Below are positions 1-60,000 of a stretch of DNA of 60,000 nucleotides, piece after piece. The notes under the pieces are model-generated. The model was given only the letters and a program-made list of their open reading frames with translations, did no database searches and was not told where the DNA came from. Source of the stretch: Amphiscolops sp. MND2022. Its lineage: Eukaryota. Location of the stretch: positions 18,478,001-18,538,000 of the forward strand of contig OZ076409.1 of the NCBI GenBank assembly GCA_964187785.1, written 5' to 3'. The position numbers and the translations under genes were made by a program. Position 1 is the first letter of the stretch; every line of letters begins with the position of its first letter.

Positions 1-473
1 ATTAAAAATTTTCTCTTTTCTTGGTTAGACGCATAGTGCCGAAAATAGAAAAAGTGGCCAGCTATCGCAGAAAGTATAAATTAGAGTTTCCTTTAAAATG
101 GGCTAAGATCAATCAAAGCTTTCCCTTCTTCGAACCTCTTTGCGTTTTTTTTATTGCATTGGCTATTCTTGAGCCTCAAATTTATTATATTGTAGAACAG
201 TTTGGGGCGGAAAACATCTCGCTGCTCAGCAGGCGTCTTGTTTTTGAATCGAGATACTTTTTCATACGTTGTTAAAAAACAATTCCTAAGTATTAAATTT
301 GAATTAGAAGTGCAGTGCTGATATAGAAATGCGTTACGTTTGAAACTAGTCAAGGAACCTCCATTGCACTTCTTATCGATCAGCAACTGAAATCGATTGA
401 AATCAGACTCTTACGTTTAAAACATTGATGGGGAGCTAAATGTGCAAATTGAAGTTGCCTGAACTGAATAATC

Positions 474-964
474 AACAAGACGAGAACGTCTAAAGTCGGC
501 GCCATATCTAAGGCTCAAAAAGCGTAAAACACTTTTTTTGGAAAAAAATTGAAATTTTTGAAAAAAAAATTTCTTTCAAAAGAAGTCGCATAGTGCCGAA
601 AAATGTAAAAGGGGGGACCCTTCTGGATTTATTGACAAACATTCCGTTGCAAAATATCAAAAAACTCAAAGGGGGGACCCTTTGGGGACATTAAAAAATT
701 TTCGAAAAAAAGTCGCACAGTGCCGAAAAAAATCCAAAGGGGGGACCCTTTGGGCACGTCCGGTTGTGTATGTTTCCTTGAAAAAGTAAAAACTGAAAGG
801 GGGACCCTTTGGAGTAAAGTTTGCCTTCTGCGCAGAATTGCAGAATTGTAAGAAAAGTGGACCACTCAGAGTGAGATTGTCAACTGAAAAAAACAAACAA
901 AAAAAAACTACTCACTGTAAGAGTCGGGCTTTTTTCCTTAAGGGAAAAGGCGCCGACTAAAAAA
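474..964 (-). mobile_element. Helentron-associated non-autonomous element (HINE/DINE-1/Pearl-like)
   Basis: On the - strand: T-run + subterminal AGTCGGCGC, nested inverted GCCCGACT, internal AAAGGGTCCCCC core repeats, 3' GCGCCGACT, short hairpin (AGACG-n4-CGTCT) then TGTT. The same architecture recurs at least 6 more times in the window. Confidence 0.7.
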
Positions 965-1139
965 CACTATTGTTGAAATTTTATCATTTTTCAATGTCGA
1001 AAACTACCTGAAAACATAGGCATAAGACTCAAAAATCACTGATTTCCCAGCTGCAAGGAAAAAAATATTTTTTGAGCATTTTGTTCCAAAACATAATCTC
1101 AGTGTGCCGAATTGGAGATTTAGGAAGTTGGTTGCTAGA

Positions 1140-2250
1140 TGTATATCTCTTCCTAATATTGTGGATGTAAGTGGAATGAGTTTATTACATCCATATGCCT
1201 CAATGTAAAGCTTTCTTTTGCTGCTAGCAAACGAATGATTCGAAAAGTATCTAGTTCGCTGGTTGAACTTTGGCCATATCTTTCAGTGGGACATCGTGAC
1301 CTCGTTCTTCGCTTCAGTTGCGTAGCGTTCCTTCTTGCAGTTTCCATCACAAATAGATTATCCCATCTTTCAAATGGCACTTTGTCGCTTGATGAACTAA
1401 CAATGTTCAAGTACTGCACAGATTTGTTCAATTTTTTGGGTGTTTTATGTTTTGGTTTTACAACCTGTGTTGTTGGCTGAACATCAGTTGACTTTTGAGA
1501 CCGTTCCTGTATGACCAGAATTCATGAAGGTTTTGCTTAAAGTGTTCGTTCCAAGCTGCTACGATTTATCACACTATTCTGTATTTCCTGACTGAAAGTT
1601 ATCGTGAAAGAAGTTTCATTTTGATTTTCAGAATCACTTCTCGTTGAGTTTCCAACCTATTTTCACACTCTCAACCTCGAGTACACCTTCGAACTTTGAG
1701 TACAAATTGCTTTGCTCAATTTTATTGTCGAGTGTCACAATTTAAAGATCATCATTCTCGTGTTCTCTTGTTTTGTCGGTGAAACGATCTACTCTATTTC
1801 CCATGAGGACGTCCTTCTGAGCAGGTGTCATTTTTTTAGTTTCAACTTTTTCCACCATGTAGGCAGTACTGCGCTATCGTCAAGGACTACATATTGCTGC
1901 GATTTTGGGTCGAATTTTGACCTTTCATGTTTACGGTTTTTTTTCGCTAGACGGCCAAAAATGTTCAGGTGATCTGTTATTGGTTTTGTGCCCCGTGTTT
2001 TTTGTAAGGAGTTCTCTTTTTCTTTTCGTCTTCTTTGACTGAGTTTCAGACATGAGGCGCTTTGTCTACAGCTCCAAACCTATTACTGTTGACTCAATAT
2101 GGAAGACAACGTGCAGCTTCAACAACTGTTTTAAAATATCGCTCAGCTAACTAAGTTTCGTTCCAGGAACAGTTTCAGAGAACAGCAGTCTGTTCGATTA
2201 AAGTGTATCTCCCACACCCTACTGAAACTTTGGATCGCTCGTAATCACAT
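1140..2250 (-). pseudogene. Decayed Ty1/Copia pol remnant (integrase C-terminus to RT start)
   Basis: Fragmented frames give AERYFKTVVEAARCL (integrase E region), RSKFDPKS, RRTRSRCPTERY and TFRIIRLLAAKESFTLRHMDV (Copia RT start), in the IN-before-RT order; many stops and frameshifts. Confidence 0.65.
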
Positions 2251-2880
2251 CGAGAAGGAGAGAGAATGAAATTGTTCATGTTAATTGCGTTTAACTGGGG
2301 CTATCAACTTTTACGCTAGGACCTGGCTGAGTAGTAAAGACTTTCGTTCAAGAAAAAAATGAAAAGCAAGGATTTTTCGTACTTTAGGTGGAAGACTAAT
2401 TTAGTGGATGAGCGCTCTAAAAAAACTTGAAAAGCACCTGGTTTTTATACTCCAGAAAAAACTTGACTTTTGATAAAGATTAAGGAAATTGGAAGAATGC
2501 GGAAGAGCACTCACTTGACTTTTACTTTCGAATGTTCTCAAAGGATTGTCATGTCACGCCCTCATTCAAAGAATACTTCCATGCAATAATTATGAACTTT
2601 TGAAACAGTAGAGGAACTGATTTTGAGGTTTCGGAATGGTGTGAGATACTTGGTTTATCACATACTTTCTACACATTGAACTTGAAAGGTTAAACACAAC
2701 AAACAAATCGATTCAGCAAGCGCCATCGTTTACTTGTTTACTTCAACAACTTGATGCTTGCTATCAAAGCTGGTTAGTTTTTTTGAAAAGATGAGTGCCA
2801 AAAAATACTATTGGCAATTTCTTCAAACATTGAGTAACCTTTCATTTGTTCCACAGGACCAGAAAAACAATCAATGAGGT

Positions 2881-3360
2881 AACACGCAGGATTTAGAAAA
2901 TGTCGACGACGCGCCGCTTAAGGCTCAAAAGGAGCAAAAGTCCCTCAAAGCGTCAGAGATGGATTCTCTTTTGAATAGTTTCTCAGTTTCTCAATACCGC
3001 AAAAACCCTAGGAGGGGACTCTTCTGGGCCTAAATATATATATTTTTGCTTTCATTCTCACTTCGAGAAATATTAAGTACGTGATAAAGTAACATCCTTT
3101 CAGTGAAACACAACTTTACTTCGGATATAACATCAAAATTTGTGATATAGCGTGCTGAGCCACAGCCAGCGGTCGCCTGAGTGTGGTGGCTGAAGGTAAA
3201 AGTGTAAAAGTGGACCATTCAGAGTGAGATTGTCATCTGACAAAAAACTTGCCACTGTAATAGTCGGGCACATTTTCTTCTAAAATGCACCGACTAAAAA
3301 ACCGGCGAAAAACCACTATAATAGTCGCGTTCTATTTTCAATAAAGCTCCGGCTAAAAAC
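2881..3360 (-). mobile_element. Degenerate HINE copy with a doubled terminal hairpin
   Basis: AAGGCTCAAAA near 2920; shares AGAGTGAGATTGTCA with the copy at 474; two successive TAGTCG...CCG(A/G)CTAAAAA terminal modules at about 3255-3360. Confidence 0.5.
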
Positions 3361-4424
3361 GACAGCACAACAAACATTCAAGGCTGACAAGCCTCGAAAT
3401 TGCACATTCATAAGACTACAGTACTGTTTTGGAGTCTGGAAAGTTGTTTTTCATGCAGCCAATGTAGTCTAACCCACGGACTACCTTAAGTGACCGATAA
3501 AAAGTAACGTTTTTCCGAACTTTCCCACTTCTATCTTACTTTGTTATTTACTACAAATTCTATTTTTTTACTACGGAGCTTGAAGTTTTGAGCTGGTAAT
3601 TTAAAGCAACTGTTGAAACAGGTTTGAAAAAATTGGTCAATTCAAGCATTTTATTCTTTGGAGGAATGCTTTCAAAAATTTCGGCACTGATATAGTTTTT
3701 GGGATGTCTGAAAGTGTCATTAACGGAGGATATCGACCTTCTGAAATAATTGCACTCCATTGCAATATAATTGCTACGTTTCCAATCAGTTGTAAATAAT
3801 AGCTGGTATGAAAGTAATTGCGCTTTAATTTCAGTCGTCCAATTATTTTTTGACCACCCCTGATTAAAGGAATTGAAAGATTTTGTCCAGCTTTGCCTGT
3901 TTTCTCTTCTCCACTTCAACAGAACTCTACTGAAGCACCTTCAAAATCAGAGAAACAGCGAGTATCTCAGCACATTTCCTTATAAAAACAGTCCTTATAA
4001 ATACGGTTTAGTAAAGTCCAAGAAGCGTAGAAACAAAATATGTGTTCGAATAATATATCTCGAATATCTTCGAATAATATATATATCTTTTTCTCACACA
4101 GTATTGAACAATATGTTGATTATTAGACAGCAGCTAATAAATGTTAATTTTAAAAAAATAATAATAATATTTAAATACATTATTTCACATCTGCTTTAGT
4201 TTATTTGCTTTAGTATTTCTTGGCTTTTCATTGTATTGTGTTAGAAGCTCTACATGTTGTACGTTCATGGTCCTTATTTTTCTGCCTAGATGCAAGTTTA
4301 TATTGACAATTTCAAATATCAATTATCATCTTCCCCAAAAAAATTAATTGCTTATGATGCTTCCCTTTTTGACATTAGCCTCATGCGAAATCTTACCGCA
4401 GCGCATCTTACGGCTGCCAATTAC

Positions 4425-5156
4425 TGTAACGGCAAGCTCTGGTACAGCAACATCAACTTCGACATGTTCAGAAAATTTTGTCAAAAATTCGTTCAAATTT
4501 GACGTGGCACTCAAACATGCTCAAGACGAAGTACCTGCCAGAAAAAGCACCCCAAAAAAGCAGAAATCGCCGCTCGCGACGAACAAGCACCGGAGACGAC
4601 TGAAAAGACGTCCCCAACGCATACAGAACACGGTATTGTGTCAATCTCTAGGAGATATCCATTACTACAGTAAAGGAAACCAGTGTTCCAGATGTTCGCC
4701 TGAGTATCCCTGCGGTATCCTGTGTGGCAACTAGCGCTAGCGCTGGGAACCTGAGGTCAATCTTCATCAAATGACTCTGAACTCTTGATTTCTTGTTGTA
4801 TTTTTCGATGTGGTAAATTAATATGCTCGAGAGCTGTTGTTTAACATCTGTTTATCCAATTTGGCGATTTTATCAGATTCTCCAATATTACGGTTCAACC
4901 TTCATCGATTTTCAGCCCAATTTTTAAAGGCTAGTTGAGCAGTGGTCTTGAGTCTTGCAAGATGCCTGTTACTTTTAGCAGTTACAGACTAGGACCAGGC
5001 CAGAGAGCCTCCTACAAGACGGTTCCCCCACCTTGGGACTGGCTCCTTCGGAGGGAAAATGAGCTAGGGCCGCGGAGATCTAAGTCCCAGATTATATTCG
5101 CTGTTCTAGTTCCTCCACTCTACGTTGCGGTTCAAGCGCCAGCGCTTATCGTTACA
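4425..5156 (+). repeat. 5' LTR (732 bp)
   Basis: Starts TGTAACGGC, ends CGTTACA; matches 22536-23267 except for three transitions seen by eye. Confidence 0.97.
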
Positions 5157-5171
5157 TAGAAACTCATTTTT

Positions 5172-5189
5172 TGGCGACCACAGAGGGAT
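5172..5189 (+). promoter_or_regulatory. Primer-binding site, probably tRNA-Arg
   Basis: TGGCGACCACAGAGGGAT begins with TGG (complement of CCA) and resembles the complement of eukaryotic tRNA-Arg 3' ends (...GGTCGCCA); lies 15 nt after the LTR end. Confidence 0.7.
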
Positions 5190-7877
5190 CGTCTTGGGAA
5201 GCTTTCCCTAGCGGTTTTTAAAAGATCTGGCCCCCTGGTGTTCAGCGCCAAGCCCGTTTTCGACTCTGGACAGGAGAGAAGAGCAGAGTTTTACCTCTTT
5301 TTAGTCGTATTACGTCTTACTGGAACTGGGAGAGGCGTTGAACCAGTGAAAATGCGAAGAAAACATGTTTTCAGGTGCGAAAATGGCATTTTTGGGCATT
5401 TTAGAAGGAAATCGCTCTTTATGTGTGATGTGTTGTATACCCATCAGCGGGTACTTTTTTGCAGGTGTAGAGGACCGTAGCACGTGGCTACGGGTGTCTA
5501 ACAGTTTTTTTGAGCTATTTTCAGCCATTTTATGCCATGCAAGAGGGTAACGGATGGATGGTTGACCATACTCCAGCGAGGCGAAGGAGGGGACAAATCT
5601 TGTGTTGCCTACTTCCTATTCCCATTTCTCGTGGAGACGTCCTAGAGGCATGGTTTTTGGTGGACAGCAAGTACAACGACAGACGGTGCTAATGGTCCCA
5701 CCCGCGTATTTCTATCTGGTCTAGAAGTGGAGAAATAACGTGGTGAAGATGCACCCCCTAGGACCAGATGAGTCGCTCAGATGGAGTATGGTTGGCGAAA
5801 ATTTTGAAAATACACCTCTTTCGATGGAGAATCGATGGTGCAGGTCAGTGACGTTCTACCATAAATGTAACGGCACCCTACGAAGTGCTTTTCTGCGAAA
5901 GAGATAGCACTTTGAGAAAAAAACCTCATTTTTGCGTTTTTTTTTGGTGTTTTTCTTGGTTTCGAGCACTAGTGCTCACAGAAGCCAGGAAAGTGTGGTG
6001 GAAAGTTTTGAAAAAGCAGCTGCAAGGCTCGAGAAAGCCGGCACGAGGCACGAAAGGCGAAGTTGAAGCCTTTGATTGTCATAAAAGTGCCAACTTGATG
6101 CCGAAAAATGTGAAAAAAGCGGAAATTTGGCCAAAAAGGCACCCAAAATGTGAACGTACACGAGTGTGGAAGTGTAAAATGACAGTGTACGGCACTATCC
6201 CAAGTGTAGTTGACCCTCCGGATACTAATTGTAATTTTTGTAGCGGACTCAGGCAGCCTGGGGCTGATACAGTGCGAAAAACTTTTGATTTTTGGCATTT
6301 TCGAGCAGAGAAGGTGCATCAACCGAAAACACCCAGAGCGAAGCTTATTCGAAGAGAGCGGGCTCGAGCGCTCTCATTTTCGATTGTAGCAGCAAAAACG
6401 ACGCATTGTGGTGAAAACTGCGTGCGAAAATTCGTTTTCAGCGTCGAGAAAAACTGAAAAACCTTGAATTTTGGCCAGTTTCAGGAGTGCCAGAGTGTAT
6501 CATCAAAACCTCCAGGGCACTCAATGTTTTCGAGACCGGAGAGCCCGCGCGCTCCTATTTTCTGTATTTATAATACAAACGACGCATTGTGGTGAAAACC
6601 GCGTGCAAAAACTCTTATTCAGTGCTGAGAAAAGTGGAAAAACGCACTGAATTTGATCAATTTTCCACTAAACCGGACTGTCTCTGAGCTAGGGTCGGGT
6701 CATCGATTCCTGAACCCTAGCCAAAAAGTGGTTGCATTTTCGTAACCACCACAAAAAACAGCGTTAGTGCCGAAAATTTGGTGGGCGTATCGCTCACCAA
6801 AGTTGAGAAAAACTCTCTGACGTTTCGACTGCAGAGAAGCATAAAAGGACCAAAAAATTCCAAAACTGCTGGACTGACAGTGCCTTATACCTAACGGGCA
6901 CAGCCAATTGAGGGTTTATCCCAGTGCTACGGATAGTGGGGCGACACGTTGGTCCCATTTTGCCTGCCGTATCACTTTCTGAGATGATCCTCTTGATCAA
7001 TTTGTGAAAAAAGTCGTCAAAAACAGTGTTTTTCCGTGTACATCCTACGTAGTGGGTCGAAACCTCAAATAAGCGCTCGCGCTTCAATTCGACCATTTCG
7101 GTGGCATTGTAGGTGCCTACTGGCATAGACTACCAAGTTTGGTGCCGATCTGTGCGATACTTGTTGAGAAAATAGGAAAAACGTGGCACCCAAAAAGGCG
7201 TGCAAAAAGGCAGTTTTTTCCAAATTTTTCCGAGTAACCCGGGCACCTTAGCCGACGGGTGGGGCTATATTGCAGCCCACCATCGTATCCTGTGCTAGTT
7301 TCTACGTTGCTGCAGAGAATTTGAGCTTGCTAGCTCTTTCCAGTGGATCGCAATCTTGAGAAAGACGTGAGAAACAGTGTATTTCGGTACATAGTGGTAC
7401 CGCACGTCTGTACCTAGGTGAAACTGTGTAGAAAGGGCGCAACTCAAAACTGTGCTCATTTTCGTAAACCTACGTGTACCTAAGATCTGCTGGCCAATTT
7501 TGGGCTGGATACGGCGCTTCCCGTGCATACCCGAGCCTTTGGAGAGTTATCGTGCCAATTTTGAAAAACCCGAAAATTTCTTGAAATCCTTCCTGTGGGT
7601 GACTCGAGACCTTTTGCCCCAAACGAAGTTGATTTTCCAGCCCAGTGTGCTTGTGGAAAAACGCTGTGCAAATTTGAACGGCCTACGAGCCCTAGAACGT
7701 GTTCCGAAAAATCTAGAACATTGAATATCACCAAAATTCTTAAGTGCTCACCGGGACGACCAAGGGATCAGCTTTTGAGTGAAGACCCTGGTACGTTCGG
7801 CGACCCAATTTGAGTCTTCCGAGTAATCGTGAGCGGTAACTCGATCGCTATCGATAAACGCGTTGGCCACCGAACCG

Positions 7878-10800
7878 ATGGCGGTGTCCCATACTGGTTC
7901 ACAATCATGGGTCACGATAGAGGGTTCGTGTTTTTCAGACAACATGTCTGACGAAGTCACTATCGAACAACAGCGAAAGGAGGAATTGGCCGCTATGGTT
8001 CGTCCCTCAGAGAACCCCAGTATTTCTGCAAATTCGCGTCGAACTGAGCAGTGGGTCGACGAAACCTGCCGCGACAGAGCTAATGAAGTGGAAGAGGGCT
8101 GGCCTAATTCGAACATGACCGATGAACTGGCGGCTGAGGAAGGGTGCTCGCGCGCACCCCCGGCTGGAGAAAGGCAACTTGGCTCACAAACTGACATGGA
8201 GCAGGACCTCACTCATGTGGGAGGCATGAGTTACGCGCGACAGCGGGGACTCGGGACCACTCGAGGACCTACCCGGGTCTGTGCCTACGGAAAGCACAAG
8301 AAGGTACGACCACCTCTGCTGCAGGTAGGCGAGCCACGCCAAGAGGCATCCCGTGTCAGGAGTATGACAGGTTCATTGGCCTCATCGCAACGGTCCTCAG
8401 TATACAAGGCAGCGTTATTGGATGCCCAAGCCGGAACCCAACGGGCCCTAGCAGGTCTGGCCAGCACTCGTGCTGAGTGCAATGAGCAACACCTGGCTAT
8501 CGTAGAGAACATTAAAATGATGCAGACGACGATGCGTGAAGACCTGCAGGTCAGTGATCAATTGCGCACCGCGCAGAATGTGCAAACTGCTCGAGTGGAC
8601 ACATTGGGTCACCGGATAGGCGAGATGAATGACACGTTGATGTCTCGCGAGCTGCGCGTGGAAACGCAGATCAACGACTTAAGCAATCAGATGCACACGG
8701 TACTCAATGCCATTGAGGTCATGAGGCGTGAGAGGTCACTCCCGCGGCAGTCCAGTGCAAGTGGAGGCGTGCGGAGCGGAGGTACAGTCCGTGTCTCGGA
8801 GCCGACGTGCCCGAGCCAGGTAGTGAAGTCGGAACTGCCGAGCGCGCTAAAGCCTATCACTTCCAGGCCGGCGGTGCCTGCGCCCCGGAAAGAGGAAGGA
8901 GTAGCCGGAAATTTGGTGATGGCCATGCCTGAAGCAGAGCGCAAGCCTGCACGAGTGCAGATGAGGGGGCATCACGACTCAGCAGAATCATCGATGCCTT
9001 CTGCAACCCAGAGTACCACTCGAGATCAAGGCGTGGACCCGATGTCGACCATCTATCTTGATTCCTCGGTCGAAGTCGACCTATCTAACACCAAAGCAAC
9101 CCTAGGCTCTCAAACCGAGGGAGCGACGTTTGCAACTGCCCCTATTTTGATGTCAGGACCAGATTCTTTATACTGGACCGCGGACTTGTCAGCCGAACAT
9201 GGACTGCCCTCGGGCACTCCCTGTGCTAGCAGCACTCGTAAAAAGGACGAAATCGCTGACCTGTCGATACAAGCTACTCTTGGTAGTCATGACAGGACAC
9301 GCGAAGAGGAGGCCAAGGCCGATGAAGGAGAAGCCATATCCCCCGAGCAGCTGAGATTCACGGCCGCCATATCGAAGGCGATGTCCAAAGAGTTAGCGCC
9401 CTTACTCGCCGGCAGAGACTTGGCTCAGGCGAGGCCCAATGTATATCGCGGGTCCAAAGAAGGATCCATTGATGGGTGGATCCTTATCATGCAGAGATAC
9501 CTGAAGAGAACACAAGCCAAGGTTTCAGCCGAGGACCAGGCTTGGAGCATCATCGGTCACCTCGAAGGTGAAGCCCGCAACTACATTATCAACAAAGCGG
9601 AATCCGAACGTGACACCCCCGAAAAGGTGTTCGAATTGTTATCCAGCCGCTTTGGCGCTGGAGGAAACCGTATGCAAGTGCGACAAGCTTTCCAGAGCCG
9701 CATTCAACAAGAGAAAGAAGACTGGATGCAGTATTTAGACGCTCTAGAGGGTCTTCGAAGTCAAGGATTCCCACAAGAGGCAATCACCACCAAGCGCTAT
9801 GAAATCCTCCAGCGCTTCATGGAAGGAGTACGAGACCCAGCGCTGAGGCGGGAACTGGCCATAGTGTATGCCTCGGAAGTCTTCCTGACCGAGCCACCCA
9901 CGGTGGAATCCCTCCGCTTCACTACCCGCCAATTGCAACGCAACCGTCCAAAACCTAACCAATTCCCTCAACCCTATGACCCTAGACTAGCAATGAGGTC
10001 TCGACCTCATCCCTTCGCGCCACTACCCCCCAACAAAATGATGTTACCACAAGGAGTAATGCCTCCCCCACCTGCGAGTAATGCCCCCAATCAAGCAGCA
10101 GTGCAGCCTGCAGCACGCCTACCCGTTGGCGCGTGCTATAATTGCGGACAAGCTGGGCATTTTGCCCGGGACTGTCCTGCCCGTGATCAAGCTCGCAAAC
10201 CAGTGGCAGCTCCTGAACCAGAAGGCGTGAAAGTCACTGCCGAAGACGTAACTGATGGCGTGTTGGAGAGCTATCCAAGCATTCATCAGTGTGCGCACTG
10301 TGGAGTCTATGACCATGTGGATGTCCCTTGTGGTGAGCATTCCCAAGCTGCGAGGCCTAATGATGAATTGGCCTACAATCGATGGGCTGAAGTGGAATCC
10401 GCTGGTGTGGCCGCTCACACGGTACCCCTGGAAGATGATCGCGTATTAATGCTACACCCAGCGGAGCCCCCAGCGTTTCACCCCCCACTGATAGTTACAT
10501 GTGGGACAAAGCAGATTCAGACGTGCTTGGAGCCCACAACATTCGATCCACAAGGGAGGACGTTGATCTCGATTCATCTTATGCTGGCAGCCGAGCAAGT
10601 GCGCAGACCAACGTTAACTTTGGCAAAACTCTGGGTTGAGCTATCTGTCCTCTATAAACGGATGGAATTGCCCCGCCCAAAACAGTGGCACGTCCCCGGA
10701 GAGTCAGAGACCCTGACTACATACTCGCCAGTACCAGTCTGTGCAACGATGGACGGCGTGGACGTGAAATTCGAGGGCTGTGTGGTGGTAGATGTATTCC

Positions 10801-12989
10801 CACCCGGCTTATGCTTGGGACCTCAAGAGCTGAAATGCTATAATATCAACCACCAAGAACCCACCGGGGAAGCGCGAATAGACGAGCGTGCGTCGCTCGT
10901 TGTCTCTTTTGTGGTGCCACATGCAGCACCTATCCCACTGCGAGGCCTGGTGGACACTGGTTCTGGAGTATCAATACTGACCTTCTCCGCCTTCAACCGG
11001 GTAGCTGCGCGGACCGGAGCGGTCCTGAAACCCTATCAAATTGATTTGTACGCTGCCAATGGGAAGACAATAAAGACTTTCGGACTGGCTGAGCCGATAC
11101 GCTTCCAGTTGGGAGGGTATGAACTCGAAACCAATTTTGTCGTGGTAGATGACACAATGGGCGTGGAGGACTTTCTGTTGGGTCGAAACTTCCTTCGTTC
11201 CTACCAAGTCCTGGTAGATCTGACCTCCATGAAGATAGTGGTGCGAGCACCAGTGAAGCCCGTCTGGCATCATGCACACACCCAGGTAGGTGATGCTTCA
11301 CTAACTACCCCCATTGCCCTGGACAGCGACTTAGTCCTACAGCCTTTCGAGCGTACAATGGCAAAAGCCAAACTTATCACCAACGCGCTTGAACCATTAA
11401 TCTTTCAGACCGTGGCGCTTAACGCCTCGTTGTCTGATCCCTCATTGCAAAATACCATCTTTTTAGAGGACAGCGTGGCCACTGTCAGTGAGACAGGAAC
11501 ACTGTATGTGAGCCTGGTAAACCTCACCAGCAACCAGCAGCGTGTACGATGTGGTGCCCACCTAGGCACGGTAGTGCCTGTGTCTCTAGTATACCAGGCG
11601 GTGCCCCAAAAGCTGGATGCTACAGCGGAAACTGACCACAAAACTGAAGCCGACAACAGTCGAGCAAATTTTGTTTATAAAGTGTACAGTGAAATGAATC
11701 TATCTACTGCTTCTGAGTTAACCTCTTCATCTGAATTTGAGTTTTTGTCTTCTACGGATCCAAGTGAAGCGGGGCTTTCGGAGCGCGAGATTCGCAAGCG
11801 CGCCGATCCCGACCTATTGGCCCCGATCCCTGGGCCCGATTCTCAATTGCAAGAAGTCAAGAAACTCTGGGGCGCTAGCGCCTGCGAGTCCTTAGACAAC
11901 ATTCTTAACGAGTTTGATGACCTGTTCATGAAACGCAAAGCGGTTATTGGCCGCTGTACCATTGCTAAACACACCATAGAGGTAGAGCCTGAGGCTGTAC
12001 CGCACCGTGAAGGTGCTCGAAGAATGTCCCCCGAAAAGGCTGAACGAGCCAACCAGGAGGTTCGGAGCTTATTAGCCTTAGGGATGATACAACCTTCACT
12101 GTCCCCATGGGCAAGCGGTATCGTAATGGTAAAAAAGAAAAGCGGGGAGTTGCGCTTTTGCTGTGACTTCCGACCGCTGAATGAGGTAACCATTAAGGAT
12201 GCCTATCCTTTGCCCCGTATCGATGAAAGCCTGGCACGACTGGGAAATGCAAAGATCTACACCAGCATAGACCTTGCCTGGGCTTTCTGGAAAATTCCCT
12301 TGCGAAAGGCGGACCGCCACAAAACAGTCTTTGCCTGTGAGTTGGGACTCTTTGAATGGCGAAGAATGCCATTTGGCTTGTGCAATGCATCAGCCACTTT
12401 CCAGCGAGCAATAGCGCGAGCGCTGCAAAAAATAGTCATTCGCAAAGGCAGTATGGTCATGGCATACATCGATGACATAGTTATCGCAACTGAGACTGTG
12501 GAAGATCTCATGGCGCGGTTGCGCGAGGTTTTTGAATGCCTCCGCGAAGCTGGCTTCAAGATGCGCGTAGCCAAATGCGACTTCATGAAACCAGAAATCA
12601 AATATCTGGGACGCGTGGTCTCAGCAGAAGGTGTCAAACCGGACCCGAAAGCTGTTGCCAAACTGCGCGATTGGGACATCCCCCGCAACAAAACTGAAAT
12701 GCAAAGCTTCCTGGGATTCGCTAATTATTATCGAGAATTCATCCCGTGGCATGCCAAGCTGGTGGCCCCCCTCCACGCCGTTACGGGACTGAATGCCACA
12801 TTCGCATGGGGTCCTGACCAACAAAAAGCCTTCAACGAAGGAGAGTTCTCGCGCAGCCTAATTCCGAAGGAGAGTTCGTGCTGGACACCGATGCCAGCGC
12901 TGTTGCCATTTCCGGTATCCTACACCAATGGCAAGGAGCTCCCGGAGAACGACGCCTACGACCAATCATATACGGCAGCAAGAAACTGA
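7878..12989 (+). CDS. gag-pol: Gag-protease-reverse transcriptase part of the polyprotein (frameshifted at about 12840)
   Basis: Coiled coil; capsid-like region (HLEGEARNY...FQSRIQQEKE); two CX2CX4HX4C knuckles (10134-10175, 10290-10331); protease LVDTGS (D at 10953); RT motifs LPRID, SIDLAWAF, MPFGLCNA and YIDD (12465). First ATG at 7878; the frame is open from 7863. Confidence 0.95.
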   Translation: MAVSHTGSQSWVTIEGSCFSDNMSDEVTIEQQRKEELAAMVRPSENPSISANSRRTEQWVDETCRDRANEVEEGWPNSNMTDELAAEEGCSRAPPAGERQLGSQTDMEQDLTHVGGMSYARQRGLGTTRGPTRVCAYGKHKKVRPPLLQVGEPRQEASRVRSMTGSLASSQRSSVYKAALLDAQAGTQRALAGLASTRAECNEQHLAIVENIKMMQTTMREDLQVSDQLRTAQNVQTARVDTLGHRIGEMNDTLMSRELRVETQINDLSNQMHTVLNAIEVMRRERSLPRQSSASGGVRSGGTVRVSEPTCPSQVVKSELPSALKPITSRPAVPAPRKEEGVAGNLVMAMPEAERKPARVQMRGHHDSAESSMPSATQSTTRDQGVDPMSTIYLDSSVEVDLSNTKATLGSQTEGATFATAPILMSGPDSLYWTADLSAEHGLPSGTPCASSTRKKDEIADLSIQATLGSHDRTREEEAKADEGEAISPEQLRFTAAISKAMSKELAPLLAGRDLAQARPNVYRGSKEGSIDGWILIMQRYLKRTQAKVSAEDQAWSIIGHLEGEARNYIINKAESERDTPEKVFELLSSRFGAGGNRMQVRQAFQSRIQQEKEDWMQYLDALEGLRSQGFPQEAITTKRYEILQRFMEGVRDPALRRELAIVYASEVFLTEPPTVESLRFTTRQLQRNRPKPNQFPQPYDPRLAMRSRPHPFAPLPPNKMMLPQGVMPPPPASNAPNQAAVQPAARLPVGACYNCGQAGHFARDCPARDQARKPVAAPEPEGVKVTAEDVTDGVLESYPSIHQCAHCGVYDHVDVPCGEHSQAARPNDELAYNRWAEVESAGVAAHTVPLEDDRVLMLHPAEPPAFHPPLIVTCGTKQIQTCLEPTTFDPQGRTLISIHLMLAAEQVRRPTLTLAKLWVELSVLYKRMELPRPKQWHVPGESETLTTYSPVPVCATMDGVDVKFEGCVVVDVFPPGLCLGPQELKCYNINHQEPTGEARIDERASLVVSFVVPHAAPIPLRGLVDTGSGVSILTFSAFNRVAARTGAVLKPYQIDLYAANGKTIKTFGLAEPIRFQLGGYELETNFVVVDDTMGVEDFLLGRNFLRSYQVLVDLTSMKIVVRAPVKPVWHHAHTQVGDASLTTPIALDSDLVLQPFERTMAKAKLITNALEPLIFQTVALNASLSDPSLQNTIFLEDSVATVSETGTLYVSLVNLTSNQQRVRCGAHLGTVVPVSLVYQAVPQKLDATAETDHKTEADNSRANFVYKVYSEMNLSTASELTSSSEFEFLSSTDPSEAGLSEREIRKRADPDLLAPIPGPDSQLQEVKKLWGASACESLDNILNEFDDLFMKRKAVIGRCTIAKHTIEVEPEAVPHREGARRMSPEKAERANQEVRSLLALGMIQPSLSPWASGIVMVKKKSGELRFCCDFRPLNEVTIKDAYPLPRIDESLARLGNAKIYTSIDLAWAFWKIPLRKADRHKTVFACELGLFEWRRMPFGLCNASATFQRAIARALQKIVIRKGSMVMAYIDDIVIATETVEDLMARLREVFECLREAGFKMRVAKCDFMKPEIKYLGRVVSAEGVKPDPKAVAKLRDWDIPRNKTEMQSFLGFANYYREFIPWHAKLVAPLHAVTGLNATFAWGPDQQKAFNEGEFSRSLIPKESSCWTPMPALLPFPVSYTNGKELPENDAYDQSYTAARN

Positions 12990-15900
12990 CCACCACCCAA
13001 GCCAAATATGGGGCACCCAAGCTGGAGATGTTTGCTGCCTACTACTTTATCCTCAAGTACCACAGCTACCTTTGTCCCCGCAAGTTCACCCTGAGAGTCG
13101 ACAACCAAGCCCTATTCTGGTTGAAAACCTACTCCACGGACCAAGCATTGCTTGGACGTTGGATTATGACACTGGACAGGTATCACTTTCGCGTGGAACA
13201 TAGACCACGAACGCAGCACCGCAATGCCGATGGCTTGAGCAAACGAACCAATGAATATCGATGCCGAGAACAGCAGCTTGCGCAGCTGCCAGCTAGTGGA
13301 GAGCGTTGGAACTTCCTCTCTGCCGAGGAATTCGATAACCTCCCCATAGCCCCATGGTTCGACCTGCAAGGTCGAATCATTCCAAATCACCCTGACCTAC
13401 CACCGCATCTGCAGAACTTGGAGCCTAAGGCTCCTGACCAGGCACTCCGTGTGCTTCGCCGTGTGCAACGTGCGAACAAACGAAAACGACAGGCGGAGGC
13501 GTTAGCCGCGCCTTTACCGCCTCAGCCTCCACCCGTGTTGCAAAAGCACGGAGACTTCTACCCAGACTATCCTGAAGACTGGATAGATGTCACCACTGAG
13601 GCCAGCGAGGATTACCTACTACCAACACATGCAGTAAATGTCCCCTCGCGCACCATCTATTCTGTGACGGAAACGAGTAACGCTATGCTACAGAATTCTC
13701 CTGGTGGCGTGCGCGAGTCGATCATGGCTCTCAAGGATATCGACACCGAGCTCCATGAACACACACATACCGTGCATGATATCAAGGACTTGGTTTTAGC
13801 CCAAAACCGCGATCTCCACGTGCTTGCACTGAAAAAGCTCGTGCAGTGTGAATCCCTAGATAGCGACGTGTTTCCCGAGAACGTGCGTGAGTTCGCACGT
13901 AATTACTTCCGCCAGAAAAGGGATCTCTTGTTCATAAACAAGAATCAGGTCCTTTGCGTGCAGTACTCCCCCACCCAACGCCCACTGCACGAACGTCCGT
14001 GCATGATCATAATGCCTCAATTGTACCAGCACGAGATTCTGTTCCGTGCACACGACGCAATGGGACACCAAGGCATCTCAAAGGTGGTAGCTCGAATTCA
14101 AGAGCGCCACACTTGGCCCGGCATAAGGCGCAGTGTCGGTCGGTACATCGGCCAATGCCTCACCTGCCAACAAGTACGTGACAAGCCTGGCGACGTACGA
14201 TTCCAACTGAAAAACATTCAGAGTGGCTACTTCAACGAGTTGGTCCAATATGACCACTTAAAAATTTGCCCCTCTGATGACAACAACACCGGCATTTTGG
14301 TCATCATTGACCATTTCTCTAAATTTGCAGAGGCAGTCCCTTGTAGTCATCATGACTATGACGCAGTGACTACCTCACGATTGCTGCTGCAGAAATGGTT
14401 TGCCCGCCACGGCACCCCCACTCGCATGCAATCCGACAATGCCCCCAACCTTACTGCTGAAGTCTCTAATGAGTTTCTAAAGGCAGCTCACGTCACTAAA
14501 GTGACCTCCACTGCCGGACATCCACGAACTCAAGGCTTGGTGGAACGACGAAACCGTACCCTCTTAACCTTGTTGCGAGTCTTTTGCTCACGTCGCATGC
14601 GCGACTGGGACCAGTGCTTAGATGAAGTGATCGGTGCCTATAATTCCACCAGGCACGCCACTACAGGCTTCTCGCCCTACATGTTAACAAGGGGTGTTGA
14701 GAAAGCAATTCCCCTCACCTTTTTATACCCTGAATTTGCAGCCAAGTCCTTCGATACGCATGAAGCATACGTGGATCATGTGTTGGCTCGCCAACAAGAA
14801 ATTCACGACTTGGTTCGGCGCAACACGCACCAAGCCCAATTGCGCCAAAAACTGAAATATGATCGTGCTATCCGCACACGAGCTTACCAGCCGGGAGAGC
14901 TCGTCTGGGTTTTTTGCTGCTACGTGCCGCAAAAAGGCTCTCCAAAATTGTTGCGCGCCTGGCGTGGCCCGCACAAAATAGTGCAAGTTTTTCAAGAAGG
15001 ACGAGTCTATGTATTGGACACAGGCCAAAAGGTTCATTTTGAGCGCCTGAAACCTCATAATAGTGGGCCTCTTGAGCTCGCCACCGCGCAAGCGGACAGC
15101 GGCGAAATCGTGGTACTCATGGACCCTGTTCCTGAACGTTCTATTGAAGCAGTTGATGATGACAAGTCCCAGCCTTCATATAAAACTGAACAACTACTTT
15201 CAGAAGCATCTGACGTATCCTTGCCTTCGCGCAAGCAACATTGGATGGATACCCGTCTGCGCACAAAGTTACGTGCTGGAGGTTCCCGCATGCACTACCA
15301 GCAATTTGACTACTCAACTTCGGGCACTGACGACGAGTTGTCCGAAGTCATGCTACCGGTACTTCCTGATCCCGCTGATGCCGATCGCAGGGAGCCCGAA
15401 CCCCAACTCCCTTCAGACCAGTCAATATCACCTACCCATCACCTGCCTCAACTATTCTCCGACCATGAGCGCGCGCGCTCTCCGTCACCACGAATATCCT
15501 CTCCCGAAAGACAGCCCTCTTTACTGGGCACATCGGCCCCACTACTGACAAATCCATCACTGACAAGCTTCCTCGACAACTATCCCATTTGGCCGGCCGC
15601 CCCTTCCCTTCCTCTAAAATCTGCCACTGAGGACGACGACGCTCAGTCCAATGTCCCTACTCTTCCCACAACATTGCCCGGAGCGGGGACCGCTCCTTCT
15701 TTTAAAAGGGGGAGGGGGAGACCACCCAAAACGCGAAAAAGGCTGGTCAGAGCGAAGGCAAGAACGAGGAAGAAAGAAACTACAACAACACTGCCGTCGG
15801 AAACAGCAATACCGACCGAAGCTTCCGAGGTCCCCCGATATCAACTGAGAAGCAGACGGCAGCCACGCTATAAGTGCGGGACCTGTGGGCTGCGAGACTG

Positions 15901-16879
15901 TGTTTGCTTGCTAGCCGTCAATGAGAACCGGAGGGTTCCCACTGGAGCCCGGGGAATCCCTCCAGAGCGGGGAGAAAATCTAGTACATCGCCTTACGGTA
16001 AGAGCTGAAAAGACTTATTCCTCCCTGGAACGACACGGAGACCATCCCGTGGACACTATCCTGGAGAAGTTATCATTACCTGGAGTAGCGAAGGCCCCAT
16101 GTCCTCGCTTCAAGGAGTGGACTAGCGATGGAAAAGGGTTAGAGTTCACCCTCGCAACGGTGATGCCCCCAGTACCAAGCAACATTGCTTTTGGCCCCTT
16201 CAACTTCGAGCGGGAGCCTGTGCAAATGGTCCGATGCATCACCGCTGATCTTCTCTGTGACAAATACGGAATTCACGTGGACCCGGGCGGAGTATACAGC
16301 CCAGCGCCGCACTGGTGGTTGCTGGTCACTGCTCCACGAGTGGAGACAATAGTGGAACCGTTGCACCTGCTGTCCTGTTTGGAAGGTCTGAGGACCCTCA
16401 CTACCGCGGATCTGATACTTTGCTTTCACATCATAGACTGGTATCGTGGCAAAGTAAAATTTGCGTGGTGGTTGGAGCTGATCATCACTTGTTTCCCCAA
16501 TTATCCTCGCATTAAATTGCTGGATGAGTTGACTCATACCTTCGAGATTCCGCTTCCTCCAAAAGCCGTTTTGAGCACCCTAGACACATGGGTTAGGGCG
16601 ACCAGTGATAACCGAGCGATGCCTCGCTCGGTATGGCAAGACCTGGCTGCAATCCAGGGGCGTACGCCCCGCGTATGCTTGCCTGCCGACAATGGGCCGG
16701 GGAGAGAGATTATCTACCCGCGAATCCTGTATCCAGCCCCAACAGAACACCTCTCATATGATGTGACTGATTTTCTTCAAGTAGAAGGTGACATAGTGTT
16801 GGCGTGTCCCGCTGACCTAGAGACAAACTCAGCTGCTACGAGAATGCGGCAAGGAGAATGTGTTCTCCTTACGTCCTAA
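12848..16879 (+). CDS. pol: RNase H - integrase - extended C-terminal tail of Pol (continues the upstream ORF after a frameshift)
   Basis: LAQPNSEGEFVLDTDAS, KLEM, LRVDNQAL and NADGLS (RNase H); H-x4-H...CLTC zinc finger; QYD...SDN...VER catalytic triad; WRGPH (GPY/F); AT-hook KRGRGRPPK at 15704-15730. Confidence 0.95.
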   Translation, partial: LAQPNSEGEFVLDTDASAVAISGILHQWQGAPGERRLRPIIYGSKKLTTTQAKYGAPKLEMFAAYYFILKYHSYLCPRKFTLRVDNQALFWLKTYSTDQALLGRWIMTLDRYHFRVEHRPRTQHRNADGLSKRTNEYRCREQQLAQLPASGERWNFLSAEEFDNLPIAPWFDLQGRIIPNHPDLPPHLQNLEPKAPDQALRVLRRVQRANKRKRQAEALAAPLPPQPPPVLQKHGDFYPDYPEDWIDVTTEASEDYLLPTHAVNVPSRTIYSVTETSNAMLQNSPGGVRESIMALKDIDTELHEHTHTVHDIKDLVLAQNRDLHVLALKKLVQCESLDSDVFPENVREFARNYFRQKRDLLFINKNQVLCVQYSPTQRPLHERPCMIIMPQLYQHEILFRAHDAMGHQGISKVVARIQERHTWPGIRRSVGRYIGQCLTCQQVRDKPGDVRFQLKNIQSGYFNELVQYDHLKICPSDDNNTGILVIIDHFSKFAEAVPCSHHDYDAVTTSRLLLQKWFARHGTPTRMQSDNAPNLTAEVSNEFLKAAHVTKVTSTAGHPRTQGLVERRNRTLLTLLRVFCSRRMRDWDQCLDEVIGAYNSTRHATTGFSPYMLTRGVEKAIPLTFLYPEFAAKSFDTHEAYVDHVLARQQEIHDLVRRNTHQAQLRQKLKYDRAIRTRAYQPGELVWVFCCYVPQKGSPKLLRAWRGPHKIVQVFQEGRVYVLDTGQKVHFERLKPHNSGPLELATAQADSGEIVVLMDPVPERSIEAVDDDKSQPSYKTEQLLSEASDVSLPSRKQHWMDTRLRTKLRAGGSRMHYQQFDYSTSGTDDELSEVMLPVLPDPADADRREPEPQLPSDQSISPTHHLPQLFSDHERARSPSPRISSPERQPSLLGTSAPLLTNPSLTSFLDNYPIWPAAPSLPLKSATEDDDAQSNVPTLPTTLPGAGTAPSFKRGRGRPPKTRKRLVRAKARTRKKETTTTLPSETAIPTEASEVPRYQLRSRRQPRYKCGTCGLRDCVCLLAVNENRRVPTGARGIPPERGENLVHRLTVRAEKTYSSLERHGDHPVDTILEKLSLPGVAKAPCPRFKEWTSDGKGLEFTLATVMPPVPSNIAFGPFNFEREPVQMVRCITADLLCDKYGIHVDPGGVYSPAPHWWLLVTAPRVETIVEPLHLLSCLEGLRTLTTADLILCFHIIDWYRGKVKFAWWLELIITCFPNYPRIKLLDELTHTFEIPLPPKAVLSTLDTWVRATSDNRAMPRSVWQDLAAIQGRTPRVCLPADNGPGREIIYPRILYPAPTEHLSYDVTDFLQVEGDIVLACPADLETNSAATRMRQGECVLLTS

Positions 16880-17195
16880 GGTGGGGGAGATTCTCACCAT
16901 TCCTCCCGATGTCAACCCAAACCCCAATCAGAGTATTCACTTGCTAATAATCAGAGCAAACCAGCGTGCTCCGCTGCTCGCAGACGACTACCTACGTTGT
17001 ATGACGCACTTGATACAGCGTTTGATGGAGAAGGGATCCACGAGGGTCCACCTACCTATACTGGATCCAGAGCGACCCGCCCTCTCACTAGTAAACTTAT
17101 ATCATACCCTAACGAATTTGCTGGAGGGTACTGGTATTCACGTGGTGCTACATAACCGCGTGTACGTGTCCATTCTGAACATAGGGCTAGAGTAG
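16836..17195 (+). CDS. Frameshifted C-terminal end of Pol (second half of the second macrodomain-like unit)
   Basis: The alternative frame reads LRECGKENVFSLRPKVGEIL...HLPILD...GTGIHVVLH and joins TNSAA of the upstream frame to complete a TARG1-like pattern; stop TAG at 17193-17195. Confidence 0.7.
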   Translation, partial: LRECGKENVFSLRPKVGEILTIPPDVNPNPNQSIHLLIIRANQRAPLLADDYLRCMTHLIQRLMEKGSTRVHLPILDPERPALSLVNLYHTLTNLLEGTGIHVVLHNRVYVSILNIGLE

Positions 17196-17472
17196 CCCAC
17201 CCAAAACATTTTTGTTGCCCCCTTATTCAATTTGCCCACCCGATAATCGTCATGCCTGGGAAGAAGTCTTAAACTATCCCATGAAATATATATATTGTAA
17301 CGTAGCGTTTGATAACTTCTATCTTTGTGTTCTAATTAGTTAGTTGAACTACAATTTAAACTTGTTGCGGTTCCCCTATGGAACCATCTTTGCTGCTGAG
17401 TGATGAGCCTTAAGCTCTCCCTATAATGCGCTTGGCAAGCCTAACGGTAATCCTTTTTAGACCTATGATACT

Positions 17473-20400
17473 ATGGCTTATTACCCCAACAACACGGTAC
17501 CTATTGCCACGACGGGACCTCACGCCAATAGGACCCAAGAATTGCCTGCGCGAGCGCAGGGGACTAACCAAGTCCAATACGTTGAAGAGAGATTGAGGAA
17601 CGGCCTCTCACCGTTAGCGGTAGCGGGCGTGGCCGCCCTACTTACCCAACTAGACTCAATGCAGACGCTGCCTGGTGTATCCGTGTCTCTTGTGACGGAA
17701 GTAGCCGGTTACCGTCGCACCCTAACCTGCCAAAACAATGCGTGGGATGGCCACGATCTGACGCACCAGTTCCTAGATGAACGGTCCACCACAATGCTCG
17801 GACCCAGCCAAGGTACGAGATTCGAGCAAGAAGCCTCACTGTGTATGGTGCCTGCCAGCGTAGCAACAATGCCTCCTCCTCCGATGGTCGCATTGCCCCC
17901 ACCGGCGCCAAATTCAGTACCAATGACGCCAACTTATTCCGGTTCGCCTGCCTTTGGGACCTCATATCGAGCGCCGCATATGGTATTACAAACCACTATT
18001 AATGCACCAGTCTCTGATCGGGAGCCCTCGGGGTCCCGGTTGCCACCCATACCCAATCCAGAGCTAATGGGAAGGAGTACCAGCGAACAGGCCGTAATTG
18101 TGGCTTTGCAAGCAGTGGCGAATTATCCCAACTCAACCGATTTTGTCCGTGCTGTGGAGCAGAGAATCCCTGGATTAGCCACGTATCTGCAAGCTGCTGC
18201 TCAGCCCGCGGGCTGTGACCCTCCTGCCCCCTTAGTTGAAACAGCCTCTATGGATATGGAAATTGTCGCTGGACCGAGTAACAGCGTAAGCGCTGCCTCT
18301 GGCATACGAGAAGAAGCGGGAAGAAAGCGGCTGACTGAGGAGACCGCCTCAGTTACCCCAGCTGGCTCGGTGACCGAGAGCCCGACTAGTCGTCCCCCTC
18401 CTGACAAACGCGCTGTTGTACCTCGACCCCAGCTGAAAAGTGTAGTCATCCCTAGGCCTCTATATCGAGTGGGTCATCTAGGCCGAAGCGCTCCTCAAAT
18501 GTCTTTGGCAGACGCGATCGAACAATATGGAGATCCGGATGCAGGCTCGGAAGTGAGCTCTGTGCCCTCGGGCACCAATCCAACAGCCATGTCCCTGGAG
18601 ATACCTGAGACGGTGGAAGAAGCCCATCCTCCAGCCTTCCTCCCTCCATCTGACGACGTATCCGGCTCAGTAGTCACCAGTGATAGCAAACGCATTTGGA
18701 TGGCGGCCGAGCATCTCTATCCCAGTCAATGTGCTATCAAGAAAAGGACTCCTCCAACTGAAACGGAGCAAAAGGAGATCAACCGGACCACGATACCGGC
18801 GCAAGTCACACGCTCGCTCCGCCCCCGTGACGCAGACATGTCGGAGCAGGCTTGGGAACAGCGTGCTCGAGAGCAGCTGCCTATGACAACCAACGACTAC
18901 ATGGCACCCTTGCAACACAATATCACTGAGCAGTTTCCCGCACGGTATGTGTTGCGAGAGGGTGAGACGTGGGAGGCGAATGCCCGTTACGCCCGCAACC
19001 TGAGATCCTTGAAACCCTTATTGAAAGCAGCTCTGCAGCGTGCGCGCTACTGCATCGCAGTTGAGTCCACTTGCCGAAGTGACCTTCCTATTGATAATTT
19101 AATGCCTGATGTGCTGGTGCTAACTATGCCCCTGTCTCGCTTCGCCGAGGTCGCTGAGATGGTCGGAGCCATATACGATCCAAACTAAAGAGGATCACAA
19201 AAGGAACCACACCCACAGCGAGTGATCTTCGCCAATCTCCTGGATCACATGGCTTGCGAAGGATTGCTGCATGACCTGGCCGCGATAATGTCCAATGTCC
19301 GACGACTGGAAGACATTGCTGCCCTGGTGAACGAGGTGGTTGGTGCAATGGAACGTGCCGCAGGGATCCTTCGGGGTCGTCTGGGAGCGCTCGCGCTCTT
19401 TGTATCCCCACCGGGATTCATGTATTGGCCACGCAGTCTGCAGCAGTTCGTCTACATTCTGCTGGAGGTGTGCAAGGCGTGCAGAGTGGAATTCGCCATC
19501 TGTGCACCGAACTTGCGCGTGGATCGAGAGGACCTGCGCCCGGATACCATATCATATCCTGCCTTCTTTGCCGTTGTATCTAGAGCGCTGGTGGCTATAG
19601 AACGCTCGGGAAACGCCCAGCTCACCATTGACGATGCCATCCGCTATGACTATGGAATGCGGATGGGCAGACTGGCCTTTGACCTTGACGGCAACCGCAC
19701 CGCCCGAGAATCCAATGTAACTGAGCGAGAGGCTGTTCGCCGGTACAATTGGCTAGTGCGAAAGGATAAAGAAATCCCAGTGCGCGCAGAATTAGCCGAT
19801 CTGACGAAGCAAATTGGTGCATGGCCTGCGGCGCGCACCGTCGAAAGAACGATTCCTCAGATCCGCTTCGCCTCGGGAATCGAGCCCGTGAAGCTGCCTG
19901 TAGGGCTGCGATGTATCATAGCAATAGAAGCAACAAATCTGAAAGCAGAAGTCGACGCCGCAGCTACAACTTATGCTCATTGGTACCAGACTAGGTTTAC
20001 CACTAGAGCCCTGGCAGAAGTAGCTCGTTAGCTCGATTGTCCATTGGAAGCCTTCTGTACCAGTCTCGGTCTAGGATGGAACCTAGAGGTGCTAACTTCT
20101 GAGTTCTCGCTGACCTCTACGCAAACGGACAAATTGTTAGAAACAATTGGGGAGGCAACCGTCGGAGAAATACTAGCGCTCGCGCTAGCGATGGGCCCAA
20201 CCAAGTTCGTAGCCGGACCACTGGCTTTGTCAGTCGACATGGTAATTGCCTGCGACCTAACCATGTTCTACAGCTACTTGGTCCTGGCACAAGGACAACT
20301 ACGCAGTCTGACCCGTTGGGGACACTTGATGACTTCCAAAGACCAGCAAGACTATTCCGCACAACTGGAGCGCATGCGTGCGTCAATCCAGCACTGGCTA

Positions 20401-21780
20401 TACTCCACCCTGGTGTTCGCCTCCGGCCTATTCGTGGGCGTAGACCAATCCCAACCACTCCATAATCCCGACCAGCATATTTCCCGGGAAAAGGCAGGAT
20501 TCCCCATGCCGCAGCAGATTGCAGACCTCACCCTGGCAGAAGTAGAAGACTTTGTGGCGGCAATGGCTCCTGTTTTGGCCCCTATCTTTGGCGCAGTGGG
20601 CGTGTGCCGGTACCCAACAAAACCATTGGCAACGGCCGTCCAAGTGCACATGGTCTCTTTCAATACCTACCTGCGAGGCCGTCCTTCACTGGCGTACCCA
20701 AGGGTGATACATGCAGTGCTGAGTGGTGAGGTGCCGCATGGGTACACGACCATAAAATCCGAAAGAGAGTTGGAGGAGAACTTGATGGGCTTGCTGCGCG
20801 CGCGCACCAGGAAAGCATGTCCTCTACCCCGGGAGCATGGACCTGTGAACTGGTATTCCGCACCTCTCAGTTTGGAAGGGGTTCCCTTTAGATTCCCCTG
20901 GAGTCAAGAGTTCGTGAGAAAGGTGATTCGCGCCAGCACTAGTGCTGGTCCACCCGTGGATCCTCTATACTGCTTCAAATGCATCGCCTTCCCAAATCGT
21001 TACTGGAAGGAGCCGTTAGGTTGGCCCAGGGCAAAACCCGTTGGACGCGCCCCAGAAGTGTTCAACCGCCAAATCCAACACTTGGAGTCAGCCCAGATCC
21101 CAGGATGGATTGAAGGCGCTGCTCAGATTAGGCAGAGAAATCTCCAATCCCGCGTCATTCCATTCCCCAGGAAGTCGGCATGGAAGCCTACGGGAAAGAT
21201 GACCATGTCTGGAGATATGTCCATCGTCCAGCATGATGAGATAAATTCCGTGTTGGGCTCAACAGAACGAGCGCGATGGGAAGAATACTGTCTAGAGTTG
21301 GAGATTGCAAGCTTCCCTAAATGGAAGAGAGCTTGCGAGCTCTGGAGCCAATCTGGATGGATCTCACGCCGTGTAGCACTAGCGGTCGAGAGTAGAGCAG
21401 AGATGGCGAGACAACAGGCGTTCGCGCCTACCATGCTCGCAGCCACGATGGCGATGTCCTTGGATCGGCCCATCTCTCAACCGATCACCATTAATCTTCC
21501 AACCCATGACTTGGAGCCAGACCCAGTTGGCCCGTCTTCGTCGCGAACGAGCCCTGAGTCCTCACAGCAGCAATCCGGAGAGCACACTGCCGAATTGACT
21601 CCCAATGCAGCACTAGTGCAGCCTATTGCCGAGTTGTCGCTCCCCGAAAGTCCGTCGGACTCTGAAACAGTTACAACCGGAGTCTCTCCCCGACGTCGAG
21701 CGTCAGTGTCGACCGACAACCCAGAACAGAACTCAGATGATGCCACTAAAGAGCGGACCCGACGCAGTTCAGCTCAATAA
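17473..21780 (+). pseudogene. ORF3 of the retrotransposon (~1,435 codons, env position, two premature stops); SGNH-hydrolase-like central domain
   Basis: ORFs 17473-19188, 19222-20031 and 20044-21780 share one frame and are separated only by single stops (TAA 19186, TAG 20029). Composition is similar to pol. Pro/Ser-rich N- and C-termini; no signal peptide seen. Confidence 0.85.
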
Positions 21781-22526
21781 ACCCAGCCGTTAATGGGAGC
21801 GTTCGCGCTCCCTATACCCTCCTAAACTGCCAACAAACAGTGCCTTAAAACTTCTCATCCAGAACGGTGCCAGAATACAAAGTGCAATTTTTGTTCTTAG
21901 TTATGGTTGTATGGTTAGTGTACCATTAGTGTTGCACTGGGTGTACGGCCAATAGAGTACGCCTGCCCCAGTGGCTTGAGTGACCAAGCAAAAAAAAAAG
22001 AAAACTATTGTTCAAAAAACTATCATTTTTGTTGTGCACCGTTCGCGGTGTTTTTGAGTTGTCACAATCAAAAGAAGTCTTACCCCTCTTGATTGCGTTT
22101 CTATCTAGTCTAGTGTCCTTCATCAATCTGGTTGTTTACCGTAGGAGCCCCCCAAGCTCTAAAATGTTTTTAATCGCCTGAATGAGATGAAGACTTGTAA
22201 TCTCAAATGGTAAGGAAAAGAAATCTTAACTGACTTCGCTCGCAAAAAAGGTTTTTACACAAGTTGACTGCCCAAACGAGTTTTAAACCGGCTGAAAACT
22301 GTAGCTCTCGAGCTGGTGCTAAAACCTAGTTCATGTTTTGTACGAATAGCTAGGCAGTAAGTTCTTTTTTGTGTGAAAAAAACTGCAAAGTCGACCAAAA
22401 TTGTTGCCGAAAAACAAGGACTCGTCCTTGTTCTCCGACGTGTGGATGATGATTCCCAGCAGTCACTGTGATGCAGTTCCCAGACGATCCAGACGCCGCT
22501 TGCCAGGGACGACAAGCCAGTAGCCT

Positions 22527-22535
22527 GGGGAGTGA
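22527..22535 (+). promoter_or_regulatory. Polypurine tract
   Basis: GGGGAGTGA immediately 5' of the 3' LTR. Confidence 0.7.
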
Positions 22536-23267
22536 TGTAACGGCAAGCTCTGGTACAGCAACATCAACTTCGACATGTTCAGAAAATTTTGTCAAAAATT
22601 CGTTCAAATTTGACGTGGCACTCAAACATGCTCAAGACGAAGTACTTGCCAGAAAAAGCACCCCAAAAAAGCAGAAATCGCCGCTCACGACGAACAAGCA
22701 CCGGAGACGACTGAAAAGACGTCCCCAACGCATACAGAACACGGTATTGTGTCAATCTCTAGGAGATATCCATTACTACAGTAAAGGAAACCAGTGTTCC
22801 AGATGTTCGCCTGAGTATCCCTGCGGTATCCTGTGTGGCAACTAGCGCTAGCGCTGGGAACCTGAGGTCAATCTTCATCAAATGACTCTGAACTCTTGAT
22901 TTCTTGTTGTATTTTTCGATGTGGTAAATTAATATGCTCGAGAGCTGTTGTTTAACATCTGTTTATCCAATTTGGCGATTTTATCAGATTCTCCAATATT
23001 ACGGTTCAACCTTCATCGATTTTCAGCCCAATTTTTAAAGGCTAGTTGAGCAGTGGTCTTGAGTCTTGCAAGATGCCTGTTACTTTTAGCAGTTACAGAC
23101 TAGGACCAGGCCAGAGAGCCTCCTACAAGACGGTTCCCCCACCTTGGGACTGGCTCCTTCGGAGGGAAAATGAGCTAGGGCCGCGGAGATCTAGGTCCCA
23201 GATTATATTCGCTGTTCTAGTTCCTCCACTCTACGTTGCGGTTCAAGCGCCAGCGCTTATCGTTACA
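22536..23267 (+). repeat. 3' LTR (732 bp)
   Basis: Direct repeat of 4425-5156 with TG...CA ends. Confidence 0.97.
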
Positions 23268-24049
23268 TACTGTCAACAATGATCCAACATATTGGCTCAA
23301 GCCCAGACGTTAATCTGACTTGGAACAGATTAAGATGAACTTAATCACATAATTTTGTTTTGGTTGGATAATGATAATAAGATGCTCGAGGTAGTAAGAG
23401 CCCCGCATTGACAGCACTTTTGAGAAGTCCTCTTCTTACTGCGAGGGTTCGGATCTTATCTATCAGGAAAATGAATAGAGGCCTTTCCCCACCAAAATTT
23501 GAAAGTTTCATTTTCTTGAACGTATGCATAATACAATATGGCAATTAGTAGAATATTAAAGTAACAAAACGTCCAAGCAGGACGGAAAAGGAGCATAATC
23601 AGCTCTACGAGTTTCTGCCCGGGACATTAGAGAACCAAATTCAGACCAACTGAAACGTATTCGTTTATTATTCACAGTCACTAATTTCTACACGAAAAAA
23701 TCATCAATTAATCTTTAGTTAGTGTTATAGATCCAGCAGTTTCTCACGAACAGCGACCAACTTTTTTATTGGAAGAATAATGCAAAAAGGTCACTACTAT
23801 CTGTTATATAAAGCCTATTTAGGTTTTTCAGGTATGTTTTGATTTGCCCCTGTGACAGGGTTTCGATACCAACAGGTATTAGGTTCAATAACAGCAACCA
23901 ATTATATCCTCTGATTAGTGTATATTCAACCGATTTTGATTTACATTTTGTTCGGCTATAGGGTTTCGGCAAGACCCCCTTTTTTCGATCCTCTCGTTTT
24001 TTGATGTTTCGTTTCAGCAACGAGTTTTAAAAATTTCGTGGCTCCATTA

Positions 24050-26560
24050 GCTCTCAGGTGATTAAAGATCTCTCGGAATACATCCACAATGAACTTTTCA
24101 TAAACTGTATTCAAATCGGTTTGCCACAGAAGATGTTGTATACTGTCATACTTTTTTCGAATAAAGTGGCTCTAATAAATCGGCTTTGTGCCATATAATT
24201 TTTTTTCAAGGTTTGTTCTCGCTGCGCTCCATTAAATCAAAAGGCCCTAGCAAATTACACTCCTAGCATACACGTTGTAGATCGACATTAAACATTATAT
24301 TTGATAAACATCCCGAACTCTATAGATCAGGCCAAAAAATTTATCGTGTTTTTTCACTACGTGACTTGTGTGGTCTCTGAATGTTAACTTCGTAGTCAAT
24401 GTACACACCCAAACACTTACAGCATGTGTTTCGTGAAATTACTTCGTTATTATGAACAGTTAGCGTATTTTGGTAGTTGCTACCAAAAGACATAGTCTGA
24501 CAATTTGTGGTGTTGATATGATAGACAATTCGTTATAACTGAACCAATCACAAATTTTTATCTAAGCCACTTCGCATGGTACATTTCCCTTTTCCAGATT
24601 TTAAAATGGATGTGTCATCTGCGAAAAGTGCCATTTTATTATCATATTGAAAGGTCTGGGGAAAATCATTGATGAATACCAGGAACAAAAAGGGACCGAG
24701 ATTTGCCCTTGGGGAACTCCCGTAACAATTTCGGCAAAATCACCCCGTTTTCTTTTCACAAATACATACTGTGATCTGCTTGAACGATAGTCAACCGTTA
24801 TATTATATACAGGGCCTCTGAATCCATAATTGCTCAATTTTGCTAACAGTATTTTATAATCTAACGAGTCAAAAAGTTTCTGTAGATCAATGAAACAGGC
24901 TCTTCCATTTAGTTTTTTTATCAATTTCATCTTTCATGAAGTCAGTTATTTCGGCAAATGCATGAGCGAATGAATATTTTGTTCTGAAACCATACATCGC
25001 TGGGGTAAAGAGATTGTTTTTGATAAAAAAACTTAATCATTTGCTTGTACAGAAGTTTCTCGAAAATTTCACAAAGGGAACTCAGATGATTTATAGGACG
25101 GTAGGTACATGGTAGACTTTCGTCACCCTTTTTGAATAAAGGTAACACCTTTGTAATTTTCAGACATTCAAGAAAGAACTGTTTTTCAATGCAGTTATTA
25201 AAACTTCCCACCAAATCTTTTTCAATTTTTGTTGAACAACTTTTTAAAATTTCGTTACTAATGCAATCGTGACCACTGCTTTTTTTGTTTTTAAAACTCA
25301 CAACTATTTTAGAAACTTCCAATTCATTCGTGTAGGTCAAGTGCATTGAATTCTCAAATTAGTCATCTTCATATTTGTGTTGAGCAGAAGGAATAGACGA
25401 CGCCAACTTTGTTCCAATGGCTGTGAATAATTGGTTGATTTTCTCCAGGTCAGGAAGGTTCACAGCAGTTTAATCATTCCTTCTGTAACTTTTCAAGTTT
25501 CGATAAATCGTTTTTACGCTTGGATTTTCTCCCAGTTTATCAAAATTGCTTTGGCGTTTGGCATTTTTTTGTTGTCACCATGTTCCTTTGGTTTTTGTAA
25601 ATACTTCTGTTTTTCTTGGTTAGACATTTTGTCCCATTCTGAAACAATTTGTTTCTTTTAGTGATTTCGTTCTTCAATTTGTTGTTAAACCAGTCATTCT
25701 ACATTTGTTTCACTGTTGATACTTTTACCGGTGCGAATTTATCTACACAAAGCATAAAAGTCTCTGCTATCTTTTCAAGGTCTTTTTGTTTTGATAGTTC
25801 AATTTTTTTTAGTGTTTGATCTAGGAGAAATAAAAAATTCAATGCGTTCCCCCCATCAATTTTGCGTAGGTCCCGCGACAGTTGTTTAGACTCTCTATTC
25901 TTAGATTCGTTCACGAAAACACCAGGTATTGCTCCTAAGACTGTGTAATGATCACTGATTGTTGTTTTGATAGTTTCAGTATTAATTCGATAACTTGTTA
26001 CATTGTGATTGAGGTAGGTTGCGGATGTTGGTGTTACTCTAGTAGGTTCCAAATCAAGTGCTGAAAGTAGTTTCTCCTAATCCGATTTGTCTTTTGATTC
26101 TTTAATTGTGTCAATGTTGAAGTCACCGCATAAAATAGTGTCATTTTTCAATCACCGTAAAAACTCTAGTAATTATTCGAACTCTTGCAAAAAACTAGGG
26201 CTTTTTTGGCTGTGTGGTCTGTATATAACGCAAAAATATCTAATTGTTTTTGTATCAAAGTTTGTATTATCAGACATTCAATTTTACTTTGAAATTCAAT
26301 AACTTTGTATTTAATATCCTCCTGGACGTAAAATGCAACATCTCCACGTTCCTGACCTGAGGTTCTTGGCTTCGATTCGATTGATTGATATTCTTCCAAG
26401 GTATAGTTGTTTTCAAGGTCGTCTTTCTCTATTAACCACGTTTCCGTTAGCGCTATTATTTCTGGTGTGTTTCCGTAGTTTTCTAGTTCAATATTTAGTT
26501 CATCACGATGGCATCGGAGCGATTGAATAATTTGTGCATATTACAAAAGGCATTTTTCCA
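24050..26560 (-). pseudogene. Decayed non-LTR (CR1/L2-like) retrotransposon ORF2: APE endonuclease + RT
   Basis: Fragments RGDVAFYV, EPTRVTPTSAT, SDHY (EN); KKSSGHD, PLFKKGD...YRPI, FIDLQK, TGVPQG, LFADDT (RT); multiple frameshifts. Confidence 0.9.
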
Positions 26561-27670
26561 GTACCGAGTCACGCTTTTGTTTGATTCTAAATGAATGATA
26601 CAAACACAAAGGTTAAGTTTACGTGTGTTATTACCTCGTTTAGCTGCCAAAAAAGGTGATATTATTGTACATTATGGTGCTAACGCAATTGATTTATTTT
26701 TTTGTATATTTGTTTTGACCGCTAAACGTTGGAACCGTTTCTTGGAAATCATCGTTTGTCGTAACAGCACTGGAGTCCATACAGAAATTTTTGAGAACAC
26801 TGACACCATCACCCGGAGATACTCTAAGTCGTTTCAAGACGGCATGATAATCTCTTTCGGAACGTTTGATAGCTGCATTTTGTGTTTGTACTGATTTTAG
26901 GTCTTATTCCATGAAAATACCGTGTTTTTAGATCTTATAACACATATGAGCTGAAAACGTTCGGATGAAGCATGAAATTCGGTTATTAATGTCCGGTTTT
27001 TCAAGACTTTTACTATTTTCGGCCTAATTTTTTATAGAGACATCCAAAAGGTCCACTTTTATGCTAACTGAATATTTTAATTTTTTCGCGGAGCTAATAA
27101 AAAAAGTTCCCACGTTGAGTAATTTGGATTTTTGATATTTTTGGAACACGTTTTTCATTTACTTTCCGCGAAGTCTCACCTTGGCTGTTTTGATGATTTC
27201 AGTCAATGAAAATAGCCGCTTATGCGTTCAAGAGGTCTCTTTTTGTAATTTTTCAATAAGCTTCCATCAAAACCTCAAGATGAAAAATTTACCAAGTTAT
27301 CGGTGTCATTTCCTTGTATTTGTCTATAAATACGTACACAGTACCATAGAATACACTCTGTAAACAGTGTATACTACCGCAGCGTATACAACTTCCAGTA
27401 TATGCCACTGTAGGATTTGAAATACTCTTGAACCTAAGTTGTTTCGAAAGATCCCTTTGCCGATTTTTCAACACTGAGATTTTTTTCATGAGATTTTTCA
27501 AGGTGTCCCTCTTCAAATCTGCTGATGAGTTGCATAAGAATGAAATGTGAAGCATATTGGATTTGTTTGCCGTTTGAGATCACTCTATTTTATAATTTTC
27601 TAAGATTTATTATTACATGCATATTTTCGAACGATCAAGACTCGGATTCTTCGTGGACTGTTCAACTAAC

Positions 27671-27771
27671 CTGATAAAGTTGAGAGTCTTTCCAGTGGAA
27701 GGAGCAGATGACTTGGGCCACTTTGGTCTTGTCTGATCCAGACCAGGGACACATGTGGAAAGTATCTTTCC
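27671..27771 (-). CDS. Host glutamine synthetase I / lengsin-like gene, third visible coding exon
   Basis: TTTCAG acceptor, GTTAGT donor; phase matches the previous exon; encodes (G)KDTFHMCPWSGSDKTKVAQVICSFHWKDSQLYQ, matching the GS/lengsin TFxxxPW...AxVIC motif. Confidence 0.8.
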
Positions 27772-28689
27772 CTGAAACAAAATTGGTGAAATAAATTATT
27801 GCGACAATGAAAATGGCGTCATACATTTGAACAAGTGATCTACCTAATGTTTTTGTCGATAAGAATTATAAGCGTCAAGATATCTTGGAAATTATAAATG
27901 TTTACTATAACTAACAAGAATCTTTGCTAAAGCTCATTGAAGCGGATTTTCCTCTCTATATTTTTCATCATAATCTTTTGGGTGTTGATAACTCTATCTG
28001 GCATTTCAGTGGTTTTAGGTTGTTTCAAATGGCTTTTAACGCGGAATGGAGGTGAAATTTTCTGGATGCATCCAAAAATCTTGTGCTTAACCTTTAAACC
28101 ACAATATCTCCAAAACTAATCAAGTTCGACAAACGATTTATACAGCGTTCGAAAGAGGAGCATCGGGGCTTTCAAATCAAATTTTAAACTGCTGGGCTGG
28201 GGCTCCGGACTTTGCGCCAAAACTTTGCACGCGTGGTGTCTCTGGCTGCAGTTCAGCTTGTTTCAAAACATGCTAGGGCCCCTTTGACCTAATCTTGTTC
28301 CCAATATTATAAAGTGGCCACACAAGAAAACAGGAAAATCGGAAATTTTGCGCTAATTTTTTTGATTTTTTTGGTCCCGTTTTTCTGATTTTGGAGACAT
28401 CAAGTCAACAATCCGTGCGTGTAATTCTATGTTGTTTTGTCTGAAAATCTTTTTCAAGAGTTTTCTTTACCATACGGTGGGCTGGTGCCTTTAGAAGTTT
28501 GCAGATCTTAAGTGGTGCAAATACGTACCGCGATGCTAAATAGGGTTAAATGTTGTTTTTTAATAATAGACCCAAACAATTTCTATTTTCATCCGTTTTT
28601 GACCCATTTCTATGCTATCTTGATTTTTCAAAACTACCTGTGGCAAATAAAAAAATGAAATTACTTGGTCCATTAAATATAACTTCTCT

Positions 28690-29102
28690 AGTTGAAAAAA
28701 TTCACTTTGCAAATTTTTTTTTGCAAAATTCTTACAAAAACTCGTGTAAGAAAATGCATTATTTGACATGAATTCTTACAAGATTCTTGCGAATTTCTTT
28801 GCTGGGATCCTGAGGCAGTCTGTGCATTGTAAACGGTAAATGTGGCTGTTGTTGCTGGTAATTTGATGATTTTTGAGTTTTTGGTCGAAATAACACATAG
28901 CATTTTTTGTAAGATTTTTTTACTAATGTTAAAATGTTATCAGATTTTTGTAAGAAATGTTCAACATTGTAACAAACTTGCAAAATTTGTGATTCATGTA
29001 CAAACTTGTAAGATTCTTGTAAGCAATGCATATATGGTAAGAATTTAGGCCAAATTTTGCAAAATTTGTGTTTCCGAAAACTAGGATTGGTACACACCTG
29101 GG
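28690..29102. repeat. MITE-like repeat with AAGATTCTTG-type subrepeats in the intron
   Basis: Recurrent TTCTTACAAGATTCTTG / AAGATTCTTGTAAG motifs; CTGGG termini at 28806 and 29102. Confidence 0.35.
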
Positions 29103-29242
29103 AATACAAAGCAGTCTGGGAATCCTTTCTTTTCCATCGCCTCCAGATTAGCTACTTGTGAGGAAGCATCGAACAGGGGTACCACACAACACAGTCCTAT
29201 GCCCCCTCCTAGCAACACGCTCTTGACATTGCGCACGCTCAC
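29098..29242 (-). CDS. Host glutamine synthetase I / lengsin-like gene, second visible coding exon
   Basis: TGTCAG acceptor, GTGTGT donor; 145 nt encoding VSVRNVKSVLLGGGIGLCCVVPLFDASSQVANLEAMEKKGFPDCFVFP plus 1 nt; phase-compatible with both neighbours. Confidence 0.8.
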
Positions 29243-29897
29243 CTGACAAAATATCACATGGAATAACAATTGTTGTCTATTAATTATTTATTAAATATTA
29301 ATAATTATTTATTAGTTAATTAATTTTCCATTAATGAAGCTAGCACCCATTCACCCTGTGACTCAGTTATAGAAACAGTTTACATGATATAGTTTTCGTG
29401 AAGTCTTCTTTTTCAATTTCACGTAAAAATTAAGCGCACAGAGGGATTCGAACTGTAGACCTCTTGGGAGGCAAGGTCATGAAGTGGGGTCAAGTATTCA
29501 ACTTTATTTGGTTGATCTCTCAATCAATCAGAATGTGAGCAATATTGAGAACTTGTATGTTACTTGTGTGTACCATATCTTGTGTGTACCATATCGAATA
29601 GTGCCCCGGAAAACTTTAGTTTCAGAACAGCAGTAATAATATTGAACAAATTAAGTTGTAATTTGACATGAAATGGATAAACAAAAGTCTTGAAACGGTT
29701 TATGGCAGGTAGATATTTTATGCACGCAATGTTTCCGGTTTTTGAATTTGAACATGATACGTGTCATGATTATTTGATTAGTAAGGCTAAAAATTTCCAC
29801 ATTATTCTCAAGTTCATGGAGTGACAGGATGCGCTTCTTTCATTCGCTCGAAACCTGGTTATAACCTGGTTATAAAGAAATCAAGATTATCAATGAG

Positions 29898-30222
29898 CAG
29901 GGTTCGCATGTTTAAAACGTGCCGTGTTTTAAACGCGTTTTGAACATGTTTTAAACAGAGTTTTAAACGTGACAAAAACCTTTCATTTTGTTCAATTGTT
30001 TCAATTTCAGTTATAGAAATTTTGAAGTTCCTAAAATCATGTTTTCATGCGAATTTTCAGCACCTTGGGCTTCGTCCACAAAAAAAACACGAAATCGACT
30101 CTAAATTGTGAAAGCCAACGAATTAGATCTTGAGTTTTGAACATGTTTTAAACAAAAATTTTTTTATTGTTTTAAACGTTTTAAACACGATTTTTTCAAA
30201 ATTTTGTTTTTTCCGAACCCTG
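29898..30222. mobile_element. hAT-type MITE (325 bp)
   Basis: TIR CAGGGTTCG...CGAACCCTG; perfect 8-bp TSD TCAATGAG (29890-29897, 30223-30230); TTTAAAAC subterminal repeats. Confidence 0.9.
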
Positions 30223-30433
30223 TCAATGAGCCATGAATCATAAAATTTCCGTGAACTGTGTAACTATACAGTTAAGAATCTATGCTAATCCAAATTACAG
30301 ACAGCATGGGTATTCAATATCCAAAAACACTTTCACTTGGAGTTTACTATCGTTTTTTTTTTGGTATAAAATATGGGAAACGATTACTTTTGGCATTGAG
30401 GAATCATACAAAATGTCAATGAATCAGGCTAAC

Positions 30434-30562
30434 CATTTTACACCTGCCTATTCCATTGGTGTCGCAATAAGTGAGCCTGAGGAACTGGACTTCAAGTTGT
30501 TGACATTTTTCCACAATTTTTTCCACCTCTTCCTCGCAGCCTTCGTAGAAATTGAACTCCAT
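30434..30562 (-). CDS. Host glutamine synthetase I / lengsin-like gene, first visible coding exon (beta-grasp N-terminal domain)
   Basis: ATG at 30562 preceded by CAG; 43 codons MEFNFYEGCEEEVEKIVEKCQQLEVQFLRLTYCDTNGIGRCKM (GS-I pattern VxFxRxxxxDxxGxxRxK); GTTAG donor. Confidence 0.85.
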
Positions 30563-32506
30563 CTGAGCAAGTCTGAACAATTTCACAAGGTAAAAAATAA
30601 TTGAGTGAATTACGAATTAACCAACTGGAATGTCAAACAGATGAAACTTCAATGGCAAAAATATAACTTCGGAGGTTGAAAAATAAGCTGAGAAATATCG
30701 AAAAGAGATTTGTCAGCTTCTCTGAGTATATAGAGATTTTAATGATCGAATTACGAGCGTATGTTCTTCCAATAACGCTTGACTAAAATTTGGGTCAGAA
30801 TTACAGTTCCTTTGGCATCAAAAATTTTCTCTAATTTGCTGACCCAAAAATGAGTGGAGGGATACTTAAAACCCAGACAAACTCTTTATGAATGAAGGGT
30901 ATAGTTTCTATATCAGTTTGTTGGAAAAAACTTTACAAATCTGAGAAACGTTCCGAATTTTTTTCTAAAAGGAATTAAATTAGATAAATATGAATAACTG
31001 AGGAAATGGACTAACGTATAAAGCACCATAAGTATTGTAAAGATAATTAGGAAAAATGGAGATGTTTCTAGTAACTTTTCCCATGAAAGGTACTCTTAAC
31101 ATTCTTAATCTTTAGCCAACTGTTTATGAGCGAAGCACTGTTTATGTTTTCCACATTTTTGTAGCAAAAACAGAGAGACCATAAAAATAATCTTATTGAA
31201 AATTGGGTTATGACTATCAGTGGAATACTCAGGTCAGTGCCAATGAGAACTCCGCTCTTTTAAGGAGTTGGTATCAAATCAGGAACTTTCCTGATAATGC
31301 TATTCTCATCCCCCGAAATTCAGTTCATTGAACTTCAACAATACACTGATTCTTGCATTTTTTTCAAATCGTAGACTTGTGCTAAGAAAATATTTTCTTA
31401 CATACCATAAGTTAATCTGCTAGAAAACTGTTAATGCTGCTTTTATGAATAAAAAGTTTTTTGTTTACGAAGAATGGAAAATTCAGGAAGCCTGCTTGAA
31501 AAATCTCTGTAGGATAACAGTGCAGAGTCTACTAATGCAGTCAAAACTAGAACATCCCTACTTTTTCACGATCTCGATCATTTTGTTTTCACTCTCCAGC
31601 TTCTCAAGTATTCAACTTATATTATCACCGTTAGTCAAATTACTCACTGAATATGATGCTACTTTGAAACATGAAACAACTAATGTTTATCAGCATTAAA
31701 ATAGGGTAAAAATCATATGGTTTCAGCTGTATAAAACACTAATAACATATGTTCGTGGAATCGCGTGTTAAAAGCATGAGACGCAATATGCAAACTAAAC
31801 CTTGTTAAAATATATGGAATAACGAAAACACCATACACAAGGCAATCGAAGTTTTGTCGAATTAGGAGAACTTTTTTCTGTCATCACAATGGATGACACT
31901 TAAGTCGTTTTTGCCTTCTTTATTTCTGGCCGTACTACTTGAAAGAAAGGCTTTTAGGCCATTTCTAAGTTTAAAAAAAAGTTTTTTGTTCGATAAGATC
32001 GGTTTTCGAGTTTTTTAAAATTTGTAATTCAGAGAATATTCATAGGATGTTTTTGTTTCAGACCCTGTCAACTTGATGTTTTTGTGGAGTGGCTGATGTG
32101 TGATATCGTAATGGGTAAATCATCCGAATTGACAGCTTCAGCTAGTGCCATTTTTGATGAAGAAAATAGTTGACTTTCGAAAGTCATTTTTTCCTCATTC
32201 TGCCTGATTTTTTCTATTTTATTCAAAAATTGTTTTTGTATATTGTGACTTTTTGTCAAATAACTTTGCAAAATTTTAGAAGTTGCCTGTTAATATAAAA
32301 ACTTTTTCGGGACATGGTCCCTGAATTTTCCATTTTTGATAAAAATTAGCCGGCTTTTATTGAAGGTGCATGTAAAACCATTCTGCAACTACGTTTGTTA
32401 TGGTACTGTTCCTGAGCAAACCATTTCGAGATGTATTTTTGTTGTCCGTTTCAGATCATACCTTGCACCCTAGAGACGGCTTAATTTCGAAATTAAATTA
32501 TTATAT

Positions 32507-33971
32507 TGTCGGAGCCCCAGCGCTGCGATGGAGCCGTAGTGCAACCCTGAACAAACAGAAAAGCAGCCAAACCCAACTAAACTTGAAGACTTGTTTTATT
32601 TTTTGAAGTCATGTAAATGTTAAATATTTTCTCATTCAAAGACACTTTAATTTGATGTTATTGTTAAATTAGTCTTTTTGTCACGAATATTCAGAACCTT
32701 AAGTTGAGTCATCTTTATATGACGTAATTTCGGGGCTATAGTGCTTTTGCTATTTCATTCATACAGTAATGGTCTTTTCCATTCAATTTGGCAATACGGC
32801 ATTATACAGTTTGTAGAGTGCCGCATGTACGGCATAATACTGATTTGCACAATGTTGATATGCGGCATTATACGTTTTTAAGAGTAACGCATATGCGTTA
32901 TTATACGTTTTCCTGCATACGGTATCATACGTTTTCCGAAGTGATGCACAGACGGTATTATACATTTTCAGCAGGATTAATCACACTGTATAGACAATGC
33001 ATACACGGTGCTGTATATCATTTGGAATACCTTTTTACGTCGCTTTATAACTACTTTCCAGGGTCCAATAGGACAATTAGGTTCGTTTTAAACGTCGTGT
33101 TCTGATGAGTGCAGGATATAAATAGAATGACGTCCTTTTGACGTAATGTTATTTTTGTACTTTTCCTACCGTGATTCTCATAAAAAGGAGTGTCATTCTT
33201 TCATTTTTGAAACCAGGAGTGCAATAAGAGAATTTGTCAGAATTGTTTTCTACCTTCACAGAGTACAGTTGCTTCTTAATTGTACCTCTTTTGCTCAATC
33301 TGTAAACTTTTCATCTACAACTTTGATCATCAACCGTTTGGTATTTTCACCATTTCACTGAAGAAATTCAACTGTTTTCTCCTTCGCAAACCGATGTTTT
33401 CAATCGAGTAAAGATGGGAAATAAGAGAAACAGGCGTTCTAGAAGATTAGAGACACCTTCCCCTGAGAGAGAAGTCAATATTACCCTGTTAGAAACACCC
33501 AACACAGGTAATGAAACTTTAACTAATTTAAATGAGAATGTACAGGGAAATCTAGGTGATAACGTCTCAGAAAATCAACTAGCTGAACCCAGTCAAACTA
33601 GCAACGAAATACAAGTTTGGACGCAGATTTTAGAGCAAAAAAGCAATGACAGAATTACCAAAATGATGGAAGAATGGACAATAAATTAGAGTTCATCTCA
33701 AAAGAAATTAGATCCAATAAAAGCATGTCAACAACAACGAATCCCAGGTCAGAAGCGGCTGAAGTCCAAAATTCACAACCATCGTGATCCAAGTCTATAG
33801 GAGTACACGCATCTAACTTCGAAAATACTGACTCAGAAAACGAGAACTATCCTCTTAAAGCCTCAGGTTCTAAGGATTTGAAACATCCTGCAAAACCTTT
33901 GTACCGTAATGAGATAGACCTAGACGAAACAATGATCTCAAATGAGGACTCTGAGGAAGAGGATTATCACA
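32507..33971 (+). mobile_element. Solo LTR (1,465 bp) containing a disrupted Gag-like N-terminal ORF from 33414
   Basis: TGTCGG...ATCACA ends; 5-bp TSD TATAT on both sides; ORF MGNKRNRRSRRLETPSP... whose disrupted frame ends EEEDYH at the terminal CA; degenerate short repeats at about 32790-33020. Confidence 0.85.
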
Positions 33972-34699
33972 TATATCCATCAGAGTCCCGAGTTCATACC
34001 CCAAAGGTAGATCAGAGATTTCGTTGTCTGTCAGAGCTGGGCCCAGAAGTAATAGAGACTTCGTTGTCGTGAGACAAACATAGCCCCATGCCAAGAGATT
34101 TAAAAAACTTATGTCATTGAAACTGTTCATTTGATTCGTATATCTTTGTATTTTGTATCCAAAACGGAATTTTACAATCCAAATCACTTTACACAACGCA
34201 ATAACTACCTGCAGAACAGAATTCATTTGGAAAATTGAAATTGGTAATTTCCAGCGAAATCAATTTAAATGCGAAAATGCCCCAAACGTTACTATAACGT
34301 ATACGAATTACCAGCAATAACATTATAGCAACAGAATTTATCAAATCCTGTACCAACCTAGGTGATTACATACCAAACTTCATCGGCGAAAACGAAACCA
34401 ATGTCTCAAACGACCCCTTCATAGTTCACTTACAAAATACGAGTCAAATGAATAAAAGACCTTGTAAAACTATTCTTTTTCAGTAAACGGAACTACCGTT
34501 GTGGATGCTACGATTTTTGAGCAGCGATAAGTTCTATATGCTTGATTCCAGCTCGGAGGAGTCCGACATTAGTTTTCTCACTAGCAGATGTTTTGAACGA
34601 AGCGGAGGTTCAAGCGATCCATCAAGTTTTAGTTTTCAGGCATCTCATATTCTGGGGTCAGGTCTAAATCAGAGATTTCTTAGTCTAGGTCAGGTCTGC

Positions 34700-36251
34700 T
34701 GTCGTGATCATCCCTGTAGTCTAAAGAAATCAATGAGCTGTCCCTAGAACGGGGATGATGGTTTGAGTTTATTGAAGTTGGATTTTGGGTATTTTCACAA
34801 GCATTTTGATGCTTTCTATCTCTGGTGTTCCTGCTTAGTTTACTAGACCTTGAGTCCACGTTTGTCCCGAACCTTCTATTTTGACTAGAAAGTGAATTTT
34901 GCAAAGATGGAAGTATAGTACCATGAATCGCTGAATTTATTGATTCCGTAATCTGAGTGTTCGAATCTCTTTTCAGTTCATCTGATTTCCTTGTAACTGG
35001 CTGAGATATTTCTGTGCTTATAAGCCTGGTAGTATCAAGTGCTACTCCATTCTCACTTGTATTCTCAGTATTTAACAGTTCCTCACAATTCCGAAACATG
35101 TCTTGCCTAGGCTCATTGGACCTTGAGTCTATTTCAACATTTCCTTCTAATTCTTCATCCGAATGGTATCTTGAGTAAGTTCCAAACACAATATCCATAT
35201 TTTCCATATCAAACATTACGTCCGATTACCTAGAGCGTTTCTCTTTGGCTTTCTGTTTTCTAGTTGAAGCCGTTTGAAGAAATGTACTTCCAAACAATTG
35301 TTTATTGTGGAATTTTGTATTCATCGAACTGAACGAATATCAAATAACAAGCTTTCTCGATAACGGCTTCAACAGTTCAATCGAAACTCAAAGTAAAGAT
35401 TGTTCAATCCAGCGATTATAGTAGGGTGTGATTTCTGAGAGGTGTATCTCGAAGAATGTCTTGTGGACCTAGCGGTCTCCGTATAAATACTAAGGAAAGC
35501 ATGACCAGCATATTTTCTGGTGTCATGCTTCCAAAAACAGCAACAAATCTAGGGAATATGTCCCTATGGACTGTACGTCATTATTACATCATTCAACTAA
35601 CTATAAATAGCAACAATTCAGGTCATACAAGGGTCAGACAAAAGGGAGGCGTGGTTGCGGCACGCCATTCAATTCGCATTTACATCTACTTCGTGTTGGC
35701 TCGTTTACGTAGTGCTAATCAGAAATTACATGCAGCCGACTAGCAGTCCAAAACAACAAGCTGAGACTAAATGAATTTCGTTTTACTGCGCTATGATTGG
35801 TCAATTAATTCATGTACAACGCGTCTAATTTGACTAAGGCGGCGGACATTTTGTATGCGTTTCCATTCAACTATCCAGTTGCCTTTGTACACCTAACTGA
35901 TATATTCTATTGCTAATGCAAAACTTCTAGCTTTCTGGTTTACATTACAAAGGTATACAAATCATAGTAAATCAATAATTGAACTAAAATCATACTAAAT
36001 TCTACATGTTATGCACAAAAATGTAATTCGAGCTATATGTCGCACTTAGACGAGTGTAATCTAATGTCCGTGAAAGCATAAAATTACACTAGGACAGTTT
36101 ATAAGCGCTAAATGTTTATAAAAGCCATTCTAACGTGCACAGAAGGTCCACGCGGCCTACAGTGGCAATACACCTGGGGGAAGGGGCATATTATTAGATT
36201 CGTTGGATGCAATTTGATATCTATCGCCATCGCAGGCGGCAGTCTGTGGCA
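34700..36251 (-). mobile_element. Solo LTR (1,552 bp), same family as 56775-58353
   Basis: TG...CA ends; 5-bp TSD TCTGC (34695-34699, 36252-36256); encodes a decayed ...NVDSRSSKLSRNT...RDDHD homolog of the 57357 ORF. Confidence 0.9.
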
Positions 36252-36800
36252 TCTGCTTCAAAGGTTTGTACCATGATCTTGTCACGGGACTTTCCTCGAT
36301 ACAGATTAAGAACAATCTGGGGTCAGGCAACTCGGGTATATCAGTTCTCTAAGGAAGTTAGTCCACATGAAGCCAACACGCAAAATTCTAACTTTGTAAA
36401 GAGGATATGCTCTCTTCTGTATCCATCAGTCATCAGCTGTATCGCACTTATGATAACTGCACGATCTTTAAGGAGCCGGTGTTTGCTCTAATCAAAAGTC
36501 TTCCTATATTTATTTTTCTCATCTTGCTCGCTGGTGGTCGTTCGTTGTAAAATCAAAAACAAGAAAAAAAGACCCTTTGAAGTCAGTCTTCTTATTTTAA
36601 ATACAATCGAGTCTAACTGCGATACAAGTGTTTAGTCGCGTCTATTTCAATGGAAGGAAATATTCAAGTCTATTTCAATGCAACCATCAATCAACTGCTT
36701 GGATGTTTTTTTTTCAAAGTGCATGGATTGAATTATGTTTTCGATTTCAACCATACATTTTGAGATAAACTCTTTTTCAATCAGCAGTTGTTTGCCCTAC

Positions 36801-37711
36801 TTTTTAGTCGGTGCACTTTCCTTTAAACTTAAAATACCCGTCTCTTTCAGTGACATTTTTCTCTTCTCCAGACCACAAACCTCTCACTAATCGGTCCACT
36901 TTTTACAGGAACAACTAAAACTACTGAAGCCAAGTCCGGGCAGCGGAATTTTAGTGCAGAGGGTTCCCCTTTCATTTTTTCTATTTTTTAATGTTACTTA
37001 AAAAAACCGGACGAGACTAAAGGTCCACCTTTCATTTTTTTCGACGCTATGATACTTTTTTTGAATTTTTTCTTGCCTCTGTAGGATCCGCCCATCAATT
37101 TTATTGAAGCCTTCCCTTGTAATATCCGAATTGAAGCGCTATCTACAAACTTTTGACGTTATGTTCGAACTATATTGAGTTTTATTGAGGAGAAGGCGGA
37201 AGTTTGAACTCAGGAGTTTTTCATGAAAACGTCCTTCGCATCTTTTAAAAAGTGCGCTTTTTAGTAGGCGTTTTTAGCAATGAAAGAGCCCTACTTTTTT
37301 TTCTGTATGACAGACTCCAAGCGACGAAATTTATTTTCAGTTTGTTCAACTGAACACATACCTCCGAAACCTCACATCGGAGACGCATCTAAGTTAGTTA
37401 AAAGGGTCCCAGTTTAATTTGTCTTATTCTGACGTTACATACAAAACAAGACGAGACTGAAGGGTCCCCCTTTCATCTTGTTTCGGCACTGTGCGACTTT
37501 TTTTTCGAATTTTTTTTACTCCAAAGGGTCTCCCCTTCAACTTTTTTGATATTTTGCAACAAACTGGATTTTCAAGAAGCCCAAAGGGTCCCCGCTTTTA
37601 CAATTTTAAAAACTTTGAACTGTTTGAGCTTTAGATATAGCGCCGACTTCAGACCTTCCCGTCTTGTTGAGCCCTGGATGTAGCGCCGACTTTAGACGTT
37701 CCCGTCTTGTT
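36801..37711 (+). mobile_element. HINE copy (possibly composite) with a duplicated 3' end
   Basis: TTTTTAGTCGGTGC start; AAGGGTCCCC cores; GCGCCGACT + hairpin + TGTT end present twice (ending 37668 and 37711). Confidence 0.7.
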
Positions 37712-37747
37712 TGTTTATTGTTGATCATGCAAGGAAATGTATTTTGA

Positions 37748-38231
37748 AACAAGACGAAAAGTCTATAGTCGGCGCTATATCTAAAGCTCAAAAAGCGCAG
37801 ATTTCAATTTTTTTGAAGTTTCCACGAAAAAGTCCTGTTTTAGGACCTCCGCCTCCTCCTTACAAAAATGCAATATAGTTCAGATATAACGTCAAAAGAT
37901 CGGATATAGCGCTTAACTCCAAATATTACGAGGGGGACTTCCAAAAAATCTAAAAGGGACCCTTTGAAGACCAAAATTTTCAAAAAAGGCTCACAGCGCC
38001 GAAAAAATTTGAAAGGCGGGAACCTTTAGTCTCGTCCGGTTTTGTATGTTAAGTTTAAAAAGTTAAAACTGACAGGGGGACCCTTTGCGTTAACTTAGAT
38101 GCATTTCCCAGGTATTCGTTTAGTTGAACAAACTTACCAAAACTTCGTCGCTTCGAGCATGTTTTAGTCTGTCTATAGAAACAAGTGACTGTAATAGTCG
38201 CGCTCTTACATTTAAAAGCGCCTACTAAAAA
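37748..38231 (-). mobile_element. HINE copy
   Basis: AACAAGACG...AGTCGGCGCTATATCTAAAGCTCAAAA start on +; TAGTCGCGC...GCGCCTACTAAAAA end. Confidence 0.7.
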
Positions 38232-41200
38232 CACTGTATTATAACGGCGAAAAGTTCACACATTAACACGCAATGAAAATCATTGCAACTGAATAAAAAG
38301 AACAGTGTATATGAAATTTGATACACTTTTTAAAGTAGTAGACAAAACCAAAACTTCAGGGGTGCAAAACGCCATTTTTATTGGTAGTTGCTCCAACATT
38401 TCGTTCCGTAGACAAGAAAAGTGATTTCGGCTTTCATTTCTTCGAGATAGTTTTTGGTTTTGCTTGAGTGGTAACAAAAAGTAACTTTTTTCTTCGCATA
38501 TTTTTAGCAGGGTTTCCCAGAGGTGTACAGTTTCCTTGAAAAATCTGTTTCTCAGAAAATCAAATTCAGAAACGATATTGAAGTGAAGGTTCTCGGTTCA
38601 TGGTATTATCAACAGGTTACACATCCTTGCCTTTGTGATCGAACTGTTCACGTATATGTTGAAAGGAAGAGGCCCTAAAACTGTACCCAGTCGATCACTT
38701 TAATATATTTGGATCCAATCAGAAGTGCAACTAGGAAGCATCACTTTTTGGATTCTACTGTATCAGAGGAAACTATTCATCATTGATAATGCGTTGCTAA
38801 CAAATTTTAGTGATTTCAATTTTTCGAGAAGGATGTCTTGTGAAATTGAATCAGAAGTTTCGAAAGATTTAGGAATGACGCGCAAATAGATTTTTCTCAA
38901 TATTTACTTTTGTATGTTTTCTGTGGCCCAGAAGAGTGCGTCCGTTTTTGAGTACTTGCTGTGGAAAATTTGTGTATAAGTCAATATTTGATGCGGCGAT
39001 AGATATTCGGATATTTGTTCCTGTGGAAAACTGTCGAGCAATTTCGCTATTTCGGGAGTGATAGAGATCGGCCTGTAGTTAATGGGTTTTTGCAGTCACC
39101 TTTTTTGTAAATCAGGATTACAAATGCTGATTTCAGGTGATTCGGGAATTACAATTTTCCACTGAAACAAAAATTAAAAAACATAGTGGTTCAGCAATGA
39201 CGTTTAAACGCTCATGTTGGATGGTGCAATGGGTTCTTTTTCAAATGGCTCTCTTCTTTTCAGATGTCTCTTACATTCAAACAGACTGATAGAATGAAAC
39301 TGATAAGATGATTCTGTAAATTGTATATTTCTGGTTAGTCCTCTTACAATTACGGGCTTCATTTTTGAAACTTCACTTGTTTTAAAACTTCACTTGTTTC
39401 AAGATTGGTAAATCTTTTTATCTGGTATTTAATTCGATTTTCTCAGAAATTTTCTAGATATTGATTTTCGATAAGAAATACTTTTTGAAAATTCGCGTCA
39501 GTGAGACCATATTAAGTGGTATTAAAGAAAAGAGATTCTTATTTTCAGCAGTTCTCCGTTTTTTGTGAAACCATAGATTACGTTTTTCATTACGAATGAA
39601 AACTTCTTTTTACTTCTTTGTACGCCTTTTCTCGAAGCGTTTCCAAAAAAACAGTGAATGCTGAATACATTTCTCCAATGCAATTTTGATTACCGAAGTT
39701 ACTCCAATTCAAAGCTGAGAGATGGTTTTAACAAATTTTTATTCTGATAGTTCTGTTTGACAAACATTTCTTTTATTGTTAAACGAGGTTTCATTTCTGT
39801 ATTTACAATAGCCGATGTAGCACGATGGTCCATCTCCGTTACTTCAGGTTCTTATCGGGGTGTCAGATACACAAGTCTGTCTATAAAAACAAGTGACTGT
39901 AATAGTCGCGCTCTTACATTTAAAAGCGCCTACTAAAAACACTGTATTATAACGGCGAAAAGTTCACACATTAACACGCAATGAAAATCATTGCAACTGA
40001 ATAAAAAGAACAGTGTATATGAAATTTGATACACTTTTCAAAGTAGTAGACAAAACCAAAACTTCAGGGGTGCAAAACGCCATTTTTATTGGTAGTTGCT
40101 CCAACATTTCGTTCCGTAGTCAAGAAAAGTGATTTCGGCTTTCATTTCTTCGAGATAGTTTTTGGTTTTGCTTGAGTGGTAACAAAAAGTAACTTTTTTC
40201 TTCGCATATTTTTAGCAGGGTTTCCCAGAGGTGTACAGTTTTCTTGAAAAATCTGTTTCTCAGAAAATCAAATTCACAAACGATATTGAAGTGAAGGTTC
40301 TCGGTTCATGGTATTATCAACAGGTTACACATCCTTGCCTTTGTGATCGAACTGTTCACGTATATGTTGAAAGGAAGAGGCCCTAAAACTGTACCCAGTC
40401 GATCACTTTAATATATTTGGATCCAATCAGAAGTGCAACTAGGAAGCATCACTTTTTGAATTCTACTGTATCAGAGGAAACTATTCATCCTTGATAATGC
40501 GTTGCTAACAAATTTTAGTGCATTCAATTTTTCGAGAAGGATGTCTTGTGAAATTGAATCAGAAGTTTCGAAAGATTTAGGATTGACGCGCAAATAGATT
40601 TTTCTCAATATTTACTTTTGTATGTTTTCTGTGGCCCAGAAGAGTGCGTCCGTTTTTGAGTACTTGCTGTGGAAAATTTGTGTATAAGTCAATAATTGAT
40701 GCGGCGATAGATATTCGAATATTTGTTCCTGTGGAAAACTGTCGAGCAATTTCGCTATTTCGGGAGTGATAGAGATCGGCCTGTAGTTAATGGGTTTTTG
40801 CAGTCACCTTTTTTGTAAATCAGGATTACAAATGCTGATTTCAGGTGATTCGGGAATTACAATTTTCCACTGAAACAAAAATTAAAAAACATAGTGGTTC
40901 AGCAATGACGTTTAAACGCTCATGTTGGATGGTGCAATGGGTTCTTTTTCAAATGGCTCTCTTCTTTTCAGATGTCTCTTACATTCAAACAGACTGATAG
41001 AATGAAACTGATAAGATGATTCTGTAAATTGTATATTTCTGGTTAGTCCTCTTACAATTACGGGCTTCATTTTTGAAACTTCACTTGTTTTAAAACTTCA
41101 CTTGTTTCAAGATTGGTAAATCTTTTTATCTGGTATTTAATTCGATTTTCTCAGAAATTTTCTAGATATTGATTTTCGATAAGAAATACTTTTTGAAAAT

Positions 41201-43289
41201 TCGCGTCAGTGAGACCATATTAAGTGGTATTAAAGAAAAGAGATTCTTATTTTCAGCAGTTCTCCGTTTTTTGTGAAACCATAGATTACGTTTTTCATTA
41301 CGAATGAAAACTTCTTTTTACTTCTTTGTACGCCTTTTCTCGAAGCGTTTCCAAAAAAACAGTGAATGCTGAATACATTTCTCCAATGCAATTTTGATTA
41401 CCGAAGTTACTCCAATTCAAAGCTGAGAGATGGTTTTAACAAATTTTTATTCTGATAGTTCTGTTTGACAAACATTTCTTTTATTGTTAAACGAGGTTTC
41501 ATTTCTGTATTTACAATAGCCGATGTAGCACGATGGTCCATCTCCGTTACTTCAGGTTCTTATCGGGGTGTCAGATACACAAGTCTGTCTATAAAAACAA
41601 GTGACTGTAATAGTCGCGCTCTTACATTTGAAAGCGCCTACTAAAAACACTGTATTATAACGGCGAAAAGTTCACACATTAAAACGCAATGAAAATCATT
41701 GCAACTGAATAAAAAGAACAGTGTATATGAAATTTGATACACTTTTCAAAGTAGTAGACAAAACCAAAACTTCAGGGGTGCAAAACGCCATTTTTATTGG
41801 TAGTTGCTCCGACATTTCGTTCCGTAGTCAAGAAAAGTGATTTCGGCTTTCATTTCTTCGAGATAGTTTTTGGTTTTGCTTGAGTGGTAACAAAAAGTAA
41901 CTTTTTTCTTCGCATATTTTTAGCAGGGTTTCCCAGAGGTGTACAGTTTTCTTGAAAAATCTGTTTCTCAGAAAATCAAATTCACAAACGATATTGAAGT
42001 GAAGGTTCTCGGTTCATGGTATTATCAACAGGTTACACATCCTTGCCTTTGTGATCGAACTGTTCACGTATATGTTGAAAGGAAGAGGCCCTAAAACTGG
42101 ACCCAGTCGATCACTTTAATATATTTGGATCCAATCAGAAGTGCAACTAGGAAGCATCACTTTTTGGATTGTACTGTATCAGAGGAAACTATTCATCATT
42201 GATAATGCGTTGCTAACAAATTTTAGTGCTTTCAATTTTTCGAGAAGGATGTCTTGTGAAATTGAATCAGAAGTTTCGAAAGATTTAGGAATGACGCGCA
42301 AACAGATTTTTCTCAATATTTACTTTTGTATGTTTTCTGTGGCCCAGAAGAGTGCGTCCGTTTTTGAGTCCTTGCTGTGGAAAATTTGTGTATAGGTCAA
42401 TAATTGATGCGGCGATAGATATTCGGATATTTCTTCTTGTGGAAAATTGTCGAGCAGTTTCGCTATTTCGGGAGTGATAGAGAACGGCCTGTAGTTAATG
42501 GGTTTTTGCAGTCACCTTTTTTGTAAATCAGGATTACAAATGCTGATTTCAGGTGATTCGGGAATTACAATTTTCCACTGAAACAAAAATTAAAAAGCAT
42601 AGTGGTTCAGCAATGACGTTTAAACGCTCATGTTGGATGATGCAATGGGTTCGTTTTCAAATGGCTCTCTTCTTTTCAGATGTCTCTTACATTCAAGCAG
42701 ACTGATAGAATGAAACTGATAAGATGATTCTGTAAATTGTAGATTTCTGGTTAGTCCTCTTACAATTACGGGCTTCATTTTTAAAACTTCACTTGTTTTA
42801 AAAATTCACTTGTTTCAAGATTGGTAAATCTTTTTATCTGGTATTTAATTCGATTTTCTTAGAAATTTTCTAGATATTGATTCTCGATAAGAAATACTTT
42901 TTGAAAATTCGCGTCAGTGAGACCATATTAAGTGGTATTAAAGAAAAGAGATTCTTATTTTCAGCAGTTCTCCGTTTTTTGTGAAGCCATAGATTACGTT
43001 TATCATTACGAATGAAAACTTCTTTTTACTTCTTTGTACGCCTTTTCTCGAAGCGTTTCCAAAAAAACAGTGAATGCTGAATACATTTCTCCAATGCAAT
43101 TTTGATTACCGAAGTTACTCCAATTCAAAGCTGAGAGATGGTTTTAACAAATTTTTATTCTGATAGTTCTGTTTGACAAACATTTCTTTTATTGTTAAAC
43201 GAGGTTTCATTTCTGTATTTACAATAGCCGATGTAGCACGATGGTCCATCTCCGTTACTTCAGGTTCTTATCGGGGTGTCAGATACACA
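38166..43289. repeat. Tandem triplication, 3 x 1,708 bp
   Basis: Unit starts AGTCTGTCTAT at 38166, 39874 and 41582; copies differ by scattered substitutions. Confidence 0.95.
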
Positions 43290-43390
43290 AGTGACTGCGC
43301 CTTCAATCACTTGAAGATCTGCTATCAAAAAATTGACAAGTGATTTTGAAGTGGATCCTATTCGCGTTGGCTCCGTTGTGTTAAAAACCT

Positions 43391-43866
43391 AACAAGACGG
43401 GAACGCCTGAAATCGGCGCTATTTCTAAGGCTCAAATAGTATGGAAGACAACATTTTTGAAGACAACATTTTGACAAAAAGTCCGATTTTGAAAAAAGAG
43501 TCCGGAGGGGTGACCCTTTAGGCACGTCCGGTTTTGTAGGTTTCCTTGAAAAAGTAATAAAGGGGGACCCTTTACCCTGATTCGGATTTGTAGGCAAGTA
43601 AAAAACCAAAGGGGAACCTTTGGTGACGAAAAAGTTCGCACAGTGCCGAAAAAATGGAAAGGGGTATCCTTTAAGCCCGTTCGGTTTGGTTCGTTACGTA
43701 AAAAAGTAAAAAACCTTCGGAATATTTTAGAGGCTTTTCCCGGGTACTCGTTTAGTTTCCTTTAGTTGAACAATCTGAACAAATTTCGTGGCTTCGAGTC
43801 TGTCTTTAAAAAAACGAGTGACTGTGATAGTCGGGTTGTTTTCTTGAGAAAAGCACCGACTAAAAA
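43391..43866 (-). mobile_element. HINE copy
   Basis: AACAAGACGGGAACG...ATCGGCGCTATTTCTAAGGCTCAAA start; TAGTCGGG...GCACCGACTAAAAA end. Confidence 0.7.
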
Positions 43867-44049
43867 CAGTAAAGATTTCCTGTTTCTAGGCATTGACGTT
43901 TTTTATGGTTAGGAAAACAACTGTTGAAGTCGATCATCAGAGTGATTGGCTTGTTTTCAACGATAGCTTGGTCTATGCTTGTTAATAGATCTTCCGGAAA
44001 TTGATCGAAAAAAGGTTTCGAGGATTGTAGCTAATTTTGAATAGATGTC

Positions 44050-44660
44050 TTTTTTAGTGTGCCCATTTCTTTAGAAAAGAGTCGACTATAGTCATGGCTT
44101 TTCTCCAGTGTTTTAGGACACCTGAACTGACCAAAATAGTTATAGAAAAGTTCTACAATTTATTATTGCACCAAATTGCACCATAAGGGTTTGCACCAAA
44201 AGCGAACTGAACCAAAAAGATTTTTCCTGTTCTCCCGCGTAACATACCATACCGGGCGAGACCAAAGGGTCCCCCTTTCAGTTTTTTTTCGACATTGAGT
44301 GATTTTTTCCGGAAAAAAATTTTCCCCAAAGGGTCCCCCTTCAATTTTTTTGCTGTTTTGCGACAGAATGGTTGTTGGAAAATCCCAAAGGGTCCCCATT
44401 TCAGTTTTTTTTCGGCAATGTGAGATTTGCTTCCGAAAATTAAAATCCGCCCTCATTTTTTTGATGTTTTGCGACAAAATGGATTTTGAAAACCCCCAAA
44501 GGGTCCTCCCTTTGAGTTTTTTTTGACATTGTGAGACTTTTTTCAAAAAAATTTTTTCCATAAAAGGGTCCCCAACTCACCAATACTTTGACATAATGAA
44601 GTCCTTTTGCTGTTTTTGAGCCTTAGATATGGCACCGACTTGGGCCGGTCGTGGCTTGTT
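44050..44660 (+). mobile_element. HINE copy (variant 3' hairpin)
   Basis: T-run TTTTTTAGT start; four to five AAAGGGTCC core repeats; ends GGCACCGACTTGGGCCGGTCGTGGCTTGTT. Confidence 0.65.
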
Positions 44661-47603
44661 TGTTTGTAGGATCGGTATTGAACATATGTTCAACCCAAAG
44701 ACTTTCGAATTGATTTTCGTTCATGCTATATAGGTCATTTTGCGATTTTGTGTTCATTGTGCTATAAGATGCTATAAGATGTGCATATGATAAGCAAAAC
44801 CCCACCTCTTTTGGCTTTGTTATCGATTATTCTGGCGAACCTTTATGTCTTGAAGTGACTTTTACTCAGTTCTCAGAGATTTTGAATTTTAGATATATTC
44901 AGCAAAGTTTCGGATAATCAGTATGTTGTGTTGTCACCTACGTCATTTGAGATTGTCTGTGGTACTTATCATTTTTTCTTCACGATACTTTGCCAATTGA
45001 TATGGGAGAATTTGTCATTCTTTGGTGCTTTTAGGAATACTTGCGAGACTTTTCTGAAGTTTACGGTTTCATTTTGATATCTCCGGAACATATTAATTTT
45101 TTGAATATTTTTGGATAAAGCACAATCTTTTTCACGGGCCACTTGAACAGAACAATTATTTTACAGAAATGTTTAAATAGGCAGATGAAGTTAGAGCATC
45201 TATGTAGTTATAGAAGACATCAGTATCATGGGTGAAACATTCATAACGCTAGAAAAAAACCTGATTGAAACACAGAAAAGTATTAAAACTGAAATGAGAA
45301 TTTTCCGTCATACAATTTGCATTTTGATTTTTTCAAAAAAACAGGGGAAGTTGATCTGTTGGTAATGCAATTGTTGGTATTTACTCTGAAGTTCTGATCC
45401 GACAGAATGGGCAGCCCAGAAAGGAATATTCATTTGCTTCATGGATGTGTAATTTAGAGTGTGAACTAGATTCTTTAGATCTTAGACTGTAGAATGTGTT
45501 CTGAGTTTTTCAAGACTCAAAAGGAATGTTTCAAAATTCATTGTCTGAATTGTCATAAAAGATTATTAATTATCATCTTGAGAGATGTTTCAGATTTTCT
45601 CAGATAATTAAGTCGTTGGTCTATGTTTGAGACCTAATTATTTTTTGTAACCATTTCTATTTCCTCTTATCATTTTAAGAATTGTTGAAAACTTTGAAAG
45701 AATTACTACTAACCGGTTTGAAAAAAGGCCAAGCGCTTCACGACGGCTTCGAAAGTTAGGAAATACAAGCTGCGACGATAGTAGTTACAAAGCAACGATA
45801 CCGCAACGGGTAAAATGGAGCTTTTAGAGAGGAAAAACCCAAAGTTGGGTTGACGTGTGGAAGTTACAGGGGCAGAATTGAAGTGAAAGATGGTGGCAGA
45901 AAAAAGAGAGGGGGAAAAGAAGACAGAAAGGAACGAACAGTTGCAATTCCAAGTCACTCCAAGTGGCTAAGGAGAAAATTGAAAAAAAATTGGGATAGGG
46001 GAATTGGGAAAAGATGGTTGCTTCTGCTACTTCTGCAGCTTTTTCTGGTGCTGTTATTTTACCACTGGTTTGCCATTGCCACTGTTGCGACAGTAGTTGC
46101 GACTATTATAGATGTCGTTGCGACTAGTGGCCAGTATAGCCCCTCGGCGTCCACAAGGATGGCGGGAAATGAGGGATAATTTGAGGAATAAAAGAAATGT
46201 TGGAATTAGCTGAAATGTACGCACCAATAACCAGCAACAATGCCGTAACACGTACTGTCCCTCGTGTACACACTGCAGTCGCAACAATACTGGCAACAGT
46301 CGCGGACCCAAACAACTGCACGGCAGTAAAAACCAAGGCGCTGGGAAAATTGCGGGGAAAATCGGAAAGGGCAAGGATATTCAAAACTATGGTTTTAAAA
46401 AAATATTTTTGAATGTTGCGGGGGGGGGGTTGTTGGTGGATGGTGGGGCTTATGGTGATTCAAGATTGTAGGATGTGTAGTGACAAGAGGCTCGAAGCGA
46501 GAGGAACTGTTTTCCAGTTGAAAGAAATCTCACATTTGATAATTGTGAATTTATAATTAGTTGTGTTGCAAATTTCAATCTCCAAAGACCTTACTCTCAC
46601 AGGCTGAGATGGTTTTATACCAATGTTAAATAGTTTTTCAGATTAACTGCTATCGCACTTTAACGCTACTTGTGACTGAAAATGGAATTTGAAATTGCAC
46701 TTCTCATCAAATATGCATTTGGTCGTGGGCACCAGAAATCACACCAGCCAAAGACCAGTTCTAAACTGGTGGCACTATCTTCACACGTAAAGTGCTAACA
46801 ACAGTGTTGACTGCAAGATGAAGCAATCATACTTGTATGCATACTTACATTTTTTGCACCTTTCAGCCACGTAGTCGCCTGTTCTGCAAAAAAGGAGAGG
46901 CCTTCAATAATTGTACACATAAAAAGTTAATTGAAAAATTCCGACTCAACTCGCGACATGTCCGGGGAATATAACAAGCATAAATTAGCAGTCTACAAAA
47001 AGTAGCTCTATATATGATTATTCGAAGTTTCTCAATTCAATTTGCAATGCATTTCAATTTTTATGATACTTGCTTCTCTTGAATTGCAAATTCAAATCGA
47101 TCTCGATCAATTTCCCAAATTAATATCCATTTATATAATACTTAGTGAAAAACCTATTAGCCCAAAGATCACAACCATTTGGCATAAAAACTTTGCATTC
47201 TAACAATACGGCAGCAGATGAATGAAAATCGTACATTTTCGGCCATAGAGGTTTCTTTTGGAATCAAAAATTATAAGCTAATTATTTGGGATCAAATTTT
47301 ACTGAATCGAAAATATTCACATTGCTTTAACGTTAGAAACTAGAGCTGGTTATTTGACTCCGTTGTCCAGGTCAACCTACCACTGGTCAAGTAGCGGCAC
47401 GTCTCTCGGCTTCGCTTCCTTCTGAATTTAGTGCATTTTGTGTTAACTTAATGAACTTTTCACTATTTTGATCCTAGTGAAAAAATTCACCATTCGATTC
47501 TAGATTGTATTTGCGAAGTTTTCAATCCTATATAATTAGACCCTGCGTAGCAATCCATTCGTAACTAAATTGTTTTAATGGAATGTATATATACGCATGG
47601 AAT

Positions 47604-47789
47604 ATATATATATATGCAAAAAAACATCCGATAAATTTTGCATTTGGGCAAACCGAACCCGATATTGATAACATCGACGTTCAACGAATCTACATATATG
47701 TAGATTCGTTGAACGTCGATGTTATCAATATCGGGTTCGGTTTGCCCAAATGCAAAATTTATCGGATGTTTTTTTGCATATATATATAT
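47604..47789. repeat. Perfect spacer-less palindrome (186 bp)
   Basis: 93-bp arms are exact reverse complements around TACATA|TATGTA (centre 47696/47697); (AT)n at both outer ends. Confidence 0.95.
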
Positions 47790-48288
47790 TTGCATATTTG
47801 GTTCCATGTTGTTCTTTTTGCATATTCCAAATTTGAGCTGGTTGAGGCATTTTTAGATCGAAAGCGGTCGTATTTGCGGGTGATGAACGCTGCTGAAAAA
47901 ATACACCTAAAAAGATTAGAATTTTTGCTAGGTAATTTGTAATTTCACACCCTGCAATATAGAATATCCAACATTCAATAGCTAATAGTAGCAGAACAAT
48001 TGGTCACATAGTGACTTTTCGATGGATGTTATCTCCTTCTTAGCTCTTGAATAGAAGGTGTTTGGAACATACTGTTGTATAGAGAAAATTTTCTACGGAT
48101 TTTGTAACAAATTTTTTGGGTAGCGAATTTTATAAGATTCAATGATTTCAATTGATTTCAAAGTAAAGTCAGTGAAATGTTGAAAGATAAGAAGTGTTTC
48201 ATGAGCACGAGTTTGAACTATTGATCAAAACGGTCTCTGATTTTTATTGTTTTATTGAAGGTCATAATCCTTCAGCTGCAGTGTCCTG

Positions 48289-48640
48289 TTTTTAGTCGGC
48301 GCTTCATGAAGTGAAACGCGACTATTATAGTGACTTCTTTTCAATCCACACGAACAGACCAAAATAGTTCTTAAAAGTTCTACGAAATTTTAGGGTCCCA
48401 AAATGAATCATTTGGCCTGGCGAACTGAACCAAAAAAGTTTTCCTCTTTTTCCGCGTAACATGCAATACCGGGAGAGACTGAAGGGTCCCCGCTTTCAGT
48501 TTTTTTGGCATTGTGAGACCGTTTTTCTGAATATTTTTTTCACCAAAAGGCCCCCTTCAATTTTTTGATGTTTTGCAACAATGGACGCAAAACAGTGGAA
48601 ATGGTCCGCTTTTTAGTGCGCCGCGGCGCCGCTAGCGTTT
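48289..48640 (+). mobile_element. 5' part of a HINE copy, truncated near an LTR
   Basis: TTTTTAGTCGGCGC...CGCGACTA start; similar to the 44050 copy; no 3' hairpin seen. Confidence 0.55.
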
Positions 48641-48665
48641 TATTCCTGAAGAAAAGTTCTTGCAC

Positions 48666-51200
48666 TGTAACGTCCAGCTAGCAGCGTACATTCTAGAACT
48701 GGGATATGACCAGGTTGCTTCACCAGGAGGCCATGTTCCTACTACAACACTGGACACTAGTTTTTAATCCCAAAATAGTCTCCAAGGGGGACGTTCCATA
48801 CGTCGAGGAGGTTCCTCATGTTAGAGCTCCGAGGCAACGTACCGGCACTGTCAAAGTCCGGACGAACCGCACAAGCCTGTAAAATCGATTCCTAAGGTTC
48901 CTAACGTATTCCTGATACTCCTATATACTTCCGAGGTCCAAAACACGTATTTAGCTGAAGTACATTTTATTGACCAAATACATCAAAATACAGGCTGTAA
49001 TAGATCTTACATTTCGAAATACGTGAAATTAACAATATAGCTGCCATAAAACATGAGGTCAAAGCCTCACCGAGACTTTGACTTACGTGCTACTTCATAC
49101 CGGATGAAGCAAACACTGCAGTTTCCGGGTTTTCCGGCGTAACTGGGTGATTTTGGCATTTCTGGACGTTTTTCTTCTGTTGCTGTTGTCACTTTTGGGC
49201 TTCTCAGAGTATCCACGGGGTGTTTCTTGTTTTTTTTTTGACTGGGGTCCATCAGGACCCCCCTGCTGGCGGGGTCTCTCTTTTGTAGCTTTTTTGTCTT
49301 CCTGACTGATTCGAAGTACGTCCCAGGTTGGCCATTTTCGTTTGTGCAATACTTCGAACTCTTCAAAGTTTGCCAGATGATGATCTTTTTGTCAGGTCGT
49401 CCAAGATGCTTGACGTTACATCCTACCTGGGCGTAGTTTTCCGTCCTCGGCAAACGAGGGTGGACGTTCACGTTTTGGTTGCCATCATCCAGTGATACTG
49501 TTTCATCAACCCAGCACTTCAGGAACCCAAATAGAAGTTTCAGCCCAAAAGAAGAAGTTTTTTCGCAAACCTAGCAAGTTTTCTTAGATTCAACACCAAC
49601 AATGGCTTCTAGCACTGGAATAGCTATATCAGTTTTAGACACTAAGCATCGTTTTGAAAAGATTCTCTGAGTTTTGATCCCGCACCAAAATTTCTAGCAC
49701 TTTTTGTTCTGGCATCTGTATAAAATGAACCCACCACAACAAGTTTGGCTCTAAGCTGGGGGCCATCTGATAATTTAGGTTTTGCAAAATGCACAATCGC
49801 ACTTGAAGGGCGTAAATGAACAGCTATGCTCTTGATAAAGGGTCGTAGGGCATTGTAAAAAGAAACTGCTCTGTGAATAGCACCAATGTGGAAGCAAATT
49901 TCAGAGCATCAAAAATATCACCAAAAGAGAAGCCATTCAATCTTTTATAGGCAGTGTAGGTTCAGTTCAAGCAATAGTCTAGGTAGTGTATAGATAAGAG
50001 ATGGTAGTATACTACTTTTTTAGAGCTTGATTAGATCGATAGCGACAATAGACTAGGACCAACAGAAGTTTAAAATCAAGCATTGTAGATCATGAAAACT
50101 GTGTTTAGCATTGAAAACCACTTCCGGAGCTATCATTAGAACTTTAAAAATACGGCCGCTGACCTAGCAGTTTTCAGAGTTTCGAAGCTGCGAGAGTTAT
50201 GTCATGCTCAGTGTTGATTTCGCTCGGGATGGTACCTTAATTTCCCGGACCAATCTCTGTCCGATGTTTTCACATCAACATGGTTCACGCAACTGCCTAT
50301 ACTAGTAGACCACATGTAGAACTTGGTAAATCAGGCGTTTTGTGTCACTCGTTCTGCCCTGTTTCTGAAGAGCACAACTAGAAAGTTAAGTGGATCAGGG
50401 ACTAGGGGTAGACTTCAGAGGTGCGTAGGATGAAAGACACTGACATTGGAGTGGTTTTTTCAGTTACAATCGTGGTACGATCAGAAAAAGTGCTCTTGTT
50501 CAATTGTGGTAGTCACTGGTTTACTTATTGTTCTGCTCTGAGACGCACTGCGTACAATGTCTAACCTCTAAAAACGCCAATTAACGCGTTTAGGGAGCAA
50601 ACTTCATTTTATCAATGGTTTCTACTAAATCATTTGGTCGGTCGCCCAGGAAAGAGTTAACTATAGAAAATACCCACTCGACGTTCAAGTTTTGTGCCAG
50701 AGCAGAAGCAAAATAGCCCATTTCCACCGGTTCTTTGGTTCCTCTTCCTGATGTAAGTTCTGCGGTCAACCAAAGTCCCGTATTTTTTTTCAACAACATC
50801 GTTCAAGTTGGCTAAGGCAACTTCAGCCACGGGATTTTGGGTTCCACATTCTCCAGGCCAATAAGCTATGTGATAACATCATAGATTGCTTTTTGTGCCA
50901 AGAGCAACGTGTAACTGCTTGCTTCGGATGCCTTGATAAAGTCGCAGAAAAATGAAAGACCATTTGTAACGGCAAGCTGTTGTCGGTCGCTTAGCACGCT
51001 AACAGAGGTGGAAGAACCTGCAGAAATGGGTAAACCGGTCGGGACAGGCGCCCATCGCTTCAGATCCATTTTGCTTCCGGGGGTGAAATACGTCCCGAGG
51101 CCGTGGGTGCTTCGACGAATACTGTCCAACCGGTCCTAGTCTTTGATTGCTAATAGTAACGGGCATCTTCCTGACTCTCTAAAGACCACCGCTTAACTAG
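48666..51200 (-). mobile_element. Truncated LTR retrotransposon: 3' LTR (48666-49420, 755 bp), PPT-like site and decayed 3' internal ORF
   Basis: Terminal inverted repeat TGTAACGTC...GACGTTACA; on - the LTR is preceded by GCCCAGGTAGGA (compare GCCTGGGGAGTGA in the giant element); broken ORF pieces at 50590-51129. Confidence 0.6.
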
Positions 51201-51899
51201 CAATATAAAAACAACGCCAAGAATAAGGTAAATTTCCAGTTCCAGGGTGACATGGGTAACAAGTTCTAAACTGGGTATTAAGGTCTAAAACTATCAAAAC
51301 TAGCTAAAACCAGTGAAAATACATCAGAACAGGCACGAATATGGCAAACTACCTAGCTAAAAGCTGGGGCACAGGGACTCCAAGCTCCAAACATTGATAA
51401 TTAAGCTACAGGACTCATTTTGCTGGTTTCCGCTACTTAAGGTAGCATAATGTTAAATTTAATGAAAACCAAGGTCAGCACCTGAAAAAGAGTTTTTTAA
51501 AGAGTTTTTCTAAGCCCTCAAGCTTTTTCCATCTCTGCGTTCTCGCTCGGTCTTGCTCGGTCCTCGTTTTGCATTGGAAATGGCGAAAACAGCGAAAAGA
51601 GCAATCACATGCTCAGTGCCACGTCAAACATCGAATTAGAACTTTTGACAAAATTTCTGAACATGTCAAAATTGCAAAATTGCCGTACCAGAGGTTCCCG
51701 TTACAATTAAGATCTACACGCCTTATAAGCTCTTCGTTTTTCATATCCTCGACTAAGTCTTGTGCTAAGTCAGCATCGACGCATTCTTTGCTCAAAAAAT
51801 CTTGAAGAAAATCCAGTTATTTACGATATATGCAACTCCATTCATGTGTCAAAGTGTGCTGCTACGGGAATTGGATACAAGGATTTGTCCCATCGTTGT

Positions 51900-52440
51900 G
51901 ATTTCACTCGTTTCGACGGGCAACTGATTTGAATAACGCTGTCACTTTTCGCACCAATCCAGAAGCTGTTTTTCCTTTCTTGCCATTTGTGATGTTACGC
52001 GAGATATCAAATGTGTGGTACATGTGACATGGATACAGAATGGATACATGATTGCAATGATTGCAAAAAAAATTTGATTGTTCATCACAGATGATGCAGC
52101 ATACAAAGTTCGATGCGCCAGCAATCTCAAAGAAATTCTGTATCCAAGAAATTCTGTCCATGGATACAGAATTTCTTTGAGATTGCTGGCGCATCGAACT
52201 TTGTATGCTGCATCATCTGTGATGAACAATCAAATTTTTTTTGTGTACTGTAGATACCCAACTTTGTTCAAACACCAGTCATTTTTTGATTCACTGTGCG
52301 TGAATTTGGTGCTGCCTCCCCACAGTGACCTCCAGCAAGTACGGATCCTTCGTACCAGTGGCGCTCAGTTCGCCGATGAAAAATGCGAAATTTTTTCTGC
52401 TGTTGTAGTTAGCCTCGTCAAACATCACAAAGAAAGCAGT
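51900..52440 (-). pseudogene. hAT-like transposase remnant
   Basis: FVMFDE (~52414-52433), FITDDAAY...NLKEILYP and HVTCTTHL (CxxH) in the expected order; disrupted by an inverted insertion. Confidence 0.6.
52064..52243. repeat. Inverted repeat, 83-bp arms with a 14-bp spacer
   Basis: 52064-52146 is the exact reverse complement of 52161-52243; spacer AGAAATTCTGTCCA copies the arm end. Confidence 0.92.
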
Positions 52441-52560
52441 AAATATAGAGATCATTATCTTTAATGCATAGATTGCATATAATTATAGTTATATTAATTA
52501 TAGTTATCAATAATTGATTGCTCAGCGATCTTGAAAATATAAATTAAATACCTTGTTACC

Positions 52561-53028
52561 GAGGGTGTTAAATATTGATTGTATTGCAAAATTATTGTCG
52601 GCAAAAATAAATAATTCCTATTGCTCAGGAGAAACAATAAATTATTGAACCAATGATTCAATTATTGTCAAACCGAAAACAATTATTGCCCAGAATTATT
52701 TTTTAAATCAAAGTTTGACAATTAATCATTGATTTTGTCAGCCTCTTGGTTTCTCATCTCACAAACAGTTTGTACATCATAAAAAAGCCTGCTTGGGCGC
52801 AAGAACACCTCTGCCTCGAGACTGCTTGGCAACAATTTTTTTCCGATAATCGGTAAACTCGTTATTCTCATTGGCCAGTACTAGGATTCCTACGCATACA
52901 CGTAGGCTACACTAAAAACAATTTTGCCTTCAAAAATAAATAATTTGTATTGCTTTTGCCCAAAAATAAATAATTGCAATTTGTCTATTGCCAATTATTT
53001 TCCCGACAATTATTATTTTAACACCCTT
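52561..53028. mobile_element. Mutator-like MITE (468 bp)
   Basis: Long imperfect TIRs GAGGGTGTTAAA...TTTAACACCCTT; 9-bp flanking duplication CTTGTTACC / CTTGTGACC (one mismatch). Confidence 0.7.
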
Positions 53029-53127
53029 CTTGTGACCCAAATGATGTTAATTGTAAAGTTGTTTGGTATGGGATCTGGAGCGACGAAGCCTTGTAATTGG
53101 TTGCACTTTTGGTGTGATCGGAGACAT

Positions 53128-55169
53128 CCCAGGTTGTCACGCCATGGCCCGCCATCCATGATTCATCCATGATTCATGGCTCGCCATGGCATGGCCCATG
53201 ACATGGGCAATGTATGGAAATCCATGAATCATGGATGAATCATGGATGGAAATCCATGTGCCATGGCTGAAAAAAATTTGAAACGGGCCGTTTCGATAGC
53301 CAAAACTGCCTTGAAAAAAGATGGATATGGTCCTATTTTTGACCACTATCCATTACTTGAGCTGAAACAAAATGAAGTTAGAAGCATAATGTCGGACATT
53401 CAGTTCAACTGAAAGCAAAGCATTCAGTAATCGAAAAATGTCCTTATTCTGGGTTGGAGGCTCTCTGCTAGTGCGGTATATTATAGATATACCACACGTG
53501 ACAGGACTCACGACGAGAACGTGGCCTCCGGCGAGTCCCAAAAACTAAGATCTCAATTGGAAAGAGGAGTTTTGTAGCAAGATTTCTCGAAAAAAAGACA
53601 TGAAATCACCAAAACTACAGTACGATTCATAGGTATTAGACCATAAAGATGCAGAATTTAGTTCGGAATCGGACGAGGCATTGATCTAGATACAAACTAG
53701 AATGATTATACATTTTCTCTAATATTGATCTGAAAACAAGCGTTTTGTAACAAGATTTCTCGAAAAAAGGACATGAAATCAGCAAAACTACAGTACGATT
53801 CATATGTATTAGGCCATATAGATGCAAAATTCATTTCGAAATTGGTCGAGGCAGTGATCAAAATACAAACTAGAATAACTCTACATTTTCTCTAAAATTG
53901 ATCTGAAAACAAGCATTTTGTAACAAGATTTCTCGAAAAAAAGACATGAAATCAGCAAAACTACAGTACGATTCATAGGTATTAGACCATATAGACGCAG
54001 AATTTAGTTCGGAATAGGACCAGGCATTGATCTAGATACAAACAAGAACAATTCTACATTTTCTCTAAAATTGATCTGAAAAGAAGCGTTTTTTAACAAG
54101 ATTTACCGAAAAAGACATTAAATCAGCAAAACTACAGTACGATTCATAGATTATAGACCATATAGATGCAGAATTTAGTTCGGAATCGGACGAGGCATTA
54201 ATCTAGATACAAACAAGAACAATTCTACATTTTCTCTAAAATTGATCTGAAAAGAAGCATTTTTTAACAAGATTTACCGAAAAAGACATGAAATCAGCAA
54301 AACTACAGTACGATTCATAGATTATAGACCATATAGATGCAGAATTTAGTTCGGAATCGGACGAGGCATTAATCTAGATACAAACAAGAACAATTCTACA
54401 TTTTCTCTAAAATTGATCTGAAAAGAAGCGTTTTTTAACAAGATTTACCGAAAAAGACATGAAATCAGCAAAACTACAGTACGATTCATAGTTATTAGAC
54501 CATATAGATGCAGAATTTAGTTCGGAATCGGACGAGGCATTAATCTAGATACAAACTAGAACAATTTTACATTTTCTCTGAAATTCATCGGAAAACAAGC
54601 GTTTTGTAACAAGGTTTCTCGAAAAAAAGACATGAAATCAGCAAAACTACAGTACGATTCATAGGTAATAGACCATATAAGTGCAGAATCCAGATCGAAA
54701 TCGGGCGAAGCATTGATCTAGATACAAACTAGAATAACTATATATTTTCTCTAAAATTGATCTGAAAAGACGCGTTTTTCCGCAATTCTATCAAAAACCA
54801 TCCCCAAAACCATCAAAAACCCACCTAATGCTAACGAAACTCCTACCTATCTCAGCGGCTTCAGGAAACGCGGTGCCGAAAAGCGTCCTTAATGCTACCC
54901 GGGCCATTAAGGTAACCCTCAGATTCTGAGGCCTAGAAAAAGAGACAGAGACAAAAACTGACACGGTAAGAGAAAATTTTCGACTTCGAACGAAATTTTC
55001 AACATGGCTCATCATGGATGAATCATGGGTCAAAATCATGGATGATGATCCATGGGGCCATGCCCTGCCATGGGCCATCCATGATTTTCCATGAAAGTAG
55101 AAGTAATATGCCGAAAAATCCATGATCATGGATGATTTTCCATGAACGAGCCATGACAGACAACCTGGG
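53128..55169. mobile_element. Non-autonomous CACTA/EnSpm-like element
   Basis: TIR CCCAGGTTGTC...GACAACCTGGG; 2-bp AT flanks; CCATG/CATGG-rich subterminal repeats at both ends. Confidence 0.7.
53570..54779. repeat. Tandem array of seven 171-173 bp units inside the CACTA-like element
   Basis: Anchor motif at 53581, 53754, 53927, 54100, 54271, 54442 and 54613. Confidence 0.95.
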
Positions 55170-56718
55170 ATGGTTCATTTTCTGACAATCAAAAGACCTG
55201 GAACACAAAGTGCTAAAGACACAGAATCCACCGGTAACATTTATGGTAAAAGTTTTTAGGAAATCAAGTTCTTTTACTTGCACACGTTAGGTTTTCAACG
55301 ACGCGTTTCTTGGCATAATACATATAATCTGAAATGAACAAAATCGCTATATGTCGACTATGTCGTATTTCTCAGAAACACGATACGCAAGAAAGCGTAA
55401 CAGAGTTAATAATACAAATTTCGACACATTTTGCGTCGGCGACGCTGAAAACGCTGAAAACTTATGCTCCTATTGATGACAAAGCGATCGAGAATGAGCT
55501 GTGGAGTTCACCTTGGGTAATCGGCAAAGAGATTTGCTACTTCTGAATATCTCAAAATCCCACAGGCAGGACACTTTGATGAGGTATAATTTCTTGGACG
55601 AAAAAGGAATAAGAAGCTTCCGGTAAGAAGCTAAATGGTGTTTGAGGGTTGTTTTATTCCACTGTCAAGGTCAACCTGGTAGTTCCATGGTGTTTATACG
55701 GCACATAGACACTGTTTTCTCTTTGGAAAATGATCTGAGTTTACTTATGATAGCTTCCTTTTGTCTCAAAAGTTGCTAGCAGTTTGTGTTGGTTGCGACT
55801 CGTTTCCACGGGCCATTATTGTGCATTTTCAGGACAATCGAAGTTTGATTCCTCACTACTTTCTTGGAACAAATTATACAAACAATGATTTGATGGACAG
55901 ACTCAAACTTCTCATTTTTTGTCCAAAAGTTCTTTTCCAACCCACTTAATCTTTCATCCCATTCCTCTTGATTTCAACGTAAAATGCACAAAAGAAAATG
56001 TAGTTATACCCAAAAGAGTACTGCCGCATTAATGCTTTATTGTAAATGCTGTCGTTTTTTCACAGTTTTTATACGCTGCTTTTTACTGCAGTGGAAGAGT
56101 TTTCAGTGAGTTTCTCGATCACGTTTGCGACAACGAACGGTTGTAAACACGTTTAATGTCCTAATCGTTAATTCATATCATCACAAAGCGTCTGGAATTG
56201 GTGCCCAACGAAAGGACCAGAATGCGCAAGCAATGTCTCATTAAAAATTTTAATGCTATTTCTATGGAAAGTTTGAGGAATCTTACAGAGGAGACCCTTT
56301 TAACTTAACAAAGGCTTTATGCAACTGGAAATATTAGAAAACCGAAGTAAACCATTGGGTGGAACAAAAACAAAACTGCCAACAAAATCTGAATGTTGGA
56401 TCCTTTTGCCGCTTTTTGTTCTTCTTGGAAAAATTATATTACCATTTAGATGCCTGCAACAATGTTAACCGAAGAAAGTAATAGTTGAGAGACATTTTGA
56501 TTTGTTATTTCTGTAACTTCAGGTTATATAGTTGATATCTGTAACGTTCAGCAAAAAAACGCAACCTAGAGATGCTTGCGGAGGTATCGTAGACGTATAG
56601 ACAGGAGGCCACCCTAGTTGAGACTGATGGAACAATTCACATACGGCTGGTCTGAATGGAGGGTAATTTTAATAAAGCGTAAAAAATTCATTGAGGTTCC
56701 CGTGTAAATCGTATAGAA

Positions 56719-57357
56719 TTACTGTTGACGTGAAGCTCGAAGACTGTGTAAAAACAACTTCAAGTAGAAATGTGTGTCGTGATCATCCCTACAGTCTAAT
56801 GAGCTTAGTGAGCCATCTCTAGATTGGGGATGATTGTTTGAATTCGATTGTACTCTACATTTGGTATTTTCCCAAACACTTTGGTGTTTTTTACCTTCGG
56901 TGTTCCTGCTTAGTCTACTAGACCTTGAGTCCACATTCGTCCCTAACCCACTATTTTGTCCTGACAATGAACTTTGGATCGAAGGAAGGATCGAGTCCTG
57001 AATCGCTGAGTTAATAGACTCTGTGATTTGTGTGTCGAGATTCCTTTTCAGTTCAGCTATCTTCCTATTCATTTGGTAAGATATTTCCTCAGAGATGAGT
57101 CTATTGGTTTCCATTGTCATCTCACAACTATTTCTATCTTCTGAGGTTAATAACGTCCTAAAATCCTCACAATTTCTGACCATGTCGGTCCTTTTCCTAT
57201 TGGACCCTGAGTCCACTTCTACATTTTCATTCAGATCAACGTCTGATTGATTTTCTGGGTAATTTCCTAACATGACATTCATATTTTCAAGATCAGACAA
57301 TACGTCTGATTGCCTCGCTCGCTTTTCCTTAGCTTTCTGTTTCCTTGTGGAAGGCAT
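56719..57357 (-). CDS. LTR-encoded Gag-like N-terminal ORF (194 codons inside the LTR, then reads into flank)
   Basis: MPSTRKQKAKEKRARQSDVLSDLENMNVML...coiled coil...RDDHD is open up to the LTR's terminal CA; homologous ORF in the 34.7-kb solo LTR. Confidence 0.6.
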   Translation of the reverse strand: MPSTRKQKAKEKRARQSDVLSDLENMNVMLGNYPENQSDVDLNENVEVDSGSNRKRTDMVRNCEDFRTLLTSEDRNSCEMTMETNRLISEEISYQMNRKIAELKRNLDTQITESINSAIQDSILPSIQSSLSGQNSGLGTNVDSRSSRLSRNTEGKKHQSVWENTKCRVQSNSNNHPQSRDGSLSSLDCRDDHDTHFYLKLFLHSLRASRQQ

Positions 57358-58353
57358 TCAGAATGTGATGTTCCAAACAATAATTTATTGTTTGTAGCAA
57401 TTTTATCAACAACTGAACGAAGTATAAATGAGAACTAATATCGTTATTTGAAACAATGCTGACAAAGTACAGGTGGACGTTGAGTACAAGAAAGAACAAT
57501 TATTGCAAGTAATCACTGATTGAGATTTTGGTATGAGTATAGCGTCTTGAATCATTGTCGGTGACCTGAGGTCCCTGTATATATAGTTAAGGCAGCATGA
57601 CACGCAAAATTGTTGCCATCACTTTCCCAAAAATAGCATCTTGTCCTGACGTCACAGTGACGCTACGGACGTAAATCTAAAATTAGCACTTCTTTGTGGG
57701 CAAGTAGGGCTAAGTGCTAAAAATAGCAACAATTGATAGACTCAAAGGCTAATAGCACATAATACGACTAAATGGGGGGGGCGTTTAGCCTTCCAATCAT
57801 CACTTTCATGATGTCCTAAACTATATTATTTACATAGTAATAATAACACGTACATGTAGTGGACTGTCGGTCCAAAGCAACTAAGCGAGACTAATGGTGA
57901 ACAATGCACTGCAATATGATTGGTTAATTGGTTAATGTACTACGCGTCCAAGTCGGCCAATGCTGACTACGATTTGAACACGTTTCCAATTAATCGTACA
58001 GTTTGCTTTACCGTTTACATTTCTACTGCTATTCCAATTTCAACTAACTGGTTTACATGATAAAGTATACTTTAATACATGTATAATCAAACTAATATGA
58101 TGTACATTGTTAGCTCCGGATAAGTAATGATTCGACTATACGTCTATTGTAGACAGGTCGACCTAAGGTCCATAAACTAATAAGTAATTGGTTAAAACAT
58201 TACGCAAGAACAGCATAATAGTAAGAGTTGTTTTAAATGTACTAGCAGTCTCCATACTTTAAAGTGGCAACACTCCAGTAGGGAGGTATAATCCGTTGGC
58301 TTCATTTGGGGCTATTTGGTAATTGTTTCCATCGCAGGCGGCAGTCTGCGACA
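56775..58353 (-). mobile_element. Solo LTR (1,579 bp)
   Basis: TGTCG...CGACA inverted ends; perfect 5-bp TSD ATGTG (56770-56774, 58354-58358); homologous to 34700-36251. Confidence 0.92.
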
Positions 58354-60000
58354 ATGTGTATTGATGAAGAAAAACTGAATGAATGCCTGTATGTTTTGAA
58401 AGGCTTTCGCAAAGTGAATCTCAATCAAGTCAGAGATTTAGACAAAATACCAGTAGTTGTTTACAAACAGTGTTCATCAATTCTTCATATCACTACTACA
58501 TTTACACTGCGTTTTCCCCTCATGCATTAAATTCGAACACAAATCACCCTTCATTACTGACACGACACGATCACACCGGAACTTAATGAATTTTCTACCC
58601 TTCATCAAAATCTGCTCAGCTGAGACGTCAACAATTTTCCCGCCATTCTAATGCAAATTAAATTCATTCACAATATAAACAGTAAACTAGCGTCATCTTC
58701 AGCGTCCTATTTGAGAATCGGTGACTAAATCATATGAGTATTTGAGAAATCAATGTGTGAATACAACGTGATCGTGTCCGTAAAAGAAGGCGGAAATATT
58801 TTCAAATTTAATTGCAGTAGTGGAAAATGCAGTGTAATTCTACAAGATTTACCACCGGGACCCTACGGAATTTTCTAGGTTTTATAAAAAAATTACCCAG
58901 CATGCAGGCCTGCAGCATGTAAAAAGTTCCAGCAGTTTCAACTAGGGTTGCTTTTAAAATTATAACAGTTTCTTAATGAAACCTGCAAAACGTCGATGCT
59001 TAAAATTGCAACCAAAACTTTGATTAATTTTTCCAGCAGCTTGATAGAAGTCGAAGACGACTGGGAAATCTTTTCGCATGGACGATACCGTAAGATTTAG
59101 AGATCATGCTGAAAGTTGCCGGGAACATTAAAGTTCATGAAAGGTTCAAGCAATTTTAACAAGGGCAGCGTACTATACTATCCAAAGTACTATTCGTTCG
59201 GTCTATTACTTTTTCATATGTCGAAAGGATTTTTCTTCGTGGAGCTTCAGAGCGTAGTACCAACACAATTCAAGTATGAACGCGTCCGCCAAGCGTGTAA
59301 AAGAGCTTCCTAAGGTTCCTGAATGTTCCTTCATAATTTGGGGGCTGAGAAAAATTACGACATTGAAATTCGGGTTTTATTCCTCAAAATGAGCAACCAG
59401 ATTTTCTCAATTTTCTTTTCTCATAACAAAAAACAGCTCAAATCACAACCATATAGGCACTGATTACTGAATATATCATCTCATTCATATACGTTACATT
59501 TGAGAATCTACAAGTCTCGACTCGGGTGCAGGTTTTTGTCGATGGTATTGGACTCGGCTATCGCTTTAGATTTTACCGGTTGTAACTAGTGGCTTGAGGT
59601 TAGAGGTTGGACACTTGTTCATGGAACGGGAATTCCCCAGAATCAATCACCAATCATGATTGACTGTTGGTCACTTTCAAAATCCGTGACTGTTTGGTAT
59701 TCAATGAATGCAAGCGTTATTTTCTCTAAACGCCAGGATGATACCTTACCTTTAACTTGAAGTGACCTGGGCGTTATTGAAGTTTTTTGAAAAACCTGAT
59801 TCAAATGTTCTATATATTAGTATCTCCACAACTGCGCATACCAGAGAAATGAACTATGAGCGCGTTCGAAAAGTCTGGGACTTCGCTTCCATTTTGGGTA
59901 TGTGAGCCTTTCAACTTGCTCTCGTCAAGAAAGAATTCTAGAAATATAACCATTTTTTAACAAGAAAAGCCCGTTTTTCTCAGTTTTGCATACCAATTCA

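What the first reader, a model, noticed from the sequence alone, without database searches (positions are those of the whole stretch)
4425..23267. Young 18.8-kb Gypsy element with an unusually modular architecture
About two to three times the usual Gypsy length. It combines a 2.7-kb leader, a ~3,100-aa single-frame Gag-Pol, two zinc knuckles, extra protease-like and dUTPase-like segments, an AT-hook, macrodomain-like repeats and a 4.3-kb ORF3. The LTRs differ at only three positions seen in 732 bp, so the family was active recently and intact copies probably exist. Together this may define an undescribed lineage.
Basis: partly seen in the sequence, partly recalled or inferred. Interest (0 to 1): 0.75.

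Follow-up and report, generated by a model that had tools for sequence, protein, structure and literature searches.

The report
Giant Gypsy retrotransposon with esterase-fold ORF3
A recently inserted but already broken copy of a very large, high-copy jumping gene carries a big extra gene built on an apparently disabled esterase fold, and it seems to duplicate only three bases of its target, which suggests an undescribed branch of Gypsy retrotransposons.

Summary
The element is real: 18,843 bp, with 732-bp TG..CA LTRs that differ at 3 positions. This copy is defective. Gag-Pol has two frameshifts and ORF3 has two stops, but single-frame Gag-Pol (about 3,100 aa) and ORF3 (1,426-1,521 aa) exist among hundreds of database relatives.

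Reverse transcriptase places it in a well-supported clade (100/99) of giant Gypsy elements from marine-looking assemblies. Most full-length members end Pol in a TARG1-type macrodomain.

(1) ORF3 is not env. It holds an SGNH esterase fold (Z 11.7) whose catalytic His is lost here but kept in a distant clade member.
(2) The target duplication is 3 bp, here and at a related solo LTR in the window. In the papers read, 3 bp was known only from Troyka, which this element is not.

The extra protease-like segment, the dUTPase-like segment and the second macrodomain could not be confirmed. GyDB, Repbase and Dfam could not be searched, so 'undescribed' is provisional. Verdict: new variant of a known kind.

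The parts
4422..4424 (+). left 3-bp target-site duplication
   Evidence: identical to 23268-23270; 4-, 5- and 6-bp matches fail
4425..5156 (+). 5' LTR, 732 bp, TG..CA
5172..5189 (+). primer-binding site, TGG-initiated, set 15 nt inside the LTR end; tRNA-Arg assignment is recalled and untested
   Evidence: sequence
5157..7877 (+). 2.7-kb leader, GC 0.46, one degenerate 101-nt repeat pair, no Rfam match
7878..12839 (+). Gag-Pol piece 1: PNMA-like capsid (9456-9863, weak), knuckles (about 10131-10178 and 10290-10331), unverified protease-like segment (about 10450-10880), protease (10935-11198), unverified dUTPase-like segment (about 11310-11620), RT (12129-12611)
12824..16861 (+). Gag-Pol piece 2, after a frameshift: RNase H (12866-13183), integrase zinc domain (14015-14179) and core (14234-14524), AT-hook (about 15704-15730), possible second macro-like segment (about 16110-16540, unverified)
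16833..17195 (+). Gag-Pol piece 3, after a second frameshift: rest of a TARG1/OARD1-type macrodomain with a degenerate active site
17441..17460 (+). candidate branch point and splice acceptor 12 nt before the ORF3 start
   Evidence: the pattern is not above chance over the window (5 seen, 4.25 expected), so only its position is suggestive
17473..21780 (+). ORF3, 1,435 codons, stops at 19186 and 20029; SGNH-fold domain about 19040-19590; helical domain about 19890-20390
22527..22535 (+). short polypurine tract
   Evidence: sequence
22536..23267 (+). 3' LTR
23268..23270 (+). right 3-bp target-site duplication
50965..51705 (-). 741-bp TG..CA LTR of a related family, probably solo, also flanked by an exact 3-bp duplication

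Best explanation
This is a young, now defective copy of a high-copy family that belongs to a distinct clade of giant Gypsy/Metaviridae retrotransposons. Shown: the domain order, intact single-frame relatives, the clade, the SGNH fold in ORF3 and the TARG1-type macrodomain. Inferred from Gypsy biology: a full-length RNA gives a Gag-Pol of about 3,100 aa, is primed by a tRNA, reverse-transcribed and integrated. Inferred from two insertions: the integrase cuts with a 3-base stagger. Inferred, weaker: ORF3 is made from a spliced message and, having lost SGNH catalysis in this subfamily, acts as a non-catalytic lipid-, membrane- or RNA-binding scaffold that routes the particle inside or between cells without an envelope (I give this role about 0.35-0.4 on its own). 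The macrodomain here looks like a relic or binding module descended from an ADP-ribose eraser that appears catalytically intact in the distant relative L002.
For: LTRs and order. Best solved relative is Ty3 Gag-Pol, E 8e-158. Intact relatives. Clade: 19 of 101 RT rows at 0.991; 14 of 52 chosen rows at 100/99. SGNH fold: model pLDDT 75.7, top match Z 11.7, rmsd 3.4 over 162 residues, and the 50 rows listed are dominated by GDSL/SGNH hydrolases. In the alignment the block I Ser is kept, while the block V His of L002 is Arg or Cys in 9 of 9 family rows (read by eye). Macrodomain: window piece against L002 E 4e-8; profile against TARG1 E 2e-20. No env pattern. 3-bp duplications at two insertions, chance about 0.02 each. 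Precedent for lipid binding by a retroelement SGNH domain: PMC3905857 abstract.
Against: The fold was modelled on a relative's fragment (P0260), not on the window copy, and Foldseek gave no match at E 0.001 or better (best 2.6e-3). No sequence library recognises ORF3. Homology between this ORF3 family and the ORF3s of L002/L003 is weak by profile (E 0.012; E 0.21), so the SGNH ORF3s could be independent captures. Two sites are few for a duplication length, and the sequence after the second LTR partly resembles the element's own LTR-to-PBS spacer. The bootstrap had not converged (0.955), and the tree held no named GyDB references. Clade members P0154 and P0159 show no C-terminal macrodomain.
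Confidence: 0.62

Rival explanations
1. ORF3 is a nuclear regulator or RNA-export factor in the manner of Cer1 CERV, using the pseudo-SGNH domain and a helix-turn-helix-like segment to bind the element's RNA or LTR.
For: Spliced accessory export factors exist in Gypsy elements (PMC10309623 abstract). The Oskar OSK domain is among the fold matches (Z 8.3; its RNA binding is recalled). The 2.7-kb leader could hold a response element. A helical block is predicted with fair confidence, and the helix-turn-helix look is by eye.
Against: No sequence similarity to any known regulator. The OSK match ranks 45th, below catalytic SGNH enzymes.
Confidence: 0.25
2. The family or lineage is already curated in Repbase, Dfam or GyDB with these accessory ORFs, and only the paper library lacks it.
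For: The family is very abundant, and repeat libraries of LTR-rich invertebrate genomes exist. Each module has a precedent somewhere.
Against: Ten paper searches found no description of this combination. None of the named RTs in parts 10-11 of 29 of one published set looked like the clade by eye. Kojima 2025 treats 3-bp duplications as peculiar to Troyka.
Confidence: 0.2
3. The 3-bp matches are chance, or decayed 4-5-bp duplications, and the integrase is ordinary.
For: Only two sites. Several lengths were inspected. About 13 of 15 nt after the second LTR resemble the internal spacer (by eye), which would make it a 5' LTR with no right-hand duplication. All three frames on its right flank are open for 27-46 codons, so frame continuity there proves little.
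Against: Both matches are exact at 3 and fail at 4-7; joint chance is about 4e-4. The main insertion is too young for much decay (K2P 0.004). No tRNA-like PBS follows the second LTR. An unrelated Gypsy, L082, shows a 4-bp duplication on the same inspection.
Confidence: 0.15
4. ORF3 is a divergent envelope or fusion protein, and the element is an infectious retrovirus-like agent.
For: It sits in the env position with a candidate splice acceptor. There are 1-2 mild hydrophobic peaks per protein, and hydrophobic N-terminal extensions in 2 of 5 proteins scanned.
Against: No signal-like N-terminus in 3 of 5 proteins, and the other two extend upstream of the aligned start. No internal furin site and no C-terminal anchor. 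The one resolved domain is an SGNH fold.
Confidence: 0.06

Closest known systems
Vesta/Juno LTR retrotransposons of bdelloid rotifers (PMC5408684, passages)
   Same: Gypsy-like; ORF3 after pol encoding a GDSL/SGNH esterase; dUTPase between PR and RT
   Different: Their SGNH catalytic residues are reported intact, and no macrodomain, giant size or 3-bp duplication is reported in the passages read. Here ORF3 is about 1,435 aa with a degenerate site. Relationship by RT was not tested.
Troyka / Kuafuorterviruses (PMC12440569, PMC11673190)
   Same: 3-bp target duplication; single Gag-Pol; aquatic animals
   Different: Troyka has CG..CG ends, 100-400-bp LTRs, an internal part up to 7.7 kb, a CX2CX8-10HX4C knuckle, a non-YxDD RT and no GPY/F motif. 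None of these holds here.
Burro/GYPSM1 giant Gypsy of planarians (PMC6431247, passages)
   Same: Giant element, one huge multidomain polyprotein, several knuckles, dUTPase-like segment between PR and RT
   Different: Burro exceeds 30 kb and carries MATH, BIR, BCL2, ankyrin and an in-frame env, none of which Pfam found here.
ZfL2-1 ORF1p esterase of non-LTR elements (PMC3905857, abstract)
   Same: Retroelement-borne SGNH domain, shown there to bind phospholipids; functional model for ORF3
   Different: Non-LTR element, gag-like position, catalytically active
TARG1/OARD1 (C6orf130) macrodomain
   Same: Best solved match to the C-terminal Pol domain of the clade
   Different: Fused after integrase; the Lys and Asp recalled as catalytic are kept in L002 but replaced in the window subfamily

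Membership tests
Gypsy/Metaviridae | Direct LTRs with TG..CA ends, PBS and polypurine tract | tested here: met
   the PBS is offset by 15 nt and the tract is short
Gypsy/Metaviridae | PR-RT-RH-IN order, one RNase H, canonical YxDD RT | tested here: met
Gypsy/Metaviridae | RT/RH closest to Ty3-type enzymes | tested here: met
   Ty3 E 8e-158, ahead of caulimovirus 9e-76 and foamy 5e-46
Gypsy/Metaviridae | GPY/F-type motif after the integrase core | tested here: met
   pattern found in 14 of 14 relatives scanned, with His at the aromatic position in the close subfamilies; present in the window translation
Gypsy/Metaviridae | 4-6-bp target duplication (usual, not defining by phylogeny) | tested here: not met
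   3 bp at both insertions
Named GyDB/Repbase clade | Monophyly with named reference elements | not testable with these tools
   no reference set could be loaded; only a look by eye at parts 10-11 of 29 of a published RT set
Troyka | 3-bp target duplication | tested here: met
Troyka | CG..CG termini, LTR 100-400 bp, internal part up to 7.7 kb | tested here: not met
   TG..CA, 732 bp, 17.4 kb
Troyka | CX2CX8-10HX4C knuckle, non-YxDD RT, no GPY/F motif | tested here: not met
   against
SGNH/GDSL hydrolases (ORF3 domain) | SGNH fold | tested here: met
   Z 11.7, rmsd 3.4, 162 aligned, on a model of relative P0260; Foldseek weaker
SGNH/GDSL hydrolases (ORF3 domain) | Catalytic Ser, Gly, Asn, His | tested here: not met
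   Ser kept, block V His replaced in 9 of 9 family rows, block III altered (by eye); L002 keeps the blocks
Envelope glycoproteins (ORF3) | Signal peptide, internal furin site, C-terminal membrane anchor | tested here: not met
   hydropathy and pattern scan of 5 full-length proteins
TARG1-type macrodomain | Profile homology | tested here: met
   three of the six profile rows are near-identical L002-type sequences
dUTPase-like domain | Homology to dUTPases | tested here: inconclusive
   no hit by single sequence or Pfam; no fold model made
Duplicated retropepsin | Homology of the pre-protease segment to retropepsins | tested here: inconclusive
   BLAST E 9.3 against the element's own protease; no PDB hit; no fold model made

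The most novel reading that the evidence does not exclude
An old, uncatalogued lineage of giant (about 19 to over 21 kb) Metaviridae in marine eukaryotes. It evolved a 3-base integration stagger independently of Troyka, carries an ADP-ribose eraser on its integrase as counter-defence, and uses a huge SGNH-based ORF3 in place of env. In this host the enzymes have decayed into binding scaffolds while the family amplified to hundreds or thousands of copies.
Probability: 0.4. Interest if true: 0.8.

Novelty: new variant of a known kind. Interest (0 to 1): 0.62.

Why it matters
A TG..CA Gypsy with 3-bp duplications would break the current rule that 3 bp marks Troyka. It would give a natural pair for studying how integrases set their cut spacing, and it would be missed by LTR finders that require 4-6 bp (default recalled). 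Intact-looking and degenerate versions of the SGNH and macrodomain modules within one clade make the open question of what non-env ORF3s and retroelement esterases do directly testable. The family also seems to be a large, unannotated part of its host genome.

Tried and rejected
Troyka membership was rejected on termini, sizes and motifs.

No whole genome is held. No sequencing run was listed, so expression, empty alleles and copy number were not examined.

No match for the LTR start in metagenome contigs. No confirmed relatives in viral contigs. An ORF3 alignment was too divergent to scan with.

ORF3 had no credible Pfam, PDB-sequence or Atlas match. The 866-aa model was poor (pLDDT 44.7) and gave only Z 5-6.5. 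The ORF3 profile found nothing in the 103 loci. A search with L002 ORF3 found 3 close relatives and no bridge.

The second macro segment, the pre-protease segment and the dUTPase-like segment gave no significant match. The Atlas hit to a Macro cluster (0.84) is a lead only. A profile-against-profile test of these three segments was not run, so they stay open.

No Rfam match and no tRNA gene. The 201-codon frame in the leader has no Pfam match.

The host was not identified. Flank GC of 0.37 fits published LTR-rich acoel genomes, but that is a guess.

Earlier scan notes returned nothing that bears on this element. The supplements of PMC12440569 were not readable and might hold comparable elements.
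Full report
Anatomy. The two LTRs lie at 4425-5156 and 22536-23267, are 732 bp with TG..CA ends, and differ by 3 transitions, a K2P distance of 0.0041. A TGG-initiated primer site starts 15 nt inside the 5' LTR end, and a short purine tract precedes the 3' LTR. The element is GC-rich (0.53-0.55 in coding parts) against flanks of 0.37. [quoted passage not shown] A second CX2CX4HX4C knuckle and an AT-hook pattern are visible in the translation. A profile of nine clade polyproteins matches Ty3 best among solved structures (E 8e-158).

This copy is defective. Intact relatives align to it in three blocks, with frame changes near 12,830 and 16,850, and ORF3 has stops at 19,186 and 20,029. At the LTR distance, about 28 substitutions and about 1 nonsense change are expected in 13.6 kb of coding sequence, so the damage fits decay since insertion. 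No rate is known, so no date is given.

The family is large and holds intact genes. ORF3 found 25 relatives among 8,000 candidates at 42-96% identity. Five clusters have 173-657 members. Of 95 fetched proteins, 17 are at least 1,400 aa, and the nearest is 97.8% identical. Among proteins over 2,368 aa, the RH-IN region found 77 hits among 5,761 candidates: 3 at 87-89% and 54 at 57-59%. Of 85 of these and their cluster members, 51 are at least 2,900 aa (length only, and P0097 is rearranged). No intact Gag-Pol above 90% identity was listed, which may reflect how representatives are chosen. Shared contig lengths suggest that several subfamilies sit in one assembly. A profile search of 1.84 billion representatives gave 652 hits; 7 of the 150 listed are under 40% identical to the core set. 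One member of their clusters is labelled as from a bacterial MAG, probably contamination. The host was not identified.

Lineage. In an RT tree of 101 rows from fetched proteins and loci, the window copy falls in a group of 19 rows at 0.991. With 14 of these and 38 others that I chose, the group has 100/99 support, though the bootstrap had not settled. The group includes L002 and L003, which have long polyproteins and a downstream ORF of 1,900 and 1,808 codons; their LTRs are not in the loci. The tree had no named references. A look by eye at parts 10-11 of 29 of the RT set in the supplement of PMC11673190 showed no similar named element, and motif searches there were negative but could be defeated by gaps.

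Macrodomain. The last Pol piece matches the C-terminal domain of L002 (E 4e-8). Pfam Macro scores that domain at E 4e-4, just under the cut-off, and the near-identical P0200 above it. A six-row profile matches human TARG1 at E 2e-20. The Lys and Asp that I recall as catalytic in TARG1 are kept in L002 and replaced here. P0154 and P0159 lack the domain, and P0159 ends in a helicase instead. A second macro repeat, the extra protease-like segment and the dUTPase-like segment look plausible by eye but gave no significant match.

ORF3. No sequence library names it, and it lacks the marks of an envelope protein. A model of the conserved central domain, from a 42-row alignment led by the natural fragment P0260, reached pLDDT 75.7. 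It matches GDSL/SGNH hydrolases, top Z 11.7, rmsd 3.4 over 162 residues, with Oskar OSK at Z 8.3; Foldseek agrees only weakly. By eye the nucleophile Ser is kept, while the His position is Arg or Cys in 9 of 9 family rows. L002 keeps all four blocks and L003 appears to, and both share a short downstream motif with this family. Profile support for common descent is weak, however (E 0.012; E 0.21). A candidate splice acceptor lies 12 nt before the start codon, though the pattern is not above chance over the window.

Target duplication. The flanks match over exactly 3 bases and not over 4-7, with a chance of about 0.02. A 741-bp TG..CA LTR of a related family at 51705-50965 also has an exact 3-base match and no longer one. 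Against this, about 13 of 15 nt after that LTR resemble the element's spacer, but no tRNA-like primer site follows. Its flanks look by eye like one decayed transposase frame, which Pfam did not confirm. An unrelated Gypsy, L082, shows 4 bp. Kojima 2025 (PMC12440569, parts 1-4 of 5 read) gives 4-6 bp for LTR elements and 3 bp for Troyka only. Troyka's termini, sizes, knuckle and RT motif (also PMC11673190, parts 1-2 of 3) are not met here.

Mechanism. The replication cycle is inferred from Gypsy biology, and a 3-base integrase stagger from two sites. For ORF3 I favour a non-catalytic lipid-, membrane- or RNA-binding scaffold made from a spliced message, by analogy with the ZfL2-1 esterase (PMC3905857, abstract). 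A CERV-like export role is the main rival (PMC10309623, abstract). Nothing here shows expression or binding.

Comparison and verdict. Each module has a precedent: GDSL ORF3 and dUTPase in rotifer elements (PMC5408684, passages), and giant multidomain Gypsy in planarians (PMC6431247, passages). Passages of PMC6338049, PMC9040795, PMC9911081, PMC6451197 and PMC4695847 described no such element. Ten searches found no report of this combination, but Repbase, GyDB, Dfam and most subscription papers were out of reach, as were the supplements of PMC12440569. I rate it a new variant of a known kind, interest 0.62.

Noticed in passing
window 50965-51705 (-): LTR of a related family with a 3-bp duplication, inserted in what looks by eye like a decayed DDE/hAT-type transposase frame (no Pfam hit).
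   Followed up: partly
P0159 (3,697 aa): Basal member of the same RT clade whose Pol ends in an Upf1-like SF1 helicase (AAA_11/AAA_12) instead of a macrodomain.
   Followed up: no
L002:9403-15102 and L003:15644-21067: ORF3s of 1,900 and 1,808 codons with intact-looking SGNH blocks; L002 also has a weak IBR-like zinc segment (E 8e-4). L003 has a separate 1,667-codon gag and at least 21.5 kb of internal sequence.
   Followed up: partly
window 38166-43300: About three tandem copies of a 1,708-bp unit at 98-99% identity.
   Followed up: no
window 53561-54778: 171-bp satellite, 7.1 copies.
   Followed up: no
window 47604-47789 and 52064-52243: Perfect palindromes with 93-nt and 83-nt arms; real foldback elements or assembly artefacts.
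   Followed up: no
window 34680-35225 (-) and 56719-57357 (-): Two related frames (75-80% DNA identity over parts) with no Pfam match, probably a dispersed repeat.
   Followed up: partly
window 24601-26540 (-): Fragments that look by eye like a decayed LINE (endonuclease and RT).
   Followed up: no
L081-L103: Eukaryotic-type Gypsy sequences inside bacterial MAGs of the genome collection, probably host contamination.
   Followed up: no

Follow-up and report, generated by a model that had tools for sequence, protein, structure and literature searches.

Two predicted TARG1-type macro folds in tandem, with apparently rewired clefts, end the Gag-Pol of a Gypsy-type LTR element in Amphiscolops

The tail of the integrase decides the landing place of a retroelement, and the known kinds of tethering domain are few. 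Chromoviruses carry an integrase chromodomain at the end of Pol (PMC12440569), and in foamy viruses Tyr537, Leu539 and Arg540 of Gag form an anchor to the nucleosome acidic patch (PMC6282019). Fish epsilon-like endogenous retroviruses carry macro-domain ORFs (Basta et al. 2009, as cited in PMC4977317), and the SARS-unique domain of coronavirus nsp3 (SUD-N and SUD-M) is a tandem of macro folds without the glycine motif, situated in a polyprotein, that binds G-quadruplexes (PMC2674928). Human TARG1 (OARD1, C6orf130; PDB 4J5R, 4J5S, 2LGR) belongs with DarG, SCO6735 and Poa1p to the ALC1-like macrodomain class. Each of the TARG1 substitutions G43E, I44E and G123E kills ADP-ribose binding and catalysis, although the G123E and G43E proteins still bind RNA (PMC5928194), and SCO6735 is an active hydrolase even though it has neither Lys84 nor Asp125 (PMC5087735, PMC9411070).

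Here we describe a pair of TARG1-like domains at the C-terminal end of the Gag-Pol that a Gypsy-type LTR element of 18.8 kb encodes. The element lies in a window of 60,000 nucleotides (the whole stretch of DNA analysed) from contig OZ076409.1 of Amphiscolops sp. MND2022. Its features, in window positions, are as follows:

4425..5156, + strand: 5' LTR with TG..CA ends, the 3-bp target duplication TAC directly before it (4422-4424)
7833..12989, + strand: Gag (PNMA-like), protease and reverse transcriptase (RT)
10134-10175, + strand: CCHC knuckle of Gag
at 10947, + strand: protease
at 12465, + strand: YIDD motif of RT
12818..15058, + strand: RNase H and integrase
14051-15058, + strand: integrase zinc-binding domain, core and C-terminal domain
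15059..15838, + strand: low-complexity linker with an AT-hook inside
15704-15730, + strand: AT-hook KRGRGRPPK
15839..15907, + strand: YxLR motif, then a four-cysteine knuckle (C-x2-C-x4-C-x-C), kept in all sister families
15980..16669, + strand: domain 1, a predicted TARG1-like macro core (16172-16528, unit 1) plus N- and C-terminal extensions
16736..17195, + strand: domain 2 (unit 2), a predicted complete TARG1-like macro fold with rebuilt cleft, frame broken at about 16836, natural stop at 17193-17195
17461..21780, + strand: second long ORF (ORF2), with two in-frame stops in the window copy (codons ending at 19188 and 20031)
22536..23267, + strand: 3' LTR, TAC directly after it

The LTRs are identical at 731 of 734 aligned bases. 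The element's LTRs, together with the order Gag, protease, RT, RNase H and integrase, are those of Ty3/Gypsy (Metaviridae), the RT tree being made only of sequences gathered in this analysis; the 4-6-bp target duplication that is also expected of Ty3/Gypsy is not found in this clade. Instead, 3-bp duplications occur at 7/7 paired LTR ends of family A (in one of the seven an A run permits a longer match) and at 3/5 of its lone LTRs, as well as in 17 of the 19 located copies of family B (20 fetched). Such duplications, together with TG..CA ends, break the rule that all LTR elements except Troyka duplicate 4-6 bp (PMC12440569), and annotation tools requiring 4-6 bp could miss these elements. Troyka (Kuafuortervirus) has 3-bp duplications in common with the window element, but was rejected as an assignment: it has CG..CG ends, a C-x2-C-x8-10-H-x4-C knuckle, LTRs of 100-400 bp and an interior of at most 7.7 kb (PMC12440569), whereas the window element has TG..CA ends, a standard C-x2-C-x4-H-x4-C knuckle (10134-10175), 732-bp LTRs and a 17-kb interior. 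In one copy of a sister family, ORF2 runs uninterrupted for 1533 codons; Pfam and PDB searches with it gave no match, and it has no clear membrane segment beyond an N-terminal stretch.

A sequence-only reading of this locus had proposed that two degenerate TARG1-type macrodomains are fused to the integrase and might direct it to chromatin or ADP-ribose, or act as a decoy. The motifs stand where it put them, from the AT-hook and the cysteine cluster (ending at 15907) through unit 1 (RCITADLL at 16232, WLLVTA at 16316, FHIID at 16424, IKLLDE ending at 16528) and unit 2 (EHLSYDVTDF from 16745, LLIIRANQ at 16941, HLPILDPERP at 17049, HVVLHNRVY at 17139), and the frameshift it noticed near 16836 is confirmed in the window copy, whose frame also breaks at about 12840, near the RT/RNase H junction. 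In other copies the fusion to integrase runs in frame through both units. Of the 29 closest copies, 13 have an unbroken frame between the integrase C-terminal motif and the natural stop; from the cysteine cluster to the stop, open frames number 19/29 in family A, 28/30 in B, 18/20 in C, 10/10 in D and 2/10 in E, in copies chosen as best matches and hence biased towards intact ones. Many single Gag-Pol frames of 3,190-3,310 aa in sister families terminate with the macro pair, and the frame and length of the pair are preserved across at least six families. The pair is also found in proteins without a close match in the Amphiscolops genome examined, which are 37-41% identical over unit 2 and retain its cleft residues; a metagenome scan with one such distant protein (P0317) found no locus.

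The two units are duplicates of each other: their profile-profile comparison gave a probability of 91.5 and a score of 43.2, against 18.3 for the best of 39 column shuffles. Compared with intact TARG1-like domains, unit 2 reached 95.3 (score 54.1; best shuffle 17.5) and unit 1 was weak by sequence (7.1, score 22.3; best shuffle 17.7), its sequence-profile link to TARG1 having a probability of 7% directly and 91% via unit 2. A profile of 56 family sequences matched, among 177,635 PDB sequences, only five human OARD1/TARG1 chains (E 0.013-0.017, through unit 2); a 13-sequence profile had no match in the PDB, and Pfam found nothing on either unit and no Macro match in the 56 members. In structures predicted from natural sequences, TARG1 was the top match of both units. 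For unit 2 the Foldseek E value was 2.3e-9, with a TM of 0.83 on the target, a VIA Z of 16.1 and an rmsd of 2.5 over 138 residues; for unit 1 the values were E 2.7e-5, Z 11.0 and rmsd 2.9 over 117 residues. ESM Atlas neighbours of unit 2 belong to the macro clan (0.89-0.91, taken as a lead only), and the Atlas gave no usable match for unit 1. Unit 1 is embedded in the larger, 230-aa domain 1 (pLDDT 90, pTM 0.84), and the fold search hardly reached the extensions on its two sides (model residues 1-63 and 184-230). The model does not fix how domains 1 and 2 are placed relative to each other (pTM 0.53). Both units are thus predicted to have the TARG1-type macro fold that the sequence-only reading had proposed, at an identity to human TARG1 of 12-18%. 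They differ from TARG1 in their tandem arrangement, in their fusion to a retroelement polyprotein and in their cleft, and unit 1 is also missing one loop and a helix, while it carries additional elements at its N- and C-terminal ends.

The ADP-ribose residues of the TARG1 cleft are replaced in both units. In human TARG1 numbering, unit 2 has Arg at the Lys84 position in 42/46 sequences (Lys in 1/46), Ala at Gly43 in 43/46, Asp at Gly121 in 40/41, Glu at Gly123 in 36/41 and Arg at Leu124 in 37/40, and keeps Asp125 in 0/40. In unit 1, the first glycine loop and the Gly43/Ile44 helix are deleted outright, not mutated; Ala or Ser stands at Lys84 in 37/40 (Lys in 0/40), Asp at Gly121 in 35/38 and Tyr at Gly123 in 31/38, and Asp125 is kept in 0/38. 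The catalytic Lys84/Asp125 dyad of active TARG1-type hydrolases and the glycine-rich diphosphate loops (Gly43, Gly121, Gly123) are therefore absent from both units, the loss of the loops having been recognized from the sequence. Loss of the dyad alone is no proof of inactivity, since SCO6735 is active without it. ADP-ribose-directed targeting by the pair is unlikely, judging from these residues: Glu occupies the Gly123 position in most unit 2 sequences, and TARG1 with the G123E change no longer binds ADP-ribose (PMC5928194).

The term "degenerate" holds for the canonical residues, which are lost, but not as a description of decay, given that the replacement residues are near-invariant and under purifying selection. 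The dN/dS of genomic copies, a measurement that the sequence-only reading had proposed, points to units maintained by selection. Between families A and D, unit 2 has dN 0.070, dS 2.0 and a ratio of 0.035 (95% interval 0.020-0.068), unit 1 has dN 0.060 with saturated dS, and the ratio is 0.025 for the integrase C-terminus and 0.15 for the linker; dS is saturated between most families, which leaves only the A-D and within-family ratios usable. Within family A the ratio is 0.36-0.53, raised by mutations after insertion, and within families B and C it is 0.05-0.28, biased low by the choice of best protein matches. The A-D comparison shows purifying selection on the macro pair as strong as on the integrase C-terminus. 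A neutral, decaying relic of a captured gene might be suspected from the missing canonical residues and the broken window copy, but this explanation is refuted by the selection data. A frame and length kept in at least six families and invariant new motifs also speak against it, and we leave it next to no chance. On this evidence the pair is rewired, not decayed, because its new residues are conserved, its dN/dS is about 0.035 and it is also present in distant proteins.

Its history can be sketched by comparison with other elements. Intact single TARG1-like domains are present in at least two further Gypsy groups, both distant, one (L064-L066) with the domain after the integrase, in the same C-terminal position as the pair, and one (P0304-P0312) with it between RNase H and integrase. 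These domains keep the canonical motifs (P0291 against TARG1, E 3e-27), and all of them are single and not rewired. Between their RTs and that of the window element identity is just 25-35%, indicating separate captures or one very old shared capture; the fish retroviruses, as far as the cited account describes them, are a further case of macrodomain capture by an LTR retroelement. Capture of TARG1 is thus ordinary, and the rewired pair is new: the tandem C-terminal arrangement is undescribed among the openly accessible papers listed in the literature searches. The supplements of bioRxiv 10.1101/2021.11.30.470311 may list macrodomain-transposon fusions. It is plausible that an ancestral element captured a TARG1 gene, that the cleft was rewired, and that the domain was then duplicated; rewiring would have preceded the duplication, because both units share the Asp and, three residues further on, the Arg.

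Repeated capture by separate Gypsy lineages suggests that ADP-ribosylation puts LTR elements under pressure, and the same hint of host pressure could favour a decoy or inhibitor that mimics host macrodomains and jams PARP- or TARG1-linked defence. The tail diverges faster than RT (RT of A vs B 89% identical; for the nearly identical family D vs B, 61% in unit 1 and 46% in unit 2). We consider such a decoy very unlikely, however, as the pair is probably unable to bind the mark for which it must compete, resembles human TARG1 so little in sequence, and shows, with its low domain-wide dN/dS, no sign of arms-race change at the whole-domain level.

What precedes the pair bears on where it acts. The integrase is followed by the AT-hook, the YxLR motif, the four-cysteine knuckle and then the macro pair, at the place where chromoviruses have their chromodomain (PMC12440569); a chromovirus was rejected, since Pfam scans found no chromodomain and the folded tail consists of two macro folds. 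YxLR has the spacing of the foamy-virus Gag residues (PMC6282019) and is conserved across families, though it stands on an integrase tail and its binding is weakly predicted. A predicted complex of the YxLR-knuckle peptide with H2A-H2B of the host genome scored 0.58 (best of 3 controls 0.02) and was graded weak, with at least 70% of contacts agreeing between runs and a partner pLDDT of at least 47; the score mark was reached by 51/78 solved and 2/108 mismatched pairs, peptides being outside this calibration, and passing scores of at most 0.60 came from only 5/78 solved complexes, yet from all 4 passing mismatches (of 180). Arginine-anchor complexes have already been solved, so that the prediction may merely reproduce known structures. 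The segment is predicted to be an acidic-patch anchor plus zinc site, and chromatin tethering by the integrase tail is plausible, on the strength of these upstream motifs and not of the macrodomains.

Taken together, we hypothesize that the pair is a non-catalytic binding module in a chromatin-tethering integrase tail, a reading to which we give slightly less than an even chance. The tail would stay attached to the integrase, with AT-hook, YxLR anchor and knuckle holding DNA and nucleosomes, and the pair would bind a host protein or nucleic acid, favouring integration or shielding the incoming complex. The closest functional analogue is the SARS-unique domain, a precedent for an ADP-ribose-blind macro pair that binds nucleic acid (PMC2674928), although it belongs to another macrodomain class and to a virus, and the likeness is limited to fold (Z 6.5-6.8). 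Insertion sites, which the sequence-only reading had suggested mapping for a preference, show no shared target sequence and no nesting in the same family, in the family-A flanks or in 19 family-B insertions, unlike what a strict targeting domain would give. The pI of the domains is 5.0-7.0 (9.0 in one of six unit-2 sequences), and since they are not basic overall, plain nucleic-acid binding is not favoured. A further point against this reading is that protease cleavage within the 250-aa linker might separate the tail from the integrase.

This mostly neutral to acidic character, along with the position of the pair directly behind the AT-hook and YxLR motifs, also speaks against a module that binds RNA or cDNA and works away from chromatin, either inside the particle or as a counter to RNA silencing. 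Such a module would be made one-to-one with Gag, as gag and pol form a single frame, and it would agree with the pocket-independent RNA binding of TARG1 (PMC5928194) and the G-quadruplex binding of the SARS-unique pair (PMC2674928); we find it quite improbable.

Alternatively, unit 2 may be a remodelled active or small-ligand site, with its Asp-x-Glu-Arg loop serving binding or catalysis and unit 1 as structural partner. The first-strand Asp of macrodomains has a role in adenine binding. In unit 2 this residue (Asp in 40/45) lines the old cleft with Pro-Ala-Asp-Leu, Ser-Ala, the Arg/Lys at the Lys84 position and Asp-x-Glu-Arg, and these residues persist in the distant proteins. The ligand would contain adenine and could be a nucleotide messenger, the end of a nucleic acid or a different adduct of ADP-ribose. 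ALC1-like hydrolases show diversified mechanisms (PMC7050489, PMC9411070). However, the glycines that bind the diphosphate have given way to two acidic residues, TARG1 with Glu at Gly123 cannot bind (PMC5928194), and G128E strongly lowers SCO6735 activity (PMC9411070), making a remodelled site unlikely.

If the binding-module reading is true, a macro pair held under strong selection after its ADP-ribose chemistry was lost would add a new class to the known tail domains, and the SARS-unique domain would have a eukaryotic counterpart. A bolder version, which we regard as rather doubtful, is that a clade of Gypsy-like elements, 18-20 kb long and so far undescribed, with 3-bp duplications despite TG..CA ends and with an orphan ORF2, turned a captured ADP-ribose eraser into a new reader, whose rebuilt Asp-x-Glu-Arg cleft would recognize something new to macrodomains (a host factor, a nucleic-acid structure or a mark on chromatin) and, with a foamy-virus-like acidic-patch anchor, steer or protect integration. 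As a soluble target of two domains, the pair could also serve in the search for a new ligand of macrodomains.

The macro pair is carried by an 18.8-kb LTR retrotransposon whose domains, by Pfam, follow the Gypsy order: a Gag-like region with a CCHC knuckle, protease, RT, RNase H, integrase zinc domain and core. Its landmarks in the window are as follows.

4422-4424 and 23268-23270: 3-bp target duplication
4425-5156: 5' LTR
15839-15907: YxLR motif and four-cysteine knuckle, kept in all families
16172-16528: unit 1, core
16736-17195: unit 2
17461-21780: second ORF, with two in-frame stops in this copy
22536-23267: 3' LTR

The LTRs are identical at 731 of 734 aligned bases, and therefore the insertion is recent; its frame is broken near 12840 and near 16836. 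The 1.07-Gb assembly holds at least 40 matches to its integrase tail, the 40 best-scored being 96-100% identical. A leader of 2.7 kb (5157-7832) separates the 5' LTR from gag; it contains an internal 101-bp repeat (at 6362 and 6543), and TGGCG, a primer-site-like word, begins about 15 bases past the 5' LTR. Between RNase H and the zinc domain of the integrase sits a long insert (about 13240-13800) with no Pfam match. The second ORF (also at L088:863-5461) encodes about 1,450-1,530 amino acids and has no match in Pfam or PDB; between families A (that of the window copy), B and C its alignable parts share 29-43% identity.

The proposed fusion of macro units to the end of a Gypsy integrase is real. 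Among the 29 closest other copies of family A, 13 keep an open frame all the way from the C-terminal motif of the integrase up to the natural stop, and 19 do so when counted from unit 1. From the cysteine cluster to the stop the sister families are open in 28/30 (B), 18/20 (C) and 10/10 (D) fetched copies and in 2/10 of the older family E. All these fractions are biased upward by the choice of best matches. In many copies the pair is the end of one frame of about 3,190-3,310 amino acids, and the contrary case, in which Pol of intact copies ends before the macro region, does not hold.

The sequence-only reading had assigned both units to the TARG1/OARD1 type, and the predicted folds, which rank this human ADP-ribose-removing enzyme first for each, bear it out. 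Searched against the PDB, a profile built from 56 relatives found human OARD1/TARG1 and nothing else (E 0.013, on unit 2). In the AlphaFold2 model of P0009, a natural 430-amino-acid relative (pLDDT 83, pTM 0.53), unit 2 (residues 274-419) retrieved TARG1 first by Foldseek (E 2.3e-9, TM 0.83) and aligned with it by VIA at Z 16.1 and rmsd 2.5 over 138 residues; DarG, Poa1p and further macrodomains followed. Domain 1, modelled alone from the unbroken stretch 15980-16669 (pLDDT 90, pTM 0.84), likewise had TARG1 as its top hit (E 2.7e-5; Z 11.0, rmsd 2.9, 117 residues, model range 65-183), in a search that barely covers its flanking elements. Profile comparison of the two units (probability 91.5%, score 43 vs 18 for the best shuffled) shows that they are homologous to each other; against intact TARG1-like domains the probability was 95% for unit 2 and 7% for unit 1. 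In a tree of 25 domains, which has no given root and in which long branches meet, unit 1, unit 2 and the intact domains form one group each, with a long stem for unit 1 (2.3) and a long branch between the intact domains and both units.

The cleft has been rebuilt in both units. Numbering follows human TARG1 from the PDB chain, with an offset of six that agrees with the published Lys84, Asp125, Gly43, Ile44 and Gly123 (PMC5087735, PMC5928194), and counts refer to alignment rows having a residue in that column. Unit 2 carries Arg at Lys84 (42/46), Asp at Gly121 (40/41), Glu at Gly123 (36/41), Arg at Leu124 (37/40) and Ala at Gly43 (43/46); it has Asp at Asp125 in none, and retains the first-strand Asp in 40 of 45. 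Unit 1 has Ala or Ser at Lys84 (37/40), Asp at Gly121 (35/38), Tyr at Gly123 (31/38) and Arg at Leu124 (35/38), and lacks the Gly43/Ile44 loop and helix (a 15-column gap in the alignment). Asp, followed three residues on by Arg, is common to both units, and therefore the rewiring likely preceded the duplication. TARG1 loses both ADP-ribose binding and catalysis when it carries G43E, I44E or G123E (PMC5928194), and G128E at the equivalent glycine of SCO6735 reduces activity (PMC9411070). It speaks against a quick verdict that the units are dead that SCO6735 is active without the Lys84/Asp125 dyad (PMC5087735, PMC7050489). A remodelled ligand site is an unlikely reading of the cleft. RNA binding persists in TARG1 G123E and G43E (PMC5928194), and the nearest functional precedent in the sources consulted, the SARS-unique domain, comprises two macro folds that bind G-quadruplexes and not ADP-ribose (PMC2674928); an RNA-binding module is a still less probable reading of the pair.

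The pair derives from TARG1, has been rewired and is strongly conserved. In the comparison of families A and D, the dN/dS ratio is 0.035 for unit 2 (dN 0.070, dS 2.0; bootstrap 0.020-0.068), 0.025 for the integrase C-terminus and 0.15 for the linker; for unit 1, dN is 0.060 and dS is saturated. That the pair is a mere relic is very improbable. The tail still diverges faster than the enzymes: RT identity to the window element is 89% for family B and 77% for family C, and identity to P0009 in units 1 and 2 is 61% and 46% (B) and 45% and 41% (C). The pair, or most of it, is present in three database proteins (P0174, P0199, P0317), of which P0174 and P0317 have no close match among scored candidates in this genome (best 36% and 45%), and therefore its range probably extends to other organisms.

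Another Gypsy family of this genome (L064-L066) has one intact TARG1-like domain after the integrase (E 3e-27 to TARG1), and database Gypsy Pol proteins (P0304-P0312) have one between RNase H and integrase; the RTs of these intact-TARG1 elements are just 25-35% identical to that of the window element. Macro-domain ORFs are also mentioned in fish endogenous retroviruses (PMC4977317), and macrodomain capture by LTR elements is therefore recurrent. Literature searches on macrodomains or TARG1 in retroelements, Repbase lying outside them, did not find a tandem rewired pair. The single-TARG1 family (also L090, L091:1219-3567) is unrelated to the clade of the window element; its target duplication measures 5 bp in the single copy seen, and its third ORF, of 783 amino acids, opens with a hydrophobic stretch and matches nothing well in Pfam.

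Upstream of the pair lie an AT-hook and, in all families, the motif Y-x-L-R-x2-R-x-P-x-Y-[KR]-C-G-T-C-G-x-R-x-C-x-C, whose first residues are spaced like Tyr537, Leu539 and Arg540 of foamy-virus Gag, the anchor in the H2A-H2B acidic patch that determines where integration occurs (PMC6282019; PMC6042332). For the 36-residue YxLR piece paired with H2A and H2B of this genome, the predicted complex scored 0.58 (best control 0.02; contact agreement 70% or more, partner pLDDT 47 or above), a result that hints at such a contact; peptides lie outside the calibration, similar complexes are already solved, and passing scores of up to 0.60 occurred in 5 of the 78 solved complexes and in all four mismatches, out of 180, that passed. 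The mark itself was reached by 51/78 solved and 2/108 mismatched pairs.

Target duplications (loci L098-L127, L172-L211) are 3 bp in 7/7 paired ends and 3/5 lone LTRs of family A, and in 17 of the 19 copies located among 20 fetched from family B. The LTR ends are TG..CA, a combination for which PMC12440569, in the portion available, does not allow: it gives 3-bp duplication for Troyka only, which has CG..CG ends and further traits absent from this clade. Flanks are mostly 33-42% GC, much as elsewhere in the window, and lie in varied repeats; no common target was seen among those examined (families A and B), and therefore any tether is general rather than site-specific. The sequence-only observation is confirmed and its interpretation partly supported: a TARG1-type pair fused to the integrase stands, and ADP-ribose-directed targeting is not supported. 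Its alternative of a decoy against host ADP-ribosylation defence is improbable, more so than RNA binding; most likely, if tentatively, the pair would act as a non-catalytic binder within an integrase chromatin tether.

Elsewhere in the window are a repeat in three copies 1,708 bp apart (38166-41881), a 171-173-bp tandem array (53592-54750), two perfect palindromes with 93- and 83-bp arms (47604-47789, 52064-52243) and, in both orientations, a dispersed repeat family with CCAAAGGGTCCCC (474-811, 37433-37804, 43383-44660, 48455-48555).

What the first reader, a model, noticed from the sequence alone, without database searches (positions are those of the whole stretch)
17473..21780. Large non-env third ORF with a degenerate SGNH/GDSL esterase fold in an LTR retrotransposon
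Seen: three annotated ORFs form one ~1,435-codon frame broken by two stops (each one C>T change from Gln). There is no signal peptide or obvious C-terminal TM anchor, so it is not a classical Env. The region ~19045-19600 follows the SGNH block pattern: YCIAVEST (block I, GDS-like, Ser kept), VLVLTMPLSRFAEV (II), PQRVIFANLLD (III), LFVSPPG, and VDREDLRPDTISYPAFFAVVSRAL (V, the DGLHP position with His lost). Established: SGNH esterase domains occur in ORF1 of CR1/L2-type LINEs and are proposed to bind lipids or membranes. Inference: this may be an accessory lipid/membrane-binding or transmission protein standing in for Env. The ~500-aa segment after it matches nothing I recognise.
Basis: partly seen in the sequence, partly recalled or inferred. 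Interest (0 to 1): 0.82.

Follow-up and report, generated by a model that had tools for sequence, protein, structure and literature searches.

The report
Giant pseudo-esterase gene in Gypsy retrotransposon
A jumping gene carries, where retroviruses keep their envelope gene, a large extra gene that is broken here but whole in sister copies; its middle is predicted to fold like a fat-splitting esterase with an arginine where the catalytic histidine would sit, so it likely binds a lipid-like molecule rather than cutting it, a new variant of an extra gene already known in such elements.

The parts
4425..5156 (+). 5' LTR, 732 bp, TG...CA ends
   Evidence: 3 differences from the 3' LTR in 732 columns; ends
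5172..5189 (+). Likely primer-binding site, starting TGG 15 nt after the LTR
   Evidence: Sequence; likeness to a tRNA-Arg 3' end is recalled, not tested
5157..7832 (+). 2.7-kb leader with a 101-nt internal repeat (6362, 6543)
7833..17195 (+). gag-pol (PNMA-like gag, CCHC, PR, RT, RH, IN, long tail); broken by frame changes near 12830 and 16840
   Evidence: Pfam; single-ORF relatives of 2,175-2,998 aa align across the breaks; stop at 17193
17441..17460 (+). Candidate 3' splice site (CTAAC, pyrimidine run, AG) ending 12 nt before the ORF3 ATG
   Evidence: 4 matches in the window against 3.2 expected, so only its position is suggestive
17473..21780 (+). ORF3, 1,435 codons, two internal stops (19186, 20029)
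   Evidence: nearest natural protein P0060 97.8% identical and unbroken
17473..18672 (+). N-terminal ~400 residues, mostly low-complexity, with two conserved islands (17563-17802, 18073-18192) and two basic motifs (18322-18330, 18394-18411)
   Evidence: Identity by region; motifs in lineages A, B, D but not E
18967..19611 (+). Predicted SGNH-fold pseudo-esterase domain; block I 19060-19071, II 19126-19143, III 19228-19245, V 19516-19545; Arg at the His position 19537-19539
19612..19752 (+). Conserved helical segment after the SGNH domain with two invariant Asp and a Gly
   Evidence: 9 of 9 lineages; pLDDT about 85
19870..20424 (+). All-helical domain, confidently folded, no structural match listed
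   Evidence: pLDDT 81-96 over model residues 321-490; barely tested by the fold searches
20551..20607 (+). Conserved apolar 19-mer between an invariant Glu and an invariant Arg-Tyr-Pro; candidate membrane-inserting helix
20425..21402 (+). Conserved C-terminal region, fold unresolved
   Evidence: 82-84% identical to lineage B, 19-22% to lineage E; pLDDT mostly under 60
22536..23267 (+). 3' LTR, preceded by a short purine-rich run

Best explanation
ORF3 is one accessory gene of a Ty3/gypsy-type LTR element family, broken by two stops in this copy and whole in sister proteins; it is likely read from its own spliced RNA, and its central domain is predicted to be an SGNH fold that has likely lost hydrolase activity and likely binds a lipid head group or similar anion, so that with the conserved apolar helix it would tether the element's particles or RNA to membranes inside the cell. 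Shown: the single frame, the unbroken relatives, long-term conservation, the residue pattern (Asp-Ser kept, Arg for His). Predicted: the fold. Inferred: loss of catalysis (from the residue pattern), the ligand (a Ser hydroxyl plus an invariant Arg suits a phosphate or carboxylate), the membrane role (by analogy with the ZfL2-1 esterase, whose liposome binding does not need its active site), and splicing.
Against: No binding, expression or localisation data. The domain is near neutral in charge (Lys+Arg 19-26 against Asp+Glu 18-22 in 8 proteins), unlike the basic face described for ZfL2-1. The apolar segment holds Pro and Gly and may be a buried helix; the model is unsure there (pLDDT 41-56). 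Basic motifs in the N-terminal half suggest nuclear import instead. Foldseek gave no match at E 0.001, rmsd values are 3-4 A, and a profile comparison with 9 bacterial SGNH proteins gave probability 1.3%, so the block register rests on motif comparison, not on a residue-level superposition. The splice motif alone is no rarer than chance. No DNA links the distant ORF3 lineages to gypsy pol genes.
Confidence: 0.45

Rival explanations
1. Oskar-like scaffold: the dead SGNH domain binds RNA or a host protein, and with the disordered N-terminal half ORF3 acts in the nucleus or in germ granules, for example against silencing.
Against: OSK lost the Ser and most active-site contacts, while this family keeps Asp-Ser, Asn, Asp and Arg, which points to a kept small-molecule pocket. 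The domain is not strongly basic. The basic motifs are missing from lineage E.
Confidence: 0.25
2. Active enzyme with other chemistry: Ser532 is still a nucleophile, Arg689 holds a substrate phosphate, and one of the invariant Asp residues acts as base (a Ser-Asp dyad as in cytosolic phospholipase A2; recalled).
For: Ser kept in 7 of 7 lineages; Asp721 and Asp726 in 9 of 9. Chimeric and rearranged triads exist among SGNH proteins.
Against: Oxyanion Gly mostly lost, the position of the oxyanion Asn is hydrophobic by motif register. No His is invariant in the core.
Confidence: 0.15
3. Env substitute: ORF3 is a membrane protein that moves particles from cell to cell.
For: Env-like position, candidate splice acceptor, conserved apolar segment. 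Envelope-independent transmission exists in Drosophila MDG1-group elements (10.1101/2025.03.14.642691, abstract).
Against: No signal peptide, no C-terminal anchor, no Cys invariant across lineages, no internal furin site; no fusogen among the viral or PDB fold matches. The known substitute is a short FAST-like protein, not 1,435 residues.
Confidence: 0.1
4. No current function: captured sequence decaying neutrally, or three separate ORFs.
For: This copy has two stops and lost the block I Asp; 220 of 232 family proteins fetched are under 1,400 aa.
Against: Unbroken frames in three lineages down to 34% identity, invariant residues across nine lineages, codon-position pattern.
Confidence: 0.02

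Closest known systems
GDSL/SGNH ORF3 of bdelloid rotifer Vesta LTR retrotransposons (PMC5408684; parts 1-3 of 5 read, abstract to discussion)
   Same: Non-env ORF3 after pol in an LTR element, SGNH fold, proposed membrane or auxiliary role, function untested.
   Different: There the catalytic residues are intact and the amplified ORFs are 1.3 kb; here 4.3 kb, multi-domain, His replaced by Arg, no sequence-level likeness to SGNH profiles. The same paper mentions GDSL derivatives without catalytic residues, but in Penelope-like Athena-L elements.
Esterase of ZfL2-1 ORF1p and other non-LTR elements (PMC3905857; 12 passages read)
   Same: Retroelement-borne SGNH fold; block II has Pro before the Gly position; binds liposomes even when the active site is mutated.
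   Different: Active enzyme with a full triad, in ORF1 of a non-LTR element, with a basic membrane face; much smaller.
Oskar OSK domain (PMC10792757 passages and part of its table; PMC7250577, 3 passages)
   Same: SGNH fold without a catalytic triad, joined to unrelated domains and disordered sequence.
   Different: OSK lost the Ser and binds RNA; this family keeps Asp-Ser and gains an invariant Arg. No LOTUS domain found (Pfam).
SGNH ORF of amphibian Ngaro-like elements (10.1101/2021.08.05.455354; 3 passages read)
   Same: Extra SGNH ORF downstream of the enzymes, no proven function.
   Different: Tyrosine-recombinase element; domain recognised by ordinary profiles.
PAF acetylhydrolase Ib alpha subunits (PDB 1bwp, 1wab)
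   Different: 12% identity and tied with bacterial GDSL proteins, so no specific kinship is shown.

Membership tests
Ty3/gypsy (Metaviridae-type) LTR retrotransposon | Two direct LTRs with TG...CA ends | tested here: met
Ty3/gypsy (Metaviridae-type) LTR retrotransposon | gag, then pol in the order PR-RT-RH-IN | tested here: met
   Pfam; relatives as one ORF
Ty3/gypsy (Metaviridae-type) LTR retrotransposon | Primer-binding site, polypurine tract, 4-6 bp target duplication | tested here: inconclusive
   TGG-led motif 15 nt after the LTR and a short purine run are present; the flanks share only 3 bases
Ty3/gypsy (Metaviridae-type) LTR retrotransposon | RT groups with classified Ty3/gypsy lineages | not tested
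   No classified references were at hand; best named hits are unclassified frog and fish proteins at 40-44%
SGNH fold superfamily | Five parallel strands between helices, flavodoxin-like | tested here: met
SGNH hydrolase (active enzyme) | Block I Asp-Ser nucleophile | tested here: met
   Asp and Ser each 69 of 73 rows, 7 of 7 lineages; this copy has Glu-Ser
SGNH hydrolase (active enzyme) | Block II oxyanion Gly | tested here: not met
   Gly in 3 of 82 rows, 1 of 8 lineages; register by motif
SGNH hydrolase (active enzyme) | Block III oxyanion Asn (G-x-N-D) | tested here: inconclusive
   The Asp is kept (85 of 86); the residue before it is hydrophobic and the invariant Asn (84 of 86) sits at the Gly position; a shifted Asn could still serve
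SGNH hydrolase (active enzyme) | Block V Asp-x-x-His | tested here: not met
   Arg in 82 of 90 rows, His in 1 of 90, Arg in 9 of 9 lineages; acid position variable
SGNH hydrolase (active enzyme) | Ester hydrolysis | not testable with these tools
   Needs an assay
Env / viral fusion glycoprotein | N-terminal signal peptide and C-terminal membrane anchor | tested here: not met
   Hydropathy scan only; one lineage D protein, P0050, has a hydrophobic N-terminal extension that its sister P0047 lacks
Env / viral fusion glycoprotein | Conserved disulfide Cys and internal furin site | tested here: not met
   No Cys column shared by all lineages; the only R-x-K/R-R is at the C-terminus and missing in lineage D
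Env / viral fusion glycoprotein | Fold of a known fusogen | tested here: inconclusive
   None listed, but the C-terminal half is poorly modelled and barely tested
Oskar OSK domain | Nucleophile Ser replaced, triad absent | tested here: not met
   Ser is kept here; OSK blocks
Oskar OSK domain | RNA binding | not testable with these tools
   Needs an assay

The most novel reading that the evidence does not exclude
ORF3 is a new class of envelope-free membrane machine for a retroelement: a pseudo-esterase that reads a phospholipid head group through a Ser/Arg pocket, an all-helical domain of unknown fold and an internal membrane helix, kept across lineages 25% alike, that carries particles across membranes or between cells; or the Ser/Arg/Asp set is a catalytic arrangement not yet seen in SGNH proteins.
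Probability: 0.15. Interest if true: 0.8.

Novelty: new variant of a known kind. Interest (0 to 1): 0.5.

Why it matters
SGNH domains have been captured by LINE, Penelope-like, Ngaro and gypsy elements, and what they do for the element is open. A family that has kept the fold and a pocket for a long time while swapping the catalytic His for Arg suggests that binding, not hydrolysis, is what the element selects. It offers a natural catalytically dead case for testing the membrane-targeting idea, and about 600 conserved residues with no assigned fold. The idea of an esterase ORF3 is in print, and no function is shown here, which caps the interest.

Full report
Observation. Three stop-to-stop pieces of 575, 280 and 582 residues follow each other in one + frame from 17461 to 21780. 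From the ATG at 17473 the frame is 1,435 codons, with stops at 19186 and 20029. It lies in an 18,843-bp element bounded by 732-bp LTRs that differ at 3 positions. [quoted passage not shown] Relatives have it as one ORF of up to 2,998 aa; here it is broken near 12830 and 16840 and ends at 17195. This copy is therefore defective in pol and in ORF3. The host is not identified; no genome is held. The nearest named RT relatives are frog and fish proteins at 40-44%, so an animal host is likely (inference).

One gene, under selection. A homologue search gave 22 proteins; cluster look-ups and a profile search (640 hits at E 0.001, best 150 seen) brought the set to 232. Twelve of the 232 are 1,426-1,521 aa and unbroken: lineage A (1,435 aa, up to 97.8% identical to the window), B (74%) and D (34%). 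The other 220 are shorter, as expected of decayed or partly called copies. More distant lineages are 21-49% alike in the central domain (tree of 16 rows, deep forks unsure). Under neutral change about 0.052 stops arise per missense change, so A-B and A-D distances would carry about 22 and 80 stops. Window against L001 gives identity 0.45, 0.58 and 0.33 at the three codon positions over 254 codons (the alignment is protein-guided). That the distant lineages also sit in gypsy elements was not shown by DNA here.

The active site. The published block table (PMC10792757) lets the motifs be put in register by eye; no residue-level superposition was available. Block I keeps Asp-Ser (69 of 73 rows each; 7 of 7 lineages). 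Block II keeps a Pro but the Gly in only 3 of 82 rows. Block III keeps the Asp (85 of 86); the oxyanion position before it is hydrophobic, and an invariant Asn stands at the Gly position. Block V has Arg (82 of 90 rows, 9 of 9 lineages; His in 1 of 90) followed by Pro, and the acid position varies. Row counts include near-identical copies; the lineage counts are the independent ones. No His in the core is invariant (best 7 of 9), which argues against a His supplied from elsewhere in the chain. So it is a member of the fold and not of the active hydrolases.

The rest. The first 400 residues are mostly low-complexity with two conserved islands and two basic motifs shared by A, B and D. After the SGNH domain come a helix with two invariant Asp, an all-helical domain at pLDDT 81-96, and about 325 conserved residues that do not fold confidently. 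These hold an apolar 19-mer (hydropathy 1.74-2.44 in 7 of 7 proteins) between an invariant Glu and Arg-Tyr-Pro. There is no signal peptide, C-terminal anchor, shared Cys pattern or internal furin site. A branch-point, pyrimidine, AG motif ends 12 nt before the ATG; the motif occurs 4 times in the window against 3.2 expected, so only its place is suggestive.

Mechanism. Most likely (0.45) ORF3 is a separately expressed accessory protein whose pocket binds an anionic lipid group without cutting it and which, with the apolar helix, ties particles or RNA to internal membranes. The basis is the kept Ser/Asn/Asp/Arg set, the apolar segment, and the ZfL2-1 esterase, which binds liposomes without its active site (PMC3905857, passages). 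Against it: the domain is near neutral in charge, and the basic motifs would suit nuclear import. Rivals: Oskar-like RNA or protein scaffold (0.25), unusual active enzyme (0.15), Env substitute for cell-to-cell spread (0.10), no function (0.02).

What is known. Rotifer Vesta elements carry GDSL/SGNH ORF3s with intact catalytic residues, and the same paper notes non-catalytic GDSL derivatives in Athena-L Penelope-like elements (PMC5408684, parts 1-3 of 5). SGNH ORFs also occur in non-LTR and Ngaro elements. Seven searches listed no His-to-Arg form in an LTR element; Repbase and supplements were not seen. I had this reading before opening the scan's notes. Notes on other pieces of the same genome report the same dead esterase; they are unchecked AI notes and not independent support.

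Verdict. Real, conserved and correctly spotted. A new variant of a known kind: a 1,435-residue pseudo-esterase ORF3 with an unassigned second half. Interest 0.5.

Noticed in passing
It is conserved in relatives at 24-43% for the last unit. Pfam and PDB sequence searches did not confirm it.
   Followed up: partly
window 4425-23267: LTRs are 99.6% identical, yet the copy has two stops and two frame breaks and differs from the nearest ORF3 protein at 31 of 1,435 positions. It may have been defective when inserted, or some breaks are assembly errors (inference).
   Followed up: no
window 4418-4424 and 23268-23274: The flanks share only 3 bases, not a 4-6 bp target duplication.
   Followed up: partly
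window 5498-5524: A second branch-point/pyrimidine/AG motif on the + strand in the leader.
   Followed up: no
window 21776-21781: AATAAA overlaps the ORF3 stop codon; a TATATA run lies at 17287 in the pol-ORF3 spacer.
   Followed up: no
L001 1-816: A distant ORF3 relative, open in one frame, on an 816-bp contig of a record titled as a Bacteroidota metagenome assembly; probably host DNA binned with the bacterium (inference).
   Followed up: partly
window 38166-41881 and 53592-54750: Tandem arrays with periods of 1,708 bp (3 copies, 98-99%) and 171-173 bp.
   Followed up: no
window 47604-47789 and 52064-52243: Perfect inverted repeats with arms of 93 and 83 bp.
   Followed up: no
window 34680-35225 and 56719-57357: Two related ORF remnants on the - strand, 75-80% alike in DNA; nearby fragments at 24601-26540 (-) look like a decayed LINE (likeness recalled).
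   Followed up: no
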